A program made the translations under genes and the position numbers. Shown here piece after piece: positions 1 to 64,000 of a stretch of DNA of 64,000 nt; position 1 is the first letter of the stretch, and each line of letters begins with the position of its first letter. Origin of the DNA: an uncultured bacterium (GTDB taxonomy: Bacteria > Acidobacteriota > HRBIN11 > JAKEFK01); NCBI GenBank assembly GCA_963777505.1, contig CAVZQN010000008.1, positions 320,001-384,000 of the forward strand, read 5' to 3'. The notes below the pieces were generated by a model. The model was given only the letters and a program-made list of their open reading frames with translations. It ran no database searches and was not told where the DNA came from.

Positions 1-2
1 AG

Positions 3-212
3 CTTGGACAGGGTAAGAAGATTGATGAGATCACGCGGAATATGAGAATGGTTGCAGAAGGAGTGCGTACTTCACAAGGAATTTATAAGCTTGCTCGCAA
101 GCAGAATGTGAATATGCCGATTACCGAACAAGTGTACAAAGTTCTGTATGAAAATCATGATCCGCGAACGGCAATTCTCGAACTTATGTCCCGCGAACCC
201 AAAGAAGAATAA
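3..212 (+). CDS. gpsA: NAD(P)H-dependent glycerol-3-phosphate dehydrogenase, C-terminal part (5' truncated by window)
   Basis: Hand translation from base 3: LGQGKKIDEITRNMRMVAEGVRTSQGIYKLARKQNVNMPITEQVYKVLYE...LMSREPKEE*, the typical GpsA C-terminus (VAEGV, MPI, LMxR). Not in the ORF track. Confidence 0.9.
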   Translation, partial: LGQGKKIDEITRNMRMVAEGVRTSQGIYKLARKQNVNMPITEQVYKVLYENHDPRTAILELMSREPKEE

Positions 213-236
213 ACAGTGGTGCATTAAGGAGTATAG

Positions 237-1424
237 ATGAGCAATTCGCAACAATTTCCATTGCGTGAAATACAAGGAGCACTCGGTTCTGAAAAAGTTG
301 ATGGATGGCTTCTTTATGATTTTCGCGGCAGTAATGCGATAGCACGCAGCATCGCAAAAGTTGCTGATCTTATTACAACAAGGCGATGGTACTACTTCAT
401 TCCAACACAGGGAGACCCTGTTCGGATTGTTCATGCGATCGAAGCTACGAATCTGGATCATTTACCTGGGGAAAAAATTGTATTCCGATCCTGGGAGAAC
501 CTTCGGGCCGCACTTCCAGAAGCACTCAAAGGTATTAAAAAGATTGCAATGGAATACTCTCCTGAAAATGATATTCCATATATTTCGCTGGTCGATGCAG
601 GAACGATCGAATTAGTTCGATCCGCTGGAGTTGAAATTGTATCAAGCGGTGATCTCGTTCAAATGTTCGAAGCCCGATGGAGCGATGAGCAACGTGATTC
701 ACATTTTGAAGCTGCACGTCTTGTGGACTTAGTGAAGAATAAAGGGTTTGAATTTATTGGAGATAATCTTCGCGCGAACAAATCAATCGGAGAATACGAC
801 GTTCAACAATATATGTGGGACCTTTTTAAGAAAAATGACCTGATTGCCGATCATCCAATGATTGTTGCCGTAAATGCAAATGCATCAAATCCACACTATG
901 CACCCGATGAAAGTCATACTTCACCGATTAAAAAAGGAGATCTGGTTTTGATCGATATATGGGCGAAACAAAATAAATCAGGTTCAATCTATGGCGATAT
1001 TACCTGGATGGGATATGCAGGAAATGAGGTTCCTGCACGAATGAAGGAAGTTTTTGATATTGTAAAAGGCGCTCAACAAGCCTCTTTCAACTTGATCAAA
1101 TCCGATTTTAGCGAGGGAAAAACAACCTACGGATGGCAAGCTGATGATGCGGCGAGAAATCATATCGCGTCGCGCGGTTATGGAGAATATTATTTGCATA
1201 GAACTGGACACAACATTGGGCAGCAAGTACACGGAAATGGAGCAAACCTTGATAATCTTGAAACGCGAGACCGTCGAAAATTGATTACTGGGACAGGATT
1301 TTCAATTGAACCAGGAATTTATCTTCCTGAATTTGGGGTACGCAGCGAAATTGATGTTTACATCGGTGAAAATGGGCCGGTCATTACATCACCCCATCAA
1401 ACTGAAATTCTTACGCTTCTTTAG
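237..1424 (+). CDS. Xaa-Pro aminopeptidase, M24 family
   Basis: M24 metal-binding motifs: PHY, LIDIW, YGDITW, HRTGH, SIEPGIY, GVRSE. AAGGAG RBS upstream. Confidence 0.9.
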   Translation: MSNSQQFPLREIQGALGSEKVDGWLLYDFRGSNAIARSIAKVADLITTRRWYYFIPTQGDPVRIVHAIEATNLDHLPGEKIVFRSWENLRAALPEALKGIKKIAMEYSPENDIPYISLVDAGTIELVRSAGVEIVSSGDLVQMFEARWSDEQRDSHFEAARLVDLVKNKGFEFIGDNLRANKSIGEYDVQQYMWDLFKKNDLIADHPMIVAVNANASNPHYAPDESHTSPIKKGDLVLIDIWAKQNKSGSIYGDITWMGYAGNEVPARMKEVFDIVKGAQQASFNLIKSDFSEGKTTYGWQADDAARNHIASRGYGEYYLHRTGHNIGQQVHGNGANLDNLETRDRRKLITGTGFSIEPGIYLPEFGVRSEIDVYIGENGPVITSPHQTEILTLL

Positions 1425-1432
1425 ATTGCAAC

Positions 1433-2476
1433 ATGGGACCTGAATCAACTCTTACATGGATCATTTTCAATATTTTTGTGCTGATCATGCTGGCGATCGA
1501 TCTCTTTCTTCATCGAAGAGATCATACAGTCGGAATGAAGGAAGCGTTGGTATGGAGCGCAATCTGGACTGGCGTTGCCCTCGCGTTCAACGTTTTTGTG
1601 TATTACTGGTTAGGGAGTAAGGCGGCACTCGAATTCTTTACCGGTTATCTGATCGAGCGTTCACTGAGTGTCGATAATCTTTTTGTATTCTTGCTGGTCT
1701 TTTCATATTTTTCAGTTCCATCGCAATATCAGCGCAAGGTTTTGTTTTGGGGGATTTTTGGCGCGCTTGTCATGCGGGCACTTTTCATCGCCGCCGGTTT
1801 GACTTTAATTCAAAATTTCAAATGGATTATCTACGTCTTCGGAGCTTTCCTTGTTTACACAGGCATCAAGATGGCTACGCACGATGAAAAAGAGATCCAT
1901 CCCGAAAAAAATGTGGTGATCAGACTTTTCCGCAAATTCATGCCAGTAACCGGCAATTATGTGGACGGTAAATTTTTCGTTAGAGACAAAGGACGCCTTT
2001 TTGCGACTCCTCTCTTTATTGTATTGCTGGTTGTGGAAACAACTGATGTCGTTTTTGCAGTGGACTCAATTCCTGCAATCCTGGCAATTACGCTGGATCC
2101 TTTCATTGTATACAGCTCGAATGTTTTTGCGATCCTGGGGTTAAGAGCGCTCTATTTTGCCATCGCAGGATTGATTCAACTCTTTCACCATCTCAACTAT
2201 GGTTTGTCAGTCATACTCGTATTCGTAGGCGTTAAAATGCTGGTCTCTTCTTTCTTTCACATCCCATCACTCATCGCACTGGGTGTGATTGCCCTTATTC
2301 TGATCGTCTCAATCATTGCATCCATCATCTGGCCTAAGCCACCCGATAAATTGCAAGCCGAAATAGATGCTGCAAAACACACAATGGATTCGGATGATCT
2401 TCCATTGGTTAAGAAAGTTTTAGAGAAGGAAGAAGTTGCTGCAGTGTCAGATAAAGAAAAAATTCCGAAAGATTGA
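1433..2476 (+). CDS. TerC/Alx family membrane protein
   Basis: YLIERSLSVDNLFVF, ETTDVVFAVDSIPA and FAILGLRALYF TerC motifs; multiple TM segments. Confidence 0.93.
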   Translation: MGPESTLTWIIFNIFVLIMLAIDLFLHRRDHTVGMKEALVWSAIWTGVALAFNVFVYYWLGSKAALEFFTGYLIERSLSVDNLFVFLLVFSYFSVPSQYQRKVLFWGIFGALVMRALFIAAGLTLIQNFKWIIYVFGAFLVYTGIKMATHDEKEIHPEKNVVIRLFRKFMPVTGNYVDGKFFVRDKGRLFATPLFIVLLVVETTDVVFAVDSIPAILAITLDPFIVYSSNVFAILGLRALYFAIAGLIQLFHHLNYGLSVILVFVGVKMLVSSFFHIPSLIALGVIALILIVSIIASIIWPKPPDKLQAEIDAAKHTMDSDDLPLVKKVLEKEEVAAVSDKEKIPKD

Positions 2477-2477
2477 C

Positions 2478-3032
2478 TTAGGATCCTGCAGCTTTCATTC
2501 GAGAATTCGCTACAAGAAATAGCAGAAGAGCGATTGGTGTGAGAACCCCAACTTCAATCAAGATCGCGAGAACGTTATGCATGCTAAAGAGATCGGAAAA
2601 TTCCCCACGATGGATACTTAAGAAAACGTCAAACGGAGCAATGAAGTGCCGATCTGAAAATGGCCACATGAGAGGAATTCCATAAGGCCGGCTTCCATCC
2701 TCTGCAAAATAATCTAATAAAAGATGGCTCGTATAAGCGGCACCCAGAACTCCTGCTGTCCGTGCTGCATTCCGAAATTGTATGCTTTTCAGAATCACCC
2801 AGCACATAAGCGTAAAAGTAATTGCGAAGGGAATCGAGTGGCTGAAATAATGATGCCGCAAATATGGAGTTGTTGAAAAATACGCAACTACAAAATCGGC
2901 ATCTGCCAGAGTTCCGACAACGAAAGCGGTACCGATTGCGAGAGTCAATCTGCGTCCAGTCGAAATTATTGAAGGGTCAACGGCAAGCATCGCGGCAAAT
3001 GCGCCTATCGTGTGTCCAACGGGAGAAGGCAT
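2478..3032 (-). CDS. Membrane-bound metal-dependent hydrolase (YdjM-like)
   Basis: MPSPVGH start, ADAD, HHYFSHS, SHLLLD and GIPLMWPF motifs. Confidence 0.85.
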   Translation of the reverse strand: MPSPVGHTIGAFAAMLAVDPSIISTGRRLTLAIGTAFVVGTLADADFVVAYFSTTPYLRHHYFSHSIPFAITFTLMCWVILKSIQFRNAARTAGVLGAAYTSHLLLDYFAEDGSRPYGIPLMWPFSDRHFIAPFDVFLSIHRGEFSDLFSMHNVLAILIEVGVLTPIALLLFLVANSRMKAAGS

Positions 3033-3035
3033 TGA

Positions 3036-4682
3036 TTAAGACCTTAATTGTTGAAGAAATTCCTCGGCGGAAAGTGCATTCCCATTTAGAGCGCGTGAAA
3101 GTTCAACCAGTGGAGGAAGCCGGAAATTATGATTGCCGAAAAATAATTCACGCGGATGCCCTTCGGATACTACTTTACCAGCAGCAAGCAGAATCGCATG
3201 ATCGCAATAATCGCTAACCAGCTTTAACGCGTGTGTAACGATTAGAATTGTTGTGCCGCTTTGATTCAATTCACGCAATAAATTCATCAGAAACTTCTGT
3301 TGGCGATAATCAAGCCCTGTTGTAGGCTCATCCAGAATTAGAATGTCAGGACGGATGCTTAAGACAGAGGCCACGGCAACGCGCTGTCTTTCGCCTTTTG
3401 ACAATTGGAATGGATCATCTTCAACACGCTTTATAAGATCCATTGTTTCGATCGCGCTGTCGCTCGCTTGAGCAACTTCCTGTTCACTAAAACCGAACTG
3501 ACGAGGTCCAAACTCAATCTCGCGCCGCACAGTAGATTCAAAGATTTGATGATCCGGATTTTGAAATACGAGTCCCACTCGCCGCGAAAGTTCCTGACGA
3601 TTCCAAACGCGAACATCTTTTCCAAGAATGCGAACAGTTCCCTGCTGCGGCATCTGCAATCCATTTAGATGGCGTAACAGTGTCGACTTTCCACTTCCAT
3701 TTCTTCCTATAATTCCTGCAAATTCACCCTGGCGGATTTCCAGATTAATATTTTGAATCGCCTCATCTTGCTGTTCTTTGTATCTGAAACTCACACCTGT
3801 AATTTCAATCACAGGAGGATTTGTGCTTCGTTTCGGAACCGGTATTGGCTCAAGCCTATGTTGGGCAAATAATTTTGTGAGTTCCGGAACGGTTAATAAT
3901 GAGGGAGGTTGTTTCAGAGCTTTTTGCACCTGAATCGTCTCAATGGGCGCCAGTGAATTTTCTTCCATCAGTGTTGTGTTTGTCAGTAAATCTTGAGGCT
4001 TGCCTGATGCCTGGATCACGCCGTCACGAAGTAAGAAAAGTTGATCCGTTTTTTGAAATTGATCACTTTCATGATCAATGACGATTACTGTTTCAACCCA
4101 CTCCCGCAACCGTGGAACTGCCTGCAACACAAATTCACGGCTTTCAGGATCTAGGTCTGTCGTTGGTTCGTCAAGTACAAGAACTTTAGGACGGTACGCC
4201 ATCACTGAAGCGATTGCGAGTTTCTGTTTTTCACCACCTGAAAGGCTTAAAGGTTCACGATTCAGTAAATGGCTGATACCAAATTTTTCGGATAAATCAA
4301 TCATCCGCTGCCGCATTTCTTCGGGAGCAATTCCAAAATTTTCCAATCCAAACGAGAGCTCATGTCGTGAATCAGTTGAAAAAAGCTGCTGCTCAAAATC
4401 CTGAAACACCATCCCAATTTGTGGCGCTATAGAAGCAATTTTCTGCTTTTCAAGAATCTCACCTGCAATCCAACGTTTTCCTGAAAAAGGACCTTTGTAA
4501 AAAAGCGGAATAATGTTATTGAGAGTCCGTGCAAATGTGGATTTTCCGGCACCTGAAGGTCCTGCAATCACAACATACGAATGGTTTGGAACGGAAATTG
4601 AAAGACCCCGAAGAACTTCGGGGAGTCCTGCATCATATGCAAAGTGGAGATCTTCGCAGTGGACTGCTGAATCTTCGATCAT
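3036..4682 (-). CDS. ECF transporter ATPase with two fused ABC domains
   Basis: Two Walker A motifs (GPSGAGKS, GRNGSGKS), LSGGEKQ/LSKGERQ signatures, two LDEPTT motifs, ECF-type VFQNPDHQ. Confidence 0.9.
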   Translation of the reverse strand: MIEDSAVHCEDLHFAYDAGLPEVLRGLSISVPNHSYVVIAGPSGAGKSTFARTLNNIIPLFYKGPFSGKRWIAGEILEKQKIASIAPQIGMVFQDFEQQLFSTDSRHELSFGLENFGIAPEEMRQRMIDLSEKFGISHLLNREPLSLSGGEKQKLAIASVMAYRPKVLVLDEPTTDLDPESREFVLQAVPRLREWVETVIVIDHESDQFQKTDQLFLLRDGVIQASGKPQDLLTNTTLMEENSLAPIETIQVQKALKQPPSLLTVPELTKLFAQHRLEPIPVPKRSTNPPVIEITGVSFRYKEQQDEAIQNINLEIRQGEFAGIIGRNGSGKSTLLRHLNGLQMPQQGTVRILGKDVRVWNRQELSRRVGLVFQNPDHQIFESTVRREIEFGPRQFGFSEQEVAQASDSAIETMDLIKRVEDDPFQLSKGERQRVAVASVLSIRPDILILDEPTTGLDYRQQKFLMNLLRELNQSGTTILIVTHALKLVSDYCDHAILLAAGKVVSEGHPRELFFGNHNFRLPPLVELSRALNGNALSAEEFLQQLRS

Positions 4683-5428
4683 TACAAAAGTATTAGCGAA
4701 GCAAGGATAATGAGCAACACTGCAATCGGTTCAAACAATTTTGATCCCGCAATGCCTCCGGCAAAACCTGGAAACATGATGCAGGCATACACTAAACCAA
4801 TTAAGACAAGCAAAAGGATCGATCCGATAATTCCAAATAAAGGCTTTGAAATTTGATCAGGTTCCAGTAACTGTTCGTAATTCAACTTCATTTGGCGGAT
4901 CCGTTTATCGAGTCGCCGGATCAATAAAGAAGCGAGAACCAACGACCAGAATGTGTTGTTGATTACTATAGTGTGTTCCACAAGATCGAATGGATATAAC
5001 CCTAGAAAATCAATACCAGATGCGACGATTGTTGCGCAGGCGGCACTCGCCACAAAAGAAGCAAAAATAAATATCGGAAACTTTTTTGCAGTGATGATAT
5101 CGCTGGAACTTGCACCAAAGCTGCGAATGATTCTGTAAGGGATATAACCATAAAGGAAATTTCCCGGCATTCCAAATAGACTTCCGGGTCCGATAGTTCC
5201 TCCAATTACATCACCAATGACATTTCCAAAGGCGCTTCCCCATGCAGCAACAGGACCAAAAAAAACACTGAACACAATTGGGATACACGCACCGGGACGT
5301 ATCTCAGTGATTCCAGGAATCACGGTAAGAAATTTAAACGAAGCTGACGTAACGGAATATAAAGCAGCACACAATCCGATCAAAACGATCATTCGTGTAC
5401 TTTGCCAGCAGCTCAGGAGTTCGCGCAT
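4682..5428 (-). CDS. ECF S component, QueT-like
   Basis: EIRPGACIPIVFSVFFGPVAAWGSAFGNVIGD pattern; hydrophobic; 1-nt overlap with the ECF ATPase gene. Confidence 0.7.
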   Translation of the reverse strand: MRELLSCWQSTRMIVLIGLCAALYSVTSASFKFLTVIPGITEIRPGACIPIVFSVFFGPVAAWGSAFGNVIGDVIGGTIGPGSLFGMPGNFLYGYIPYRIIRSFGASSSDIITAKKFPIFIFASFVASAACATIVASGIDFLGLYPFDLVEHTIVINNTFWSLVLASLLIRRLDKRIRQMKLNYEQLLEPDQISKPLFGIIGSILLLVLIGLVYACIMFPGFAGGIAGSKLFEPIAVLLIILASLILL

Positions 5429-5469
5429 GAATTAATTTAGGAATTGAATGTGACGAAAAGGGGAGACGA

Positions 5470-6819
5470 TCACATTCCTAACAGTATTGGATCGCCGTTC
5501 GCTAGAGTTCGTACGAGTTCTTCGTAAAAATAATTTGTTGTTGAATGAATGTGTTCAGGAACTCTTTCTAAATACATCCTGCGGCTTCTTTCAATATCGT
5601 CTTTCAAGCGATCATATAAATCTCTATTCTCGCGCCCGGCAGAAACCTGGGCTTCATTATAGAGCTTGATTTCACTTACAAGAAGACGCGCGAACCGCTT
5701 AGCATCCTCATGTAACTTCTGATCTTCCGTTGAAACTGCTGGAATCATGAGAGGACTCGGCATGATTACAGTTGAACTTGATTCGGATGCCGTATCACGG
5801 TATGGATGTGTCAGCTGCAATGTTGGTGCAGCGTGTGATTCTGTTTCAGTTTCAGTCGTGTCCGAAAGATTCGATTCCTGAACGGGTTCTGGCGCTGAAG
5901 CAACAACGGCCGGAGGTGGCTCTGGTTCATCCATTGAAGCTGGTGCGGATTGTTGCTTCGGTGCAACTTTGGGTCGAACCGGTAAAAGATCGACTGTCAT
6001 ACCGGCTGACTTACATGCAAGCGTTAAAAGATTCGGAAGATCTGGCCTTTCGGACAAATCTTCATTGAGATCGGTATACAAAATTCCAGCGATCTTGCCG
6101 CGAACAATAATTGGAAATGCAAGCGCAGTCTTTGGAAAATCCCCGCCAAGTTGAAGATAGAGTTGCGAATTATCAGAATATTGTTCAGTATGGCCAAAGG
6201 CAGCTGCACCTGTTTGTACGGCTTCACGCAAAACATGATTCTGCGCAAGACCGATCGAAATCTGGCGGATTTTGTTAGCATCAAAATCAGCACCCAATCC
6301 AAATGCGGCCCACCCCGTTGCATTTTCACCTTTCACAACAAACAAAACTGCACGTGTAACCCAATCTGAAATGTGCTTCAAAAGCATATTGAGCACTTCA
6401 GACTGAGTGCCCGCAGTTTCCATCTTTTCAATCAGACGGCAAAGTGAATTCAAATCTGTATTTGCTTTTTTCGGCGGGGCCGGCAAATTCGAAACAATAT
6501 CCGAAATTAAAATTTCAAGCTGCTGTTGGAATGGCGAAATGTCAGAATGATACCAGGAGGTGATGTATTGATCGACCGCACTCGTAACCTGACCTCTCAT
6601 CCTGTCCTGGACTGAATTTAATTCCGCCTCAAGTGTTTCCCTTAAACGAGCTAATTCTTGTTGCACTTTTCCGCGCAAATCATCATCAATCGCAGAAAAT
6701 GAAGGCGAAAAGTTGGCCTTCAAACTCTCAGATTGCTGCTTAACCTCTTCTAGCTTTTGAATAATGAGGTTCCGATAGTCTTCAGATAATCGTTCTTTCA
6801 AGTACTCTGGAAAGCTCAT
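5470..6819 (-). CDS. Coiled-coil + GAF domain protein with low-complexity linker and conserved C-terminal helical module (RFARLLVSEIKLYNE)
   Basis: N-terminal heptad-rich region, GAF end motif AFPIIVRGKIAGILYTD, P/E/S/T-rich linker, AAGGAGG RBS. Confidence 0.7.
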   Translation of the reverse strand: MSFPEYLKERLSEDYRNLIIQKLEEVKQQSESLKANFSPSFSAIDDDLRGKVQQELARLRETLEAELNSVQDRMRGQVTSAVDQYITSWYHSDISPFQQQLEILISDIVSNLPAPPKKANTDLNSLCRLIEKMETAGTQSEVLNMLLKHISDWVTRAVLFVVKGENATGWAAFGLGADFDANKIRQISIGLAQNHVLREAVQTGAAAFGHTEQYSDNSQLYLQLGGDFPKTALAFPIIVRGKIAGILYTDLNEDLSERPDLPNLLTLACKSAGMTVDLLPVRPKVAPKQQSAPASMDEPEPPPAVVASAPEPVQESNLSDTTETETESHAAPTLQLTHPYRDTASESSSTVIMPSPLMIPAVSTEDQKLHEDAKRFARLLVSEIKLYNEAQVSAGRENRDLYDRLKDDIERSRRMYLERVPEHIHSTTNYFYEELVRTLANGDPILLGM

Positions 6820-6919
6820 CAGACCTCCTTCAGTTTGATGGCAACTCTTCGCAACTTATTAGGCACAAACGAAAAAAGGCACAACCTACCCTCACCGGGT
6901 GATCGGCTATTGAAAACTC

Positions 6920-6948
6920 ATTATCCCGAATCAAATTTTCTTTGTCAA
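6920..6948 (-). promoter_or_regulatory. sigma70-type promoter for the GAF/ECF genes
   Basis: Minus strand reads TTGACA-N17-GATAAT. Confidence 0.7.
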
Positions 6949-6982
6949 TCGCCGTGAAAAATCACCTAAACCCTGATTTGGC

Positions 6983-7011
6983 TTGAACTTTGGGGCCATC
7001 ATCGTTATACT
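6983..7011 (+). promoter_or_regulatory. sigma70-type promoter upstream of ssrA (divergent from the above)
   Basis: TTGAAC-N17-TATACT about 85 nt before the tmRNA 5' end. Confidence 0.55.
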
Positions 7012-7094
7012 CATGAGGTACCATTTTGAGAACAGTTTTGTGCTTCCCACACTCAATATTGAAAGCAGAGATTGTACTGCTAAGACAAAGTTAT

Positions 7095-7444
7095 GGGGGC
7101 GAAACGGGCTCGACGGATGTTGAGAAGCATTGGCTGCGTACCGAGTTGGTCACACACTCGTTAAAGAAGTGGCAATAACACAACTGCAAATAACAACTTT
7201 GCACTGGCTGCTTAATTAAGTAGTCACGCTTCCTTAGTTTTTTCCTGCGGGATTAAGGCAGCGCCATTTAGCAGGATCGCGAGGTAACCTTGTTCCCGGT
7301 TATCTTGTTAAACTTTGGGGACTGGCCTGTTGGGATGCCTGCCTGTTGGCGGAACAACGGCGAGACTCAATAAACATGGCTATGTACGTAGATGTCAATG
7401 TGGAAAACTTTCGGACGCGGGTTCGACTCCCGCCGCCTCCACCA
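7095..7444 (+). ncRNA. ssrA: tmRNA; tag peptide (A)ANNNFALAA at 7186-7215
   Basis: 5' GGGGGCG pairs with 3' CGCCTCC-ACCA with a G3.U wobble; T-loop GGTTCGACTCC; encoded CCA; internal gca aat aac aac ttt gca ctg gct gct taa. Confidence 0.97.
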
Positions 7445-7447
7445 TAA

Positions 7448-8947
7448 CTTTCCTATTTTTTACACAATCCTACTCTGCCTGTTTTCTCTCTCGCTGCTGA
7501 TGCACAAGATGCAAAAATTACAATATTCGAAGGCGCTCAAAAAACTTTAGTACCACTTCAAAATATCGAAGGTTCACCGTATATCCGATTATCTGATTTC
7601 TATCAGCCCTTTGGGCTCGCTGTAAATCCTATTGCGGCCAATCAAAGCCTTTCAGTAACTGCAGGCGAACACAACATTATTCTTTCAGCAAATCGTGCTC
7701 TTGTTTCTCTTGATGGAAAACTGATTTCATTGAATCAGGCAGTTTACGTTGTACAGGGCGAGTGGTTTGTACCTCTCGATTTCATCTCTAAGGTAATCAA
7801 AAGCATCAGCGAAAAACGTGTACTATGGCTTGAAAGCAGCCGCTCTTTGATTCTAGGAGACGTTCTACCGAATCAAGTCATTTTGAAGTATTCGCTTGAA
7901 CAGGATTATTCACGAATTGTTTTGCAATCCGTGCGTCCCGTTGGCTACAAGTTAACATTTCAAAATCGCATGCTGACAATTACGCCTGAAAGTGATGATT
8001 TTGTTCCCGGTTTTCAGAATACTGACTTCGGCGATGGTGTACTGAAGAAACTTACAGTTTCCGGAAAAACAATCCAGTTAGAAGTAGATCAGGGTTATGG
8101 ATCTTACAAATCCTTTGAACTCGGTGAGCCGGCCCGGCTCGTTGTCGATTTCTTTAAAAAGGCTCCCGGTGAACCTGAACAAATTGAGACTGTCCCATCG
8201 AAACCTATCGAAACGCCCACACTTCTTCCATCTACAACAACTGAAAAACATGTCATCGTTCTTGATCCCGGTCATGGTGGTGAAGAAACTGGTGCTGTAG
8301 GTCCGAACGGAACCAATGAAAAAGATGTAGTTCTTGGAATTGCCCGCAAATTGAAATCGATCCTGGAGAATTCTGGTATACGCGTAATCCTGACAAGGGA
8401 TGGCGATCAACACATTACACTCGATGATCGAACGGCACTTGCGAACAACAACAAAGCAAATCTTTTTATAAGCATTCATGCAAACGCAACCTTACGAGGT
8501 TATGGAAAAGGAGCGGAAACATATTTTTTGTCCGCAAAGGCAACCGATGATGAAGCTAGAAATGTCGCCGCCGTAGAAAATAACGCTTTGGGCCTTGATC
8601 AAAATGTCTCCGGCGTTGGCGATGATCTGAAATTGATTCTATGGGATATGGCCCAAACAGAGTACCTTGCTGAAAGCAGTCAGCTTGCTGAATTGATTCA
8701 AAAAGAAATGAACGAAACGCTCGGTATCGCAAATCGCGGGATCAAACAAGCACCCTTCAGAGTATTAATGGGAGCTACGATGCCAGCTGTATTGGTGGAA
8801 ATTGGGTTTATCAATAACCCGGCAGAGGAGAAGATGATGCGAGAGAGCGAATATCAAATGAAAATTGCGCGTGCAATTTTCCGAAGCATAGAATCATTCA
8901 AGCAGACTCAAAATAGCCAGCCCGTGGCACTTCAATCGGGCAGATAG
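7448..8947 (+). CDS. N-acetylmuramoyl-L-alanine amidase (Amidase_3, AMIN-like region upstream); start unresolved
   Basis: IVLDPGHGG, EKDVVL, FISIHAN and MPAVLVEIGF motifs. The frame is open from 7448, well upstream of the tracked TTG at 7730, and reads as real protein there. Confidence 0.85.
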   Translation, partial: LSYFLHNPTLPVFSLAADAQDAKITIFEGAQKTLVPLQNIEGSPYIRLSDFYQPFGLAVNPIAANQSLSVTAGEHNIILSANRALVSLDGKLISLNQAVYVVQGEWFVPLDFISKVIKSISEKRVLWLESSRSLILGDVLPNQVILKYSLEQDYSRIVLQSVRPVGYKLTFQNRMLTITPESDDFVPGFQNTDFGDGVLKKLTVSGKTIQLEVDQGYGSYKSFELGEPARLVVDFFKKAPGEPEQIETVPSKPIETPTLLPSTTTEKHVIVLDPGHGGEETGAVGPNGTNEKDVVLGIARKLKSILENSGIRVILTRDGDQHITLDDRTALANNNKANLFISIHANATLRGYGKGAETYFLSAKATDDEARNVAAVENNALGLDQNVSGVGDDLKLILWDMAQTEYLAESSQLAELIQKEMNETLGIANRGIKQAPFRVLMGATMPAVLVEIGFINNPAEEKMMRESEYQMKIARAIFRSIESFKQTQNSQPVALQSGR

Positions 8948-8964
8948 CATCTTTAATACCTCCC

Positions 8965-9570
8965 ATGAATAGACCAATCGTAATAGGAATTCTATTATTC
9001 GCCATTGTCTTCGGAGGTCTTTTCTATTTTCTGAAGAAGAGGCCCGCTGAACAAAAGAAACCAATTCCAAAATCCACCTCCACATCTGAAACGAAGAAAC
9101 CGCCCGAACAGCCCAAAAATCAGCGCCGAATCAATGTAAAACTTTTCTTTGGCACCGCGGGTTCAGGAATGCTTCAATCTGAAGATCGATTCGTGCCCTA
9201 TCATGCAACACTCCATGATCAAGCATTTGAAGTTTTAAAAGAATTGATGCTCGGCCCAGAAAGTGATCTTGTGAAAACCGTTCCTGATGGAACAGAAGCG
9301 CGCGACCTTTTTATTACTAAAGAAGGTGTTGCCTATGCAGATTTTTCGGGAGACTTATCTGCGAAACATCAAGGCGGATCCCTGGCAGAAATGAATACGG
9401 TCTTTTCCATCGTTAACTCTTTAACCCTGAACTTTCCTGAAATTAAACGTGTGCAAATATTGATTGAAGATCGTGCAGTGGAAACGTTGAATGGACATAT
9501 GGATTTAAGCAGACCACTTCGTCCGGACCCAACCCTGGTTGCTTTAGCACCACGTCAACAGAAAAATTAA
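8965..9570 (+). CDS. GerMN domain membrane protein
   Basis: N-terminal TM; ELMLGP, AYADFS, SIVNSLT and VQILIE...GHMDLSRP GerMN pattern; next to amidase and rph. Confidence 0.85.
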
Positions 9571-9614
9571 CTCTCCTTTGCGTCTCACGAGATATAAGCT
9601 ATATTCAAATTCAT

Positions 9615-10373
9615 ATGAGACACGATGGACGCGCATCAGATCAGATCCGCAAAACGATCATCACACCGAATTATTTAAAGACTGCGGATGGTTCAGTATT
9701 GATCGAAGTCGGAGATACACGTGTTATCTGTACCGCCAGTTTCGAAGATCGTGTCCCAGCTTTTTTGAAAAATTCAGGTCAAGGCTGGCTCACATCGGAA
9801 TATGGAATGATCCCGCGTTCTTCTAACACCCGAATTACGCGTGAAGCTTCTCAAGGCCGCCCTTCTGGCCGTACTCAAGAAATTCAGAGACTTGTGGGGC
9901 GCGCGCTCCGCAGCGTTACTGATATGTATTCCATGGGTGAACGAACGATCTGGATCGACTGTGATGTATTGCAGGCTGATGGCGGCACACGAACAGCTTC
10001 CATTACCGGAGGATTTGTCGCATTGGCCCTCGCAATGAACAAAATGGTTGAGGAAAAAATATTAAGTAATATTCCGTTACGCGATTATATAGCAGCAATC
10101 AGTGTGGGAATTGTGAATCAACAACCTGCGCTTGACTTGAACTTTTTTGAAGATTCCAGAGCAGATGTAGATATGAATGTTGTTTGCACAGGTGAAGGAA
10201 GATTTGTTGAAGTTCAAGGCACTGCGGAAAAGCGTCCTTTTTCAGAGACAGATCTTCAAGAAATGTTGCGAATTGCAACGAAAGGTATCCGCGAGTTAAT
10301 TCAACTTCAGCAAAAAGTTCTGGAAGGAGCCGTAAATGAAAGGGTACTGCAACAGCTCCCCACCCTCAGGTGA
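9615..10373 (+). CDS. rph: Ribonuclease PH
   Basis: [38 protein letters not shown] and EVQGTAE motifs. Confidence 0.97.
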
Positions 10374-10995
10374 ACGTTTCCTTCTGCTAGCATCGACAAA
10401 CCAGAATAAGTTTTTCGAGATTCGTACTTCACTGGGTCAGATTGGAATTCCTTTATATTCATTAAATGACTTTCCAGCGATCCCTGAAGCTCCGGAAACC
10501 GGGTTCACTTTTGCTGAAAATGCAGCACAAAAGGCAAAATACTACTGGGAAAATTTCAAAAAGCCTGTGCTTGCTGAAGATTCTGGCCTGGTGGTGCCGG
10601 CGCTGGATGGCTTTCCCGGAATCCATTCTGCACGAATTGCTCCAGATGATGCGAGCAGACTCCAGATTGTCCTGCAAAAGCTGAATGCAATCGAAAAAGG
10701 CTCCGAAGCCGCCGATTCAGAGCTTCGTCGAGCGTACTATGTTTGTAGTATTATGTTAATAGTAAACGACCAGACACAGTATTCAGTTGAAGGACGATGC
10801 GATGGAACTCTCATTGCGGAACCAGATGGCACACAGGGGTTCGGATATGATCCTATCTTTATTCCTGATGGAGCGACCCACACTTTTGGACGGATGAGTA
10901 TCAAAGAAAAGTCGCAATACTCTCACCGCGCAAAGGCTATTCATTTAATCATTCCTCATCTTATTTCCGAATTCCGCAAAATCCCCTCCATTTAA
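10336..10995 (+). CDS. rdgB: Non-canonical purine NTP pyrophosphatase (Ham1/RdgB)
   Basis: [27 protein letters not shown] and SHRAKA motifs; follows rph. Confidence 0.93.
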
Positions 10996-11038
10996 GGAGG
11001 AATGGTGGAATAATGGATTTGGACCTTCAGTAATAGCA

Positions 11039-13091
11039 ATGACGATAACTCAGAAGCAAATCTTCTTCATGCTCTTGATTACTCTTGCTTTCTTTGGTGT
11101 TTATTTTATTCCTTTCCAGGATTATCCATTGGCAATTTCTGGACTTTTCGGCGTATTGTTTCCCGTACAGGCATTGATCTGGCGCTTAACTTACGGAAGA
11201 AAACTCAAAGATTATTTATTCAGTACATCGCTTTTGGTTGCTCTGATCATTCTTAAACATTACTGGCAATATGCCGATCTTTTGTTTTATTTGATTTCAA
11301 TCATTCTCGCCGCAGTTCTTCATTACAAAACTTTTGTAGGTGTTGCAGCCACTTTATTAGGAATAGAAACAGTCCGCGAGTTTTCTTATCAGTATGAGCG
11401 TCCCGAAGAAGTATTATTTCGATATTCGTTATTCTTTATAGCCGGAACACTGACCGCATTTTTGCTGCGTGAAGAAAAACGCCTTAAGGATGAATTTAAG
11501 CGTGAACTCGATGACTTAAAATATGGAATCCATCAAGTCGAAAAAGAATCTGTTTCACAAATCAGCGATTCAGGTCAGATTTCTCGAAAAGTTGATGCAG
11601 CTCTGGCACTTGATGAATCACTTCAAAAAGTCCTTCAGCTGATCCATGGAATTTTCAAGCCCGATACATCATTGATCTGGCAATACCTGCCACAAAGACA
11701 ACAATTACGGGTCAGAGAACATTGCTCAAATATTGAGGAATTAAAAACCGATATCTCTGTGAGTATGGGCGAAGGACCTGTCGGTTGGAGTGCTCTGAAT
11801 CAAAAGTTCTATTTTCAGCAAGAACGAGAGGATGGAGTTCCGACGACTCATTACAAGAAAAATCATCCTGTGCGTTCGCTTGTCGCTGTTCCAATTCTTC
11901 ATAATGACAGGCTTGAAGGTGTACTTTCATTGGATTCATCGCACTTAAAATATTTTGCACCTGATGCAGTTCCCGCACTGGAGTCTTTTGCTGCACAAAT
12001 TTCAGAAACAATTGGAATGGCACGGCTTGCCAAGGAACGCGAGGAACGTGCATTTGAGTTTCAAGCTTTTTATCATGCAAGCAAAGAACTTACATCTTTG
12101 ATTGATTTTGAAGAAATTGTACAAAGACTCAATTTGTTATGCGGCGAAATTGTGAAATCGGATTTCACAGCTGTTGCGGTAACTCAGGCAGATCCGTCCA
12201 AATACAAGGTTTATGAATGGAGCGACAATAATGAAGCTCCCATCACATTCGCTGATCTTGAGAATAATGGCAGTTCCTGGATTTCATGGTTTTTGCAGAG
12301 TATGGAAGAACCGCTCATCATCCCAAGTTCGCAACTTCGAGCTTCAAGAGATGCCTGTGTTGAGACATGAGGAAAATATGGGTGAATTTACAACCTATCT
12401 TGCAGTTCCTATGAGGCATCAACAATCGGTCATCGGAGCTGTTTTGCTTGGAAGTAAGCAAAAAGATGCATTTTCATCACATCAAGCGCGTGTTCTTTCG
12501 ATTCTCGGAAATCAAGCGGCAGTCAGCCTGGAAAACTCAGCCATCATAACCAAAATGGAGCAGCTTGCCATCACAGATGGATTGACGACTCTCTTTAACC
12601 ATCGATATTTTCAGGAAGCCATCGATCGTGAAATCGAACGTGCATCGAGGTTGAATGAAAACCTGACTCTGATGCTCATGGATATCGATCATTTCAAGGG
12701 CTTTAATGATTCCTTCGGACACCCCGTCGGCGATTTCATTCTGAGAAGCCTTGCCTTACTTTTGAAAAAAGGAGCGAGAAAAATTGACATTCTCGCAAGA
12801 TATGGCGGGGAAGAATTTGCGGCGCTTCTTCCTGGTATTGATGTAAAGAATGCAAGAAAAACAGCAGAACGCTGGCGCAAAGCCGTTCAACGTGCCTCAT
12901 TTAAACGCGATAACAAATCATTTGCTGTGACAATTAGCGTTGGCTTTGCTACGTTTCCAGCCGATGCAGAAAATAAAACCGAATTGATTGAGCGCGCTGA
13001 TCGTGCACTCTATGATGCAAAAGAGAACGGTAGAAATCAGGCGCGACATTACAGCGACAACGAAAACTCACGCAGCAGCCTTTTCGGATAA
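11039..13091 (+). CDS. Membrane GAF-GAF-GGDEF diguanylate cyclase, split by an apparent +1 frameshift near 12336 (ORFs 11039-12370 and 12213-13091)
   Basis: N-terminal TMs, two GAF domains, DIDHFKGFND, RKID I-site and YGGEEF. Removing one T joins IPSSQL-ELQEMPV. Confidence 0.85.
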
Positions 13092-13100
13092 TTTAAATTT

Positions 13101-13127
13101 ACCGCAAAGACTCAGAGTCTTTGTGGT
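13101..13127 (+). terminator. Hairpin after the diguanylate cyclase gene
   Basis: ACCGCAAAGACT-CAG-AGTCTTTGTGGT inverted repeat; no clear U-tract. Confidence 0.4.
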
Positions 13128-13135
13128 GGTAAAAT
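13127..13135 (+). promoter_or_regulatory. Extended -10 promoter predicting a leaderless deoxynucleoside kinase mRNA
   Basis: TGGTAAAAT; predicted +1 is the A of ATG 13142; no SD sequence. Confidence 0.5.
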
Positions 13136-13141
13136 TCTTCT

Positions 13142-13777
13142 ATGGATTTCCATTACATTGCTGTTGAAGGCCCGATCGGTGTCGGAAAATCTTCGTTTTG
13201 CGAACTTCTCGCTACTCATTTAAAAGCTCAAAAAATAATGGAGGATTTGGACAATCCATTTTTAAAAGACTTTTATAAAGAAACACCTGGTTCTGCATTC
13301 CAGCTACAGCTCTTTTTTCTTCTTATGCGATATCAACAACAGCAAAAACTGCAGCAAGCCGATCTATTTCAGGAAACTTTAGTCTGTGATTACATTTTTC
13401 AAAAAGATAAAATTTTTGCATATCTAAATCTCTCCGACAATGAACTTTTAATTTATGAGCGTCTTTACACCCTTCTTGAACCGAATATTCCCCGGCCAGA
13501 TCTTGTCATTTATTTGCAAGCCTCTCTGGATGTATTGCTGCAGCGGATCAAGAAGCGGAATCTTGAATATGAAAAAACAATAACTCGCGATTATCTTAAA
13601 GAATTGATGCAAGCCTACAATTATTTTTTCTTCCATTACAAGCTTTCATCCTTGCTTGTAATAAATACTTCCGATATCGACTTCGTTGAGAATTCCCAGG
13701 ACATGGAAGACCTTGTCACCATGATTCGAACGATGGGAAAAGGCACACGGTACTACATTCCTCTTGGCTCACGTTGA
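13142..13777 (+). CDS. Deoxynucleoside kinase
   Basis: IAVEGPIGVGKS P-loop, NPFLKDFY, QLFFL and PDLVIYLQA motifs. Confidence 0.92.
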   Translation: MDFHYIAVEGPIGVGKSSFCELLATHLKAQKIMEDLDNPFLKDFYKETPGSAFQLQLFFLLMRYQQQQKLQQADLFQETLVCDYIFQKDKIFAYLNLSDNELLIYERLYTLLEPNIPRPDLVIYLQASLDVLLQRIKKRNLEYEKTITRDYLKELMQAYNYFFFHYKLSSLLVINTSDIDFVENSQDMEDLVTMIRTMGKGTRYYIPLGSR

Positions 13778-15837
13778 GAGTTGAACTGACAAAGCCTCAA
13801 AATCATTCGTCAATTACCGGCCTGGATCTGTTCGCAATTTCAGCTTGTTGGAATCTCGCTGTTGCTCAGCCATTGTTTGAGGTCTTATCACGAGGGGTTG
13901 AATTCTTCGTCTTCAGAAGAGTCAGTGCAATTGAACTTGTGTTACTCGTCCTCGTTGTTTCAATTATTATTCCATTTCTTTTGATAGCGGTCCTTCATGC
14001 TTTGGGAAAAGTCTCTCTTGCGCTGAGAAACTTTTTGTTCGTCACTATCCTAACTGTCCTTCTTACGCTAATCGTTTTGCCTTTATATAGAGACTCACAG
14101 CTTAACCCTTTATTCATTGTAGGATGCATCACTGTCTGCGCAATTGGAGTTACCGCCGGATATTTACGTTTTAAGAACTTTCGATCGTTTTTCTTATTCC
14201 TGACTCCTGCGGTTTTATTGATTCCTGGACTATTTTTTTTCCAGCCTCAGGTCCGGAAGATGCTTCAATTCAATGAGCCGGTTTTGCCTCACTTCAAAAC
14301 TTCATCAAAAGTTCCAATTGTGTTTGTTGTCTTTGATGAGTTTCCGCTAGTTTCTTTGTTAAATAAAGAAGGTTTTCTTGATGAAAAGAGTTATCCAAAT
14401 TTTGCGAAACTTCTGAGTCAAGCAGACTGGTATCGCCATGCGACGACCTCGGCATCAACAACACATGCATCTGTGCCTGCGATCCTGACTGGAAGCACAC
14501 CTGATCACAAACGATTGCCGATTGTCCGCGATTATCCAAGAAATCTTTTTACGTTGCTTTCTGAGTCGTACGATATTCAAGCCATTGAAGCAATCTCACT
14601 TCTTCCGCAGAAAACCGCTACTGATGCATCGTCTGAAAATTTCTTAGAACACTTCAGGTCAGTGTTACAGGATCTCGGAATTATTTATTTGAATATCGTC
14701 CTTCCTGCCGACTGGCGAGTATCGCTACCTGCAGTCACTGGCAATTGGGGAAATTTTGCACAGCAAACAGCGATAGCAAAAGACTCAGGTCTTGATCGAA
14801 CACGACCCGAAATTTTTCAATTGTTTCTCGATTCAATTATTCCATCCGAAAAACCTGGCTTATTTTTTCTGCATAGCCAGTTACCTCATTCGCCATGGCA
14901 ATTTCTTCCATCGGGCAAAGAATACTCAGCTGTGGCTCTTGATGGAATGTTTGTGCGCTATGAACGATGGACAAAGGAAGATTCCGCTTCATTATGTGCT
15001 CAACAACGCCACATGTTACAGGTTGCATATACAGATCATTTGATAGGCAGGTTAATTTCAAAATTAACAGAGATCGGATTATTTGATCAATCGTTGATCA
15101 TCATTACTGCCGATCATGGCGCAAGTTTTCGACCAGGAGATGCACGCCGAATCATAACTGAAACTAACTATGCAGATATTATTTTCGTTCCAATGATTAT
15201 CAAAAAACCGGGACAGAAAACAGGACGCATTTTAGACTGGATGGTTCAAACAACGGATATCGTTCCAACGATCGCAGAAATTTTAGGTTTTCAAATGCCG
15301 TGGAATGTAACTGGTGTTTCGGTCTTACACGATCCACCGAAAAACCGCACTCAGGTAACAGTTCTCAACCATAAAGGGAAATCGTTACAATTTAATTCTG
15401 TTGAAAATGCAAAGATTCAATCCGTTAATTTCCGTATCCATCGATTAGGAGAGGGCCATCCTTTCGCATTGCCGCCAACAGATTTTTCGCAACGCTGGCT
15501 CAACAGCAGTTCAAAAGAAATTAGATCCGATCTTTCAGGCAAAAAAGCGTCTCTATATAATCCACAAGGCTTTATGAACGTCGATCTTGCATCAAACTAT
15601 CTTCCGGTATTTGTAACAGGCAGTATCTATTTTCCAGATGGGAAGCTTCAACAATTGAATCTCGGAATTGGAGTTAATGGAACAATTAGAGCTGTCACAA
15701 ATTCATTCAGGTTAAATAACTCCAGCCATGCTTTTGGTGCATTAATTCCAGAAGACAGTCTGGTGAACGGAAAAAATGACATTCAGATCATCTTGTTGTC
15801 TGAATCGAATGTGTCCCAGATCCCACTACGCAACTAG
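13774..15837 (+). CDS. Membrane-anchored sulfatase-like / LtaS-type phosphotransferase (paralog 1)
   Basis: About 5 N-terminal TMs, then VVFDEFP, Thr at the nucleophile position (ASTTHASVPAILTG), LPHSPW and ITADHG. No CxPxR. TTG start overlaps the upstream TGA. Confidence 0.8.
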   Translation: MRVELTKPQNHSSITGLDLFAISACWNLAVAQPLFEVLSRGVEFFVFRRVSAIELVLLVLVVSIIIPFLLIAVLHALGKVSLALRNFLFVTILTVLLTLIVLPLYRDSQLNPLFIVGCITVCAIGVTAGYLRFKNFRSFFLFLTPAVLLIPGLFFFQPQVRKMLQFNEPVLPHFKTSSKVPIVFVVFDEFPLVSLLNKEGFLDEKSYPNFAKLLSQADWYRHATTSASTTHASVPAILTGSTPDHKRLPIVRDYPRNLFTLLSESYDIQAIEAISLLPQKTATDASSENFLEHFRSVLQDLGIIYLNIVLPADWRVSLPAVTGNWGNFAQQTAIAKDSGLDRTRPEIFQLFLDSIIPSEKPGLFFLHSQLPHSPWQFLPSGKEYSAVALDGMFVRYERWTKEDSASLCAQQRHMLQVAYTDHLIGRLISKLTEIGLFDQSLIIITADHGASFRPGDARRIITETNYADIIFVPMIIKKPGQKTGRILDWMVQTTDIVPTIAEILGFQMPWNVTGVSVLHDPPKNRTQVTVLNHKGKSLQFNSVENAKIQSVNFRIHRLGEGHPFALPPTDFSQRWLNSSSKEIRSDLSGKKASLYNPQGFMNVDLASNYLPVFVTGSIYFPDGKLQQLNLGIGVNGTIRAVTNSFRLNNSSHAFGALIPEDSLVNGKNDIQIILLSESNVSQIPLRN

Positions 15838-17501
15838 GAGCCGGATTTTCTGGAGCCGCAAGTCTCTTTTACCTGCCATGCTCTTCCTACAATCCATCCT
15901 CTCAGTCTTTGATCGCGATTTGCATTCTCAGCTTTCCGAAGTTCAGAAATAGAATCGCTGCATTTTCCAAGAAAAAAATACATCGAACCAAGAGAATAAC
16001 TGTGGAATGGTTCCCACTTGTAATGTTTGTACGCTACGCCAATCGCGATTTGCAAAAGAAAAAGAATCACAGCTGCAGAACTGTAAGCCAATTTCTTAAA
16101 ACTTGGTATGCGAACTTCTTTTTGAGGCAAGGTCAGTGTGAAGTACGTAATCAATAAGGCTGTATAGAAGACAAACCCAACAGCTGCTCCATGAATCCCA
16201 AAATATTCAGCTACATTCCTGGCGAAAGCACCATTGATAAATAGCGGAACAAATAATGTAAAGACCGGATTCGGAATATCAGGCGCAGGAAAAGGAAAAG
16301 TAATTGTACCGATTGTCACAAAAAAAACTGAAATCAGGCTCAATAACAAAAACAAGAAGTTTAACTTGAACGTAGTTTCATTCATTGATTGCGCAACAAA
16401 ATAAGCAACCGCGGTCATCAAAAATGGGACCAGTGGTGTTAAATAACGTGGACCTAACGACCATCCTCCATCCCAGTTCGACATTCCTGAATGAAAAAAT
16501 AGACTGCTGAGAACAATCCCTATTATTAAGATGCCCTCTGCTCGAAATTTCCGATTGCGAATTAGAAGATATATTCCTGGAATTGAAAAAAGCAGAATCG
16601 GGGAAAAGAAAAATAGCCCTCTACTGGAGCTCAGTAAGAGACCATACAATGCTTCAACTTCAGGCAATCTCAAACCGATCAGCCCCTTCGAATGTTGCTC
16701 CATATGAATCGGATCGCTCATATGCTTGTAAGTCACGTCAAATGGATCATCGAAAATAATGTAGTTGTATCCAAGCATCAAGAGTACGAATGGAATAAGG
16801 GCCGCAATGAAAACGAGGGAGTGGCGTCGAGTAATTCCCGAACGCAATAAAACGTAAAGGAAAATCATTCCAACCTGAAGAATTGCAGGATATTCAAATA
16901 ACATCGCAGCCCCTGCGAAGATCGCACTCAGAAAAAGATTCATGTTCACGCGTTCAATTCGATTTGCTGCAGTGAAGGCAAAATAAAAACTTAGAAAGAG
17001 AACGATGCCAGTTAAGTGATGGCTGATAAATTGAAGAGCGTACGGAAATGCAGTTGTTCCAAAAGCAAAAATGAAAGCGAGTGACTTGTTATGCGTTCCG
17101 TTGAAATTTGTTTCCCAAAAATTAGTAATAAAAACCAAAAATAAAATAGAAGGAATAGTCACACAAAATAATTTCAACCAGAAAAGATATTTGCCTGTAT
17201 CCTGCTTTAAACCGATTTTTTTCGCTACTGCATAGATTGGGATTGCCAGAATTGAGGTTCCAATCGCTTTATCTGAATAAAAATGTCCATCAAATCCGGC
17301 TTTATCCTGTGTATCTCCAAATCTTCGTATTGCTTCGTCGATCTGGACTGTTCCTTCATCCACGATTGCCGAGGTAAGAAGCAAGCGAGAATGTTCGTTC
17401 GTGAAGATGAAATGTGGATAAATCTGAAAAAAGAAAACCGAACAAAATAGAAAGAGACTCAAAACGGCGAATTGACGTAACCGGGACAGGCCCGAAAACA
17501 T
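15834..17501 (-). CDS. GT-C-like (ArnT/PMT-type) multi-TM glycosyltransferase, possible TPR-like C-terminus
   Basis: First-loop NEHSR...FYSDKAIG, FEYP and WDGGWSLGPRYL motifs; many TMs. Confidence 0.6.
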   Translation of the reverse strand: MFSGLSRLRQFAVLSLFLFCSVFFFQIYPHFIFTNEHSRLLLTSAIVDEGTVQIDEAIRRFGDTQDKAGFDGHFYSDKAIGTSILAIPIYAVAKKIGLKQDTGKYLFWLKLFCVTIPSILFLVFITNFWETNFNGTHNKSLAFIFAFGTTAFPYALQFISHHLTGIVLFLSFYFAFTAANRIERVNMNLFLSAIFAGAAMLFEYPAILQVGMIFLYVLLRSGITRRHSLVFIAALIPFVLLMLGYNYIIFDDPFDVTYKHMSDPIHMEQHSKGLIGLRLPEVEALYGLLLSSSRGLFFFSPILLFSIPGIYLLIRNRKFRAEGILIIGIVLSSLFFHSGMSNWDGGWSLGPRYLTPLVPFLMTAVAYFVAQSMNETTFKLNFLFLLLSLISVFFVTIGTITFPFPAPDIPNPVFTLFVPLFINGAFARNVAEYFGIHGAAVGFVFYTALLITYFTLTLPQKEVRIPSFKKLAYSSAAVILFLLQIAIGVAYKHYKWEPFHSYSLGSMYFFLGKCSDSISELRKAENANRDQRLRGWIVGRAWQVKETCGSRKSGS

Positions 17502-17507
17502 AAATGA

Positions 17508-17516
17508 AGTGTACCA
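17508..17516 (-). promoter_or_regulatory. Extended -10 promoter, leaderless geometry
   Basis: Minus strand TGGTACACT-TCATTT-ATG(17501). Confidence 0.5.
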
Positions 17517-17587
17517 AAATAAAACGTAAGTGGTTGCAGGAAGGCCTGGAGGAAACTAAAATAGGGAGTTGTAAGTTGGTTTCGCAA

Positions 17588-17618
17588 TTTCCCTGGATCC
17601 ACTAAGGACCAGGAGAAA
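17588..17618 (+). promoter_or_regulatory. Bulged hairpin in the panB leader (pan-motif-like)
   Basis: TTTC-CCTGG-A-TCC-actaa-GGA-CCAGG-A-GAAA: stem with a bulged A on each side, 70 nt upstream of panB. Confidence 0.4.
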
Positions 17619-17687
17619 GTAAAGCTGGCCAATTTACACTGATTGCGCTTCACTCGATTCGCTATGCGAACGGGCAGAGGAGAAAAA

Positions 17688-18611
17688 ATGTCAAATTCCC
17701 CATCGGTCCCTCAAAGGGTTACACTACCCGGTCTCATTTCCAAAAAACAACACGGCGAAAAAATCACAATGCTAACGGCGTATGACTATCCGTCTGCTTT
17801 GATCCTGGATCATTCGGATGTAGACATTGTTTTAGTTGGAGATTCACTTTCGATGGTGATGCTTGGACACGAAAATACGCTCTCCATTGGCATGGATGAG
17901 ATGCTTCATCATAGTCGTGCAGTTGCTGCAGGATGCAAGCGTGCTCTGGTTGTTGGCGATATGCCTTATGGTTCATATCAGAACGGGATTACGCAGGCTA
18001 TTCAAAACGGAACGAGGTTCATTAAGGAAGGCGGCTGTGCGGCCGTAAAACTGGAAGGCGGAAAACAACGCGCAGCAGTGATTGCTGCAATGGTTGAAGC
18101 TGAAATCCCGGTTATGGCGCACATTGGTATGACGCCCCAGTCAATGCATCGTTTTGGCGGATTTCGCGTTCAAGGAAAATCGTCGAATGATGCTATAACG
18201 ATTGTTGAAGACGCTTTTGCTGTGCAGGAAGCAGGCGCTTTCGCCGTTGTGCTGGAAAGTATTCCTTCTGTCGTGGCTGCCGAGATAACCCCCCGTTTGC
18301 GGATTCCCACAATTGGTATAGGGGCAGGCAAATATTGTGATGGACACGTGTTGGTCTGGCATGACTTTCTTGGATTGATCGACACCCAGCGTAATGCCCG
18401 CTTTGTAAAACGGTACGCAAATCTGTATCCACAGATCCTCAATGCAGTCAATGAATTTTGCCGGGAAGTCAAAGAAGAGCTTTATCCGGGAGACGAGCAC
18501 GGTTACAATATGCCGGAGCCCGATTCTTTCTCCGAACGGGTAGAAGAGCTCTATGGAAGTCATACAACGCATCCTTCAAATGAAGGAACTCTCACGAAAA
18601 GCAAGATCTGA
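17688..18611 (+). CDS. panB: 3-methyl-2-oxobutanoate hydroxymethyltransferase
   Basis: MLTAYDY, LVGDSL, DMPYGSY, VKLEGG, HIGMTPQ and PTIGIGAG motifs. AGAGGAG RBS before ATG 17688. Confidence 0.97.
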   Translation: MSNSPSVPQRVTLPGLISKKQHGEKITMLTAYDYPSALILDHSDVDIVLVGDSLSMVMLGHENTLSIGMDEMLHHSRAVAAGCKRALVVGDMPYGSYQNGITQAIQNGTRFIKEGGCAAVKLEGGKQRAAVIAAMVEAEIPVMAHIGMTPQSMHRFGGFRVQGKSSNDAITIVEDAFAVQEAGAFAVVLESIPSVVAAEITPRLRIPTIGIGAGKYCDGHVLVWHDFLGLIDTQRNARFVKRYANLYPQILNAVNEFCREVKEELYPGDEHGYNMPEPDSFSERVEELYGSHTTHPSNEGTLTKSKI

Positions 18612-19404
18612 GGGAAAAGTTATCGGCTTTGTGCCGACTATGGGTTTCCTTCATGATGGGCATCTCAGTCTTGTGCGCGAAGCGCGCAAGATGGCAGATA
18701 TTGTCGTTGTAAGCATCTTTGTAAACCCTGCTCAGTTTGGACCTTCAGAAGATTTTGAAAAGTATCCGCGTGATGTTACGCGCGATGCGGAGCTTCTAGC
18801 ATCGGAAAAAGTTGATTACATGTTTCTGCCTAAAACAGAGGAAATCTATCCTGCAAATTACAGCACGTATGTAAAGGTAAGAGATTTAAGTGCAAAGATG
18901 TGCGGTGTTTCACGGCCTGTACATTTTGAAGGCGTTACAACTGTAGTTCTCAAATTATTTCACATAGTCGATCCGCATTTTGCATTCTTCGGACAGAAAG
19001 ATGCTCAGCAATTGATTATCATTCGCAGAATGGTTGCCGACCTTAACATGGATGTTGAGATTGTCCGGCTACCAATCGCTCGCGAGGCCGATGGACTTGC
19101 GATCAGTTCGCGTAACGTCTACCTATCTGAAGAAGAGCGGAAGGCGTCTCCAGTTTTGTACCGTGCTCTGGAACATGTTAAAAAGCGAATTGAAGAAGGG
19201 GAACGAAAACCAAAACCCTTGATAAAAGAAATGCGCGAAATAATCGAAAGCGAACCACTTGCGAAAATCGATTACATCTCAATTACCGACATGGTTGAAT
19301 TGAAAGAACCTAAGACATTGAAAGGGAAAATTCTGATTGCTCTTGCAGTAAATTTTGGTACAACACGTCTGATTGACAATATCATTGTTGAACTTCCTAC
19401 CTAA
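18553..19404 (+). CDS. panC: Pantoate-beta-alanine ligase
   Basis: VPTMGFLHDGH, FVNPAQF, FGQKDAQQ, GLAISSRN and RLIDN motifs. Confidence 0.97.
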   Translation: MEVIQRILQMKELSRKARSEGKVIGFVPTMGFLHDGHLSLVREARKMADIVVVSIFVNPAQFGPSEDFEKYPRDVTRDAELLASEKVDYMFLPKTEEIYPANYSTYVKVRDLSAKMCGVSRPVHFEGVTTVVLKLFHIVDPHFAFFGQKDAQQLIIIRRMVADLNMDVEIVRLPIAREADGLAISSRNVYLSEEERKASPVLYRALEHVKKRIEEGERKPKPLIKEMREIIESEPLAKIDYISITDMVELKEPKTLKGKILIALAVNFGTTRLIDNIIVELPT

Positions 19405-19438
19405 AACAAACTATGCTGGCAATTTATAACGCTGGCGA

Positions 19439-20962
19439 TTGTCCGAACTCTTAATGCCGAATAGCAAAACTCTATTAATCAGAGGTCTTTTAGTCCTTCT
19501 GGCTTTGCTTCTCAGTTCCTCTGTGTGCTTTTTCGGATATTTGCAAAAAGTGCCTGATTCAAATTACTCGGGCATCCGCAGTATGAATGCTTCAGATTTT
19601 AACGCGAATGGAGCATGGCTAAGACAAGCCCTCGACGGTAAATTCATCTTTAGAAATCCTTATACATCCGAAAAACAAACACCATTCTTGATTCGACCTT
19701 TCTATTCTGCAATCTCGCTTCCTTTTCGTTGGGCAAATCTTAGTACACCAGTTATTCTTCATATCTGGCGCCTGATCTTTTCAATAATCCTGCTTGCGTC
19801 CTTGTTCCCTTTAATAAAAGTTTTTGAAAAGAACCAGAGCCGGATCAATATCGCATTTCTTCTTCTGGCTTTTACCTCCGGTGCAGGATATTTTTTTCAC
19901 AAAATTGTTCCAGGAAGTGCAGATCTTGGGTTGCCGGAAGCCTTTTTATTCTTGACTCTTGGAGAAGCGCCGCATTTTCAGTATTCGATTCTTTTATTTT
20001 GGGTTGCAGTTGCCGCATTATTTCTACACGGTGAAAATCGACCAGGCGCTCTATGGGTCTTCCTTGTTTGTCTTGGATTACTCTGGTGGGATCATCCGTT
20101 TGATGCGATTACATTAACGGCTCTAAGCTCGCTTGGATTATGGCTATATACAGGCTGGCGGAAGAAGATTATCTTCTTCTCACTTGCATTTGTTGTTTCC
20201 CTTCCACCTGTTCTTTATTATGTGTGGCTAACAAAACTTCCATACGCTCAAGGCGCAGCAGAACAAAACGTACTTCCATCTCCCGAATTCAGCGCGTTCG
20301 CAATTGCTTTTCTGCCTTTAATACTGCTCGCCGCAGCAGGCCTTATCTATAAGATAAAAAATCGAGAACAGAAGCGAGTCATCATTTTCCTGGTGGCCTG
20401 GATTTTAATACAGTTCGGGCTTGCTTACTCACCTGTTCCTTTTCAAAGGCGATTGATCTCAGGAGTTCAATTCCCTCTTGCAATTTTAGCGGCAGTCGGT
20501 CTTGCAGAAAAAGTACGAAAGCCAATTTTAATTGCAGCAATCGTCTTGATTCTTTCCAGCACCAACTTTTATGTTATGAAAAAAGAAATTCAGGAACTGC
20601 AATCTCGAACAATGCCCTTCTATCTTCCAAAAGCATATATCAACGCTTTTCAATGGCTTTCAAATCAGCACAAAGATGGTTCGGTTTTGAGTGCATTTGT
20701 TACAGCAAACTTTGTCCCGGCTCATACAGGCCTCACTTCATATTGGGGGCATTCGCAACTGACACCACGAAGTCCTGAAAAACGTCTCGCGGTAGAACGA
20801 TTTTATCAATCACCAAATCCGGAGTTCATAAGGCAGAATAACATTCGGTACATTTTTCTTGCCTGGGAGGAAAGAATATATAAGCTGCCAAAACTGGATC
20901 TACCCTTTTCTATCGTCTACGACAGACAACAAATTCGAATTTACGAACTAAAGGTGGAATAG
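19439..20962 (+). CDS. Multi-TM membrane protein, probable GT-C-like transferase
   Basis: First-loop D..WLRQALDG..F.NPYTSE, HPFD, FQRR and a C-terminal periplasmic domain (AFQWL...YWGH...NIRYIF). Confidence 0.5.
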   Translation: MSELLMPNSKTLLIRGLLVLLALLLSSSVCFFGYLQKVPDSNYSGIRSMNASDFNANGAWLRQALDGKFIFRNPYTSEKQTPFLIRPFYSAISLPFRWANLSTPVILHIWRLIFSIILLASLFPLIKVFEKNQSRINIAFLLLAFTSGAGYFFHKIVPGSADLGLPEAFLFLTLGEAPHFQYSILLFWVAVAALFLHGENRPGALWVFLVCLGLLWWDHPFDAITLTALSSLGLWLYTGWRKKIIFFSLAFVVSLPPVLYYVWLTKLPYAQGAAEQNVLPSPEFSAFAIAFLPLILLAAAGLIYKIKNREQKRVIIFLVAWILIQFGLAYSPVPFQRRLISGVQFPLAILAAVGLAEKVRKPILIAAIVLILSSTNFYVMKKEIQELQSRTMPFYLPKAYINAFQWLSNQHKDGSVLSAFVTANFVPAHTGLTSYWGHSQLTPRSPEKRLAVERFYQSPNPEFIRQNNIRYIFLAWEERIYKLPKLDLPFSIVYDRQQIRIYELKVE

Positions 20963-20983
20963 CCTCGTGTATAATGTCCCAAA

Positions 20984-21979
20984 ATGAGTTTGTCTTACTT
21001 TTTTGCCTCCTTCCTGGCATTTCTTCTCGCACTCTACGGTACTCCAATAGCACGCGCAGCTGCTTTGCGTTTTGGAGTTGTAGACAATCCTGATGGACGT
21101 CTAAAGCATCAGACTGAAGCTACACCGTATCTTGGTGGTCTCGCAATTTATCTTGGAGTTTTAATACCGCTCTGTTTGTTTTATAAACTCGATCAACGCA
21201 TTCTTGCGATTCTACTTTCAAGTACGCTCGTTCTACTTCTAGGTCTCATTGATGATTTTGGAGTGTTAACTCCTACCGCAAAATTTACCGGGCAGATTAT
21301 TGCAGCCTTTGTTCTGATTAAAGGCGGCGTGTTCATTCGGATTGAAACATTTCATCCCTTTTTGAACCTGACATTAACCGTCTTGTGGATCATCGGCATG
21401 ACCAATGCGATGAACATCATCGACATCATGGATGGACTTTGCGCGGGGATTTCGCTTGTGGCTTCATTTTGTTTGTTTTTAGTAGCAGCCCTGAAGAATG
21501 ACACGATGATTGCAATCTTTGCATTGACGCTAACTGGAAGTCTTGCGGGCTTCTTGAGGTATAATTTCCGACCTGCCCGAATCTATATGGGGGACACAGG
21601 GAGTATGTTTCTTGGATTATGTCTGGGGGCTCTTGCAATTGTCGGCGACTATTCTGATGTGAACAAGCTCGCTTTCTTCAATCCACTATTGATTTTTGGG
21701 GTAGCTATTTTTGACACGATTTATGTCGTAATTCTTCGCCTGTTAAAGGGAAGATCACCTTTCCTTGGAAGCAAAGATCATTTTGCAATTCGCCTGAAAT
21801 TCGCTGGCTGGCCGATTACTAGAATTGTAATCGGTTCGTATGTTGCCGCATCCATTTTAAGCATCCTTGCTTTATTAAACATGTTTCTTCCATTCACTTA
21901 TTCGTTGGCCCTGTACATAATCGTTGCACTCTGCTTTATGGGGCTTGGTGTGATATTGGGTCGTGTAAAGGTCGCTTAA
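20984..21979 (+). CDS. wecA: Undecaprenyl-phosphate alpha-GlcNAc-1-P transferase (WecA/TagO, MraY superfamily)
   Basis: TPYLGGLA, GLIDD, NAMNIIDIMDGL, YNFRPARIYMGDTGS and KDHF motifs. Confidence 0.85.
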   Translation: MSLSYFFASFLAFLLALYGTPIARAAALRFGVVDNPDGRLKHQTEATPYLGGLAIYLGVLIPLCLFYKLDQRILAILLSSTLVLLLGLIDDFGVLTPTAKFTGQIIAAFVLIKGGVFIRIETFHPFLNLTLTVLWIIGMTNAMNIIDIMDGLCAGISLVASFCLFLVAALKNDTMIAIFALTLTGSLAGFLRYNFRPARIYMGDTGSMFLGLCLGALAIVGDYSDVNKLAFFNPLLIFGVAIFDTIYVVILRLLKGRSPFLGSKDHFAIRLKFAGWPITRIVIGSYVAASILSILALLNMFLPFTYSLALYIIVALCFMGLGVILGRVKVA

Positions 21980-23286
21980 TGGAAACGGAATTTCTGATCA
22001 TTGGTGCAGGCCTGGCCGGTTTGAGCGCCGGGTATCATTTGGGAAACAAAGAACATACGATCGTTGAAAGCGATGAACGCGTTGGTGGGCTTTGTAAATC
22101 ATTTCAAGTAGATGGTTTTACTTTTGATTGCACCGGCCATCTAATACATTTCCGAACAAAAGAAGGCCGCGAACTGATCACCAGGTTGATTGGTGACAAG
22201 ATTCAGCAGCACCAGCGCAAAGCCGCAATCTTCCTGGAAAACCGCTTTACTGATTATCCCTTCCAGGCAAATACTTACGGTTTGCCTCCAGAAATAATTA
22301 AAGAATGTTTACTTGGTTTTGTGAAAACCCTATCTCACAAGCAACCGAAAAAAATTGGGAATTTTCATGATTGGATTTATGAGACATTTGGAGAAGGAAT
22401 CTCAAAGTATTTTATGGTGCCCTATAACCAGAAGCTGTGGCAGCATGATCTTCGTGATATCTCGCTTGATTGGGTGAACTGGTCCATTCCAAAACCGAAC
22501 GTAGAAGATGTGATCAATGGGGCTCTAGGGATCAAGAATAAACAGTTCGGATACAACCCTGTCTTTTATTATCCGAAGAAGGGTGGCATTGGAATTTTTC
22601 CAAATGGAATTCCTGTAAATGGAGAGCTCCATCTCGATAGCCCGGTCGAAAAAATCAATATCAAAGAGAAGCGAGTTACTCTTCGCAATGGCAAGAAAAT
22701 CCGCTACAGGTATTTACTCTCAACGATGCCCTTGCATCAGTTCTTGAAATGCGTCGAAAATCCAACATCTTTATTAAGCTCCGCTTACGATCGATTGGAA
22801 TACATTTCTGTTCTAAACATCAACATCGGTGTTGAGCGTGAGGAAATTATTCCTTATCACTGGGTTTATTTTCCTGAGCGAAACAAACCTTTTTATCGTA
22901 TCGGTTGCCTTTCTAATATTTCAAAAAATGCGGCGCCAAAAGGAACTTCTTCCTTGTTTATTGAAATTTCTTTGCGTTCAGATGAAAAACACGATGTAAA
23001 AAAGGTGACAAAAGAAGCACTTGAAGCTTTGCGCAACGCAAAGATTCTTCGAAAAGGGGACAAACTCGCAATTGTGTATCCAGTTCTGCTGAATTATGCA
23101 TATGTCATTTACAACAAAGCCAGATCAAAAACAGTGACGCATGTGCACAATTATTTAAATATGCATGATGTTTACAGCTTTGGCAGATATGGATCCTGGA
23201 ATTATTCAAGTATGGAAGACGCTGTTTTGCAGGGAAAGGAATTTGCGGAAAAGGTACTGGCTCTTTCTTCCAACGATAAGCCATGA
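21979..23286 (+). CDS. FAD-dependent oxidoreductase, UDP-galactopyranose mutase-like
   Basis: GAGLAG Rossmann fold, VGGLCKS, FDCTGH, PYNQKLW, F.YPKKGG and GRYGSWNY..MEDAV motifs. Confidence 0.7.
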   Translation: METEFLIIGAGLAGLSAGYHLGNKEHTIVESDERVGGLCKSFQVDGFTFDCTGHLIHFRTKEGRELITRLIGDKIQQHQRKAAIFLENRFTDYPFQANTYGLPPEIIKECLLGFVKTLSHKQPKKIGNFHDWIYETFGEGISKYFMVPYNQKLWQHDLRDISLDWVNWSIPKPNVEDVINGALGIKNKQFGYNPVFYYPKKGGIGIFPNGIPVNGELHLDSPVEKINIKEKRVTLRNGKKIRYRYLLSTMPLHQFLKCVENPTSLLSSAYDRLEYISVLNINIGVEREEIIPYHWVYFPERNKPFYRIGCLSNISKNAAPKGTSSLFIEISLRSDEKHDVKKVTKEALEALRNAKILRKGDKLAIVYPVLLNYAYVIYNKARSKTVTHVHNYLNMHDVYSFGRYGSWNYSSMEDAVLQGKEFAEKVLALSSNDKP

Positions 23287-25643
23287 AATCGACACCGGGA
23301 ATCTGGATGTCCGGTAAACTGGTACTGATCAGACACGCTGTCAGCATCATCTTACTTTTCACTGCATGGAAAATGATTCAGCGTTGGTATTTTTTCCAAC
23401 ATTCGTCTGATTATTTCCTTTTTGTACTCCTTGCATGCAGTGGCTTCATTCTGGCCGCCGGACCATTCGTGTTGAATGAACTTCGAAATATTTCCCGAAA
23501 CAAAATTCTGGCTTGCTTGCCTTTACTTGTGCTGCTGCTTCCATGGGGAGAATGGCTGAGTCTTGGAACCATCTTTACGCGCGAAAGCTGGTCTGAGATG
23601 CTTTTCAAGCAAGCGGCATTTGTATATGTTTGTGTTTCAGTGCTCCGTATTTTTCCTTCGCTCGCATCGCAGATCACGAATCGATTTTTGAGGTTGCTGG
23701 AGTTTGCCTCCACTAATCCTTTCTTAATGTGGACCGCACCTGTTTTTTTATTTGCTCTTACTGGATGGATTGCCATATTTGTCTATCAGGAAACACCTGT
23801 CGTTCAGGATTCTGCAGCTCATTTGTTTCAAGCGCATATCTTTAAGAATTTCAAACTTTACGCTCCAGCTCCAGTTTTAATGCAAGAAGCATTTACTGGT
23901 CCGCTTGATCTTTTGGTTATGAAGGACGGTAAATGGTTCGGTATGTATTTTCCGGGATATGCCGCATTAATGGCTCCCGCCGCCCGATTCAATCTTGAGT
24001 GGCTCGTATCTCCGCTTCTGGCAGCTCTTACGTGTGCAATATGGATCTTATATGCACAACGATGGCACAGCCGCAGAACTGCAATCCTACTTGGCTGGCT
24101 TCTGGCCATTTCTCCTTTTATCGTTGTCATGTCCTCTACTGTTATGGTTTTTACACCAGAACTGTTTTTCGCTTCGATTGTTATCTTCTTGTTGAGGTTG
24201 AGTCTTGAAAAACCTCAGCTGTTGCCACTCGCTGGTTTAGCTGTGGGAATTATTGGCGTAATTTTGGTTCGCACTTTTTCGTTGTTACCTTTCCTGCTTC
24301 CTGTGGTTGCGTACGTTTCATTCCAGGCCGTCCGAAGAAAAACAATTCGTATCCCTGTTGCTATTCTGTTTGGATTCTTAGTTGGAACGATCGCACTCTT
24401 TCTTTACCAATTAAAAACAACAGGCAATGCACTTCAATCTGGATACAAACTTGAATTTCCTGACTTGGGCTTAGGCTTCCGGCAGTACTATATTGGCACT
24501 CACAGTCCATTGAAAGCGATTGATAATGCTTCAAATAATTTGCTGGGATTAAATCATTGGATTGGAGGATGGTACTCTGGCTCGCTACTTTTTGTGATTG
24601 GTTTTCTCTGGAGACAGAAACTTCAAACTTGGGACAAGCTTTTTATCACAGGATGCTGTTTCTTAATTGCACTTTATTTTTTTTATTTTTATCAGGACCT
24701 TTTCTTCGGACCTCGTTTTTTTTACTCTTTTACTCCAATCCTCCTTCTCTTTATCGCTCGAAGTGTTACAGAGGTGTCGTTTGATTCGAAATTCCAGCCT
24801 CAGATATTGATTCCGCTTCTTGTACTTACGATTCTTTTTTCAGTGCCAAATACCTTGCCCGCATTTATCAAACGATATGATCCATCAAAGACACAGGCGG
24901 GCAAACTGAAAGAGCAAATCAGAAAAAATGTCGATAAACCAACCCTTGTGTTTCTTGATGACAATACCGCCCAGAATTTCGTGAACTGGAACGATCCATT
25001 CTTAAAATCAAATATCGTTATTGCTCGAGATCTGGAAGAACATAACTCGGAGGTTCAAAAATTTTTTCCAAACCATAAACCTGTTTGGTTTCGAATGACC
25101 TCTTCATTTGAAAAAGGTAAAATTACGGGTGGTTTCAAGTTTGCGAGTGAGCCTGACCGAAAACCAACAGGCACACTTAGCTTATTTGATCTGGCTATGG
25201 CACTTCAGGCGGCGCGCGATTATCCTAAGCAAGATTTTTTTGATATCTGTTACATCGATATTTTTGACGCAGGTTCAGGCCGCGAAAATTATGAATTTCT
25301 GAATGATGTCAAAGAAACGAACCTCAGGGGAGGAGAATACAAACGCGTCTTCCGAAGCGGCGTTATACATGCAGGTAAAATGCTGCTCCTACCCCTCATC
25401 GCATTTGACGAACGCGGGCATGATTGGAAACTTACTTTCAATCGTTCAGAGTTTCGAAAAGAATTTAATAGTGCGCGAAGTGATTTTGTGCAAACTGGCG
25501 ATATTGGACACACAATCTTAGATCAAATGGACAAAGTAATGAAAAGAATTGATCAGAACTCGGATCAACAATTATCAGACTCGGAAATCGATCTGTTTCT
25601 GGTTGAAAAAATGAAGCTGGTTAGTATGGGAGCATCACTCTGA
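23283..25643 (+). CDS. GT-C-like (ArnT/PMT-type) glycosyltransferase with C-terminal EF-hand-like loop
   Basis: QDSAAHLFQA loop, GKWFGMYFPG and FFGPRFFY motifs; many TMs; DQNSDQQLSDSE near the C-terminus. Confidence 0.65.
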   Translation: MKSTPGIWMSGKLVLIRHAVSIILLFTAWKMIQRWYFFQHSSDYFLFVLLACSGFILAAGPFVLNELRNISRNKILACLPLLVLLLPWGEWLSLGTIFTRESWSEMLFKQAAFVYVCVSVLRIFPSLASQITNRFLRLLEFASTNPFLMWTAPVFLFALTGWIAIFVYQETPVVQDSAAHLFQAHIFKNFKLYAPAPVLMQEAFTGPLDLLVMKDGKWFGMYFPGYAALMAPAARFNLEWLVSPLLAALTCAIWILYAQRWHSRRTAILLGWLLAISPFIVVMSSTVMVFTPELFFASIVIFLLRLSLEKPQLLPLAGLAVGIIGVILVRTFSLLPFLLPVVAYVSFQAVRRKTIRIPVAILFGFLVGTIALFLYQLKTTGNALQSGYKLEFPDLGLGFRQYYIGTHSPLKAIDNASNNLLGLNHWIGGWYSGSLLFVIGFLWRQKLQTWDKLFITGCCFLIALYFFYFYQDLFFGPRFFYSFTPILLLFIARSVTEVSFDSKFQPQILIPLLVLTILFSVPNTLPAFIKRYDPSKTQAGKLKEQIRKNVDKPTLVFLDDNTAQNFVNWNDPFLKSNIVIARDLEEHNSEVQKFFPNHKPVWFRMTSSFEKGKITGGFKFASEPDRKPTGTLSLFDLAMALQAARDYPKQDFFDICYIDIFDAGSGRENYEFLNDVKETNLRGGEYKRVFRSGVIHAGKMLLLPLIAFDERGHDWKLTFNRSEFRKEFNSARSDFVQTGDIGHTILDQMDKVMKRIDQNSDQQLSDSEIDLFLVEKMKLVSMGASL

Positions 25644-27208
25644 GGTCAGGCTCACTGGAACGCATCAGAAAACTTGCCGTAGAAGAAATTCTACCGGAAG
25701 AACATCAGGCGGCACTAGAAGTATTAAAATCCCGCCGCGTAGCAATCTTCATCGTTGCGTATAACGCAGAAGCACATCTCGAATCGCTGATCGAACGCAT
25801 TCCTTCACAACTGATGCCCTATTTTGCTGAAATTTTTATTATTGATGACAGCTCAAGCGATATGACTTTCGAGGTAGCCAATCGCATTATCAAAAAATAT
25901 CCGAACCGCAATATCACCGCTTATAAAACGCCATTTAATCGCGGCTACGGCGGGAATCAAAAAATCGGATATCTGTATTGCATGGAAAAGGGACATGACA
26001 TCGTCGTACTTTTGCATGGAGATGGCCAATATGCGCCTGAATATCTACCTCGTATCCTTTCACAATTTAAGGACAATCCTGATGCTGTTTTTGCATCAAG
26101 AATGATGAACAAAAAACAGGCCCTTCAAGGCGGAATGCCCTTCTATAAATGGATCGGAAATCAGGTTCTTACAAATTTCGAAAATCGTTTGCTCAAAGCG
26201 AACCTTTCAGAATTTCATACTGGACTCAGAGCTTACAGTGTTGAATCTTTGAAAAAGATTCCATTTACGTACAATTCTGATGGCTTTCACTTTGATACAG
26301 AAATCATTATTCAAGTCCTTGCAAAAGGGCTAACGATCAAAGAAGTTTCTATTCCAACATTTTATGGAACTGAAGTTTGTCACGTAAACGGCTTTGAGTA
26401 TGCATACAACTGTATGCGATCCGTTATTGCCTACAATCTTGTAAACCTTGGTCTTTATTACAAACGGAATTTTGATTTCGGTCTTTTTGAATCTGAGAAT
26501 TACGTTTTTAAACGAAGCCCTTATTCCTTGCATCAGTATGTATTGAAGAGCGCAGGCCTGCATCCAGGCATGGTAAGCATTGAACTCGGTGCGAATCGTG
26601 GAATTTTAAGCAGCCATGTCGCAGAGAATGTGAATCAACATATAGCAGTTGATCAAAACACACCTGATCTAGCCGGCAAATCGGAAGCACTTGCTCTGGA
26701 TCTTGATAAATCCTTTGCTTCGCAAATTCCCCGTCGCAAGTATGAACTTTGCATTGCACTTGATGTTATTGAACATTTGAATGAACCTGAACATTTTTTG
26801 CTTGAAGTTTTTGATCTATTGAAGGCAAAAGGGAAACTTTTCATCAGCACAGCCAACATCTGTTATCTCCCAATGAGGCTTTCAATGCTATTGGGACAAT
26901 TCAACTATGGAAAGCGTGGGATCCTCGATCGTACCCACAAGCGATTATTCAGTGTAGCCAGCTTTCGGAAACTTCTTGCACAGTACGGTTATAAAGTCGA
27001 AGTGGTTCAAGGATTCGCGCCACCTTTAACAGATCTTATCAATAGCGGCTTTATGATGCGTTTACTTGAACGTGTGCACTCATTTTTGTCTCGTCATATG
27101 CCAAATCTGTTCGCATATAATTTTCTCGTAATTGCTACTCGTATGGATGGAATCGAAGACATTCTCAAGCAAACGACCGCAACGATGAAAGCTGCGGGAA
27201 GTCAGTAG
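25640..27208 (+). CDS. GT2 (polyprenyl-P-sugar synthase-like) fused to a SAM methyltransferase; probable CTG start
   Basis: RVAIFIVAYNAE lies upstream of the tracked ATG 25814; IIDDSSSD, GYGGNQK, HGDGQY and FHFDTE; C-terminal ELGANRG, LDVIEHL and GILDRTH. Confidence 0.85.
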   Translation: MRSGSLERIRKLAVEEILPEEHQAALEVLKSRRVAIFIVAYNAEAHLESLIERIPSQLMPYFAEIFIIDDSSSDMTFEVANRIIKKYPNRNITAYKTPFNRGYGGNQKIGYLYCMEKGHDIVVLLHGDGQYAPEYLPRILSQFKDNPDAVFASRMMNKKQALQGGMPFYKWIGNQVLTNFENRLLKANLSEFHTGLRAYSVESLKKIPFTYNSDGFHFDTEIIIQVLAKGLTIKEVSIPTFYGTEVCHVNGFEYAYNCMRSVIAYNLVNLGLYYKRNFDFGLFESENYVFKRSPYSLHQYVLKSAGLHPGMVSIELGANRGILSSHVAENVNQHIAVDQNTPDLAGKSEALALDLDKSFASQIPRRKYELCIALDVIEHLNEPEHFLLEVFDLLKAKGKLFISTANICYLPMRLSMLLGQFNYGKRGILDRTHKRLFSVASFRKLLAQYGYKVEVVQGFAPPLTDLINSGFMMRLLERVHSFLSRHMPNLFAYNFLVIATRMDGIEDILKQTTATMKAAGSQ

Positions 27209-29620
27209 TGTCAAATAACAGAATTTCTCTGACTGCAATTCCAAAAGAGCCCGGGTTCTGGATCTTATTTTCCATTGCAATTGCATTTTTCTACCGGCCA
27301 CTCTTTAACGACGAAACGTTTTTCTTTCGTGATCTTTACAATCATTTCTACCCACAAAAGAAATTGTTTGCTGAGCTTATGCTCTCCGGGCAACTACCGC
27401 TTTGGGATCCATTCCGGCATGGTGGACAACCTTTTCTAGCGAACATGAATAATTCCGTGTTGTATCCCACGAATTTCCTTTATCTGATCCTTGCTCCAAT
27501 TACAGCCTTCAATGTCGATATCGTTTTGCATGTTTTACTTGCATCCTGGTCTGCATACACGCTAGCAAGGATTTTGAATTTCAATCCAATTGCTTCCACA
27601 ACATGCGGAATTATCTATGCATTCTCAGGTCCTGCGCTTTCAGTTCCCAATGTTTGGCTGTATGCACCATTTCATCTTCCTTTGATGCTGGCACTGTGGC
27701 ATCTCTATTGTCTTGAAGAAAAAAAACGCTGGTTTGTACTGGCAGCGTTGGTTGGCACGATACAAGTTTTCGCGGGACGGCCCGAGCTGCCTGCAATAAC
27801 AGCAGTCACTTTGTTGATCTGGACATTGGCTTTTCCATATGGTCAAAATCTAAAAAAAGTATTCCGCTTCTTACTTCTGGAATTTTCAATCATTGGGCTA
27901 GCTGCAATTCAATTGATTCCGATGCTGGATTTGGTGCAGCAATCCTCTCGTGGTAATGTTACAAATCTTCACTCATTTTTCGCGTGGTCGGTTGATCCGC
28001 GAAGATATCCTGAATTCGCCATTCCAAACTTTCTAGGATCCGTCTACAGCGTTCTTGAATCAGACTTTTGGGGTCAAATTCTCGAAGATCTCGGAGTTCC
28101 ATACGTTTTGAGTCTTTACTTCGGAATTCCGGTTTTATTGTTTGCAATTATCGGTGGAATCAACAAAATTCCTGATCCCAAATTCCCTCGCAGAATTCGA
28201 ATTCTATTTCTCGTTATGATTGCACTTTGCTTCGTCGCAATGGCCGGACGTCACATGCTAGGGTTCCGGTCTCTTGTGGATGCCGTGCCTGCGATCACGA
28301 TATTCCGCTATCCGGTGAAATTCATTTTTCTTGCTCTTCTACCTTTTAGTTTGTTGGCGGGATATCAATTGCATCATTTTTTGGAAAATTCAGAGGAACA
28401 AGTTTCGCGTTTTACGATTGCGATAGTCGCATCCGCAGCAACGGCTCTTTCAATATTCGCCGCATATTGCTGGTTGTTTCCTAATGAGGCCGGGAGTTTT
28501 TTAACTTACTATTTCGGAAAAGCCGCGCTGAAAGGATTACGGAATTCAATTTTGCATGCCGCTGCGTCTTCGCTCCTGCTCGCTTTAATCATGGGTTACA
28601 GAACGATTCGGAAAAAACCGAATATCACAGCTGGAATTTCAATTTTGATAGCCCTCGATTTATTGGTCGCCGGCGCAGCGATAAACCAGTTTGCACCGCG
28701 TGAATTTTTAACAACCGTTCCCGATCTTGCTTCTTTCTTACAAACAGGAAATTGGAAATAGAAAACTATATAGGGACGTAGATTACGGTTCATTTACTTA
28801 CCGGCTTCCTTCAAGCGAAAGCGTCTACGTGGACCGCTGGCGTTTAGAGTTATTAAGCAACTATACAGCGACGCTTTACAACATCCCTGTTGTTTTTCAT
28901 GAAGATTATGATTGGCTAGAGCTGAGAAGAATGGAATCTATAAGCAGGACTTTGGCAAAATCAAATTGGGATCAAAAACTTTCCATTTTTTCTTCAGCTG
29001 CCGTTCGATTTGTATTAACAGCTCAGAGGATTCAGATCCCCGGCTTGAAACTGATTCGAATTATCAACAATGCAAGCAACACGCCGTACTTTCTCTATCA
29101 AAACGAACGTTGCGCACCAAGGGTTACTTTTGTTTCAAACTCACATGTTGAAACTTCAAAAGAAATTCTAAATCTAATAACGCTTCCAACGTTCGATCCT
29201 TGCAGTACAGTCCTGTTAGAAGATACAACTGCCCTGAAAAATTCCGGCACTCCAAAGGCAACAGTGAAAGTACTGAACTGGCGTTCGAATTCTTCAACTC
29301 ACTTAGTGATTACCGACAAGCCTGGATTTGTAGTGTTTTCGGAACCTTTTACCAACGGATGGTTATGGAAAGTTGATGAGTGGAATGTAAAACCAATTCG
29401 TGCAAATTACGCGTTTTCAGCAATAGCAGTTCCTGAAGGAAAACATTACATCCATCGTGTTTATCGACCGGTATCTGTAGTTGTTGGAACTGCAGTTTCT
29501 TTAATTTTTCTTTTAGGATTTGTGATCTTCAGTGTTGTCAGAAAGGGTATTACTTCTACTACTGAGAAAATTGCTGCTCCCTTGAATCCTGGTGAAACAA
29601 CATTTAACTCGACCGTATAA
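27208..29620 (+). CDS. YfhO-family GT-C membrane glycosyltransferase, split by an apparent +1 frameshift near 28741
   Basis: FRDLYNHFYP, LPLWDP..GGQPFLAN, FRYPVKF; C-terminal GFVVFSE...GW...RANYAFSAIAVPEGKH. Removing one C joins DLASFL-KQEIGNRK. Confidence 0.8.
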
Positions 29621-29654
29621 AACAGCTTCGAATAATTGTTTCTGAAACAGAAAG

Positions 29655-29663
29655 TGGTATACT
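29655..29663 (+). promoter_or_regulatory. Extended -10 promoter
   Basis: TGGTATACT about 40 nt upstream of the TTG at 29702. Confidence 0.45.
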
Positions 29664-29701
29664 CGCTGCGCTGGAAATCTTGAGGGTTTTATTTAGAACA
29701 A

Positions 29702-30703
29702 TTGAGAAAGTACATATTAGTTCTTTTTGTAATTTTGCCCCTTTTTTCTTGCAAAAGAACCCCTCCTATTCTTTGGACAACTGTTACAGGCGGTCCTGTT
29801 TATGGCTCACCTGCCTACGATAACGGTCTAATTTTCATTGGCAGTCAAGATAAGTATCTGTATGCCTTGAATGAGCGCGATGGAAGTGTAGCGTGGAAAA
29901 CCAATCTTGGCGCCAGAGTCGTCGCAACTCCGGTAATACGAGATGGATCACTATACATTGGAAGCGGAACGGGTGAATTTTTCAGTCTTAATCCGAAAAC
30001 AGGCCAAAAGAATTGGGTCTCAAAAACAGAAGGTTTAATTCATTACGAACCATGTTCTGATGAAACGGGTTTGTATTTTGGGAATGATCGCGGCCAATTT
30101 CTTAAAGTGAATTACGATGGCCAAATAGTATGGACTTTCAAAACCATAAATAAGTTCAATGGTGGTTGCAATTTTTATAAAGACTACGTTCTGACAAGCT
30201 CATGGGACTACAATTTCTATGCTCTTAATAAAAATGACGGCACAGTCGCATGGAAAGTCTCTTCTGGAACGCTGAACTACGGCGGACCGGAAATTGTGGG
30301 TGACGATGTTTACTTCGCAACGCATCAACAAATTTATCAGATTGAAGCGGCTACTGGAAAAGTTCGATCCCTCATAAAAACCCCATATCTTGTACATGTC
30401 TTGAATCACAACGGTTATCTCTGGACCAATGAAAAAGGATTGTCCAGGCGAAAACTGAATGGTGAAATTGTTGGCTCCGTCGATTTCAATTCCAATGCTG
30501 GATTCAAACCTGTTGTTGCAAAAGATCTTTTTATCCTGGCTGATACTACGAACTCTCTGTATGGAGTCTCCACAGATATGAAAATTCTTTGGAAACTTAA
30601 GCAAAGTGAGGCGTTCTGGTCTTCTGGTGTGATCAACAATAGCGTGTATTACACGGGAAACCGCAACAATAATGTTTATGCAATCCAATTACCGAAATCT
30701 TAG
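29702..30703 (+). CDS. PQQ-like beta-propeller lipoprotein (BamB-like repeats)
   Basis: Lipobox LFSC; repeated LYALN..DG.V.W blades. Confidence 0.85.
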   Translation: MRKYILVLFVILPLFSCKRTPPILWTTVTGGPVYGSPAYDNGLIFIGSQDKYLYALNERDGSVAWKTNLGARVVATPVIRDGSLYIGSGTGEFFSLNPKTGQKNWVSKTEGLIHYEPCSDETGLYFGNDRGQFLKVNYDGQIVWTFKTINKFNGGCNFYKDYVLTSSWDYNFYALNKNDGTVAWKVSSGTLNYGGPEIVGDDVYFATHQQIYQIEAATGKVRSLIKTPYLVHVLNHNGYLWTNEKGLSRRKLNGEIVGSVDFNSNAGFKPVVAKDLFILADTTNSLYGVSTDMKILWKLKQSEAFWSSGVINNSVYYTGNRNNNVYAIQLPKS

Positions 30704-32345
30704 TATTTATTTCGTTATTGCTGTTGCGGTTGCGTCAGCATCCCTTTTTCAGATAGCGGATCTTGATTTCTTCTGGCATCTGAAAACAGGCGACGTCATT
30801 CTTGAACGCCAGGAATTTCAAAGAACTGAGATCTATAGTTTTACCGCAGCGGGACGTGAATACATCGATCATGAATGGCTTTTTCAAGTAGTTCTTTCGC
30901 TGCTGTACTCCGCATTCGGCCCTGCCGGAGTCATCATTTTCAAAAGCATGATCATCGCATTGATGTATTTGCTTACGACAAGACATTTACTGAAAGAAGG
31001 CGCTTCCCCACTCGCCGTAGTATCGATTCAATTTCTTTCACTTTGTGGCGGCTTGCAGCGCATGATTGAAAGACCTGAAATATTCACAGCATTATTTTTT
31101 GTGATCACATTCCTGGTTCTTCATTCATTTCTCAAAAGCTGTAGCTGGTTTATTTTGTTGATTCTTCCTCCCTTGTTTGCGATATGGGCAAATTTTCATG
31201 CCGCCGTAATTCTTGGAATTGTACTTTTAGGTTGCTTCTTCGGAGGATTGCTGCTTGATTCCTTCATGAGACGTTCTGGATTGCCTGGATATTACGATGC
31301 AACTCCACGGAAACTAGGAATATTGCTGGGCATATTGATAATTTGTGTTGTTGCCACTGGCTTGAATCCTTATGGTTATCGAGTGCTGACAGTTCCTTTT
31401 GAACTAACATCCATTATCGATTCAGGAATTTTGAACAATGAAGAATGGCAGCCGCCATCACCGTTTACTTTGCCTTTCTATTACATTTGCGTCTTAGTTT
31501 CATTCGCAGTGATGCTGCTGAACTTCAGACGGTTGAGCCCAGTCCATTTTCTGCTAACAATTTTCTTTGCTTATGTTTCAATGAAATATGTCAGAAACAC
31601 GGGACTATTCTGCTGGTTTATGCCCTTGTTTCTGTCTCCGTATGCAGCTCAGATCAACGAACAGAAAATCGCTGTACGTGCAGCTGCAGTTTTTTCAGTA
31701 CTCTCACTTCTTTATTTAACAACAGCAGCTTTTCCATTCCAACGCGGCTTGGGAGTTGCATCTTATTTTCCAGAACGGATCGCAAAGTTTACAGAAGAAA
31801 AAAATCTTCAAGGCAATCTGCTAAACAGCTATTCGATGGGAGGCTATTTAATCTGGTCTCTTTATCCGGAACGAAAAATCTTTATCGATGGGCGAAATGA
31901 AGTCTACCTTCCACTGTTAAAACAAATTGTTCAGTCCCGAGCTGATAGCCGGCTTTGGAATAAGCTGCTTGCAGATTACAAAATCGAGTATGCTCTCTTG
32001 AACTACATTGACGAGCTTGAAGAAGTCACTTACATGGGAAAAAACGGTGAAATAACGAAGACTTATATGCCGTTTTCAGAAACACATTTTCCACGTTCAA
32101 AGTGGGCGCTTATTTATTGGGACGATATTGGAATGATTTTAGTTAAAAGAGATGGAGAAAATGCGAACTTGCTGCCTTTAGAATTCAAACACACCTACCC
32201 CGAAGGATCTAATTATATGGAAGCGCTCGTCGCAAATGGACGCATCTCGCGTGAAACCGCACAAAATGAACTCAAGCGGAAATTGAATGAAGACCCTCAC
32301 TGCAAACGAGCACAAATGTTGTTAGATACTATAACAAGCAAATGA
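30672..32345 (+). CDS. GT-C-like multi-TM membrane protein
   Basis: DLDFFWHLKTG, DHEWL, ERPEIF, WANFHA, LNPYG, EEWQP, GGYLIW and FIDGR motifs, typical of an uncharacterised GT-C-like family. Confidence 0.6.
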   Translation: MFMQSNYRNLSIYFVIAVAVASASLFQIADLDFFWHLKTGDVILERQEFQRTEIYSFTAAGREYIDHEWLFQVVLSLLYSAFGPAGVIIFKSMIIALMYLLTTRHLLKEGASPLAVVSIQFLSLCGGLQRMIERPEIFTALFFVITFLVLHSFLKSCSWFILLILPPLFAIWANFHAAVILGIVLLGCFFGGLLLDSFMRRSGLPGYYDATPRKLGILLGILIICVVATGLNPYGYRVLTVPFELTSIIDSGILNNEEWQPPSPFTLPFYYICVLVSFAVMLLNFRRLSPVHFLLTIFFAYVSMKYVRNTGLFCWFMPLFLSPYAAQINEQKIAVRAAAVFSVLSLLYLTTAAFPFQRGLGVASYFPERIAKFTEEKNLQGNLLNSYSMGGYLIWSLYPERKIFIDGRNEVYLPLLKQIVQSRADSRLWNKLLADYKIEYALLNYIDELEEVTYMGKNGEITKTYMPFSETHFPRSKWALIYWDDIGMILVKRDGENANLLPLEFKHTYPEGSNYMEALVANGRISRETAQNELKRKLNEDPHCKRAQMLLDTITSK

Positions 32346-33343
32346 AAAGAATTTTTCTGCTTCCCATTTTTTTGTTACTGCTAACTTCATGCAATTCATC
32401 GAATAAATTAATCTGGCAATGGACACTCGAAAGCCGTTGTTATGCTCAGCCGATCATTGATGGCAAGAACGTTTATGTTGTATCCCAGTCAGGCGAAGTC
32501 ATTTCAGGTGAGTACACAACAGGGAAAAAAAATTGGTCTATTAAGGCAAATGGACCGGTCTTAGGAGATCCGGATTTCGATCAAGACAAGGTATATGTTG
32601 CCACTCAAAATGGATCCGTTCTTGCGTTAAAAAAAGGAAATGGAAGCGTAAGCTGGAGCGTCAATTTTCCGGAAGAACATTTCACAGCACCACTGACAGT
32701 TGTAAAAGATATGGTTTTGGTTCCTTCAAGAACTGGCAACTTATATTCCCTTTCGGTTTCTGATGGCACCTTGCGTTGGAAACTTGAAGGAAACGCAAAA
32801 TACAACACAAAAGCAATCTCGCAAGGTTCTCATCTTTTTATCGGAGGATGGGGACATGATTTTTATTGTTTAAATCTGGATGGTTCAATCAACTGGAGAT
32901 ACAAAGCTTCGCATGTCATTGTTGAAAACGCAATGATCCATAAAAACACTGTTTATTTTACGGCACACGATCACTTTGTATACGCTTTGGACTTACAAAC
33001 AGGCCGTTTAAAGTGGCGTTTTCGAGCAGATCATCCAGATCCTACAGAAATGATATTGATTGGAAATGAAATCCTTTTTGGTTCAGCAGATGCAATCGAA
33101 GTCCTGGATCCTCAAACCGGAAAAAGGATTCGCCAAATAAAAGCCCAGCGAATTGTTGAACGCATCTACCCCTTGAACGACAAAGTTGTAATGGTTTCAA
33201 AAAACATCTACAAAATAGAACCAAAATCAGGAGCTATAGAAAAACTCATTTTAGACAAAGGCCCCTTTTTTAAGATCGCATTTACACCAGACCGATATAT
33301 CGTCTCCGATGAACTCTCGAGCATTTATGGTTATTCTTTCTGA
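32342..33343 (+). CDS. PQQ-like beta-propeller lipoprotein (BamB-like repeats)
   Basis: Lipobox LTSC; YALDLQTGRLKW-type blades. Confidence 0.85.
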   Translation: MKRIFLLPIFLLLLTSCNSSNKLIWQWTLESRCYAQPIIDGKNVYVVSQSGEVISGEYTTGKKNWSIKANGPVLGDPDFDQDKVYVATQNGSVLALKKGNGSVSWSVNFPEEHFTAPLTVVKDMVLVPSRTGNLYSLSVSDGTLRWKLEGNAKYNTKAISQGSHLFIGGWGHDFYCLNLDGSINWRYKASHVIVENAMIHKNTVYFTAHDHFVYALDLQTGRLKWRFRADHPDPTEMILIGNEILFGSADAIEVLDPQTGKRIRQIKAQRIVERIYPLNDKVVMVSKNIYKIEPKSGAIEKLILDKGPFFKIAFTPDRYIVSDELSSIYGYSF

Positions 33344-33371
33344 CGACAAAAATGCTTCTTCAAAACAAAAA

Positions 33372-33392
33372 CTGTCAAAATCACTGTGACAG
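33372..33392. promoter_or_regulatory. Candidate upstream activator site for a sigma54 activator
   Basis: Inverted repeat CTGTCA-N9-TGACAG about 95 bp upstream of the -24 element. Confidence 0.5.
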
Positions 33393-33485
33393 AAAGTGGC
33401 AATTGGCCCACAAAGAAGCTCGGCTCGATTTTAGTAAGTGTTGAAAATAAGAGACTTACCTTGAATCGTTCAATCAGGTTTTGCA

Positions 33486-33501
33486 TGGCATTAAACTTGC
33501 T
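33486..33501 (+). promoter_or_regulatory. sigma54 (-24/-12) promoter of the major pilin
   Basis: TGGCA-TTAAAC-TTGCT has the exact GG-N10-GC spacing and lies 40 nt before the pilin ATG. Confidence 0.75.
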
Positions 33502-33540
33502 CATTCAGGGGTTGAAGCGAAAATACCACAAGGAGGTACA

Positions 33541-34005
33541 ATGAGAATTAGGCTGAACAAGAAGGGTTTTACCCTAATCGAGCTTCTTATCGTTGTGGCT
33601 ATTATCGGAATCATTGCTGCTATTGCGATTCCAAACCTGTTGAATGCAATTCAACGTGGAAAGCAAAAAAGAACAATGGCCGATATGAGAGCCATCGGAA
33701 CTGCAGTTGAAGCATTTGCCGTTGATAACAACCGTTATCCCGACAGCGCATCACCTGTCACAAACATTACAGATGACTTAGAGCCGGTATACATTAAAAA
33801 GTTGCCGGTAACTGATGGATGGGAAACAGCATTAGATTATGTTGCCTATCCCGCAACTGCGGCTCAAAGTTATTCATTACAGAGTGCCGGAAAGGATAAA
33901 ACCTTCGATTTCCCGTGCAACAAAGTAATTACGACAAACTTTAACAACGACATTTGCTTTTCTCAGGGCAGCTTTACTCAGTTCCCCGAAGGAATCCAGC
34001 AATAA
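33541..34005 (+). CDS. Type IV pilin / GspG-like major pilin
   Basis: Class III signal KKG|FTLIELLIVVAIIGIIAAIAIP; AAGGAGG RBS fixes the start at 33541; C-terminal Cys pair. Confidence 0.9.
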   Translation: MRIRLNKKGFTLIELLIVVAIIGIIAAIAIPNLLNAIQRGKQKRTMADMRAIGTAVEAFAVDNNRYPDSASPVTNITDDLEPVYIKKLPVTDGWETALDYVAYPATAAQSYSLQSAGKDKTFDFPCNKVITTNFNNDICFSQGSFTQFPEGIQQ

Positions 34006-34009
34006 GTCT

Positions 34010-34050
34010 AAGTGGTCCTATCGAACTTAGTTCATAGGACCACTTTTTTA
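34010..34050 (+). terminator. Rho-independent terminator after the major pilin
   Basis: AAGTGGTCCTAT(C)GAAC-tta-GTTCATAGGACCACTT followed by a T-tract. Confidence 0.8.
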
Positions 34051-34078
34051 TTTTCTCTGGTCAGGGTATGGTAGTGTT

Positions 34079-34540
34079 ATGACGCTAAGGGGTCGGGGGC
34101 CAAATAGCAAGGGATTCACGCTTGTAGAATTACTGATTGTTGTAGCCATTATCGGCATTCTTGCGGCAATTGCGATACCAAATCTATTGGATGCACTTGA
34201 TCGTACCCGACAACGGGCAACAGTAGCAGAAATGAGAACATGGGGAATTGCATTAACGGAATATTTTTCACAAAAAAGTCTTTACCCTCCACCTAATGGA
34301 CCATTTCAAATTACTCCGGCGTTTCAAGCTACTCTTGTTCCATTTGCAATCAACACAGTAACGCTGGATGATGCTTGGGGATATAATTTTTGGTATGAGT
34401 CAGATCTGACAAGTTCCTTTACGTTTCGATCCTGCGGTAAAGACGGAATTTGTGGCCTGGGTGTAACTCCATCGACCTGGATTAATTACAATTTAGACAT
34501 CGTGATGAACGATGGATTTTTCGTTAACTCACCGAGCTAG
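34079..34540 (+). CDS. Second type IV pilin-like protein with C-terminal Ser
   Basis: SKG|FTLVELLIVVAIIGILAAIAIP; paralogous to the first pilin; ends FVNSPS*. Confidence 0.9.
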   Translation: MTLRGRGPNSKGFTLVELLIVVAIIGILAAIAIPNLLDALDRTRQRATVAEMRTWGIALTEYFSQKSLYPPPNGPFQITPAFQATLVPFAINTVTLDDAWGYNFWYESDLTSSFTFRSCGKDGICGLGVTPSTWINYNLDIVMNDGFFVNSPS

Positions 34541-36420
34541 TGCGTGTTTTTCTAAATCCAAAATACCTTCCTTTCTTCGTTCTCTTTGCACTCCTTCCAT
34601 TTTTTGAAGGGTTAAGAACTTCAACCGGACTTTTTCTAGTCCACTCACTCATCCTCGTTTCCTTTCTGTTTACAATTCTTTATTACAACAAGATTTGGAT
34701 GCCGCCATATCTCAGTGGCTTTATTCCATTTCTTGTAGTCCTGGTACTGAGCCTGTTTGTAGCGCCCTACAAATATTCAGCATTCTTAGATCTTTGGGAT
34801 TATTGGATGGCGGCTGTGTTTGCCATTTTGATGTATTCATTTTTGAAAGAAAATGAAGACAAAGCTGAAGAAGTCGCATTTAATGCTTTTTTGCTCTGTA
34901 TTATAGCGCTCGTCATTACCGTTTTATTTATTCCGAATATCAACAAAATACGTTGGAGGGGTTCATTTGTAAATCCGACGGATTTCGGAACATTTTGTCT
35001 CTTGTTATTTGTGTTTGGACTTTTCTGGTTCGAAAGAGCAAGCAGCGCTCACAAAAAAGTAATCACATCCCTCTGTCTTATCTTTTTAGTTGTATCTGTT
35101 GCGATGGCATCCTCACGGTCAGTTTTACTCGCAACCTCTGTGATACTTATTTACTATCTTTGGAAAAAACGCGCATCTCGTCTTATTTATGCTTTTCTAG
35201 CCATCGCATTGATTGGAAGTGCAGCGGTCGTATACATCAGGCTTTTTCATTATTCAGATCCATTTCAATATTACAGATTCAAGATCTGGAAACACTCACT
35301 TCAAGGAATTATGCAGGATCCCTATCTTGGAATAGGTCTGAATATGCTTCCCTATCGCGCAGGGCAGTTTAATTTTCCTGCCGAGCAAGAAGTCGGACGA
35401 TATTCACGAATTGCGACTTCGGCTGACAATCAATATTTTCAGATTCTGATTGAGACAGGATTTCTCGGATTTTTTCTATTTCTAATTGGCTGGATTGGGC
35501 TTTATTTTGGATTAAGAAAACTTCCACAAAGATTTCTTATCTTTCACGGCGCTTACTTTATAATCTCTATTATTTCTTTATTTTCGATTCCTTTAGAAAA
35601 CACCGCGGTCTTATTTCTCTTTTTGTTTCTGATTTTATTTCCATTTGTGTTCGATCCTGAAGCAAAATCTAGATTCTGGATTCCTGGAAACATATCAAAG
35701 ACTCTAATCACAATTGGTATCGTTGGGATCTTCATATTCGCCGTGTTTTGTCCTTACAAGGCGGATCAGGAATTCAATTCATACCTTCAGAGTCAAGATC
35801 CAAAAGAGGCTGAAAAACATCTTCGCACTGCACTCCGTTTGAATCCATTCCAGCCTTATTATCGGTTTGCTGTCGTCCGGAGAGTAGTCGATTCGCGTCC
35901 ACAACTATCAAACGATCAATGGGAAGGACTTGCTAAGCGAATGGACTCTTTGATTACACTCAATCCTCTGGAAGCTGAGTTTTACACTTATAAGGGAAGA
36001 ATTTTTCGGAATCTTTTAGACAAAACTTCCAGCCCAGGCCACTACAACAATGCGGTTGCCTCGTATCAGCTCGCGATTCAAAGAGTACCCTATAACGTTT
36101 TCTTACGAGCCGAATATGCATTCTTCGAGGTTAAGTCAGGACATCTTGATCGAGCGGAATTTGAATTGCATCAAATACTTAAACTCGAACCTGCGTTTTT
36201 AAATGCACGTTTATTACTTGCCGAGATCATGCTGAAACGCGGCGATGTTGAATCGGCAAGGAAACACTTTCTCGAAGAGGATCGATTACAAAAAAAGCAT
36301 GCAAATTTGAACTATTCTGTTGATGAACCTTATGTGCGAAAATTGATTCAGGTTGATGATTCCCACAAAGATAGAATTAAGAAGCTGATTTTTGATGCCT
36401 CAACATCTTCAACTCCCTAA
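34540..36420 (+). CDS. O-antigen ligase / O-oligosaccharyltransferase-like protein (Wzy_C) with C-terminal TPRs
   Basis: RWRGSFVNP, SSRS, RFKIW...PYLGIG...SADNQYFQILIETGFLG; TPR-like helices (ALRLNP, ILKLEP). Confidence 0.8.
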   Translation: MRVFLNPKYLPFFVLFALLPFFEGLRTSTGLFLVHSLILVSFLFTILYYNKIWMPPYLSGFIPFLVVLVLSLFVAPYKYSAFLDLWDYWMAAVFAILMYSFLKENEDKAEEVAFNAFLLCIIALVITVLFIPNINKIRWRGSFVNPTDFGTFCLLLFVFGLFWFERASSAHKKVITSLCLIFLVVSVAMASSRSVLLATSVILIYYLWKKRASRLIYAFLAIALIGSAAVVYIRLFHYSDPFQYYRFKIWKHSLQGIMQDPYLGIGLNMLPYRAGQFNFPAEQEVGRYSRIATSADNQYFQILIETGFLGFFLFLIGWIGLYFGLRKLPQRFLIFHGAYFIISIISLFSIPLENTAVLFLFLFLILFPFVFDPEAKSRFWIPGNISKTLITIGIVGIFIFAVFCPYKADQEFNSYLQSQDPKEAEKHLRTALRLNPFQPYYRFAVVRRVVDSRPQLSNDQWEGLAKRMDSLITLNPLEAEFYTYKGRIFRNLLDKTSSPGHYNNAVASYQLAIQRVPYNVFLRAEYAFFEVKSGHLDRAEFELHQILKLEPAFLNARLLLAEIMLKRGDVESARKHFLEEDRLQKKHANLNYSVDEPYVRKLIQVDDSHKDRIKKLIFDASTSSTP

Positions 36421-36453
36421 CGCCCTCTTCAGAAAACGAAATAGAACAAAAGA

Positions 36454-37191
36454 ATGACCGCAACCGGCGAATCGATTTCTGTAGTAATTCCAGCTTTCAA
36501 TGAAGAAAAAAGAATTGAAGCGCCTGTTAACGGCGTAATTGAATATCTAAGCAGTCGTTTTGAAAAGTGGGAAGTAATTTACTCTGATGATGGCAGCACC
36601 GATGGTACGGTGGATAAACTGATTGGAATTCAGAAAAAGCATCCAGAGATTAAGATTATTCGAACAGATAAAAATCATGGCAAAGGATCTGCTGTAAGAA
36701 ATGGTATGAAAGCGGCCACTGGTGAGGTCGTTTTGTTTTCGGATACTGACTTCAGTACTCCGATTCAAGAGACAGACGCACTCCTTACGCATTTGAAAAA
36801 TGGTTATGATGTCGCGATAGGCAGTCGAGGTCTTCCGAGTTCCAGGGTTGAGATTCATCAAGCTATGCCTCGCGAAATAATGGGTAAGGTTTTCAATCGA
36901 ATTCTTAGAACGCTATTACCGCTGGAGTTTAAGGATACGCAGTGTGGCTTTAAGATTTTCAGCCGGAAGGCTGTCGACCTCATCCTGCCACGAATGAGCA
37001 TTAACGGTTTTGCATTTGATGTGGAAATATTGATCATTTCCCAGGTTAATAATCTCAGGATCATTGAAGTGCCCGTAATCTGGAGGAATGTCCTTGATAG
37101 CCGGGTACATCCAGTGCGAAATTCGCTCGAAATGTTGCGCGATGTGATGCAAATCCGTTCGAGACTGAATCACAATCTTTATTCACAGTGA
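36454..37191 (+). CDS. GT2 polyprenyl-phosphate glycosyltransferase (Dol-P-Glc synthase-like)
   Basis: VVIPAFNE, DDGSTD, HGKGSAV, FSDTD, DTQCGFK and FAFDVE motifs. Confidence 0.9.
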   Translation: MTATGESISVVIPAFNEEKRIEAPVNGVIEYLSSRFEKWEVIYSDDGSTDGTVDKLIGIQKKHPEIKIIRTDKNHGKGSAVRNGMKAATGEVVLFSDTDFSTPIQETDALLTHLKNGYDVAIGSRGLPSSRVEIHQAMPREIMGKVFNRILRTLLPLEFKDTQCGFKIFSRKAVDLILPRMSINGFAFDVEILIISQVNNLRIIEVPVIWRNVLDSRVHPVRNSLEMLRDVMQIRSRLNHNLYSQ

Positions 37192-37201
37192 GAGCTGTGT
37201 T

Positions 37202-39227
37202 TTATTTCAGGATGAAAATCTGAATGGAATTTTTTCCGGAGCGAAAAGATTCTTCAGGCACCATAATTGCAAACCCATGGTTGCTGCTATCCACTGGAAA
37301 CGTGCGAGCAGTTCCGCGAATTACTCCATTTACACCCGCTGCCAACCAAATGTCACCGGCTTTCGAACTGCCAGATTGAATCCTTCCCTGATATAAGCGC
37401 AGGAACATATCCAGAGTCAGGGTTCACATCTTCAAAAAGTTGCGGAGAAGCGAGCGAATGGGATGCAGGTTGAAGGTCTTTCACGGAACGACCATATAAA
37501 TCTGGGAATTGTCTACAAAAGAAGAGTCCATTGAATGGACGATCGGTGCCGAAGTGCGATTGAATGGTTAAAGCATTGCCCGAAATGCCGAAATCACGAA
37601 AAGATTTAACCATACCTTTCTTGTCCATCCATTGATAAGCGTGTCGTTCAGCGCGAACCCGATAATTTTCATCAATTGCGGATTGTCCATCCACTTTCCA
37701 TGGAACTGAAATTTTTAGAGAAGCGGCAATGGAAGGTAAAATGTCGATCGTTTCTACAGGCAGATCACTGATTCTTCCTGAATTTTGATTTGGTTGTTTG
37801 ATGAACAAAGGTATTGAAAGAATGTCAGCTCGATTTGTGTCTGTTAGAGTTCTTCGCTGGTCTCCAAATTTAAAACTGATTCCATGATCCCCTGTTATAA
37901 CGATCACTGCTGAATCAAATAGATCAACCTCTTGAAGTCTTCGCATCAGGCGTCCAATTTCGTGATCCACGAGACCTGTCTGCAGCATATGACGTTGCAG
38001 TGCTCTCTGTGCAGTTACTTCATCGCCCCAATTTTCGCCGCGATCTTCCATCGTAGGCTGAGCGTAACGGGCGAAATTGTAATCGACACCCGATGGAAAA
38101 TATTGCCAGGGCCCATGAGGCAAGATTGTGTGTTTGAAGAATAATCCAGGCCTTTTGCTCTTCTTTATTTGAGAAATAAATAATTGTAGATTCTCATCGC
38201 GGCCCAGAACTTTATCACGTTTCGATTTCGTTGAGCTTCCTGACTCCCAAAAATTACTCCAGGTTTGTTGAATGGAAGGAAAATGTTGAGCATAAGATGG
38301 CGGCAAAACAGTTTGTAAAAGTACTGCGGCTGCATCGCTCAGCATACCTGCTTGATTATCAACAAGACTCGAATGTTCAACGCCGGCGCCTGCTTTTATT
38401 GGGTTCAATGAACTGACAACCTCTTGAATATTCATTTCATAAGTCTTGTTTAGAAGTGTGAAAAGGTTTTCCGGATGATCAAAAATTGTTGGAAGTGATT
38501 CTCGATTCGGGTATCGGCCCGTAAGCAAGGCAGTCACTGCTTCTTGAGTTCTGTCGCTTACGCTGCTTGCGCGTCTAAACCAGGTAGACGTTTCTGCAAG
38601 TTTGCAGAAATTTGGATATCTCTCACAATCAATGTTTCCTTCTTTATTCAGCAAAATGCTAAGAGGAAATTCATCGCAAATCAGGATTACAACCGGCGCT
38701 GTCGCGTCAATTTGGTAAACAGGTATTGCGGGACTTTTCGCAGAAACAACTTTCGAAATCGCTGGAGCCAGCAAAAACATCGCGGGCACAGCCACAATGG
38801 CAGGAAATAAGAAAACGAAAAATGATTTTATCGCAGGAATACGATTTCTCGCGATTACGATGAGTCCTCCAAAGATAATCGATAGGATCAACTTTACGGA
38901 ATCAGGCATCATCCTCATGTTTCGGGTGAATGCTAGAAAAAAGAGAGCGATAAGAGTGGCTATTAGAAACTCGTGAAAGTATTTCCTCGTCTTTGCGCTG
39001 AAGACGCCGATAATCAATTCGATAAACCACAGGCAAAGAGGAATCCCAATTGCAACAGCTGCAACAAACACGAACACTTCCAGGCTTGAGTTTCGGCGAA
39101 CGAGGAAAAATTCGGGACCTTTCGAAAGAACATTAAAAAGAGGCTGAGCGATCGCCAGGTTTGTTAACGCGAAGATTTCAATTGCGGCAGGAAACCAGGA
39201 TTCTTTGCCAGCCCGGTTCAGACTCAT
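37202..39227 (-). CDS. Membrane-anchored sulfatase-like / LtaS-type phosphotransferase (paralog 2), apparent +1 frameshift near 37387
   Basis: Paralog of 13774 (shared LA.AQPLF.VLS.G.EFF, DEFP, LPH.PW, T.DHG; nucleophile-position Thr in SDRTQEA). Removing one base joins GYVPALIS-GRIQ...GVNGVIR, matching the paralog's tail. Confidence 0.8.
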
Positions 39228-40652
39228 TGAGCTTTGGGTTGGAGAAAAAATAAGACTCTAGTTTGGTTCGAGAGTTCTTCCCGAGCTTGAACATGAAAGT
39301 GAGCTGAAATTAGCTTTTCAAATATAGGAAGTGTGTATTCGGAATATTGATCATCCTTGTTACGGAGCAAGTGACGCACCATTGGATCTTCCTTCGTTGG
39401 AAATTCAATGATGATTGAAGCTCCTATTTCAGATAACCATCGGACAAACTCATCTAATGGTATGTTTGCGCTTATGACCATGTGATGGACCAGCGCAAGA
39501 CAAAGAATTAAGTCGGGCTTACCGCGCTCAATTAGTGATTTTCTTTCTTGTCCGCGCCATCCTAAACCAGGTGATGAATCAGCAAGGTTCATGACTAAAG
39601 GAAGAATGTTCGTAGACTTTTCTGCTTTCAACTGATGGTAGAGTCTTTCAACAGTTAGATGATCGGCATCCATTGCAACAACATAGTTTGAATTTTTTGC
39701 TGCAATTCTTGAAAATACCCCAACGTTGCAACCGAGATCCCAGACTAAATTCCAATGTTTCGATTCTGCAGCCTTGCGGACAAAATCAACTTTCTTGCTC
39801 TGATCTTCAGACGAATACGAATTATCACTGGCATAATCCGACCACTCAGATTTGCGCTCTTTTCCATTCAAGTCTTTCTACAATTTTGCGGAGACCAAGT
39901 ATGTTTCTTCGGATCAACTCTTCACTAAATCCGACGGATTTTAGTTCCGATCGAACACTGGAGGGGTTGTTTCCATATTTGGTCTGAAGCTTGCCTTGAA
40001 GATAAGCGTGCATAAACACGCCACGCCGGAATAAATCTCTCAGACTGATCAAACGAGCAAAACTTTCAACAGGAATTCCGTCAATCGATCCGCGCATCCA
40101 TGAATGGTACGGAATTTCTTTGTAAGAAATCAGCAAGAGTGGAAACAGATACATTTCACAAAACTGTTTATAGCCGGTCCAGGGTTCTCCTTTTGAAAGT
40201 TGTTTGAATGAAAGGATGTCAATGAATACAGGATTCGCTCCTTTCCACTGGACATTGTATGGCGTTGCATCTTTGAGAATAAATCCTTCATGAAGCGATG
40301 CTGTCAGAAGTTCCAATTGCAGGATCGCAGCATTTTTAAGCATGCTGAATGTCCACTCATAGGGATACGAAACAAATGGAATTCTTTCATGCTTCAAAAC
40401 TCCAGCCCAATTTTCAGCAAAATCAAAATTCTTAAGAGCGTCATTTCCAATACGCTCGGTTGCAACCAATCTTCCTTGCGCCATCTGTTCTTTATAAAAC
40501 TTTGATTTCGACAGTGATTCCCAAATGGAAAGAGCTTCATTGGACAAGACTCTTAAAACAGAGTCTGAAGAATAAACGATTCGCCCGCTGCGATCACGAA
40601 AAGAACCTTCTTCAAATCGGGGGCTTTCTAAAGATTGATCGAGGTAGGTCAT
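39224..40652 (-). CDS. NoeA-like protein: kinase-like N-domain + class I SAM methyltransferase, apparent +1 frameshift near 39861
   Basis: SFRDRSG, SYPYEW, LKDATPYNVQ and PVFIDILSF; C-terminal WDLGCNVG, SPGLGW and LALVHH. Removing one A joins LEWK-ERKSEWSDY. Confidence 0.75.
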
Positions 40653-40675
40653 GAAACGATAGCAGTCACGGAAGT

Positions 40676-40918
40676 TTAGCCTTCAGAACTGCTGGATGAT
40701 TCGGAGTCGTTTTTCTCAGGTAAATCGTCTTTCCGGATGCGAAGGACTGTTAGAATTCGATGCCACATTAACTTGATCACGACGGCAGCGGCTGCAACAC
40801 CGCCCAACAAAACCTGCAGCACCATACTTCCTGAACCTGGATCCAGATAAGCATGAGCCGGCGACGTCAGAAATAAAAAAATCCCTATTGCTATTAGAGC
40901 TACCTGCAACCCCTTCAC
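40676..40918 (-). CDS. Small exported membrane peptide, AHA|YLDPGSGS type
   Basis: Signal peptide ending PAHA, then YLDPGSGS, a TM helix and a charged tail. GTG start at 40918 chosen from the upstream -10. Confidence 0.75.
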   Translation of the reverse strand: MKGLQVALIAIGIFLFLTSPAHAYLDPGSGSMVLQVLLGGVAAAAVVIKLMWHRILTVLRIRKDDLPEKNDSESSSSSEG

Positions 40919-40980
40919 GTCTCCAATAGTACCACGTAACCTGCCTGAAATCAATTGCTTCCGGGGGTAAGAGCCTGGAA

Positions 40981-42381
40981 CTATTCTCGATTTGTGGCTT
41001 GGTTTTTGAATACCGACAATCGGTGCTTTTTTAGAATCGGAATGGATTGCCGGATGAAGTCGGTATCCGGGAACAGTCTTTCCAACAATTGCTCATCTTG
41101 CATCCGATACAACTCACTGCGAGCTGGGGTCAGATAACCATGAAGCTTAACTGCATAAAGTGCGCCATAGATAGAATTTATGAAGATCAGAAACATTATT
41201 GTTCCACTGCAAAAACGAGTCCATCTTTTACTCTTCAACGTTACGTTAGACAGTTTCAGCAAAACCAGTAACGAAATCCAAAAGAGACTGGAGATCGTCA
41301 CATACCGCAGGTTAAGTGCGCTTTCAATTCCCATCGCAGATCGTCCCAGTGCACTCACTGAAGCTGTAAGAAGCACATACATTGAAAGCGCGAACAAAGA
41401 AATCAAAGAGCTATTCTTTCTTATTGACTTCGACTGATGAAGAAAATAGAAAAATATTCCAATGCCTATAGCACCAGCAAACGAAGAGGCATTACGGGGA
41501 AACCAAAATAGAAATTCTGGCAACGAAAGACCCTGTTGAGAAAGCCAATTTGCAACTGTTTCTGTTTTCTTAGTGAATGCAAAAAGAGGAGCGCCGGTGT
41601 ATGCAAGAACGTAATTGAACGCTTGCATTGGCCGCTGAAGAAAACTCCAAATTGATGGATGGTGGGAAGGACTCTCATAACCTGTGAAGTACAGTGCTAT
41701 AGAAACAGTTGAGATAAGCAGCCAAAACGCCAGAAGATTCCAACCTTTTCCAAAGTGTCTTATTCGTATATAGAGTATCCAGACTCCCAGCGGCCATAAC
41801 AATAAACCGTTCGCAAAAGTAAATGTAGCAATTAGGCCGAGAAAGGCAGCCAATATAGTTCGCTTCCAATTCAGTTGATGAGTTCCAAGAAATATCAATG
41901 CCCAGGTTACAGCAGCAATGTTCAAGAAAATTTGAATGTTATAACCATTGAACCAGCTTTCGGATTGATGAAGACCGAAAATGATAAATGAGATAGCAGG
42001 AATCAGGCCCAAGAGACTCGCTGAAAACTCTATCTCTGCTTTTTTCAGCAAAAAGATAATGCCAAGAAATGTAACCGACGCAATTACGAAATTTGTCAGC
42101 AGTTCATAGAGAGTGGTCCAATGAGATAGCTGGGCAAGAACGATTAAAATCAAGCGTGAAAAAAACGGTCTGTGTTCATTATGTAATACCCAAAGATCCT
42201 TTACTGTGAGTGTGCCGTTGTAGGCTTTGTCGAGCAGTGAAACGAGTTCCCACTGGTCGGCAACAGGCGCTTCGATCCTGTACTTCAAAAGAAAGAAAAT
42301 TAGAATGATTGGTGGAATGGCTGCCAATATTATGATCAGCTTCTTTCGAGGTGATTGTGAATGATTGCCGGTGGAATTCAT
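40981..42381 (-). CDS. GT-C-like multi-TM membrane glycosyltransferase
   Basis: PVADQW..LWVLHNEHR first loop, FANGLLLWP, ALGR and LRY motifs; ATG 42381 overlaps the upstream stop (TAATG). Confidence 0.6.
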   Translation of the reverse strand: MNSTGNHSQSPRKKLIIILAAIPPIILIFFLLKYRIEAPVADQWELVSLLDKAYNGTLTVKDLWVLHNEHRPFFSRLILIVLAQLSHWTTLYELLTNFVIASVTFLGIIFLLKKAEIEFSASLLGLIPAISFIIFGLHQSESWFNGYNIQIFLNIAAVTWALIFLGTHQLNWKRTILAAFLGLIATFTFANGLLLWPLGVWILYIRIRHFGKGWNLLAFWLLISTVSIALYFTGYESPSHHPSIWSFLQRPMQAFNYVLAYTGAPLFAFTKKTETVANWLSQQGLSLPEFLFWFPRNASSFAGAIGIGIFFYFLHQSKSIRKNSSLISLFALSMYVLLTASVSALGRSAMGIESALNLRYVTISSLFWISLLVLLKLSNVTLKSKRWTRFCSGTIMFLIFINSIYGALYAVKLHGYLTPARSELYRMQDEQLLERLFPDTDFIRQSIPILKKHRLSVFKNQATNRE

Positions 42382-43412
42382 TAAGATAAATACCGTTTGT
42401 AGACTTCCAGCAATCTCGGAAACCAAACGTGTTTTGAATACTGATTCACAACAGTGTTGCGTGCCGCAATTCCCATACTTTTTCGAAGTGCTGTGTTTTC
42501 AAGAAGTAATTTCAGTTTGCTTTTCCATTCATCTGGAGTTGCTGCCACAAATCCATTGATTCCATCTTCAATCACTTTTGTATTCACACCAATAGCCGTA
42601 GCAATTCCAGGAATGCCGGCAGCCATGTATTGCAAAAGTTTCATTGCGCATTTTCCTTTGCTCCATTCATCAATCCGCAATGGCATAAGTCCAATATCAA
42701 ATGAAGCGATTTGTTCAGATTCGCGCTCAGAATCCCATTTTTCAAAACGGTAAGGAACTGGAAAACTGCGGGGCGGTGACCCACTCAGAATTACAAACTC
42801 AGTTGGATAATGCTGTAATGCGTCCTTCAACACTGCGGCAATCTCATGCAAATACTTGAAATTATATTCGAGGCCTGACCAGCCAATAACAATCTTGTCT
42901 TGTGTCTCACGATCTAAAGGCTTGAACAGATTGGTATCAATTGTCGTTGGAATTACTTCCACATTTCTTTGAAATTGAAGAATGAACCTTTCCAGTATTT
43001 CGTTTCCAGCGACTACCCCCGAGGCTGCCTGAAACAATTTGGGAAGTTTTTCAGGGTGAGTTAAATAAATTGCATCGTCTATTTCAAGCAGAAATTTTCG
43101 TGGCAAGAATTGCTTTTCCAACACAAAGGGAAGATAAGGAAAAAGCTGTTGTTCAATAACGATCAAATCGGCATCGCTATTTCTCAAATGAAACAGCCGG
43201 TCTGCAAATCTTGAGATTGAATATGTAGATTTTCGCAGGACCCTCCGGGCTGAGATGGGATCACGGAGCGCTGAAAAATACTCTTCTTCAAAAAGTGGAA
43301 ATATCTCGAAGCTCCATCCAGCTTTACGAAAATCTTTTTGATACTGGTAAGCACGATAGCGGCTGCTCGGGCCGAGAAAAGAATATTTCGAATAGTAATG
43401 AACTCGGGTCAT
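42381..43412 (-). CDS. Glycosyltransferase family 4
   Basis: GPSSRYR, EIDDAIY, DIGLMPL..GKCAMKLLQYMAAGIP motifs. Confidence 0.9.
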   Translation of the reverse strand: MTRVHYYSKYSFLGPSSRYRAYQYQKDFRKAGWSFEIFPLFEEEYFSALRDPISARRVLRKSTYSISRFADRLFHLRNSDADLIVIEQQLFPYLPFVLEKQFLPRKFLLEIDDAIYLTHPEKLPKLFQAASGVVAGNEILERFILQFQRNVEVIPTTIDTNLFKPLDRETQDKIVIGWSGLEYNFKYLHEIAAVLKDALQHYPTEFVILSGSPPRSFPVPYRFEKWDSERESEQIASFDIGLMPLRIDEWSKGKCAMKLLQYMAAGIPGIATAIGVNTKVIEDGINGFVAATPDEWKSKLKLLLENTALRKSMGIAARNTVVNQYSKHVWFPRLLEVYKRYLS

Positions 43413-45037
43413 GTGCGAATACGAAATGCTCCATTTGCGACGCTTAGATTCGGACTGTAATATGGATCTCCTGACTCAATTCGATTTTTCCAACGTTCAA
43501 GAAAATATTTCGACTCTGAAGAAAGTCTTTCCTGTCTTTCAACTGTTGCCTCATAGCCGCGGCTGGCTGATTCATCGTGAAAGAGTTCAGCATGTGGAGT
43601 CCAAACAACCCTGTAGCCGCGATCACGAAATCTTAGACATAAATCGACATCGTTATAAGCGAGCGCTAAATTCTCATCAAACCCGCCTAATTCTAAAAAC
43701 ACTTTTCTGCGGACCATCATGCATGCAGCAGTTACTGCACTAAAATTTTGCACAGACTTCAGACGCCCCCGATAACCCTCGGAATCACCGGGCCAGCCAT
43801 GATGCGCATGTACAGCGATTTCAGGAATTCCAACAAGAATTCCCGCATGCTGAATTGTTCCATCACGATACAACAATTTCGCACCAGCAGCGCCAATGTC
43901 ATCCGTGCAACAATATTTGAGCATTTCTTCAAGCCAGTTGGATGTGATCACTTCAGTATCATCGTTCAAAAAAACGATGTAATCCGAATCTGTCTTCGAG
44001 ACAGCAAAATTATTGATCGCTGAAAAGTTAAACGGATGATCATAATCAATAACGCGAATTCGTGGATCTCTTTTGCATTCTTCAAAGTACCGCAGAGTTT
44101 CCTGATGCGAACTCTGGTTGTTAATGATAACAACATCGAATGTTGGATATGCTGTTTTGTCCAAAATCGAGTTGATCGCAGATGAGAGTCTAACCTTCTG
44201 ATCGCGAGTGGGAATCAAAATAGAAATAGATGATTGGTCGGAATGTGTGCTCGGTTTCGAAGCGTCGTAGTTTGGACGGACGCCAAAATGATAAAGCACT
44301 TTGGGAATTCTTACCGCTTGGACTTTAGTGTTAGACAATTCCGCAAGCCATGAACGTTCATCGTTCCAAAACTTCTGAGTCTTTGCGAGATCGGCTCGAT
44401 AGAGCGCCAATCTTCCTGTATAGGGAGAATTTTGCAGAAATTCTGGTGACCAATCAGGCTTGAAATAGGGTTCCACCCTTACATTTGCTCCATTGATCCA
44501 ATCATGATCGGAATAAATGAAGTCCAGATTCGATCGCCCTTCCAATAACTTCACAACTTCGGCCAATGCAAAGGAAGATAAGCTGTCACCTTGCGAAACA
44601 GGAGCAATCCACTTCCCCGCAACTTTATTTTGTAATTCCTTATCAGCGCTCCGGATACGATCATCAAAATCAATCTTGGAAAGCACAGCTGGATTGTCGC
44701 ATTCAATCAATATTTCCCAACGCTCATATAACTGATGGCGAATCGACTCTAATGTTCGTGAGACAAGCACAGCATCAGATGCATTTCGCAGAGTGAAAGT
44801 AACTAGAGGAGTATCCTTTAAGGAGACACACCAGTTTTTCATTTCTGCTAAGGAAGATTCATCTGGTTCATTCTTGCTAATCCATTTTTGATACAGCTCG
44901 TTTTCATCAACCGATTCGACGATTTTTAGTTTCCGTGTGAATGCGGAGAAAAAATCACGAAACCTGCCTGAACGAAGCAGAAAGATTGCGCGGGCCAGGG
45001 AAACGCGAAAGGAGTTTTGTCCAGAAGTAACGCTCAT
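43409..45037 (-). CDS. Glycosyltransferase family 2 (degenerate N-terminal + intact C-terminal GT2)
   Basis: FKPDWSPE, ILIPTRD, FNFSAINN, FLNDD, SAVTAAC and YNDVDLCL motifs. Confidence 0.9.
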   Translation of the reverse strand: MSVTSGQNSFRVSLARAIFLLRSGRFRDFFSAFTRKLKIVESVDENELYQKWISKNEPDESSLAEMKNWCVSLKDTPLVTFTLRNASDAVLVSRTLESIRHQLYERWEILIECDNPAVLSKIDFDDRIRSADKELQNKVAGKWIAPVSQGDSLSSFALAEVVKLLEGRSNLDFIYSDHDWINGANVRVEPYFKPDWSPEFLQNSPYTGRLALYRADLAKTQKFWNDERSWLAELSNTKVQAVRIPKVLYHFGVRPNYDASKPSTHSDQSSISILIPTRDQKVRLSSAINSILDKTAYPTFDVVIINNQSSHQETLRYFEECKRDPRIRVIDYDHPFNFSAINNFAVSKTDSDYIVFLNDDTEVITSNWLEEMLKYCCTDDIGAAGAKLLYRDGTIQHAGILVGIPEIAVHAHHGWPGDSEGYRGRLKSVQNFSAVTAACMMVRRKVFLELGGFDENLALAYNDVDLCLRFRDRGYRVVWTPHAELFHDESASRGYEATVERQERLSSESKYFLERWKNRIESGDPYYSPNLSVANGAFRIRT

Positions 45038-45061
45038 GCCGTACAGATGGGATTCATTAAA

Positions 45062-45835
45062 TCAAACGGCGCGGGCGACTCCCATGACATTCCAGGTAGT
45101 TTCATCGGGATCATGATCAAATTGCGGAAAACCTCCAAGCCGGATCAACTCCAAACCGGATTGTTGAAGAAAGAGTGCAAGTTCTTGCTGAAAGAAAAAC
45201 CGCATGTTGTGTTCTTCAGTGATTTCTGCTGCAACTTTTCCATCTTCAATTTTCCAAAGATGATATTGAACCTTGCAAATATGAGCCGTAGTATTCAACT
45301 CGCCGGATGCCACTCGCAAAATTTTCCCTTGCGGTGTAGGAATCACCTTGAGTCTTTCGGATGGTTTATTTGTTAGGACAGCAGGACCATACCAAACATC
45401 AAACAATGCAATGCCACCAGTTTGTAAATGATGCCGGACTGTTTTTAATGCAGCAAGCACTTCATTATTTGTATTTTGATAACCGAGTACTGCGAATAGA
45501 ATCAATGCAGCATCAAATCGTTTGCCAAGATTTATGCTCCTGATATCTCCTTGAATAAATTGAACGTCAGCACCGGGAGCATGTTGCTGCAGTTTGTTTC
45601 TTGCTTGCTGCAGCATTTCATCATGCAAATCTACGCCTACTAAACTGTATCCGCGTGCAGCAAGTGGAATTGTGTGATTTCCCGTGCCGCATCCAAAATC
45701 AATCACGCTTTGAATCCGGGAGTGACCTTGAGTTTCAAAAATCCGCTCTACAAGAGCACACTCCGAAAGATAATCCTTATCCGAATAAAGCAAATCGTAA
45801 GCTTCGGCGTAACCTGAACCAAAAATCCTATTCAT
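45062..45835 (-). CDS. Class I SAM-dependent methyltransferase (sugar-pathway type)
   Basis: YDLLYSDKDY, DFGCGTG and FDVWYGPAV motifs. Confidence 0.88.
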   Translation of the reverse strand: MNRIFGSGYAEAYDLLYSDKDYLSECALVERIFETQGHSRIQSVIDFGCGTGNHTIPLAARGYSLVGVDLHDEMLQQARNKLQQHAPGADVQFIQGDIRSINLGKRFDAALILFAVLGYQNTNNEVLAALKTVRHHLQTGGIALFDVWYGPAVLTNKPSERLKVIPTPQGKILRVASGELNTTAHICKVQYHLWKIEDGKVAAEITEEHNMRFFFQQELALFLQQSGLELIRLGGFPQFDHDPDETTWNVMGVARAV

Positions 45836-46956
45836 GACAATAGTTCCCGAACTGCGTCGCCAACCTGCTGCATTTGATCCATTGTTAACGCAAGACCCGA
45901 TGGAAGATATAATCCACGGCTCGCAAGTCGTTGCGCAACGGGATACTGTTCACCAACAAACAAGCCCTGCGAATGAAAGACTGGCTGTTCATGCATTCCA
46001 AGAAAAAATGGCCGTGTTTCAATTCCTTTTTTGTGAAGTGCTGACGCAAACTGTACCGCATTCATAGAAATAGAATCGGAAAGTACAATCCCATACATCC
46101 AGTAAACCGAATGTGCCCATTCTTCTTCAACAGGCAACTGTAATGCTGAAATATCTTTGAGTCTCTCAGTATAGTACGAAGCAATCGATCGTTTTTTCTT
46201 TATGATTTCATCCATTCGATCGATTTGAGCTACTCCAAGCGCTGCTTGCAGATTCGTGAGACGTAGGTTGTAACCAAGATCCTCATGAAAAAACCTTCGA
46301 GATGGCTGAAAGCAAAGATTCCTCAACGATCGCAATCGTTCAGCAAGATCTTCGCGGTCGGTTAAAATCATTCCGCCTTCACCAGTTGTAATCAATTTAT
46401 TTGCATAAAAACTGAAACAGCTCATTTCTCCAAAATTTCCGCACCGAATCCAGCGTTGTGCATGCTTGGAATGGAACTCTGCACCGTGTGCTTCAGCGGC
46501 ATCTTCAATGATGGCCAGGCCATGCTGTTCTGCAAGTTCCAAGAGAGGATCCATGTTAACTGGATGTCCATAAATGTGAACGGGCATGATCGCTTTCGTG
46601 CGTGCCGTAATGCGCCGTTTTACATGGTCAACATCCATGCACCATGTTCGCGGATCAGAATCCACAAGAACTGGCGTGGCTCCGCTATAAACAACGGCAG
46701 AAGCACACGAAATAATTGTGAAAGTAGGAAGAATGACTTCATCTCCGGTTTGAAGTCCTAGCGCTTCAACTGCAACTTGTAATGCAGCGCTCCCATTACA
46801 AACCGCGATACCAAATTTTCTTCCACAATATTCAGCCCATCGTTCTTCGAATGCTTCCAGGAATTTTCCGGCAGACGATACCCAACCGGACTGAATACAT
46901 TCTTCAACATTTTGAAGTTCACGTTTTCCCAACGAAGGTTCATTGACTGGAATCAC
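45832..46956 (-). CDS. DegT/DnrJ/EryC1/StrS aminotransferase (perosamine synthetase-like)
   Basis: IMPVHIYGHP, EDAAEAHG, FSFYANKLITTGEGG (PLP Lys), ETRPFF and LYLPS motifs. Confidence 0.92.
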   Translation of the reverse strand: MIPVNEPSLGKRELQNVEECIQSGWVSSAGKFLEAFEERWAEYCGRKFGIAVCNGSAALQVAVEALGLQTGDEVILPTFTIISCASAVVYSGATPVLVDSDPRTWCMDVDHVKRRITARTKAIMPVHIYGHPVNMDPLLELAEQHGLAIIEDAAEAHGAEFHSKHAQRWIRCGNFGEMSCFSFYANKLITTGEGGMILTDREDLAERLRSLRNLCFQPSRRFFHEDLGYNLRLTNLQAALGVAQIDRMDEIIKKKRSIASYYTERLKDISALQLPVEEEWAHSVYWMYGIVLSDSISMNAVQFASALHKKGIETRPFFLGMHEQPVFHSQGLFVGEQYPVAQRLASRGLYLPSGLALTMDQMQQVGDAVRELLS

Positions 46957-46959
46957 GAA

Positions 46960-47361
46960 TTAGAACCTCACTTTCTCTTCCATTCCTGTATAAGGCCCCT
47001 GTTTAATTTCTAACAGTACCGTATCTTCCATCATCCGGAATCCGTGTCCGCCTGCAATCATCAATACAGTATCGCCCTGCCTGAGCTCCAATGATGTAAC
47101 AAGCTTTCGCTGATCATCATAAATATCCATCGTGCATTTTCCTTTTTTGATAAAAAGGATCTCGGTGGTACCGGTAATATTGCGTTCAATGGGCTTATGC
47201 ATATGCCGTATCACTTGCCCACCTGCAGGATAGACAACAAAGCCTAGCTGAAGATTAACCTCGGGAGGCGTCACAAAAGTAGTTTTATCGGGGCTCAGTT
47301 CGTTTCGAATCACATAAGCTAAGAGTTTTCCTTCCGAAAAGACTTTTTCAGATAAATCCAT
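46960..47361 (-). CDS. WbuC-like cupin protein
   Basis: RHMH, TTEIL, GGHGF and EIKQGPY cupin motifs. Confidence 0.75.
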   Translation of the reverse strand: MDLSEKVFSEGKLLAYVIRNELSPDKTTFVTPPEVNLQLGFVVYPAGGQVIRHMHKPIERNITGTTEILFIKKGKCTMDIYDDQRKLVTSLELRQGDTVLMIAGGHGFRMMEDTVLLEIKQGPYTGMEEKVRF

Positions 47362-48657
47362 TTACCTCCTCCCTGCCAGATTCTGCTGGCGTGTCACACC
47401 TATAAGTTCCTTTGCTTCCAGAATCACATCGGTTAATCGATTCTGGAAGTCTTCAGGTGTATACGATGCTAATCTGTGTCTACCTTTTTCTGCAAGCCCA
47501 AGACTGTAATTCTCATCTGTCCATATTTTGCGGATCGCTTCCGCTATTTCTGTTTCGGATTTGGGATCTACGAGAGCGGCGCCGTCTCCTGCTTGTTCTC
47601 TAATTCCACGCATATTAGAAGTGATCACCGGACAACTATAAGCCCAGGCTTCAAGTACTGGAATATTCGTCGGACCATGAAACGTCGGCATCACCAGAGC
47701 CTCAGCCCCGGCGTAAAAAGCTCCAATATCTGCTTCGGGTAAATAACCAAAGTACTGAATCTGATCTACGATTCCATTATCTTCCGCAATCGTGGTCAGT
47801 TCCTCATATGTTTGTTTTCTGATTTGTCCTGCAAAGGATCCACATAAAACAATTGGAACAATCAAACGATATTCCTTTTTAAGAAATGCCAGAGCCTTGT
47901 AAATTCGAGCATGATTTTTATGCGGCCAGAATTGTGCTGGATAAAAAAGATATCGTTCAGGAAGTGAATAGAATTTCCGAACACGGTTGACTTCTTCCTC
48001 GGAAATTTTTGCAGGAAGATAACTGGCTGGTAGAAACGGCAACACCTTTACACGATCTGCAGTGACACCATAAGGACCATAAAAACGAAGGATGTCTTCT
48101 TTACCAACATCTGAATCCGCAAGAATGAAAGTTGCATAGCGAACTCCATTCCGAAATACATATTCACGCCACTGCACTTCATCATTTTGTGAATTTTCTG
48201 GAAATTCAGGCTGCAACAAATGCTGTAAATCATGGATCGCGATCACATAAGGGATTGCGGTTTCAAACGATAACGGATTTGCAGATGGATAAAGTACCAG
48301 ATCGATCCCCAGACTCGTGAGCCAATCACGCATTCGAGGTTTAGGCGTTATAGAATCCGGATCGGGAACTGTGAGTTGACTCCGATATTTTTCCCAGATT
48401 CCAAACAAGCCTTCCTCCCCGACTATTCTGCGAAGCATGCCTTTTGCGGCACGCTTTAACGAAAATGGCTTAGCCGGACGTATGCTCCATTGTTTCCCTG
48501 ATGGCAATAAATCAGGTTGTTCAATATCATCGGCAAAAATGATGAATTCATCTTCCTTTAACTTTGAAGAACGGCTGAGAGCCTGAAGGAGCGTCAGACT
48601 GTACTGATAGTGTCCCCCTCCCGAGCGGCTCAACACCGGAAAAATGCCTATCCGCAT
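47362..48657 (-). CDS. Glycosyltransferase family 4
   Basis: IHDLQH, FYPAQFWPHKNH and GPTNIPVLEAW motifs. Confidence 0.9.
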   Translation of the reverse strand: MRIGIFPVLSRSGGGHYQYSLTLLQALSRSSKLKEDEFIIFADDIEQPDLLPSGKQWSIRPAKPFSLKRAAKGMLRRIVGEEGLFGIWEKYRSQLTVPDPDSITPKPRMRDWLTSLGIDLVLYPSANPLSFETAIPYVIAIHDLQHLLQPEFPENSQNDEVQWREYVFRNGVRYATFILADSDVGKEDILRFYGPYGVTADRVKVLPFLPASYLPAKISEEEVNRVRKFYSLPERYLFYPAQFWPHKNHARIYKALAFLKKEYRLIVPIVLCGSFAGQIRKQTYEELTTIAEDNGIVDQIQYFGYLPEADIGAFYAGAEALVMPTFHGPTNIPVLEAWAYSCPVITSNMRGIREQAGDGAALVDPKSETEIAEAIRKIWTDENYSLGLAEKGRHRLASYTPEDFQNRLTDVILEAKELIGVTRQQNLAGRR

Positions 48658-48742
48658 TGACGCTCACAAGACAAGCAGCGACAACCCATGCTTTTATTGT
48701 AGCAAAGCCATCGGATGCTCACAGGGTACAATAAGAACTTGT

Positions 48743-50674
48743 ATGCCGGCTTACGTTCTCGTGCTGTTCTATAGTGCGGTTGCACTATTCTTTCCAGACC
48801 GGTGGAACTACTTACTCGGCCTTTTACTCGCTCTTGTATTGTATCTGAGCGCCTTGTGTTTAGGGCGAAGGATAGCGTCCCATTTCTTACCATTACGTCA
48901 TGAAACCATCTTCTTCCCTCTTGGACTCGGAATTTATTTATTACTCGCATACGGAGCAGCTCTAATCTCCACGGGCTTTGTTAATTACTTTTGGATTCTG
49001 GGAGGGATCCTGGCACTTTTTGAATTAAGAATATTGTTCCGCAGACTACCCGTTCAATTTCTGTGGGCACTGCCTTTTGTATTGCTGGGATTTTGGAGCT
49101 CACTCACGCCCTCTGTCTTCTTCGATACTTTGGTTTATCACCTTGGACTGCCGATGCAAGATCTGGTGTCCGGAAAAATGCAAACCCTTCCACATAATTT
49201 GTTTTCTACATTTCCTCCATTTGAATTTGTTTTGAATCTTCTGTTTGTAAAGCTAAATGCTTTATCAGGCATTAAAGTTTTTTCCATCCTGCTTGTATTT
49301 CACATTATTTACCTGCTCGTTGATCTAACAGCTCAGTTGATGAAAGAAGAATCCAATCAAAATCTGAAAAGTGAATTCATTGTTCTGCCTTTATTATTTC
49401 TGGCCAGTATCTGGACTCAAGTCCATCTTGTTACGGCAGACTTGCTGGTTGCGATGTTTTTGATTTCTGCAATTACTTGCATGATCAAAAGTCGGCTTGC
49501 GATCGATTACAAACTTGTCATAGCTGTTGCCGTTCTCGCAGCGTGGGCCGGGTGGACTAAACCTACTGCGCTGCCGTATACGCTCTTACTAGCTGTGCTC
49601 TGGTTTCCACTAAACCTGGTGCGGCTGAATCTAAAGAAATTCGTTTTGCTTTTCGCAATCATTTTTCTTTTGATCTGTCCGCTGTTTATTCGAAATTTTG
49701 TTTCGACAGGTGATCCACTTTATCCGGCACTTTCCACAGCTCTCGAAAACCCAAACTGGTCAAGGGAGCAACAACTCGCCTGGGATGTGGATACAGCGCC
49801 CAAAGAAAACAGGATTCAGAGAATTTTTGTTGCCCCTTTTGAAATCATTTTCGCATCTTACAAGTATGGATCTGCAGCTGAAGTTGGAATCTTTTATTTG
49901 CTCGGTTTAATTTCGTATGCATTTTTCTGGAAAAAACATCCTCTTGGAAATCGAATTCTAGTTTTTTTGATTCTTTGTTATTTGGCATGGAGTTTTCTAT
50001 TTCGAGACTTCAGACAGTTTTTTCCTGTCTTTTTATTAATTCATATTCCATGTGCTTTGGCTCTTCACGATCTTTTTATTTATAAGAAATGGCTTCCTGC
50101 ACTCATTCTGGCCATATCTGCAATTTTTAGCGTTCAATTGTTACTTCCCGTTTTCAGACATCACATTCCACTGCTTCGTTTTGACCAGAACCAGGAAATG
50201 TATTTGAAAGAAAACTTAGATTACTATCCGCTGACTAAATGGAGTGAATCGGTCCAGGAAAATGGAAAAATGCTGATGTTAGGAGAAACGAGAGTAGCCT
50301 ATTTGAAGGTGCCGGTTGTAGCGACAACAGCGTTCGACAAACACCCCTTTTTCAAGTGGTTATCCCAGGCGTCCAACCCTCAAGACCTCTATAAACAATT
50401 CAGGGATTCAAATATCGAATTTATGATGGTGAACTGGCATGAATATGCACGCTTCGCCGAAAAATGTGGTCTCTTGCCGGTTGATCCTGTTCCTCCAGCA
50501 TTTCGCGATGTTTTCAAAAAAGGAAAAGCCAGGACCGGTGTTCCGTTAGCGCATTTGACGAAACAGCAAATGGAAGTACTTTCAGAATTTTCGAAAAACT
50601 GTTTGATACCGAAATGGAGAATGGGAGATCAATATCTTGTTTGGGAAGTGCGTTGTCAAGATTTACCGCGGTGA
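48743..50674 (+). CDS. GT-C-like multi-TM membrane glycosyltransferase
   Basis: FDTLVYHLGLP loop, WTKPT, FIRNFVSTGDPLYP and FRQFFP motifs; start moved to ATG 48743 (MPAYVLVLF). Confidence 0.6.
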   Translation: MPAYVLVLFYSAVALFFPDRWNYLLGLLLALVLYLSALCLGRRIASHFLPLRHETIFFPLGLGIYLLLAYGAALISTGFVNYFWILGGILALFELRILFRRLPVQFLWALPFVLLGFWSSLTPSVFFDTLVYHLGLPMQDLVSGKMQTLPHNLFSTFPPFEFVLNLLFVKLNALSGIKVFSILLVFHIIYLLVDLTAQLMKEESNQNLKSEFIVLPLLFLASIWTQVHLVTADLLVAMFLISAITCMIKSRLAIDYKLVIAVAVLAAWAGWTKPTALPYTLLLAVLWFPLNLVRLNLKKFVLLFAIIFLLICPLFIRNFVSTGDPLYPALSTALENPNWSREQQLAWDVDTAPKENRIQRIFVAPFEIIFASYKYGSAAEVGIFYLLGLISYAFFWKKHPLGNRILVFLILCYLAWSFLFRDFRQFFPVFLLIHIPCALALHDLFIYKKWLPALILAISAIFSVQLLLPVFRHHIPLLRFDQNQEMYLKENLDYYPLTKWSESVQENGKMLMLGETRVAYLKVPVVATTAFDKHPFFKWLSQASNPQDLYKQFRDSNIEFMMVNWHEYARFAEKCGLLPVDPVPPAFRDVFKKGKARTGVPLAHLTKQQMEVLSEFSKNCLIPKWRMGDQYLVWEVRCQDLPR

Positions 50675-50680
50675 TAATTT

Positions 50681-52720
<2,040 letters not shown>

Positions 52721-52724
<4 letters not shown>

Positions 52725-54694
52725 TTTTTCGTTAATGATACAGCCTTTTCAAGATGTTTCCTTGCTTCGGCAAATTTTGTGGTCAACAAATCAATTTCTT
52801 TTGCAATTTTATCCGGGTCCTCTTCTTTTACTGCGGCTACCACATTGGGCAAAGATTCTCCAACACAGCCAAGCTTCTTTGATGCTTCCATTAACACGCT
52901 TCTACCCTGGTTTTGATCGTAAAACGCTTCCATCGTGTTTAACAAGAGCTGGTTTACTTCAAGCCGCCGATCGTTCGCCAAAGATTTGTTGTTCATTTTT
53001 GGAAGAGCTTGCGCAACCGAATGGAAACGATCCATTTCAGCATTCAAGGAATTCCATTGAGTACTATTCTTCGGCGACAGCGGCTTCAACTCGTTGATTG
53101 CTTTTAACGCGTAACCGCGAAACTCGGTGAAATCATAAGGTATGATTGGCTCGGAGGTAAGCCGCATCAAATATCTACCCAGAATGCGTGCAAGCGTAGC
53201 GCGATAACCCGCGCGTGGGTCGCCGAACTTTTCCATCCATAGTTCGTTGTCATAAATCGAATGATAGACGCTATATGTCCTTCCAAAACCGGCATCAACC
53301 ACAGGAAGTCCGGCTAGTCGAACGAACGCAGCAGTATCCCCGCTGAATCCAGGATTTTGAAATTCGGGACGAATCTCAGAAAAAAGTCTGCCTGAATCAG
53401 GATCCGCCAGGCCTTCGAGTGCTTGATCAAACGATGTGTGAAGTCCTGGACTCAAATATGCTGCAAGATCCCGCGCGCGAAAGGCTGAGTCCACATTGAT
53501 GTATGCGATTGCTTGTTTTAAAGTGGAAAGATTTTTTTGTACCCATTCAGTTGAACCAAACATTCCATACTCTTCACCATCCCAAAAAGCAAAGACAACT
53601 TTGCGTTGAGGTCTCCAGCCATCTTTAACAAGTCCAGCAAGTACCTGTGCTGATTCAAGCAGCACCGAAGTTCCGGAAGAAGGATCCGATGCGCCATACA
53701 CCCACGCATCATAATGATTTCCGGCAACAACGAATGTGCTGTCTGAACCTTCCAGTGTCGCAAAAATGTTGCGGATAGTCCGTCTCTCATTCACTCCCTT
53801 GTAAAACAACTTTACTGTCGCAGGTCCTGGTCCAAGACGGTATCCCTGCGGAAGCCACCCAATCCAGTCCTCCGGCGCTTCCTTACCTTGAATATTACTG
53901 AATAGAACAGATGCGGTTTGCTGCGAGATCGGAAGCGCAGGAATCTGTGGGAGAGTTGAAAATGCTTGCGCTGCAGAATCTGATGGATCTCCAGGATACA
54001 AAAAATACTTCAATAGAGTGCCGCGTTGTGCAACCCATGGATTTAGATGTGGTCCATATGGAAATTCCGTTTTCAAAAAACCTTGATCTTTCAATTCAGG
54101 ATAAATAAGCAGACCTGCAATTCCTTCGTTTTCAGCAGCAAGAATCTTCATGCTTCGGCAAATTCCTCGAGCGCGCACAAGTGCAATCGTTCCTGCAACC
54201 TGAATCCCCTGACTTTTCAGAAATGCGTAATCTTCTTTACTCCCGGAGTTTGCATAAACTAATTTCGCCTCAATATCTGCATCAGGTGAAAACGCTAAAA
54301 ATGGAAGCTCACGCAATGAAACCTCACTCCATGGATCATCAGCAAGCTTTTTTTCATGAAGATCAAATTTGATTTGATGCGGCTGAACCAAAAGCAGATG
54401 TGCTTCAGCAGGTTCAGGAAAATCAAAAGTATACTCCTCTGTTGAAGTCTTTAGGCCTGCTTGCGAAAGACGATTCAGGATTTCATCACCGACATTTCGA
54501 TTTGCAGTTGTTCCAGCGCGATGCGGCTTTGATGAAAGCCTTTTCCCTTGCTCTTGAATTCTTTTTTGCAAAACTTCTTGATCAATTTTGGCGTACCATT
54601 TGGCTGAAATATTTTCCGGATTTCGGAAACGCAGAAACAAAAGGATTGAGATTGCGGCAAGCAGAAGAAAAATCAGAAGCGCTTTGCGATTCAA
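52721..54694 (-). CDS. M28 peptidase (glutamate carboxypeptidase II-like, PA domain), membrane anchored
   Basis: PHRAGT, GNHYDAW..GASDPSSG, WDGEEYG, YINVD and YHSIYD motifs. Probable TTG start at 54694; the ORF is open to 54775. Confidence 0.88.
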
Positions 54695-54701
54695 GCGCTT
54701 A

Positions 54702-55790
54702 TTATACCTTCCGGAATGCTCCGGAAACCCCGCGTAAAGAGTATGGCTCAAAGAATATGGAGCGCGCAGCATCATCGATTACACGTCCCAGAACGTGAGA
54801 ACGATAGCCGGCTGCAGAAACAATGCGCGAGATTGTAGACGCATGCCGTGAATCATCTGGAACTGCAAGGATAAATCCAATTCCCATATTGAAAACACGA
54901 AACATTTCTTCCATGGAAACGTTTCCTAAACGTTGAAGCATTTGAAAAATCGGCGGCGGTTCTGGGAAAAAATCAATTCGATAGCCAACAGGCTTAATCG
55001 TACGCGTCAAATTAAACAATCCATCTCCAGTAATATGAAATAGTCCTCGCACAGGAACCTGTTTCATAATTTCTAGAATTTCTTTGACATAAATACGGGT
55101 TGGTTCTAAAAGCGCTTCACCGATGGTCTTTCCCAGTTCAGTCCGATATGAATCTACAGAAAGGCCGGCAATATCGAACAAGATTTTTCGAGCTAATGTA
55201 TAGCCATTGCTATGCAAACCTGTGCTTTCAAGACCGATCAGCAAATCACCAGGCATTAGTTCATTCCCAACAATCAACTTATCAGGAGGAACAATGCCGA
55301 TTGCTGTGCCAACGATATCGAAAGTTGTTACGCCTACTTTTTTCGCAAGCAGATCTGCAACTTGCGCAAGCTCACCCCCAGACAAACTGATTCCGGCTTG
55401 CACACATCCTTCATAAAGTCCTTTTGCAACTTCCTCCAGGATAGTTGGATTGGCTTCATTCGTCGCAATATAGTCGACCATCGATACCGGAGTCGCACCA
55501 ACACAAATAATGTCATTGACGTTCATTGCGATGCAGTCGATGCCAACGGTATCGTACTTTTTCATGCTCTCTGCAACCAACAATTTCGTTCCAACACCAT
55601 CTGTGGAAAAAGCGATTCCGATAGGAAAACCGGCGGGAGTTAAATCAATTACGTTTGCATAAAAGCCGATCGGAAGAATAGGCTTGCATACATTGAGCCC
55701 AAACGTACGATTTACATACTCAAGAACTGATTTAAGACTTCCTTCTTTTTTGCCGGCATCGACGCCTGCAGATCGATAATCCATAGTCAC
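54702..55790 (-). CDS. purM: Phosphoribosylformylglycinamidine cyclo-ligase
   Basis: Y..AGVD, TDGVGTK, AMNVND, SGGELA, GLHSNGY, HITGDG and FNMGIG motifs. Confidence 0.93.
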   Translation of the reverse strand: MTMDYRSAGVDAGKKEGSLKSVLEYVNRTFGLNVCKPILPIGFYANVIDLTPAGFPIGIAFSTDGVGTKLLVAESMKKYDTVGIDCIAMNVNDIICVGATPVSMVDYIATNEANPTILEEVAKGLYEGCVQAGISLSGGELAQVADLLAKKVGVTTFDIVGTAIGIVPPDKLIVGNELMPGDLLIGLESTGLHSNGYTLARKILFDIAGLSVDSYRTELGKTIGEALLEPTRIYVKEILEIMKQVPVRGLFHITGDGLFNLTRTIKPVGYRIDFFPEPPPIFQMLQRLGNVSMEEMFRVFNMGIGFILAVPDDSRHASTISRIVSAAGYRSHVLGRVIDDAARSIFFEPYSLRGVSGAFRKV

Positions 55791-56665
55791 TCAAATTTCA
55801 TCACATAGCCCGAAATCTTCAAGCTGGCAAATGCTTTGTTAAATTTTACCGCAAATAAATAAACAAGAGACCGGATCAAGAATGCTAATGCAAATGCAGT
55901 TTTAACAAAAATCATCTTGTACTTTTTTTTCCGAAAATATAGAAGAGCACTTTCAACAAAATATCTTTGAGATTTGAATGGATCCTGACGTGAACTTCCT
56001 CCGGCATCATGAATGAATTCAGCAACAGGATAGTAATAAATCTTCCAACCGGAATGTACGATTCTTTCGCACAAGTCTACATCTTCCATATATAAGAAAT
56101 AAGATTCATCAAAATTTCCAACCTGGCTCAGCACTTTTTTTCGAAGCATCAACGCGGCACCCATCGGCTGTTCCACCGTTCGTGTATCGCTGTGTTGGCG
56201 AGAAGAGAGCCTGTACCCTGTCGGAATAACACGATCTAAAAATGAAAGATATAAGAAAAGTGAAGCCGGGGTTGGAAACTTTCTACAAGATGGCTGCAGG
56301 TTTCCATCAGGAAAAAGCAGTTTTGGCGCTACCGCTCCTGCATCTTTCGTATTTTGAAGAAACTCTTCAAGGGCTCGGACCGAACCAGGCAAGGCACACA
56401 AATCCGCGTTTAAAATCAATACATTTGGAGAGGCTGCTAACTCAATTCCTTGATTTGCTGCCGAGCCAAACCCGATGTTTTCCGTGTTGGCGATAAGGGC
56501 GATATTGGGACGCTTCTTCAGGATTTCCAATGATTCATCAGTCGAATTGTTATCGACAACAATGATCTGAGCAGGCTTTTCCGCTTCGAGCGAGCGGAGA
56601 AGCTCATCGAGGTAAGCTTCACCGTTCCAATTCACGATAACGATCGTGGTTGATGACGCTGCCAT
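55787..56665 (-). CDS. Glycosyltransferase family 2 (WbbL/rhamnosyltransferase-like)
   Basis: IVIVNWN, VDNNSTD, NIGFGSAAN, ILNAD and FLYMEDVDLC motifs. Confidence 0.88.
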   Translation of the reverse strand: MAASSTTIVIVNWNGEAYLDELLRSLEAEKPAQIIVVDNNSTDESLEILKKRPNIALIANTENIGFGSAANQGIELAASPNVLILNADLCALPGSVRALEEFLQNTKDAGAVAPKLLFPDGNLQPSCRKFPTPASLFLYLSFLDRVIPTGYRLSSRQHSDTRTVEQPMGAALMLRKKVLSQVGNFDESYFLYMEDVDLCERIVHSGWKIYYYPVAEFIHDAGGSSRQDPFKSQRYFVESALLYFRKKKYKMIFVKTAFALAFLIRSLVYLFAVKFNKAFASLKISGYVMKFE

Positions 56666-56730
56666 AATCTAGCCGTATTCTCTCATGGCAGTTCGAAATC
56701 GGCGAATTGTTTAACTACAACAGCTTTCGA

Positions 56731-56739
56731 TGATATAAT
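56731..56739 (+). promoter_or_regulatory. Extended -10 promoter for the ABC/PilR-like operon
   Basis: TGATATAAT 18 nt before ATG 56758. Confidence 0.55.
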
Positions 56740-56742
56740 CCC

Positions 56743-57669
56743 TTGTCCATCAACAACATGGAATCTGTTCTTAAGATCGACCGTATCAGCAAAGTCTTCA
56801 AAACCGGATTTATTCCCAAAAAAGTAACCGCTCTTGATCAAGTCTCCCTGGAAGTCAGCCGGGGCGAAATTTTCGGTCTACTTGGCCCCAACGGCGCCGG
56901 CAAAACTACAACAATAAAATGCATTTTGGGACTGATTTATGTTGATTCCGGACGAATTGAATTAATGGGAGATCCAATCCCTTCAATTCGAGCTCAATCC
57001 CGAATCGGTTTTCTTGCAGAAAATCCATACGTCTATGACTTTCTCACCGGCCGCGAATACCTGATTTTTGCCGCCAGTCTTCATGGATACAGTTCCGACG
57101 AATCCAAAAAAAAGGCAGATGAACTTCTCGCTCAATTTCATATTGAAGAGGCTGCTGATCGGCAGTTAAAAAAATACTCAAAAGGGATGCTTCAACGTGT
57201 AGGGCTCGCACAGGCACTGATCAACGACCCGGAGTTTCTAATTCTGGATGAGCCAATGTCTGGTCTGGATCCTCTCGGACGAAAGGAAGTACGCGATCTA
57301 ATGATTTCGCTCAAGAACAAAGGTAAGACGATTTTGTTTAGTTCACATATTCTGTCAGATGCCGAACTCCTCTGTGATCATGTTGCGATTCTTGTAAATG
57401 GAAAATTACAAACGATTGGAAAACTTCAATCATTGATTAAGAAAGTTGAAGGATATGAAGTGACTCTGAACAACATTTCTGATGGCAATCTTAATGGCAT
57501 CGCGCATGATCTCATTACGACATCACAAACAGGATCATTACTTCGAGTCCATTCGATTGAAGCACTTCAAACATTGATTGCCAGATCGCGCGAAGGTAAA
57601 TTCGAAATCGAATCCATTATTCCTCAGCGGCAAACGCTCGAAGATCTTTATTTAAAACGAATGAAATGA
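56743..57669 (+). CDS. ABC transporter ATP-binding protein (PilH-like); probable start at ATG 56758
   Basis: [28 protein letters not shown] and [13 protein letters not shown] motifs. Confidence 0.9.
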
Positions 57670-58430
57670 AAGCAATTTTAGCGATCACCAAACTCACGAT
57701 TCAGGAAGCTCTAAGAAACAAAATCCTTTACCTTTTGCTTGGATTTGCGGTCTTTTTGATCGGCTCTTCGTGGATTATCGGAAAACTAACAGTCGGCGAC
57801 GAACTTAAGATTATCAAAGACCTGTGTATCTCCGGAATCCATATGTTTGGCGTTTTAATTACGACTTTTATCGGAATTAGTCTCATTTTCCGCGAAATGG
57901 AGAAACGCACAATTTATCTGATCCTCAGCAAACCGATTCCCCGGTATCATTTTCTAATAGGAAAATTCCTTGGCCTCGCACTCACGCTTCTTGGAATCCT
58001 CGCCGTTCTTGTCATTGTGTTTTATGCGATTCTTTTTTTGAAAGGAGAATTTAACGGACGATTATTGCTCGCATTTTACACAATCTATCTTGAATGGCTC
58101 ATCATCGCAGGAATCGCAATTTTGTTTTCATCCTTCTCGACTCCTCTATTGAGCACAATGCTAACGCTTTGCGCGTTCTTGATGGGACATTTAACAGAAA
58201 GCTTGTTGATGTTGAAAGGACGGCTCACTTCAGGCGTAGCAGGATCGGTCCTGACTGCACTTTTTTATGCACTTCCAAATCTTGAACTATTCAATATCCG
58301 TTCACAGGTAGTACACAGTCTTTCTCTGCCTGTATCTTATTTCCTGACTACAACAGCGTACTGGTTTCTTTATCTAGCTACTCTTTTGTTGTTCGCATCC
58401 TGGCTATTTCAGAAAAGAGATTTCATATGA
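57666..58430 (+). CDS. ABC-2 type permease (PilI-like)
   Basis: EALRNKILY, REMEKRTIYLILSKPI.R..F..GKFLG and FQKRDF motifs. Confidence 0.85.
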   Translation: MKAILAITKLTIQEALRNKILYLLLGFAVFLIGSSWIIGKLTVGDELKIIKDLCISGIHMFGVLITTFIGISLIFREMEKRTIYLILSKPIPRYHFLIGKFLGLALTLLGILAVLVIVFYAILFLKGEFNGRLLLAFYTIYLEWLIIAGIAILFSSFSTPLLSTMLTLCAFLMGHLTESLLMLKGRLTSGVAGSVLTALFYALPNLELFNIRSQVVHSLSLPVSYFLTTTAYWFLYLATLLLFASWLFQKRDFI

Positions 58431-59272
58431 AACGCTGGGGATTAGCGATTCTACTGACATACATTCTTGCCGTTGCGCTTCACTACCATATTTACGTAAC
58501 CCATCGGGTTAACAGCACACTTTTCACGCAGATGCTTTATCTGCCCTCTGGAAAATATCTCAAGCCTGCGTCACTTGGCTATTACGCGCCATTGTCAGAT
58601 TTTATTTATCTATGGTCCATTCAATACTATGGCGACCCAGCTTTTAGCCCACGAATGGAATATTTGAAACATACATATGACATCATTGTTGAATTGGATC
58701 CACATTATCTCGATGCGTATCAAGTTGGCGCTCTTTTTATGTTCTTTGACGGAAGAAATCCTGAGGCAGGTTTGGAATTATTGGATCGCGGACTCAAAAA
58801 CAATCCTAACGAGTGGATCATTGCAGCTGACGCAGGCTTTTATTGCATGATGAACCTTAAGGATTACAAACGTGCTGGATCGTATTTCAAAAAAGCAGCC
58901 GATATTCCTTCTGCTCCGGCCCAGGCAAAAAGGCTTTTAGCAGGAATGCATTTTAGGCAGGGCGATAAAGTTCATGCGTATCAACTCTGGAAAGAAATTT
59001 ATGACACAGCTACGAAGGCTGCGATTAAACAAACTGCGTATCAACATATGCATGATCTAAAAGCGCTCGTAGATATCGAAAACCTGAAAAAAGCGATTGA
59101 CAAGTATTACGAAACAAAAGGCAACTATCCATTGAATCTTCAGCAGCTCGTTGCTGTGCAATACCTACCAGAAATCCCTATTGACCCTGATGGCAACCCA
59201 TACATTTATGATCCGTGGACCGGCACAGTAGAATATTCTCAGGAGCTGAATATCTACAAGCGGTATCAATGA
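58427..59272 (+). CDS. Membrane-anchored TPR protein (PilG/XapA-like) with pilin-head-like C-terminus
   Basis: N-terminal TM, SLGY...SDFIYLWSIQYYG and TPR helices; C-terminal LKKAIDKYYETKGNYP.NLQQLV...YL.EIPIDPDGNPYIY. Confidence 0.6.
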   Translation: MKRWGLAILLTYILAVALHYHIYVTHRVNSTLFTQMLYLPSGKYLKPASLGYYAPLSDFIYLWSIQYYGDPAFSPRMEYLKHTYDIIVELDPHYLDAYQVGALFMFFDGRNPEAGLELLDRGLKNNPNEWIIAADAGFYCMMNLKDYKRAGSYFKKAADIPSAPAQAKRLLAGMHFRQGDKVHAYQLWKEIYDTATKAAIKQTAYQHMHDLKALVDIENLKKAIDKYYETKGNYPLNLQQLVAVQYLPEIPIDPDGNPYIYDPWTGTVEYSQELNIYKRYQ

Positions 59273-60642
59273 GCGGAAAGGTCCTTTTAATCGAAGACAA
59301 AGACAGTCTTCGTGAAATGTTAAAGCGTGCCTTGGAAGAAGTTGGTTTTAATGTTGATGAGGCGCGTGATGGAATCGAAGCATTTAAGAAAATTAAAAGC
59401 AGCCGGTTCTTATTAATCCTTTCGGATTTGCGCATTCCGCATGTTGATGGACTTGAAATTTTGCGAGTGGCTAAAGAGGCAGATTCCGAAAATCACGTAA
59501 TTTTTATGACCGCTTATGGCTCGATTGAAATTGCTGTTGAAGCAATGAAAAACGGCGCTTATGATTTTCTTCCAAAACCAATCGACATTAATCACTTGCG
59601 TTTGCTTGTCCAGCGGATTCAATCTTCTCAGCAGCTGAGAAATGAAAACATGATCCTGCGTGAGGAATTTTCGCGAAGGCTGGGCTTTCCGCGTATTCTT
59701 GGTGAGGATCGATCCTTGCAAGAAATTACGCTAGCCGTGCAAAAGGCTGCGCCAACGGATGCAACTGTTTTGATTACAGGCGAAAGCGGAACTGGAAAAG
59801 AATTGTTTGCGCGCGCGATCCATCATTTAAGCCCGCGGAAAAATGCGCCATTCGTTGCTGTAAATTGCGCAGCCATTCCCGAACCACTTCTTGAAAATGA
59901 ACTATTCGGTCATGAAAAAGGAGCCTTTACCGGTGCAGTTAACCGGAAGTTGGGAAAATTTGAGCTTGCGCAAGGTGGTACGGTCTTTCTGGACGAAATT
60001 GGAGAAATGACCATTCCGCTTCAAGCGAAACTTTTAAGGGTGCTTCAAGAGAAAGAATTTGACCGGATCGGCGGTACAAGCCCCGTTCAAGTTGATATTC
60101 GAGTGCTGGCAGCAACCAACAAAGATCTTGAAAAACACGTGAAAGAAAAACAATTTCGGGATGATCTTTATTTTCGTCTTTCAGTTTTTCCAATTCACAT
60201 TCCTCCGCTTCGACAACGAAAAACGGATATTCCTTTGTTAGCCGAGCATTTTGTTGAAGAATTCAGTAGAGAAATGAAACGCGGGAAAATGAAGCTCACA
60301 TCCGGTGCTTTGAGAAAACTTGCCGAATATTCCTGGCCAGGAAATGTACGCGAACTACAAAATTGTTTGGAACGCGCCGTCATCGTTGCGGACGGAAATA
60401 CGATTAACGAAAAAGATGTACTGACAAATTCAGGTGCTCTTTCTGGAAGTATTGCAGACTACCTGAACTTTGACGGCTCACTGTCGGAAATTCGAAGGCG
60501 CGCAGCCGATGAGGCTGAAAAACATGCGATTCTGAAAGTCTGGCAGAATTCATCCCAAAACCTCGATAAAGCAGCGGCTGAATTAGGTATATCCGTCAAA
60601 ACACTGTCAGCTAGATTGAAAGACTTGAAAGTCATCGATTAA
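59269..60642 (+). CDS. sigma54-dependent response regulator (NtrC/PilR-like)
   Basis: Receiver domain (IEDK, LSDL, KP), [29 protein letters not shown] and a C-terminal HTH; ATGA overlap with the upstream gene. Confidence 0.93.
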
Positions 60643-60667
60643 GGGCGGCCACAAGGGCCGCCCCTAC
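60643..60667 (-). repeat. GTAG-type REP-like palindrome
   Basis: Minus strand GTAG-GGGCGGCC-CTTGT-GGCCGCCC: perfect 8-bp stem with a GTAG foot, intergenic. Confidence 0.6.
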
Positions 60668-60675
60668 CAATTCCA

Positions 60676-62049
60676 ATGCCTGAAAAAGTGAACTGGACAT
60701 ATCTTGCAGTACGAGGTTTCGCCCGTTTCTGGGTCCGTCGCTTTTTCAGGAAAATTCAAGTAGCAGGCACAGAAAATATTCCGCATGGCGCTGTTGTCTT
60801 CGCAATCAATCATCCAAATAATCTAGTCGATTCGATTGTTGTGGGATATGCAATCGAACGGAAAATACACTACCTTGCAACCGCTCAGCTTTTTCGCAAT
60901 AAGATTCTTTCAATGTTCCTTCACAATGTCGGAGTCATACCCGTTTACAGAAAACAAGACGACGCTTCGCATGGTGAAAAAAACCTTTCCACCTTTCATG
61001 CATGTTATGAAATTTTGAAGAATGGAGGTGCAATCGGAATTTATCCGGAAGGGACTACACATTCAGAACGGCGGGTCCGCAAAATAAAAACTGGGGCAGC
61101 TCGTATTGCACTGGAAACTGAAACTCTTCATCACCCAGGCGTTGTACTTGTGCCCGTTGGCCTGAATTTTTCTGTACGAAAATCTTTTCGAAGCGAAGTG
61201 ATTGTGAATATTGGTGAACCGATTTTAGTAACACCATATCTGGAAAAATATTCCGCCCAGCCTGTTGAGACCGTTGAGCTCCTGACAGCAGAGCTTCAGC
61301 AATGTCTTGAAAATGAAGTGATACATATCGATCAGCCCGAAATGGATCGCCTTGTTATAGAAATTGAGGAGATTTATAAAGCCGAGCTCATCCGAGATCT
61401 GATTGAAATTCGTGGGGTCAATAAAGATGAAATTGACAGCTTTCGCATATCAAAACGTCTGGTCGCCGGGATTGAATTTTTCAACCAGAAAAATCCAGAT
61501 TTCATTCGGCAGATCCACGCCGACGTGCAACTCTACAGAAACAGATTGAAGAAAATTAAGATTCATGATGATTTCATTAAGAAAATGGCAGAAAATCCAA
61601 CTGTATATCGCACGTTTTTGCTGCGAATCACTCTAATGATCATCGGTTTCCCACTCGGAGCCTGGGGTGCAATCAATCATTTCCTACCATATCAATTAAG
61701 CCGCTGGATCAGCAGAAAATTCGCAAAGAAGGAGACAGATTACGCAACTGTGCGCATCCTTTCAGGAATTGTTTTGTATTCACTTTTTTATGCGGGTCAG
61801 ATTTATTTGGTAATTCGCGGGTATGGCTTAATACCAGCTACCGTTTACGGATTTACATTACCAATGTCGGGAGGTTTCGCCTATTATTACTGGGAAAAAT
61901 TCCGGACAATGCGCAATAACTTCAAATCATTCCTTGTATTAATAACCAGAAAACGATTGCTCAAGAATCTAATCCAACAACGTGAGCGGCTGATCAATAC
62001 AATGGACGAAGCAAAAGAGGAATATCTGCGTGCCAGCGTACAAGCTTGA
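60676..62049 (+). CDS. Phospholipid/glycerol acyltransferase (PlsC-like) with C-terminal TMs
   Basis: NHPNNLVD (HX4D), IPVYR, IYPEGT and KTGAAR motifs. Confidence 0.88.
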   Translation: MPEKVNWTYLAVRGFARFWVRRFFRKIQVAGTENIPHGAVVFAINHPNNLVDSIVVGYAIERKIHYLATAQLFRNKILSMFLHNVGVIPVYRKQDDASHGEKNLSTFHACYEILKNGGAIGIYPEGTTHSERRVRKIKTGAARIALETETLHHPGVVLVPVGLNFSVRKSFRSEVIVNIGEPILVTPYLEKYSAQPVETVELLTAELQQCLENEVIHIDQPEMDRLVIEIEEIYKAELIRDLIEIRGVNKDEIDSFRISKRLVAGIEFFNQKNPDFIRQIHADVQLYRNRLKKIKIHDDFIKKMAENPTVYRTFLLRITLMIIGFPLGAWGAINHFLPYQLSRWISRKFAKKETDYATVRILSGIVLYSLFYAGQIYLVIRGYGLIPATVYGFTLPMSGGFAYYYWEKFRTMRNNFKSFLVLITRKRLLKNLIQQRERLINTMDEAKEEYLRASVQA

Positions 62050-62935
62050 AGAGCTAAAATACACAGAACTGGAAGCCCTCGATCGTTCTCGAACTTTATT
62101 CATTATTTGTGTGAGTCCCCTGGAAGAGCATGGCCCTCATCTTCCAATTGGCGTTGATCTTTTCAATGCGCAATTCTTTGGAGAGGCTGTGAGTCAAAAA
62201 TTTTTAGAAAAATATCCTGACTGGAAGGTTATTCAGATGCCTTCCTTCCCGATCGGTTCATTTGCATTCGATGCCCCAGGCACACTGATGGTTCGTCCGA
62301 AAATAATCCGTGAACTATTAATCGACTCCATTTCTTCCTTCGCAAAATATGGTTTCAAATATTTTCTTGTTTCGAATGCTCATGGTGGACCGACGCATAT
62401 TGCTGCCCTTGAAGAAGCTGGACAAGCAATATCAAAACGTTACGGCGCGCGAGTGCTTTCCTTTACAGGACATATAGCCTGGGAGTTTTTAAGCGGAAAG
62501 TATTGGCCTCAAATTCGTGAACGTTTAAATCTTACGGATGAAGAAGCGGAGGCACTCAAAGATGATGCCCATGGTGGTCAATGGGAAACATCGATGATGT
62601 TAAAATTGCGTCCTGATTTGGTGGACGACGAATATCGGAATCTAAAACCTTTTAGCGTAAAAATGATTGAAAAACTGAGACCGAATTATCCATTAAAAAT
62701 GGACGGTGGAAAGGGATATGTTGGTCATCCCGAAAAAGCGAATAAAGAACTTGCCGAAGTATCAAGTGAATTTCTTGTTGAAAAGGTATTTGAAATGGTA
62801 GAACGTCATATCTTTTCAGAAAAAGCGCCGCCTGCATCAATGTTTTATCGCATTCCTTTATTTCGTGTTGGATTTCTGCGGATGCTTTTAGCGGCTGGAA
62901 TTCTTGTAATAATTTTGTTGTTGCTATTCAGGTAA
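62030..62935 (+). CDS. Creatininase-family amidohydrolase with C-terminal TM anchor
   Basis: LEEHGPHLPIGVD, NAHGG and HGGQWETS motifs; hydrophobic C-terminus. Confidence 0.85.
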   Translation: MPAYKLEELKYTELEALDRSRTLFIICVSPLEEHGPHLPIGVDLFNAQFFGEAVSQKFLEKYPDWKVIQMPSFPIGSFAFDAPGTLMVRPKIIRELLIDSISSFAKYGFKYFLVSNAHGGPTHIAALEEAGQAISKRYGARVLSFTGHIAWEFLSGKYWPQIRERLNLTDEEAEALKDDAHGGQWETSMMLKLRPDLVDDEYRNLKPFSVKMIEKLRPNYPLKMDGGKGYVGHPEKANKELAEVSSEFLVEKVFEMVERHIFSEKAPPASMFYRIPLFRVGFLRMLLAAGILVIILLLLFR

Positions 62936-62946
62936 ACGGAGGAACA

Positions 62947-63402
62947 ATGTTGAATCGGATTTCGATCGGTTTTTCCTGTGTGATTTTAATAATGGCCGCG
63001 GCCGTTTCCTTTTCGCAAAAACCAACAGAACGCAAGATCGTTAGTCTTCCGAACGGAAACCCAGAACTTCCATTTAGTGACGCGATTTTGGTCGGCGACA
63101 CCCTATACCTTGCCGGGAAAATTGGTATTGATAGTAAAACCGGCAAGCCGCCAGAAAAAGTAGAAGATGAAATTAAGCTTGTTATGGATCGAATGAAAGC
63201 GAATTTAGAAGCGGCTGGGATGACAATGGATGATCTTGTAAGCGTTCAGATATTTTGTCCGGATCTGACCCTTTACGATACTTTTAATAAAATTTACCGC
63301 ACATACTTTACAAAGGATTTTCCTGCGCGAGCTTTTATCGGTTCGGGACCCTTATTACGAGGCGGACGTTTTGAAGTTCAAGGCATTGCTGTAAAGCGAT
63401 AA
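62947..63402 (+). CDS. RidA/YjgF family protein with N-terminal signal peptide
   Basis: PFSDA, LYLAGKIG, FN.IY..YF and FPARAF motifs; signal-like N-terminus; GGAGG RBS. Confidence 0.88.
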   Translation: MLNRISIGFSCVILIMAAAVSFSQKPTERKIVSLPNGNPELPFSDAILVGDTLYLAGKIGIDSKTGKPPEKVEDEIKLVMDRMKANLEAAGMTMDDLVSVQIFCPDLTLYDTFNKIYRTYFTKDFPARAFIGSGPLLRGGRFEVQGIAVKR

Positions 63403-63435
63403 CTATCTAACTGTCACAAGGAATGTTTAGCGATT

Positions 63436-63534
63436 CTCCCCTTGGACAAGGGGGGAGTTAGAGGGGTGAAATGTTTTCTTGTAATGAGATTCTATTCAAC
63501 CCCCTCCTAACCTCCCCCTTATCTAAGGGGGAGG
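63436..63534. repeat. Inverted pair of CCCCTCCTAACCTCCCCCTT..AAGGGGGAG palindromic repeats
   Basis: 63436-63467 and 63499-63534 are imperfect reverse complements, each with an internal CTCCCC(C)TT/AAGGGGG(G)AG hairpin, between convergent genes. Confidence 0.7.
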
Positions 63535-63546
63535 AATACAAGGTCA

Positions 63547-63999
63547 CTAGTGAATGCTTCGTTCGCGCACTTCTTCTGAGGTCAGTCCATAAAGCGGAGG
63601 AGAAGGCACACCCAGAAGCTGCAAATACAAATAGATCTGCCCACGATGATGAACTTCATGCTCAATCATCGCCCGAAGCCACTTCCATAAAGTAATTTGG
63701 CCTCCGGACGGGATCGTACATTTTTTTTGCAAATCTTCGTCTGACAGAGAACGGAAAACTTCCATCGATTCCTGGTGAGTTCGATTCAAAAAGTTCAATA
63801 CTTCTTCATATCCATCCGCGAGTTCTTTGCCATGGCCTGAGTATCGGCTCTGTTGAAATTTCGCATGCTCAGCATACATGTACCGTTCAATCGCAGCGAT
63901 ATGGCGTATCAAGTCGCCAAAACTAAATTTTCCGTCTTTCGGTGACCAATCGATCTTATCAGGCGGAATGCATTTGATAACGCGGACGGTCCGCTCTCG
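63547..63999 (-). CDS. DinB family protein (5' end beyond window)
   Basis: Frame open to the window edge: RERT...FSFGDLIRHIA...MIEHEVHHRGQ, the DinB His motif. Confidence 0.88.
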   Translation of the reverse strand, partial: RERTVRVIKCIPPDKIDWSPKDGKFSFGDLIRHIAAIERYMYAEHAKFQQSRYSGHGKELADGYEEVLNFLNRTHQESMEVFRSLSDEDLQKKCTIPSGGQITLWKWLRAMIEHEVHHRGQIYLYLQLLGVPSPPLYGLTSEEVRERSIH

Positions 64000-64000
64000 A

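Follow-up and report, generated by a model that had tools for sequence, protein, structure and literature searches.

The three genes that end a long minus-strand operon in the window (the whole stretch of 64,000 nucleotides that was analysed) are one more copy, in another host lineage, of a very widespread module that joins a small membrane peptide to proteins of the NoeA and NoeB types. On balance we consider it probable that this peptide-NoeA-NoeB module, standing at the end of a surface-glycan operon, forms methyl phosphate on a lipid or lipid-linked substrate and carries out a phospho-transfer on the outer side of the membrane with the peptide as a subunit, the frameshifts that interrupt it here being likely errors. 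The first gene encodes a small membrane protein. The middle gene, when read through, encodes a cytoplasmic enzyme in which a protein-kinase-like domain that keeps the catalytic Asp/Asn/Asp is combined with a class I methyltransferase bearing a WbdD-type His-His pair, and the third encodes a predicted membrane-anchored enzyme that belongs to the alkaline phosphatase superfamily and, in the manner of LtaS or EptA, carries metal ligands and a Thr nucleophile.

The first-pass annotation of this DNA had proposed a compact three-gene unit with a -10 box of its own and a transferase gene coupled to the gene before it. The unit is real: on the minus strand, the gene of the 80-aa membrane peptide is followed by that of the fusion of a kinase-like domain with a class I methyltransferase and then by that of the membrane enzyme of the sulfatase superfamily, and an ATGA overlap joins the methyltransferase reading frame to the sulfatase-family reading frame. 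The -10 box is not supported, as a consensus scan showed no promoter-like site upstream of the peptide gene; the scanned region (36900-42600) holds 5 sites versus 8.9 expected, none of them above expectation. A gap of only 26-62 nt separates the peptide gene from the preceding co-directional gene, so that the unit seems to form the end of a long glycan operon on the minus strand, and a long co-directional run of glycosyltransferase, aminotransferase and methyltransferase genes lies upstream of it. An upstream membrane protein of 481 aa returned only unnamed clusters from the ESM Atlas, with DUF6056 and Glucos_trans_II as weak leads. At the other end, a terminator-like hairpin with T-runs (37184..37199, strand not assigned) sits where the NoeB-type gene and a GT2 gene (36454-37191) converge; its identification is by consensus match alone, with 5 such sites in the region versus 5.3 expected.

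The peptide gene (40676..40918, minus strand), delimited from its sequence and the family profile, begins with a GTG start behind GGAG; its product would measure 92 aa if translation began at the alternative TTG (40954). As had been claimed, its 80-aa reading frame places YLDPGSGS ahead of a transmembrane helix, the order being MKGLQVALIAIGIFLFLTSPAHA, the YLDPGSGS motif (codons 40826-40849), the hydrophobic helix and a basic tail. The leader (residues 1-23) is signal-like, and the single helix, which presents a Q/GG/A face, is followed by the basic juxtamembrane tail and then by an acidic tail. We infer from the sequence that the signal peptide would be cleaved ahead of the Tyr, and the topology and partners proposed for the peptide below are predictions of the same kind; of 75 relatives, 67 have Ala at position -1 and 46 have Ala or Val at position -3. 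Y, D, G, S, Q, G and A are invariant in the family; conservation is concentrated in A-Y-x-D-x-G-x-G-S, which immediately precedes the helix, and on a single helix face (Q, G, A, V). The window peptide shows the complete family pattern, A-Y-[LIM]-D-[PA]-G-[ST]-G-S and then a transmembrane helix with Q..GG.A, directly upstream of NoeA, while YLDAGTGS is among the motif variants of the relatives. The peptide is without a Pfam or NCBIfam model, the ESM Atlas returned unnamed clusters only, and no longer protein containing it as a fusion scored among 1,715 candidates, a null result of little weight.

The NoeA-like gene starts with a reading frame of 268 aa (39846..40652, minus strand), whose product was recognized as an atypical protein-kinase-like domain from invariant residues and a structure model. 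LKDATPYN occupies residues 126-133 and FID residues 143-145, and the candidate catalytic residues R34, K127-D128, N133 and D145 are all invariant in the alignment of homologues; the conserved set comprises an Arg in strand 3, an Asp and an Asn in the catalytic loop and a metal-binding Asp. The domain has no Pfam or NCBIfam match, and since its profile found RecX alone among PDB sequences, at chance level (E 0.76), the kinase fold had to be shown by structure. With the model of the domain (pLDDT 87.3), the best 50 Foldseek matches were all protein kinases, and kinases likewise made up 50 of the 50 best VIA-align rows (Z 9.2-11.0, ~200 residues aligned), the matches including the kinases and pseudokinases IRAK3, PKR, RIP3, YabT and PknG. 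The kinase-like character previously ascribed to the N-terminal domain is thus borne out as a protein-kinase-like fold.

The second reading frame of the gene (39224..39871, minus strand, +1 relative to the first; 215 aa) encodes the class I SAM methyltransferase, as indicated by weak matches to Methyltransf_11/12/23/25 and by Foldseek. Foldseek places NodS first (E 3e-8) and the methyltransferase domain of WbdD at rank 18 amid many class I methyltransferases, and the fold matches include ScNTM1, a protein N-terminal methyltransferase. The earlier assignment of this domain to the SAM methyltransferases therefore stands, and its closest solved sequence relatives include WbdD: 4 of the 9 matches at E<=1 of the methyltransferase profile to PDB sequences are WbdD, aligned over ~120 residues, although these matches are weak (E 0.004-0.006). 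The aligned cores, whose similarity is marginal at E 0.004, include the His-His pair, so that the invariant H389-H390 (read-through numbering) fall on H132/H133 of WbdD (native numbering as in 4uw0), and the alignment ends before the positions equivalent to Arg203 and Tyr16. In WbdD, both His are reported to be essential for methylating phosphate (Hagelueken et al. 2012, PMC3482155). According to that paper, two His are also present in NodS or RebM, so that the pair is not unique to phosphate methyltransferases, and NodS is the nearest fold neighbour of the WbdD methyltransferase, as it is of that of NoeA. WbdD of E. coli O9a (PDB 4azs, 4azw, 4uw0) resembles NoeA in carrying a kinase and a SAM methyltransferase in one polypeptide. 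The two differ in domain order, the methyltransferase preceding the kinase and a C-terminal coiled-coil in WbdD whereas NoeA has the kinase-like domain first and no coiled-coil, and WbdD is absent among the best 50 rows for the NoeA N-domain in either fold search (Foldseek, VIA-align). NoeA has no membrane segment of its own, and the final strands of the methyltransferase domain form its C-terminus. We know of no peptide or sulfatase-family partner of WbdD.

The NoeB-type membrane enzyme, 624 aa as called (37353..39227, minus strand), was identified by PF00884 (E 7e-18), alignment and hydropathy. Its C-terminal continuation of ~63-68 residues, found by alignment, lies in the +1 frame of the same strand (37202..37408, continuing from ~37390), and in related loci 23 of 28 matches to this piece share a reading frame with a sulfatase-family match. 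The hydropathy scan shows four strong and one weaker hydrophobic segment within residues 12-164. The catalytic domain has D185, the nucleophile T227 (codon 38547-38549), H371 and D447-H448, and D187, T228, H367, H372, D447 and H448 are invariant in 33 relatives. T227 aligns with the formylglycine Cys of the phosphonate monoester hydrolase 4upk, and the Thr-type transferase of the first-pass annotation is accordingly retained as a Thr-type enzyme of the alkaline phosphatase superfamily, with the position of the Thr confirmed by alignment. A sulfatase proper was rejected, as the formylglycine signature C/S-x-P-x-R is absent and T-Q-E-A-V stands in its place. PDB sequence matches comprise PMH, sulfatases, LtaS and YejM, and the NCBIfam scores lie far below every equivalog cut-off. 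Like LtaS (PDB 2w5q, 2w8d, 4uoo), EptA/MCR-1 and YejM/PbgA, the enzyme joins a predicted N-terminal helical membrane anchor to a sulfatase-fold domain whose nucleophile is Thr and whose metal ligands are Asp/His, LtaS and YejM being direct sequence matches. Good alignment with this group is, however, restricted to the C-terminal third of the catalytic domain, and the NoeB-type enzyme differs from it by an extra C-terminal domain of ~170 residues.

The association of the three families, predicted by the first-pass annotation, is seen in 80 related loci from many phyla and in 151 genomes of the host's phylum. NoeA-like relatives number more than 7,953 among the 8,000 candidates examined; they are unbroken, measure ~470 aa and come from many phyla. 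With a profile of motif plus helix, the peptide gene was found to precede the NoeA gene immediately, in the same orientation, in 75 of the 80 loci, and it is absent in 3 of the 78 that have enough flank. A sulfatase-family reading frame lies within the flanks of 72 of the 80, some of them checked with Pfam; this count comes from a broader profile seeded partly with Pfam-verified exceptions, and the seeds match by construction. The window NoeB-type protein alone, used as query, finds a sulfatase-family partner directly downstream in 46 of 70 loci, which is an under-count. No other gene cluster is common to more than 8 of the 80 loci, as judged with a crude caller of reading frames that took antisense shadow frames over NoeA in 11 high-GC loci. 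Among the 151 genomes the peptide occurs in 30 and NoeA in 33 (about one fifth of those sampled), and all 30 genomes with the peptide also have NoeA. Three of the five peptide copies that are not beside NoeA adjoin a sulfatase-family gene, and the NoeA gene of one genus has neither partner within 1.5 kb.

The module had been put forward as undescribed. This does not hold, for the trio was already reported bioinformatically by Krysinska et al. 2022 (Sci Rep 12:21782, PMC9758233), who describe the kinase-methyltransferase family, its small neighbour, its neighbour with the ALP fold and the link to nodL-noeA-noeB. Their account gives a small hypothetical neighbour in 65% of 816 neighbourhoods and an ALP-fold neighbour (EptA, YejM, MCR-1-like) in 38%; our profile counts, 75/80 for the peptide and 72/80 for the sulfatase family, are higher. 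PMC9758233 regards the genes as potential effectors and gives no description of the peptide motif. The neighbourhood Lani_1193/Lani_1194/Lani_1195 of Legionella anisa presented there likewise contains a fusion of a kinase-like domain with a class I methyltransferase, in which, as here, Arg replaces the strand-3 Lys and D/N/D are conserved. Going by size and position, Lani_1193 is probably a member of the peptide family.

The name NoeA given in the first annotation proves to denote true homology: P0002, the closest intact relative of the window gene (86% identical) and the query of this comparison, shares 34% identity with S. meliloti NoeA over 95% of the latter (E 1e-75) and matches noeA on 57 Sinorhizobium plasmids, the gene on pSymA being annotated as noeA. 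The order on pSymA is nodL, a 71-aa reading frame with ..AHAYLDPGTGS.., noeA and noeB, that is, the same three families in the same order as in the window. According to Ardourel et al. 1995 (PMID 8801423; cited in PMC9758233, PMC4053727 and bioRxiv 10.1101/2021.11.23.469708), the nodL-noeA-noeB operon of S. meliloti belongs to nod box n5. Whereas the S. meliloti unit follows nodL, is nod-controlled and resides on a symbiotic plasmid, that of the window closes a surface-glycan operon on the chromosome of an uncultured soil-type bacterium, for which the closest named relatives are Acidobacteriota. Between the third proteins of the two units, which have PF00884 in common, similarity is weak (24% identity over 140 residues, E 1e-6), and two of the genes are frameshifted in the window. 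The rhizobial nodulation genes noeA and noeB, as which the trio was first encountered, were reportedly discovered in 1995 and are said to influence legume host range.

Both frameshifts are present in the deposited sequence, and homologues read straight through both sites. The first (+1; one extra base within GCGCAAATCTGA, 39846..39857, minus strand) splits the NoeA-like gene between its two domains, so that these do not form one polypeptide in this assembly; homologues have ..LEWKRxxSEWSDY.. across the site, and the one-polypeptide form measures 475 aa in a conspecific assembly and 472 aa in a same-genus genome. The second (+1, within TCAGGGAAGG, 37382..37391, minus strand) falls shortly before the NoeB-type gene ends, and a same-genus protein of 690 aa aligns to ..ALISG in one frame and from GRIQSG.. 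in the next. It is more likely that the two are errors of an error-prone assembly than that they reflect real inactivation. We regard it as somewhat unlikely that the unit is dead, a decaying accessory cassette in which real mutations have cut NoeA into its two domains and deprived the NoeB-type protein of its last ~65 residues. For a dead unit speak, besides the two breaks in the deposited sequence, the 268+215 split of the NoeA-like gene, which recurs in a second assembly, and the short NoeB-type form of 624 aa, also called in a second conspecific assembly; the second frameshift is common to two conspecific assemblies with substitutions between them, which a systematic error and a real mutation would explain equally well. 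The patchy occurrence of the module in the phylum (33/151 genomes) would moreover be expected of a dispensable cassette. Against this, the NoeA-like gene is intact in one conspecific assembly, broken at the same spot with different letters in the second and broken elsewhere in the third, a pattern of base-calling noise. In addition, another gene of the window (27208-29620) is also split where the same-genus genome, which has both the NoeA-like and the NoeB-type gene intact, has a single reading frame of 756 aa. The out-of-frame pieces, too, remain open and still resemble homologues, and function might survive with the kinase and the methyltransferase on separate chains or with NoeB slightly shortened. 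Programmed +1 frameshifting at the first site was rejected, since a conspecific assembly reads through. Only one sequencing run contained 5% of the sampled words, and it yielded a 252-nt contig over 40510-40761 that reaches neither frameshift site.

But what would the three proteins do together? In the reading that we favour, NoeA would phosphorylate a lipid or lipid-linked substrate at the inner face of the membrane and then methylate it to a methyl phosphate, as WbdD does, the NoeB-type enzyme would transfer a phospho-group on the outer face, and the target would be an envelope glycan or lipid. As a subunit within the membrane, the peptide would cooperate with both enzymes, with the motif facing outward and the basic tail inward. 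Alternatively, the peptide might be the acceptor, with the NoeB-type enzyme putting the phospho-form on the exposed Tyr or Ser of YLDPGSGS and NoeA preparing the donor, for which PptA acting on neisserial pilin and EptC acting on FlgG are precedents. The conserved Y, D and S do lie in a stretch predicted to face outward, where the NoeB-type catalytic domain should be, the module is self-contained with no other conserved neighbour, and the copies away from NoeA pair in three of five cases with the sulfatase-family gene alone. Yet conservation of the helix face (Q, G, A, V) equals that of the motif, which suits a packing subunit better, and a single-copy membrane stub of 50 residues would be an odd final product, so that we hold an acceptor role to be quite unlikely.

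Nor do we think it likely that NoeA is a terminator of the WbdD kind, which would cap the lipid-linked polymer of the operon with methyl phosphate in the cytoplasm while the NoeB-type enzyme decorates independently outside and the peptide only anchors NoeA. The position of the trio at the end of the co-directional string of glycan genes, the WbdD-like features of the methyltransferase and the lack of a membrane segment in NoeA are consistent with such a role. However, no glycan-synthesis gene is a conserved neighbour across the 80 loci, the S. meliloti unit in a nod operon argues against dependence on one kind of polymer, NoeA lacks the C-terminal coiled-coil ruler of WbdD, and the tight three-way linkage argues for joint action. 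Highly improbable, in our view, is a regulatory role of the kinase-like domain, as protein kinase or pseudokinase, towards the transferase or other proteins, combined with a methyltransferase that acts on protein. The best structural matches of the domain are indeed protein kinases and pseudokinases, and ScNTM1 is among the fold matches of the methyltransferase; such kinase matches are, however, the default for any kinase-like fold, and both the fusion with a WbdD-like methyltransferase and the linked phosphotransferase gene suggest a chemistry on small molecules or glycans. Moreover, the description of the family in PMC9758233 has Arg in place of the strand-3 Lys and reports no ion-pair Glu.

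Solving the chemistry of the trio would assign a function to three large families at once and might reveal a new envelope substituent; the window copy itself adds little beyond another host lineage and calls for caution, as two of its genes are split in the assembly. A more far-reaching scheme, to which we give little credence, would make the trio a self-contained cycle of methyl-phosphate decoration with a common membrane lipid as carrier: an inner-leaflet lipid, for example diacylglycerol left by the transferase, would be phosphorylated by NoeA, methylated on that phosphate and flipped, and the NoeB-type enzyme would move the methyl-phosphate group via its Thr to an outer envelope acceptor and regenerate the lipid, with the peptide bridging both enzymes across the membrane. 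If true, this would account for the lack of any further conserved neighbour from Actinomycetota to Proteobacteria and for the presence in the methyltransferase of the phosphate-binding His pair of WbdD. By analogy only, as no sequence relationship is expected, the trio also recalls BcsE-BcsF-BcsG of cellulose secretion in enterobacteria, where a cytoplasmic protein (BcsE, which unlike the kinase-methyltransferase NoeA is a c-di-GMP sensor), a tiny membrane protein with a single pass and a membrane-anchored phosphoethanolamine transferase of the ALP superfamily are encoded together.

The trio adds a new member, possibly a broken one, to a module that is known and biochemically unsolved. With the closest intact relative of the middle protein (86% identical to it) as query, a search of plasmid proteins returned 65 records, 57 of them from Sinorhizobium (34% identical across 95% of the query length, E about 1e-75), and the Sinorhizobium matches are annotated as noeA. 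The gene order on pSymA is nodL, a 71-aa hypothetical ORF, noeA and noeB, and since the 71-aa ORF contains ..VPAHAYLDPGTGSMLVQ.. it belongs to the peptide family of the window. S. meliloti NoeB carries PF00884, as does the third protein of the window, although direct similarity between the two is weak. The family is also treated by Krysinska et al. 2022 (PMC9758233), where, in the sections available to us, Lani_1194, a homologue of NoeA, joins an atypical kinase, with Arg replacing the strand-3 Lys, to a methyltransferase, while Lani_1193, a small hypothetical protein without detectable relative, and Lani_1195/NoeB, which has an alkaline-phosphatase fold, occur in 65% and 38% of 816 neighbourhoods, respectively; those sections offer no biochemistry for Lani_1193-1195. 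The first-pass annotation had proposed an undescribed pathway that makes a methylated phospho-substituent and transfers it across the membrane, the peptide being its carrier, acceptor or accessory subunit. This was right in kind but not new, as the family, its conserved neighbours and the NoeA/NoeB homology were already set out in that paper. Our search of the open literature, which left subscription papers such as Ardourel et al. 1995 outside its scope, turned up no experiments that address the chemistry of the trio.

In the window the peptide ORF (40918..40676, minus strand) has a GTG start behind GGAG and encodes 80 amino acids, or 92 if read from a TTG at 40954. The middle gene follows on the same strand as two ORFs, one of 268 amino acids (40652..39846) and one of 215 (39871..39224) in the +1 frame, and the third ORF (39227..37353, minus strand, 624 amino acids) has its start codon in an ATGA shared with the stop of the 215-aa ORF and is continued, as far as 37202, by 68 further open codons of the +1 frame. 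Pfam gives nothing credible for the peptide or the 268-aa ORF, weak class I methyltransferase matches for the 215-aa ORF and PF00884 (Sulfatase, E 7e-18) for the 624-aa ORF; NCBIfam names none of these ORFs. What had been read from the sequence at first pass is sound overall, and the quoted motifs are in place (YLDPGSGS at 40849..40826, LKDATPYN at residues 126-133 and FID at residues 143-145), but the -10 box ascribed to the unit is not supported: no promoter-like site was found ahead of the peptide gene. The same-strand genes 5' of the peptide are spaced by -46 to +26 nt and comprise a 481-aa multi-pass membrane protein without family, GT4, GT2 and GT1 glycosyltransferases, a methyltransferase and a DegT-type aminotransferase; a hairpin lies 3' of the third gene.

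That the three genes co-occur elsewhere is borne out by 80 loci around middle-gene relatives, drawn from one-genome-per-species contigs as the best 80 and not as a random sample, and covering Acidobacteriota, Nitrospirota, Binatia, Gamma- and Alphaproteobacteria, Actinomycetota, Planctomycetota and others. A simple pattern finds the peptide upstream in 53 of the 75 of these loci that have enough flank, and with a profile of motif plus helix it is detected in 75 of the best 80, immediately upstream and in the same orientation. Among the five others, L049 and L072 retain hardly any sequence upstream, and by the profile the peptide is truly absent upstream in L023, L042 and L052. A relative of the third protein stands directly downstream in 46 of 70 loci from this set, the apparent exceptions having a more divergent PF00884 protein that lies upstream or is divergent or convergent. 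With a broadened profile at least one sulfatase-family ORF is present in 72 of the best 80 loci, and flanks are cut in five of the remaining eight. No further gene cluster is common to more than eight of the best 80. Of 151 genomes of the window's phylum, 30 carry the peptide and 33 carry NoeA; each of the 30 carries both. These genomes, being kin, are not independent.

Five peptide copies lie away from NoeA, in four genomes of the phylum (G002, G004, G124 and G125); three adjoin a sulfatase-family gene and two adjoin recG. The recG-adjacent copies stand alone, far from NoeA (L093:6043-6279 in G002 and L097:113-388 in G004), and come from one genus, where the 1.5-kb flanks searched around NoeA contained neither partner; G004 has a second copy (L094:5039-5260), located upstream of a sulfatase-family gene. 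In G001, a genome of the same genus as the window, the trio is rearranged (L089, G001:C4:2307000-2325000) to membrane protein, 690-aa NoeB-type protein, peptide and NoeA; behind NoeA stand an ORF of 214 amino acids, a GT2 gene and a membrane protein of 690 amino acids.

The kinase-like character suggested for the N-domain of the middle protein stands. Modelled alone, the N-domain of the window (pLDDT 87.3) has only protein kinases among its top 50 Foldseek matches (E from 1.7e-5, TM 0.3-0.45), and an independent all-against-representatives alignment gave kinases in 50 of 50 rows (Z 9.2-11.0 over ~200 residues). R34, K127-D128, N133 and D145 are invariant in the NoeA-like N-domain. The full-length model of the closest intact relative is confident (pLDDT 83.7, pTM 0.87), and most of its fold matches are class I methyltransferases; NodS heads the list and the methyltransferase domain of WbdD comes at rank 18. 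When the family profile was compared with PDB sequences, four of the nine matches at E<=1 were WbdD (E 0.004-0.006), aligned over ~120 residues such that the invariant H389-H390 of the family falls on H132-H133 of WbdD. This correspondence is suggestive, and is the best support we found for a methyl-phosphate product rather than proof of it; the WbdD study (PMC3482155) shows both His to be essential for methylation of the phosphate, and notes that NodS or RebM likewise has two His.

Residues D187, T228, H367, H372 and D447-H448 of the third protein do not vary among 33 relatives; the window counterparts are D185, T227, H371 and D447-H448. Its Thr aligns with the formylglycine Cys of phosphonate monoester hydrolase, and LtaS and YejM are direct sequence matches. 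It is thus a Thr-type phosphotransferase-like enzyme, as first proposed, rather than a sulfatase. The sulfatase-family gene that follows NoeA in one gammaproteobacterial MAG (L038:8472-11504) encodes 1,010 amino acids with a weak match to the start of the PF03009 glycerophosphodiester phosphodiesterase domain (E 1e-5, 37 residues), a possible hint that the chemistry of the trio may involve glycerophospho-diesters.

Among 43 aligned peptides Y, D, G and S of Y-x-D-x-G-x-G-S are invariant together with Q, G and A, and additional G, G, V and W are near-invariant. Q38, G42, A45 and V49 share one helix face, and such a conserved face suggests a helix that packs specifically in the membrane. By the positive-inside rule the motif would point outward and the basic tail inward. 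Of 75 peptides, 67 have Ala just ahead of the Tyr and 46 have Ala or Val at position -3. By our own threshold about a third (25 of 75) have a hydrophobic signal-like leader ahead of the motif; the remaining two thirds, among them the loci from Actinomycetota and Planctomycetota, have a leader that is not hydrophobic, and in most of these the start codon nearest the motif is only 2-8 residues ahead of it. Among 1,715 candidates no fusion of the peptide to a larger protein was found, which is weak evidence. Neither the 80-aa nor the 92-aa peptide (40676-40954, minus strand) is present as an exact sequence in a 15-billion-protein collection; gene calling either missed the gene or gave it a different start.

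As a working model, NoeA would carry out a WbdD-like phosphorylation in the cytoplasm and then methylate the phosphate, the NoeB-type enzyme would catalyse an outward-facing Thr-phosphotransferase step, and the peptide would serve both as a transmembrane subunit. We consider this general scheme moderately likely, and any specific substrate much less so.

But is the copy in the window intact? The middle gene can be read through by a single four-letter step to give a 475-aa protein. Its relatives, at least 7,953 at E<=0.001 among 8,000 candidates examined, are unbroken and of ~470 amino acids (472 in G001), and the 120 listed are 52-86% identical to the read-through protein. As they run continuously across the break (..LEWKRxxSEWSDY..), the window has one extra base within GCGCAAATCTGA, at 39846-39857. 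Look-up of clusters of near-identical proteins found the intact 475-aa form in one conspecific assembly, with the junction LEWKRHKSEWSDY, a 268+215 split as in the window in another, and a 205-aa piece with other ends in a third. The second piece of the split assembly starts NGKDAKSEW, as against NGKERKSEW in the window, so the break letters differ between the two. Base-calling or assembly noise is thus the most likely source of this frameshift. Alignment of the 690-aa protein of G001 places a second +1 shift at TCAGGGAAGG (37382-37391), 3' of which the last ~63 residues of the third protein run on in the next frame; the truncated 624-aa form is also found in the conspecific assembly that carries the intact NoeA. 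This second frameshift may be a real mutation or an error. The one public sequencing run with any part of the stretch covers 40510-40761 and reaches neither frameshift site. Elsewhere in the window, overlapping ORFs of 517 and 297 amino acids (27208-28761 and 28727-29620, plus strand), the latter alone with a YfhO C-terminal match, have one 756-aa ORF as their counterpart in G001 (L091:1453-3723). This brings the split ORFs to three of the 55 called in the window, and the third split gene fits an error-prone assembly. Peptide genes at two MAG loci (L009:6773-6976 and L070:6604-6837) are frameshifted 3' of the motif, and many of the assemblies compared carry indel errors.

Several plus-strand genes of the window may be mentioned here. 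Paralogous PQQ/BamB-like beta-propeller genes (29702-30703 and 32342-33343) stand one on each side of a 557-aa ORF without Pfam family (30672-32345). Two pilin-like genes with an N_methyl motif (33481-34005 and 34079-34540), one with a T2SS-G domain, are followed through an ATGA-type overlap by a gene (34540-36420) for a Wzy_C (O-antigen ligase-like) membrane protein whose C-terminal part has TPR repeats, an arrangement (33481-36420) that we take to be reminiscent of pilin O-glycosylation systems.
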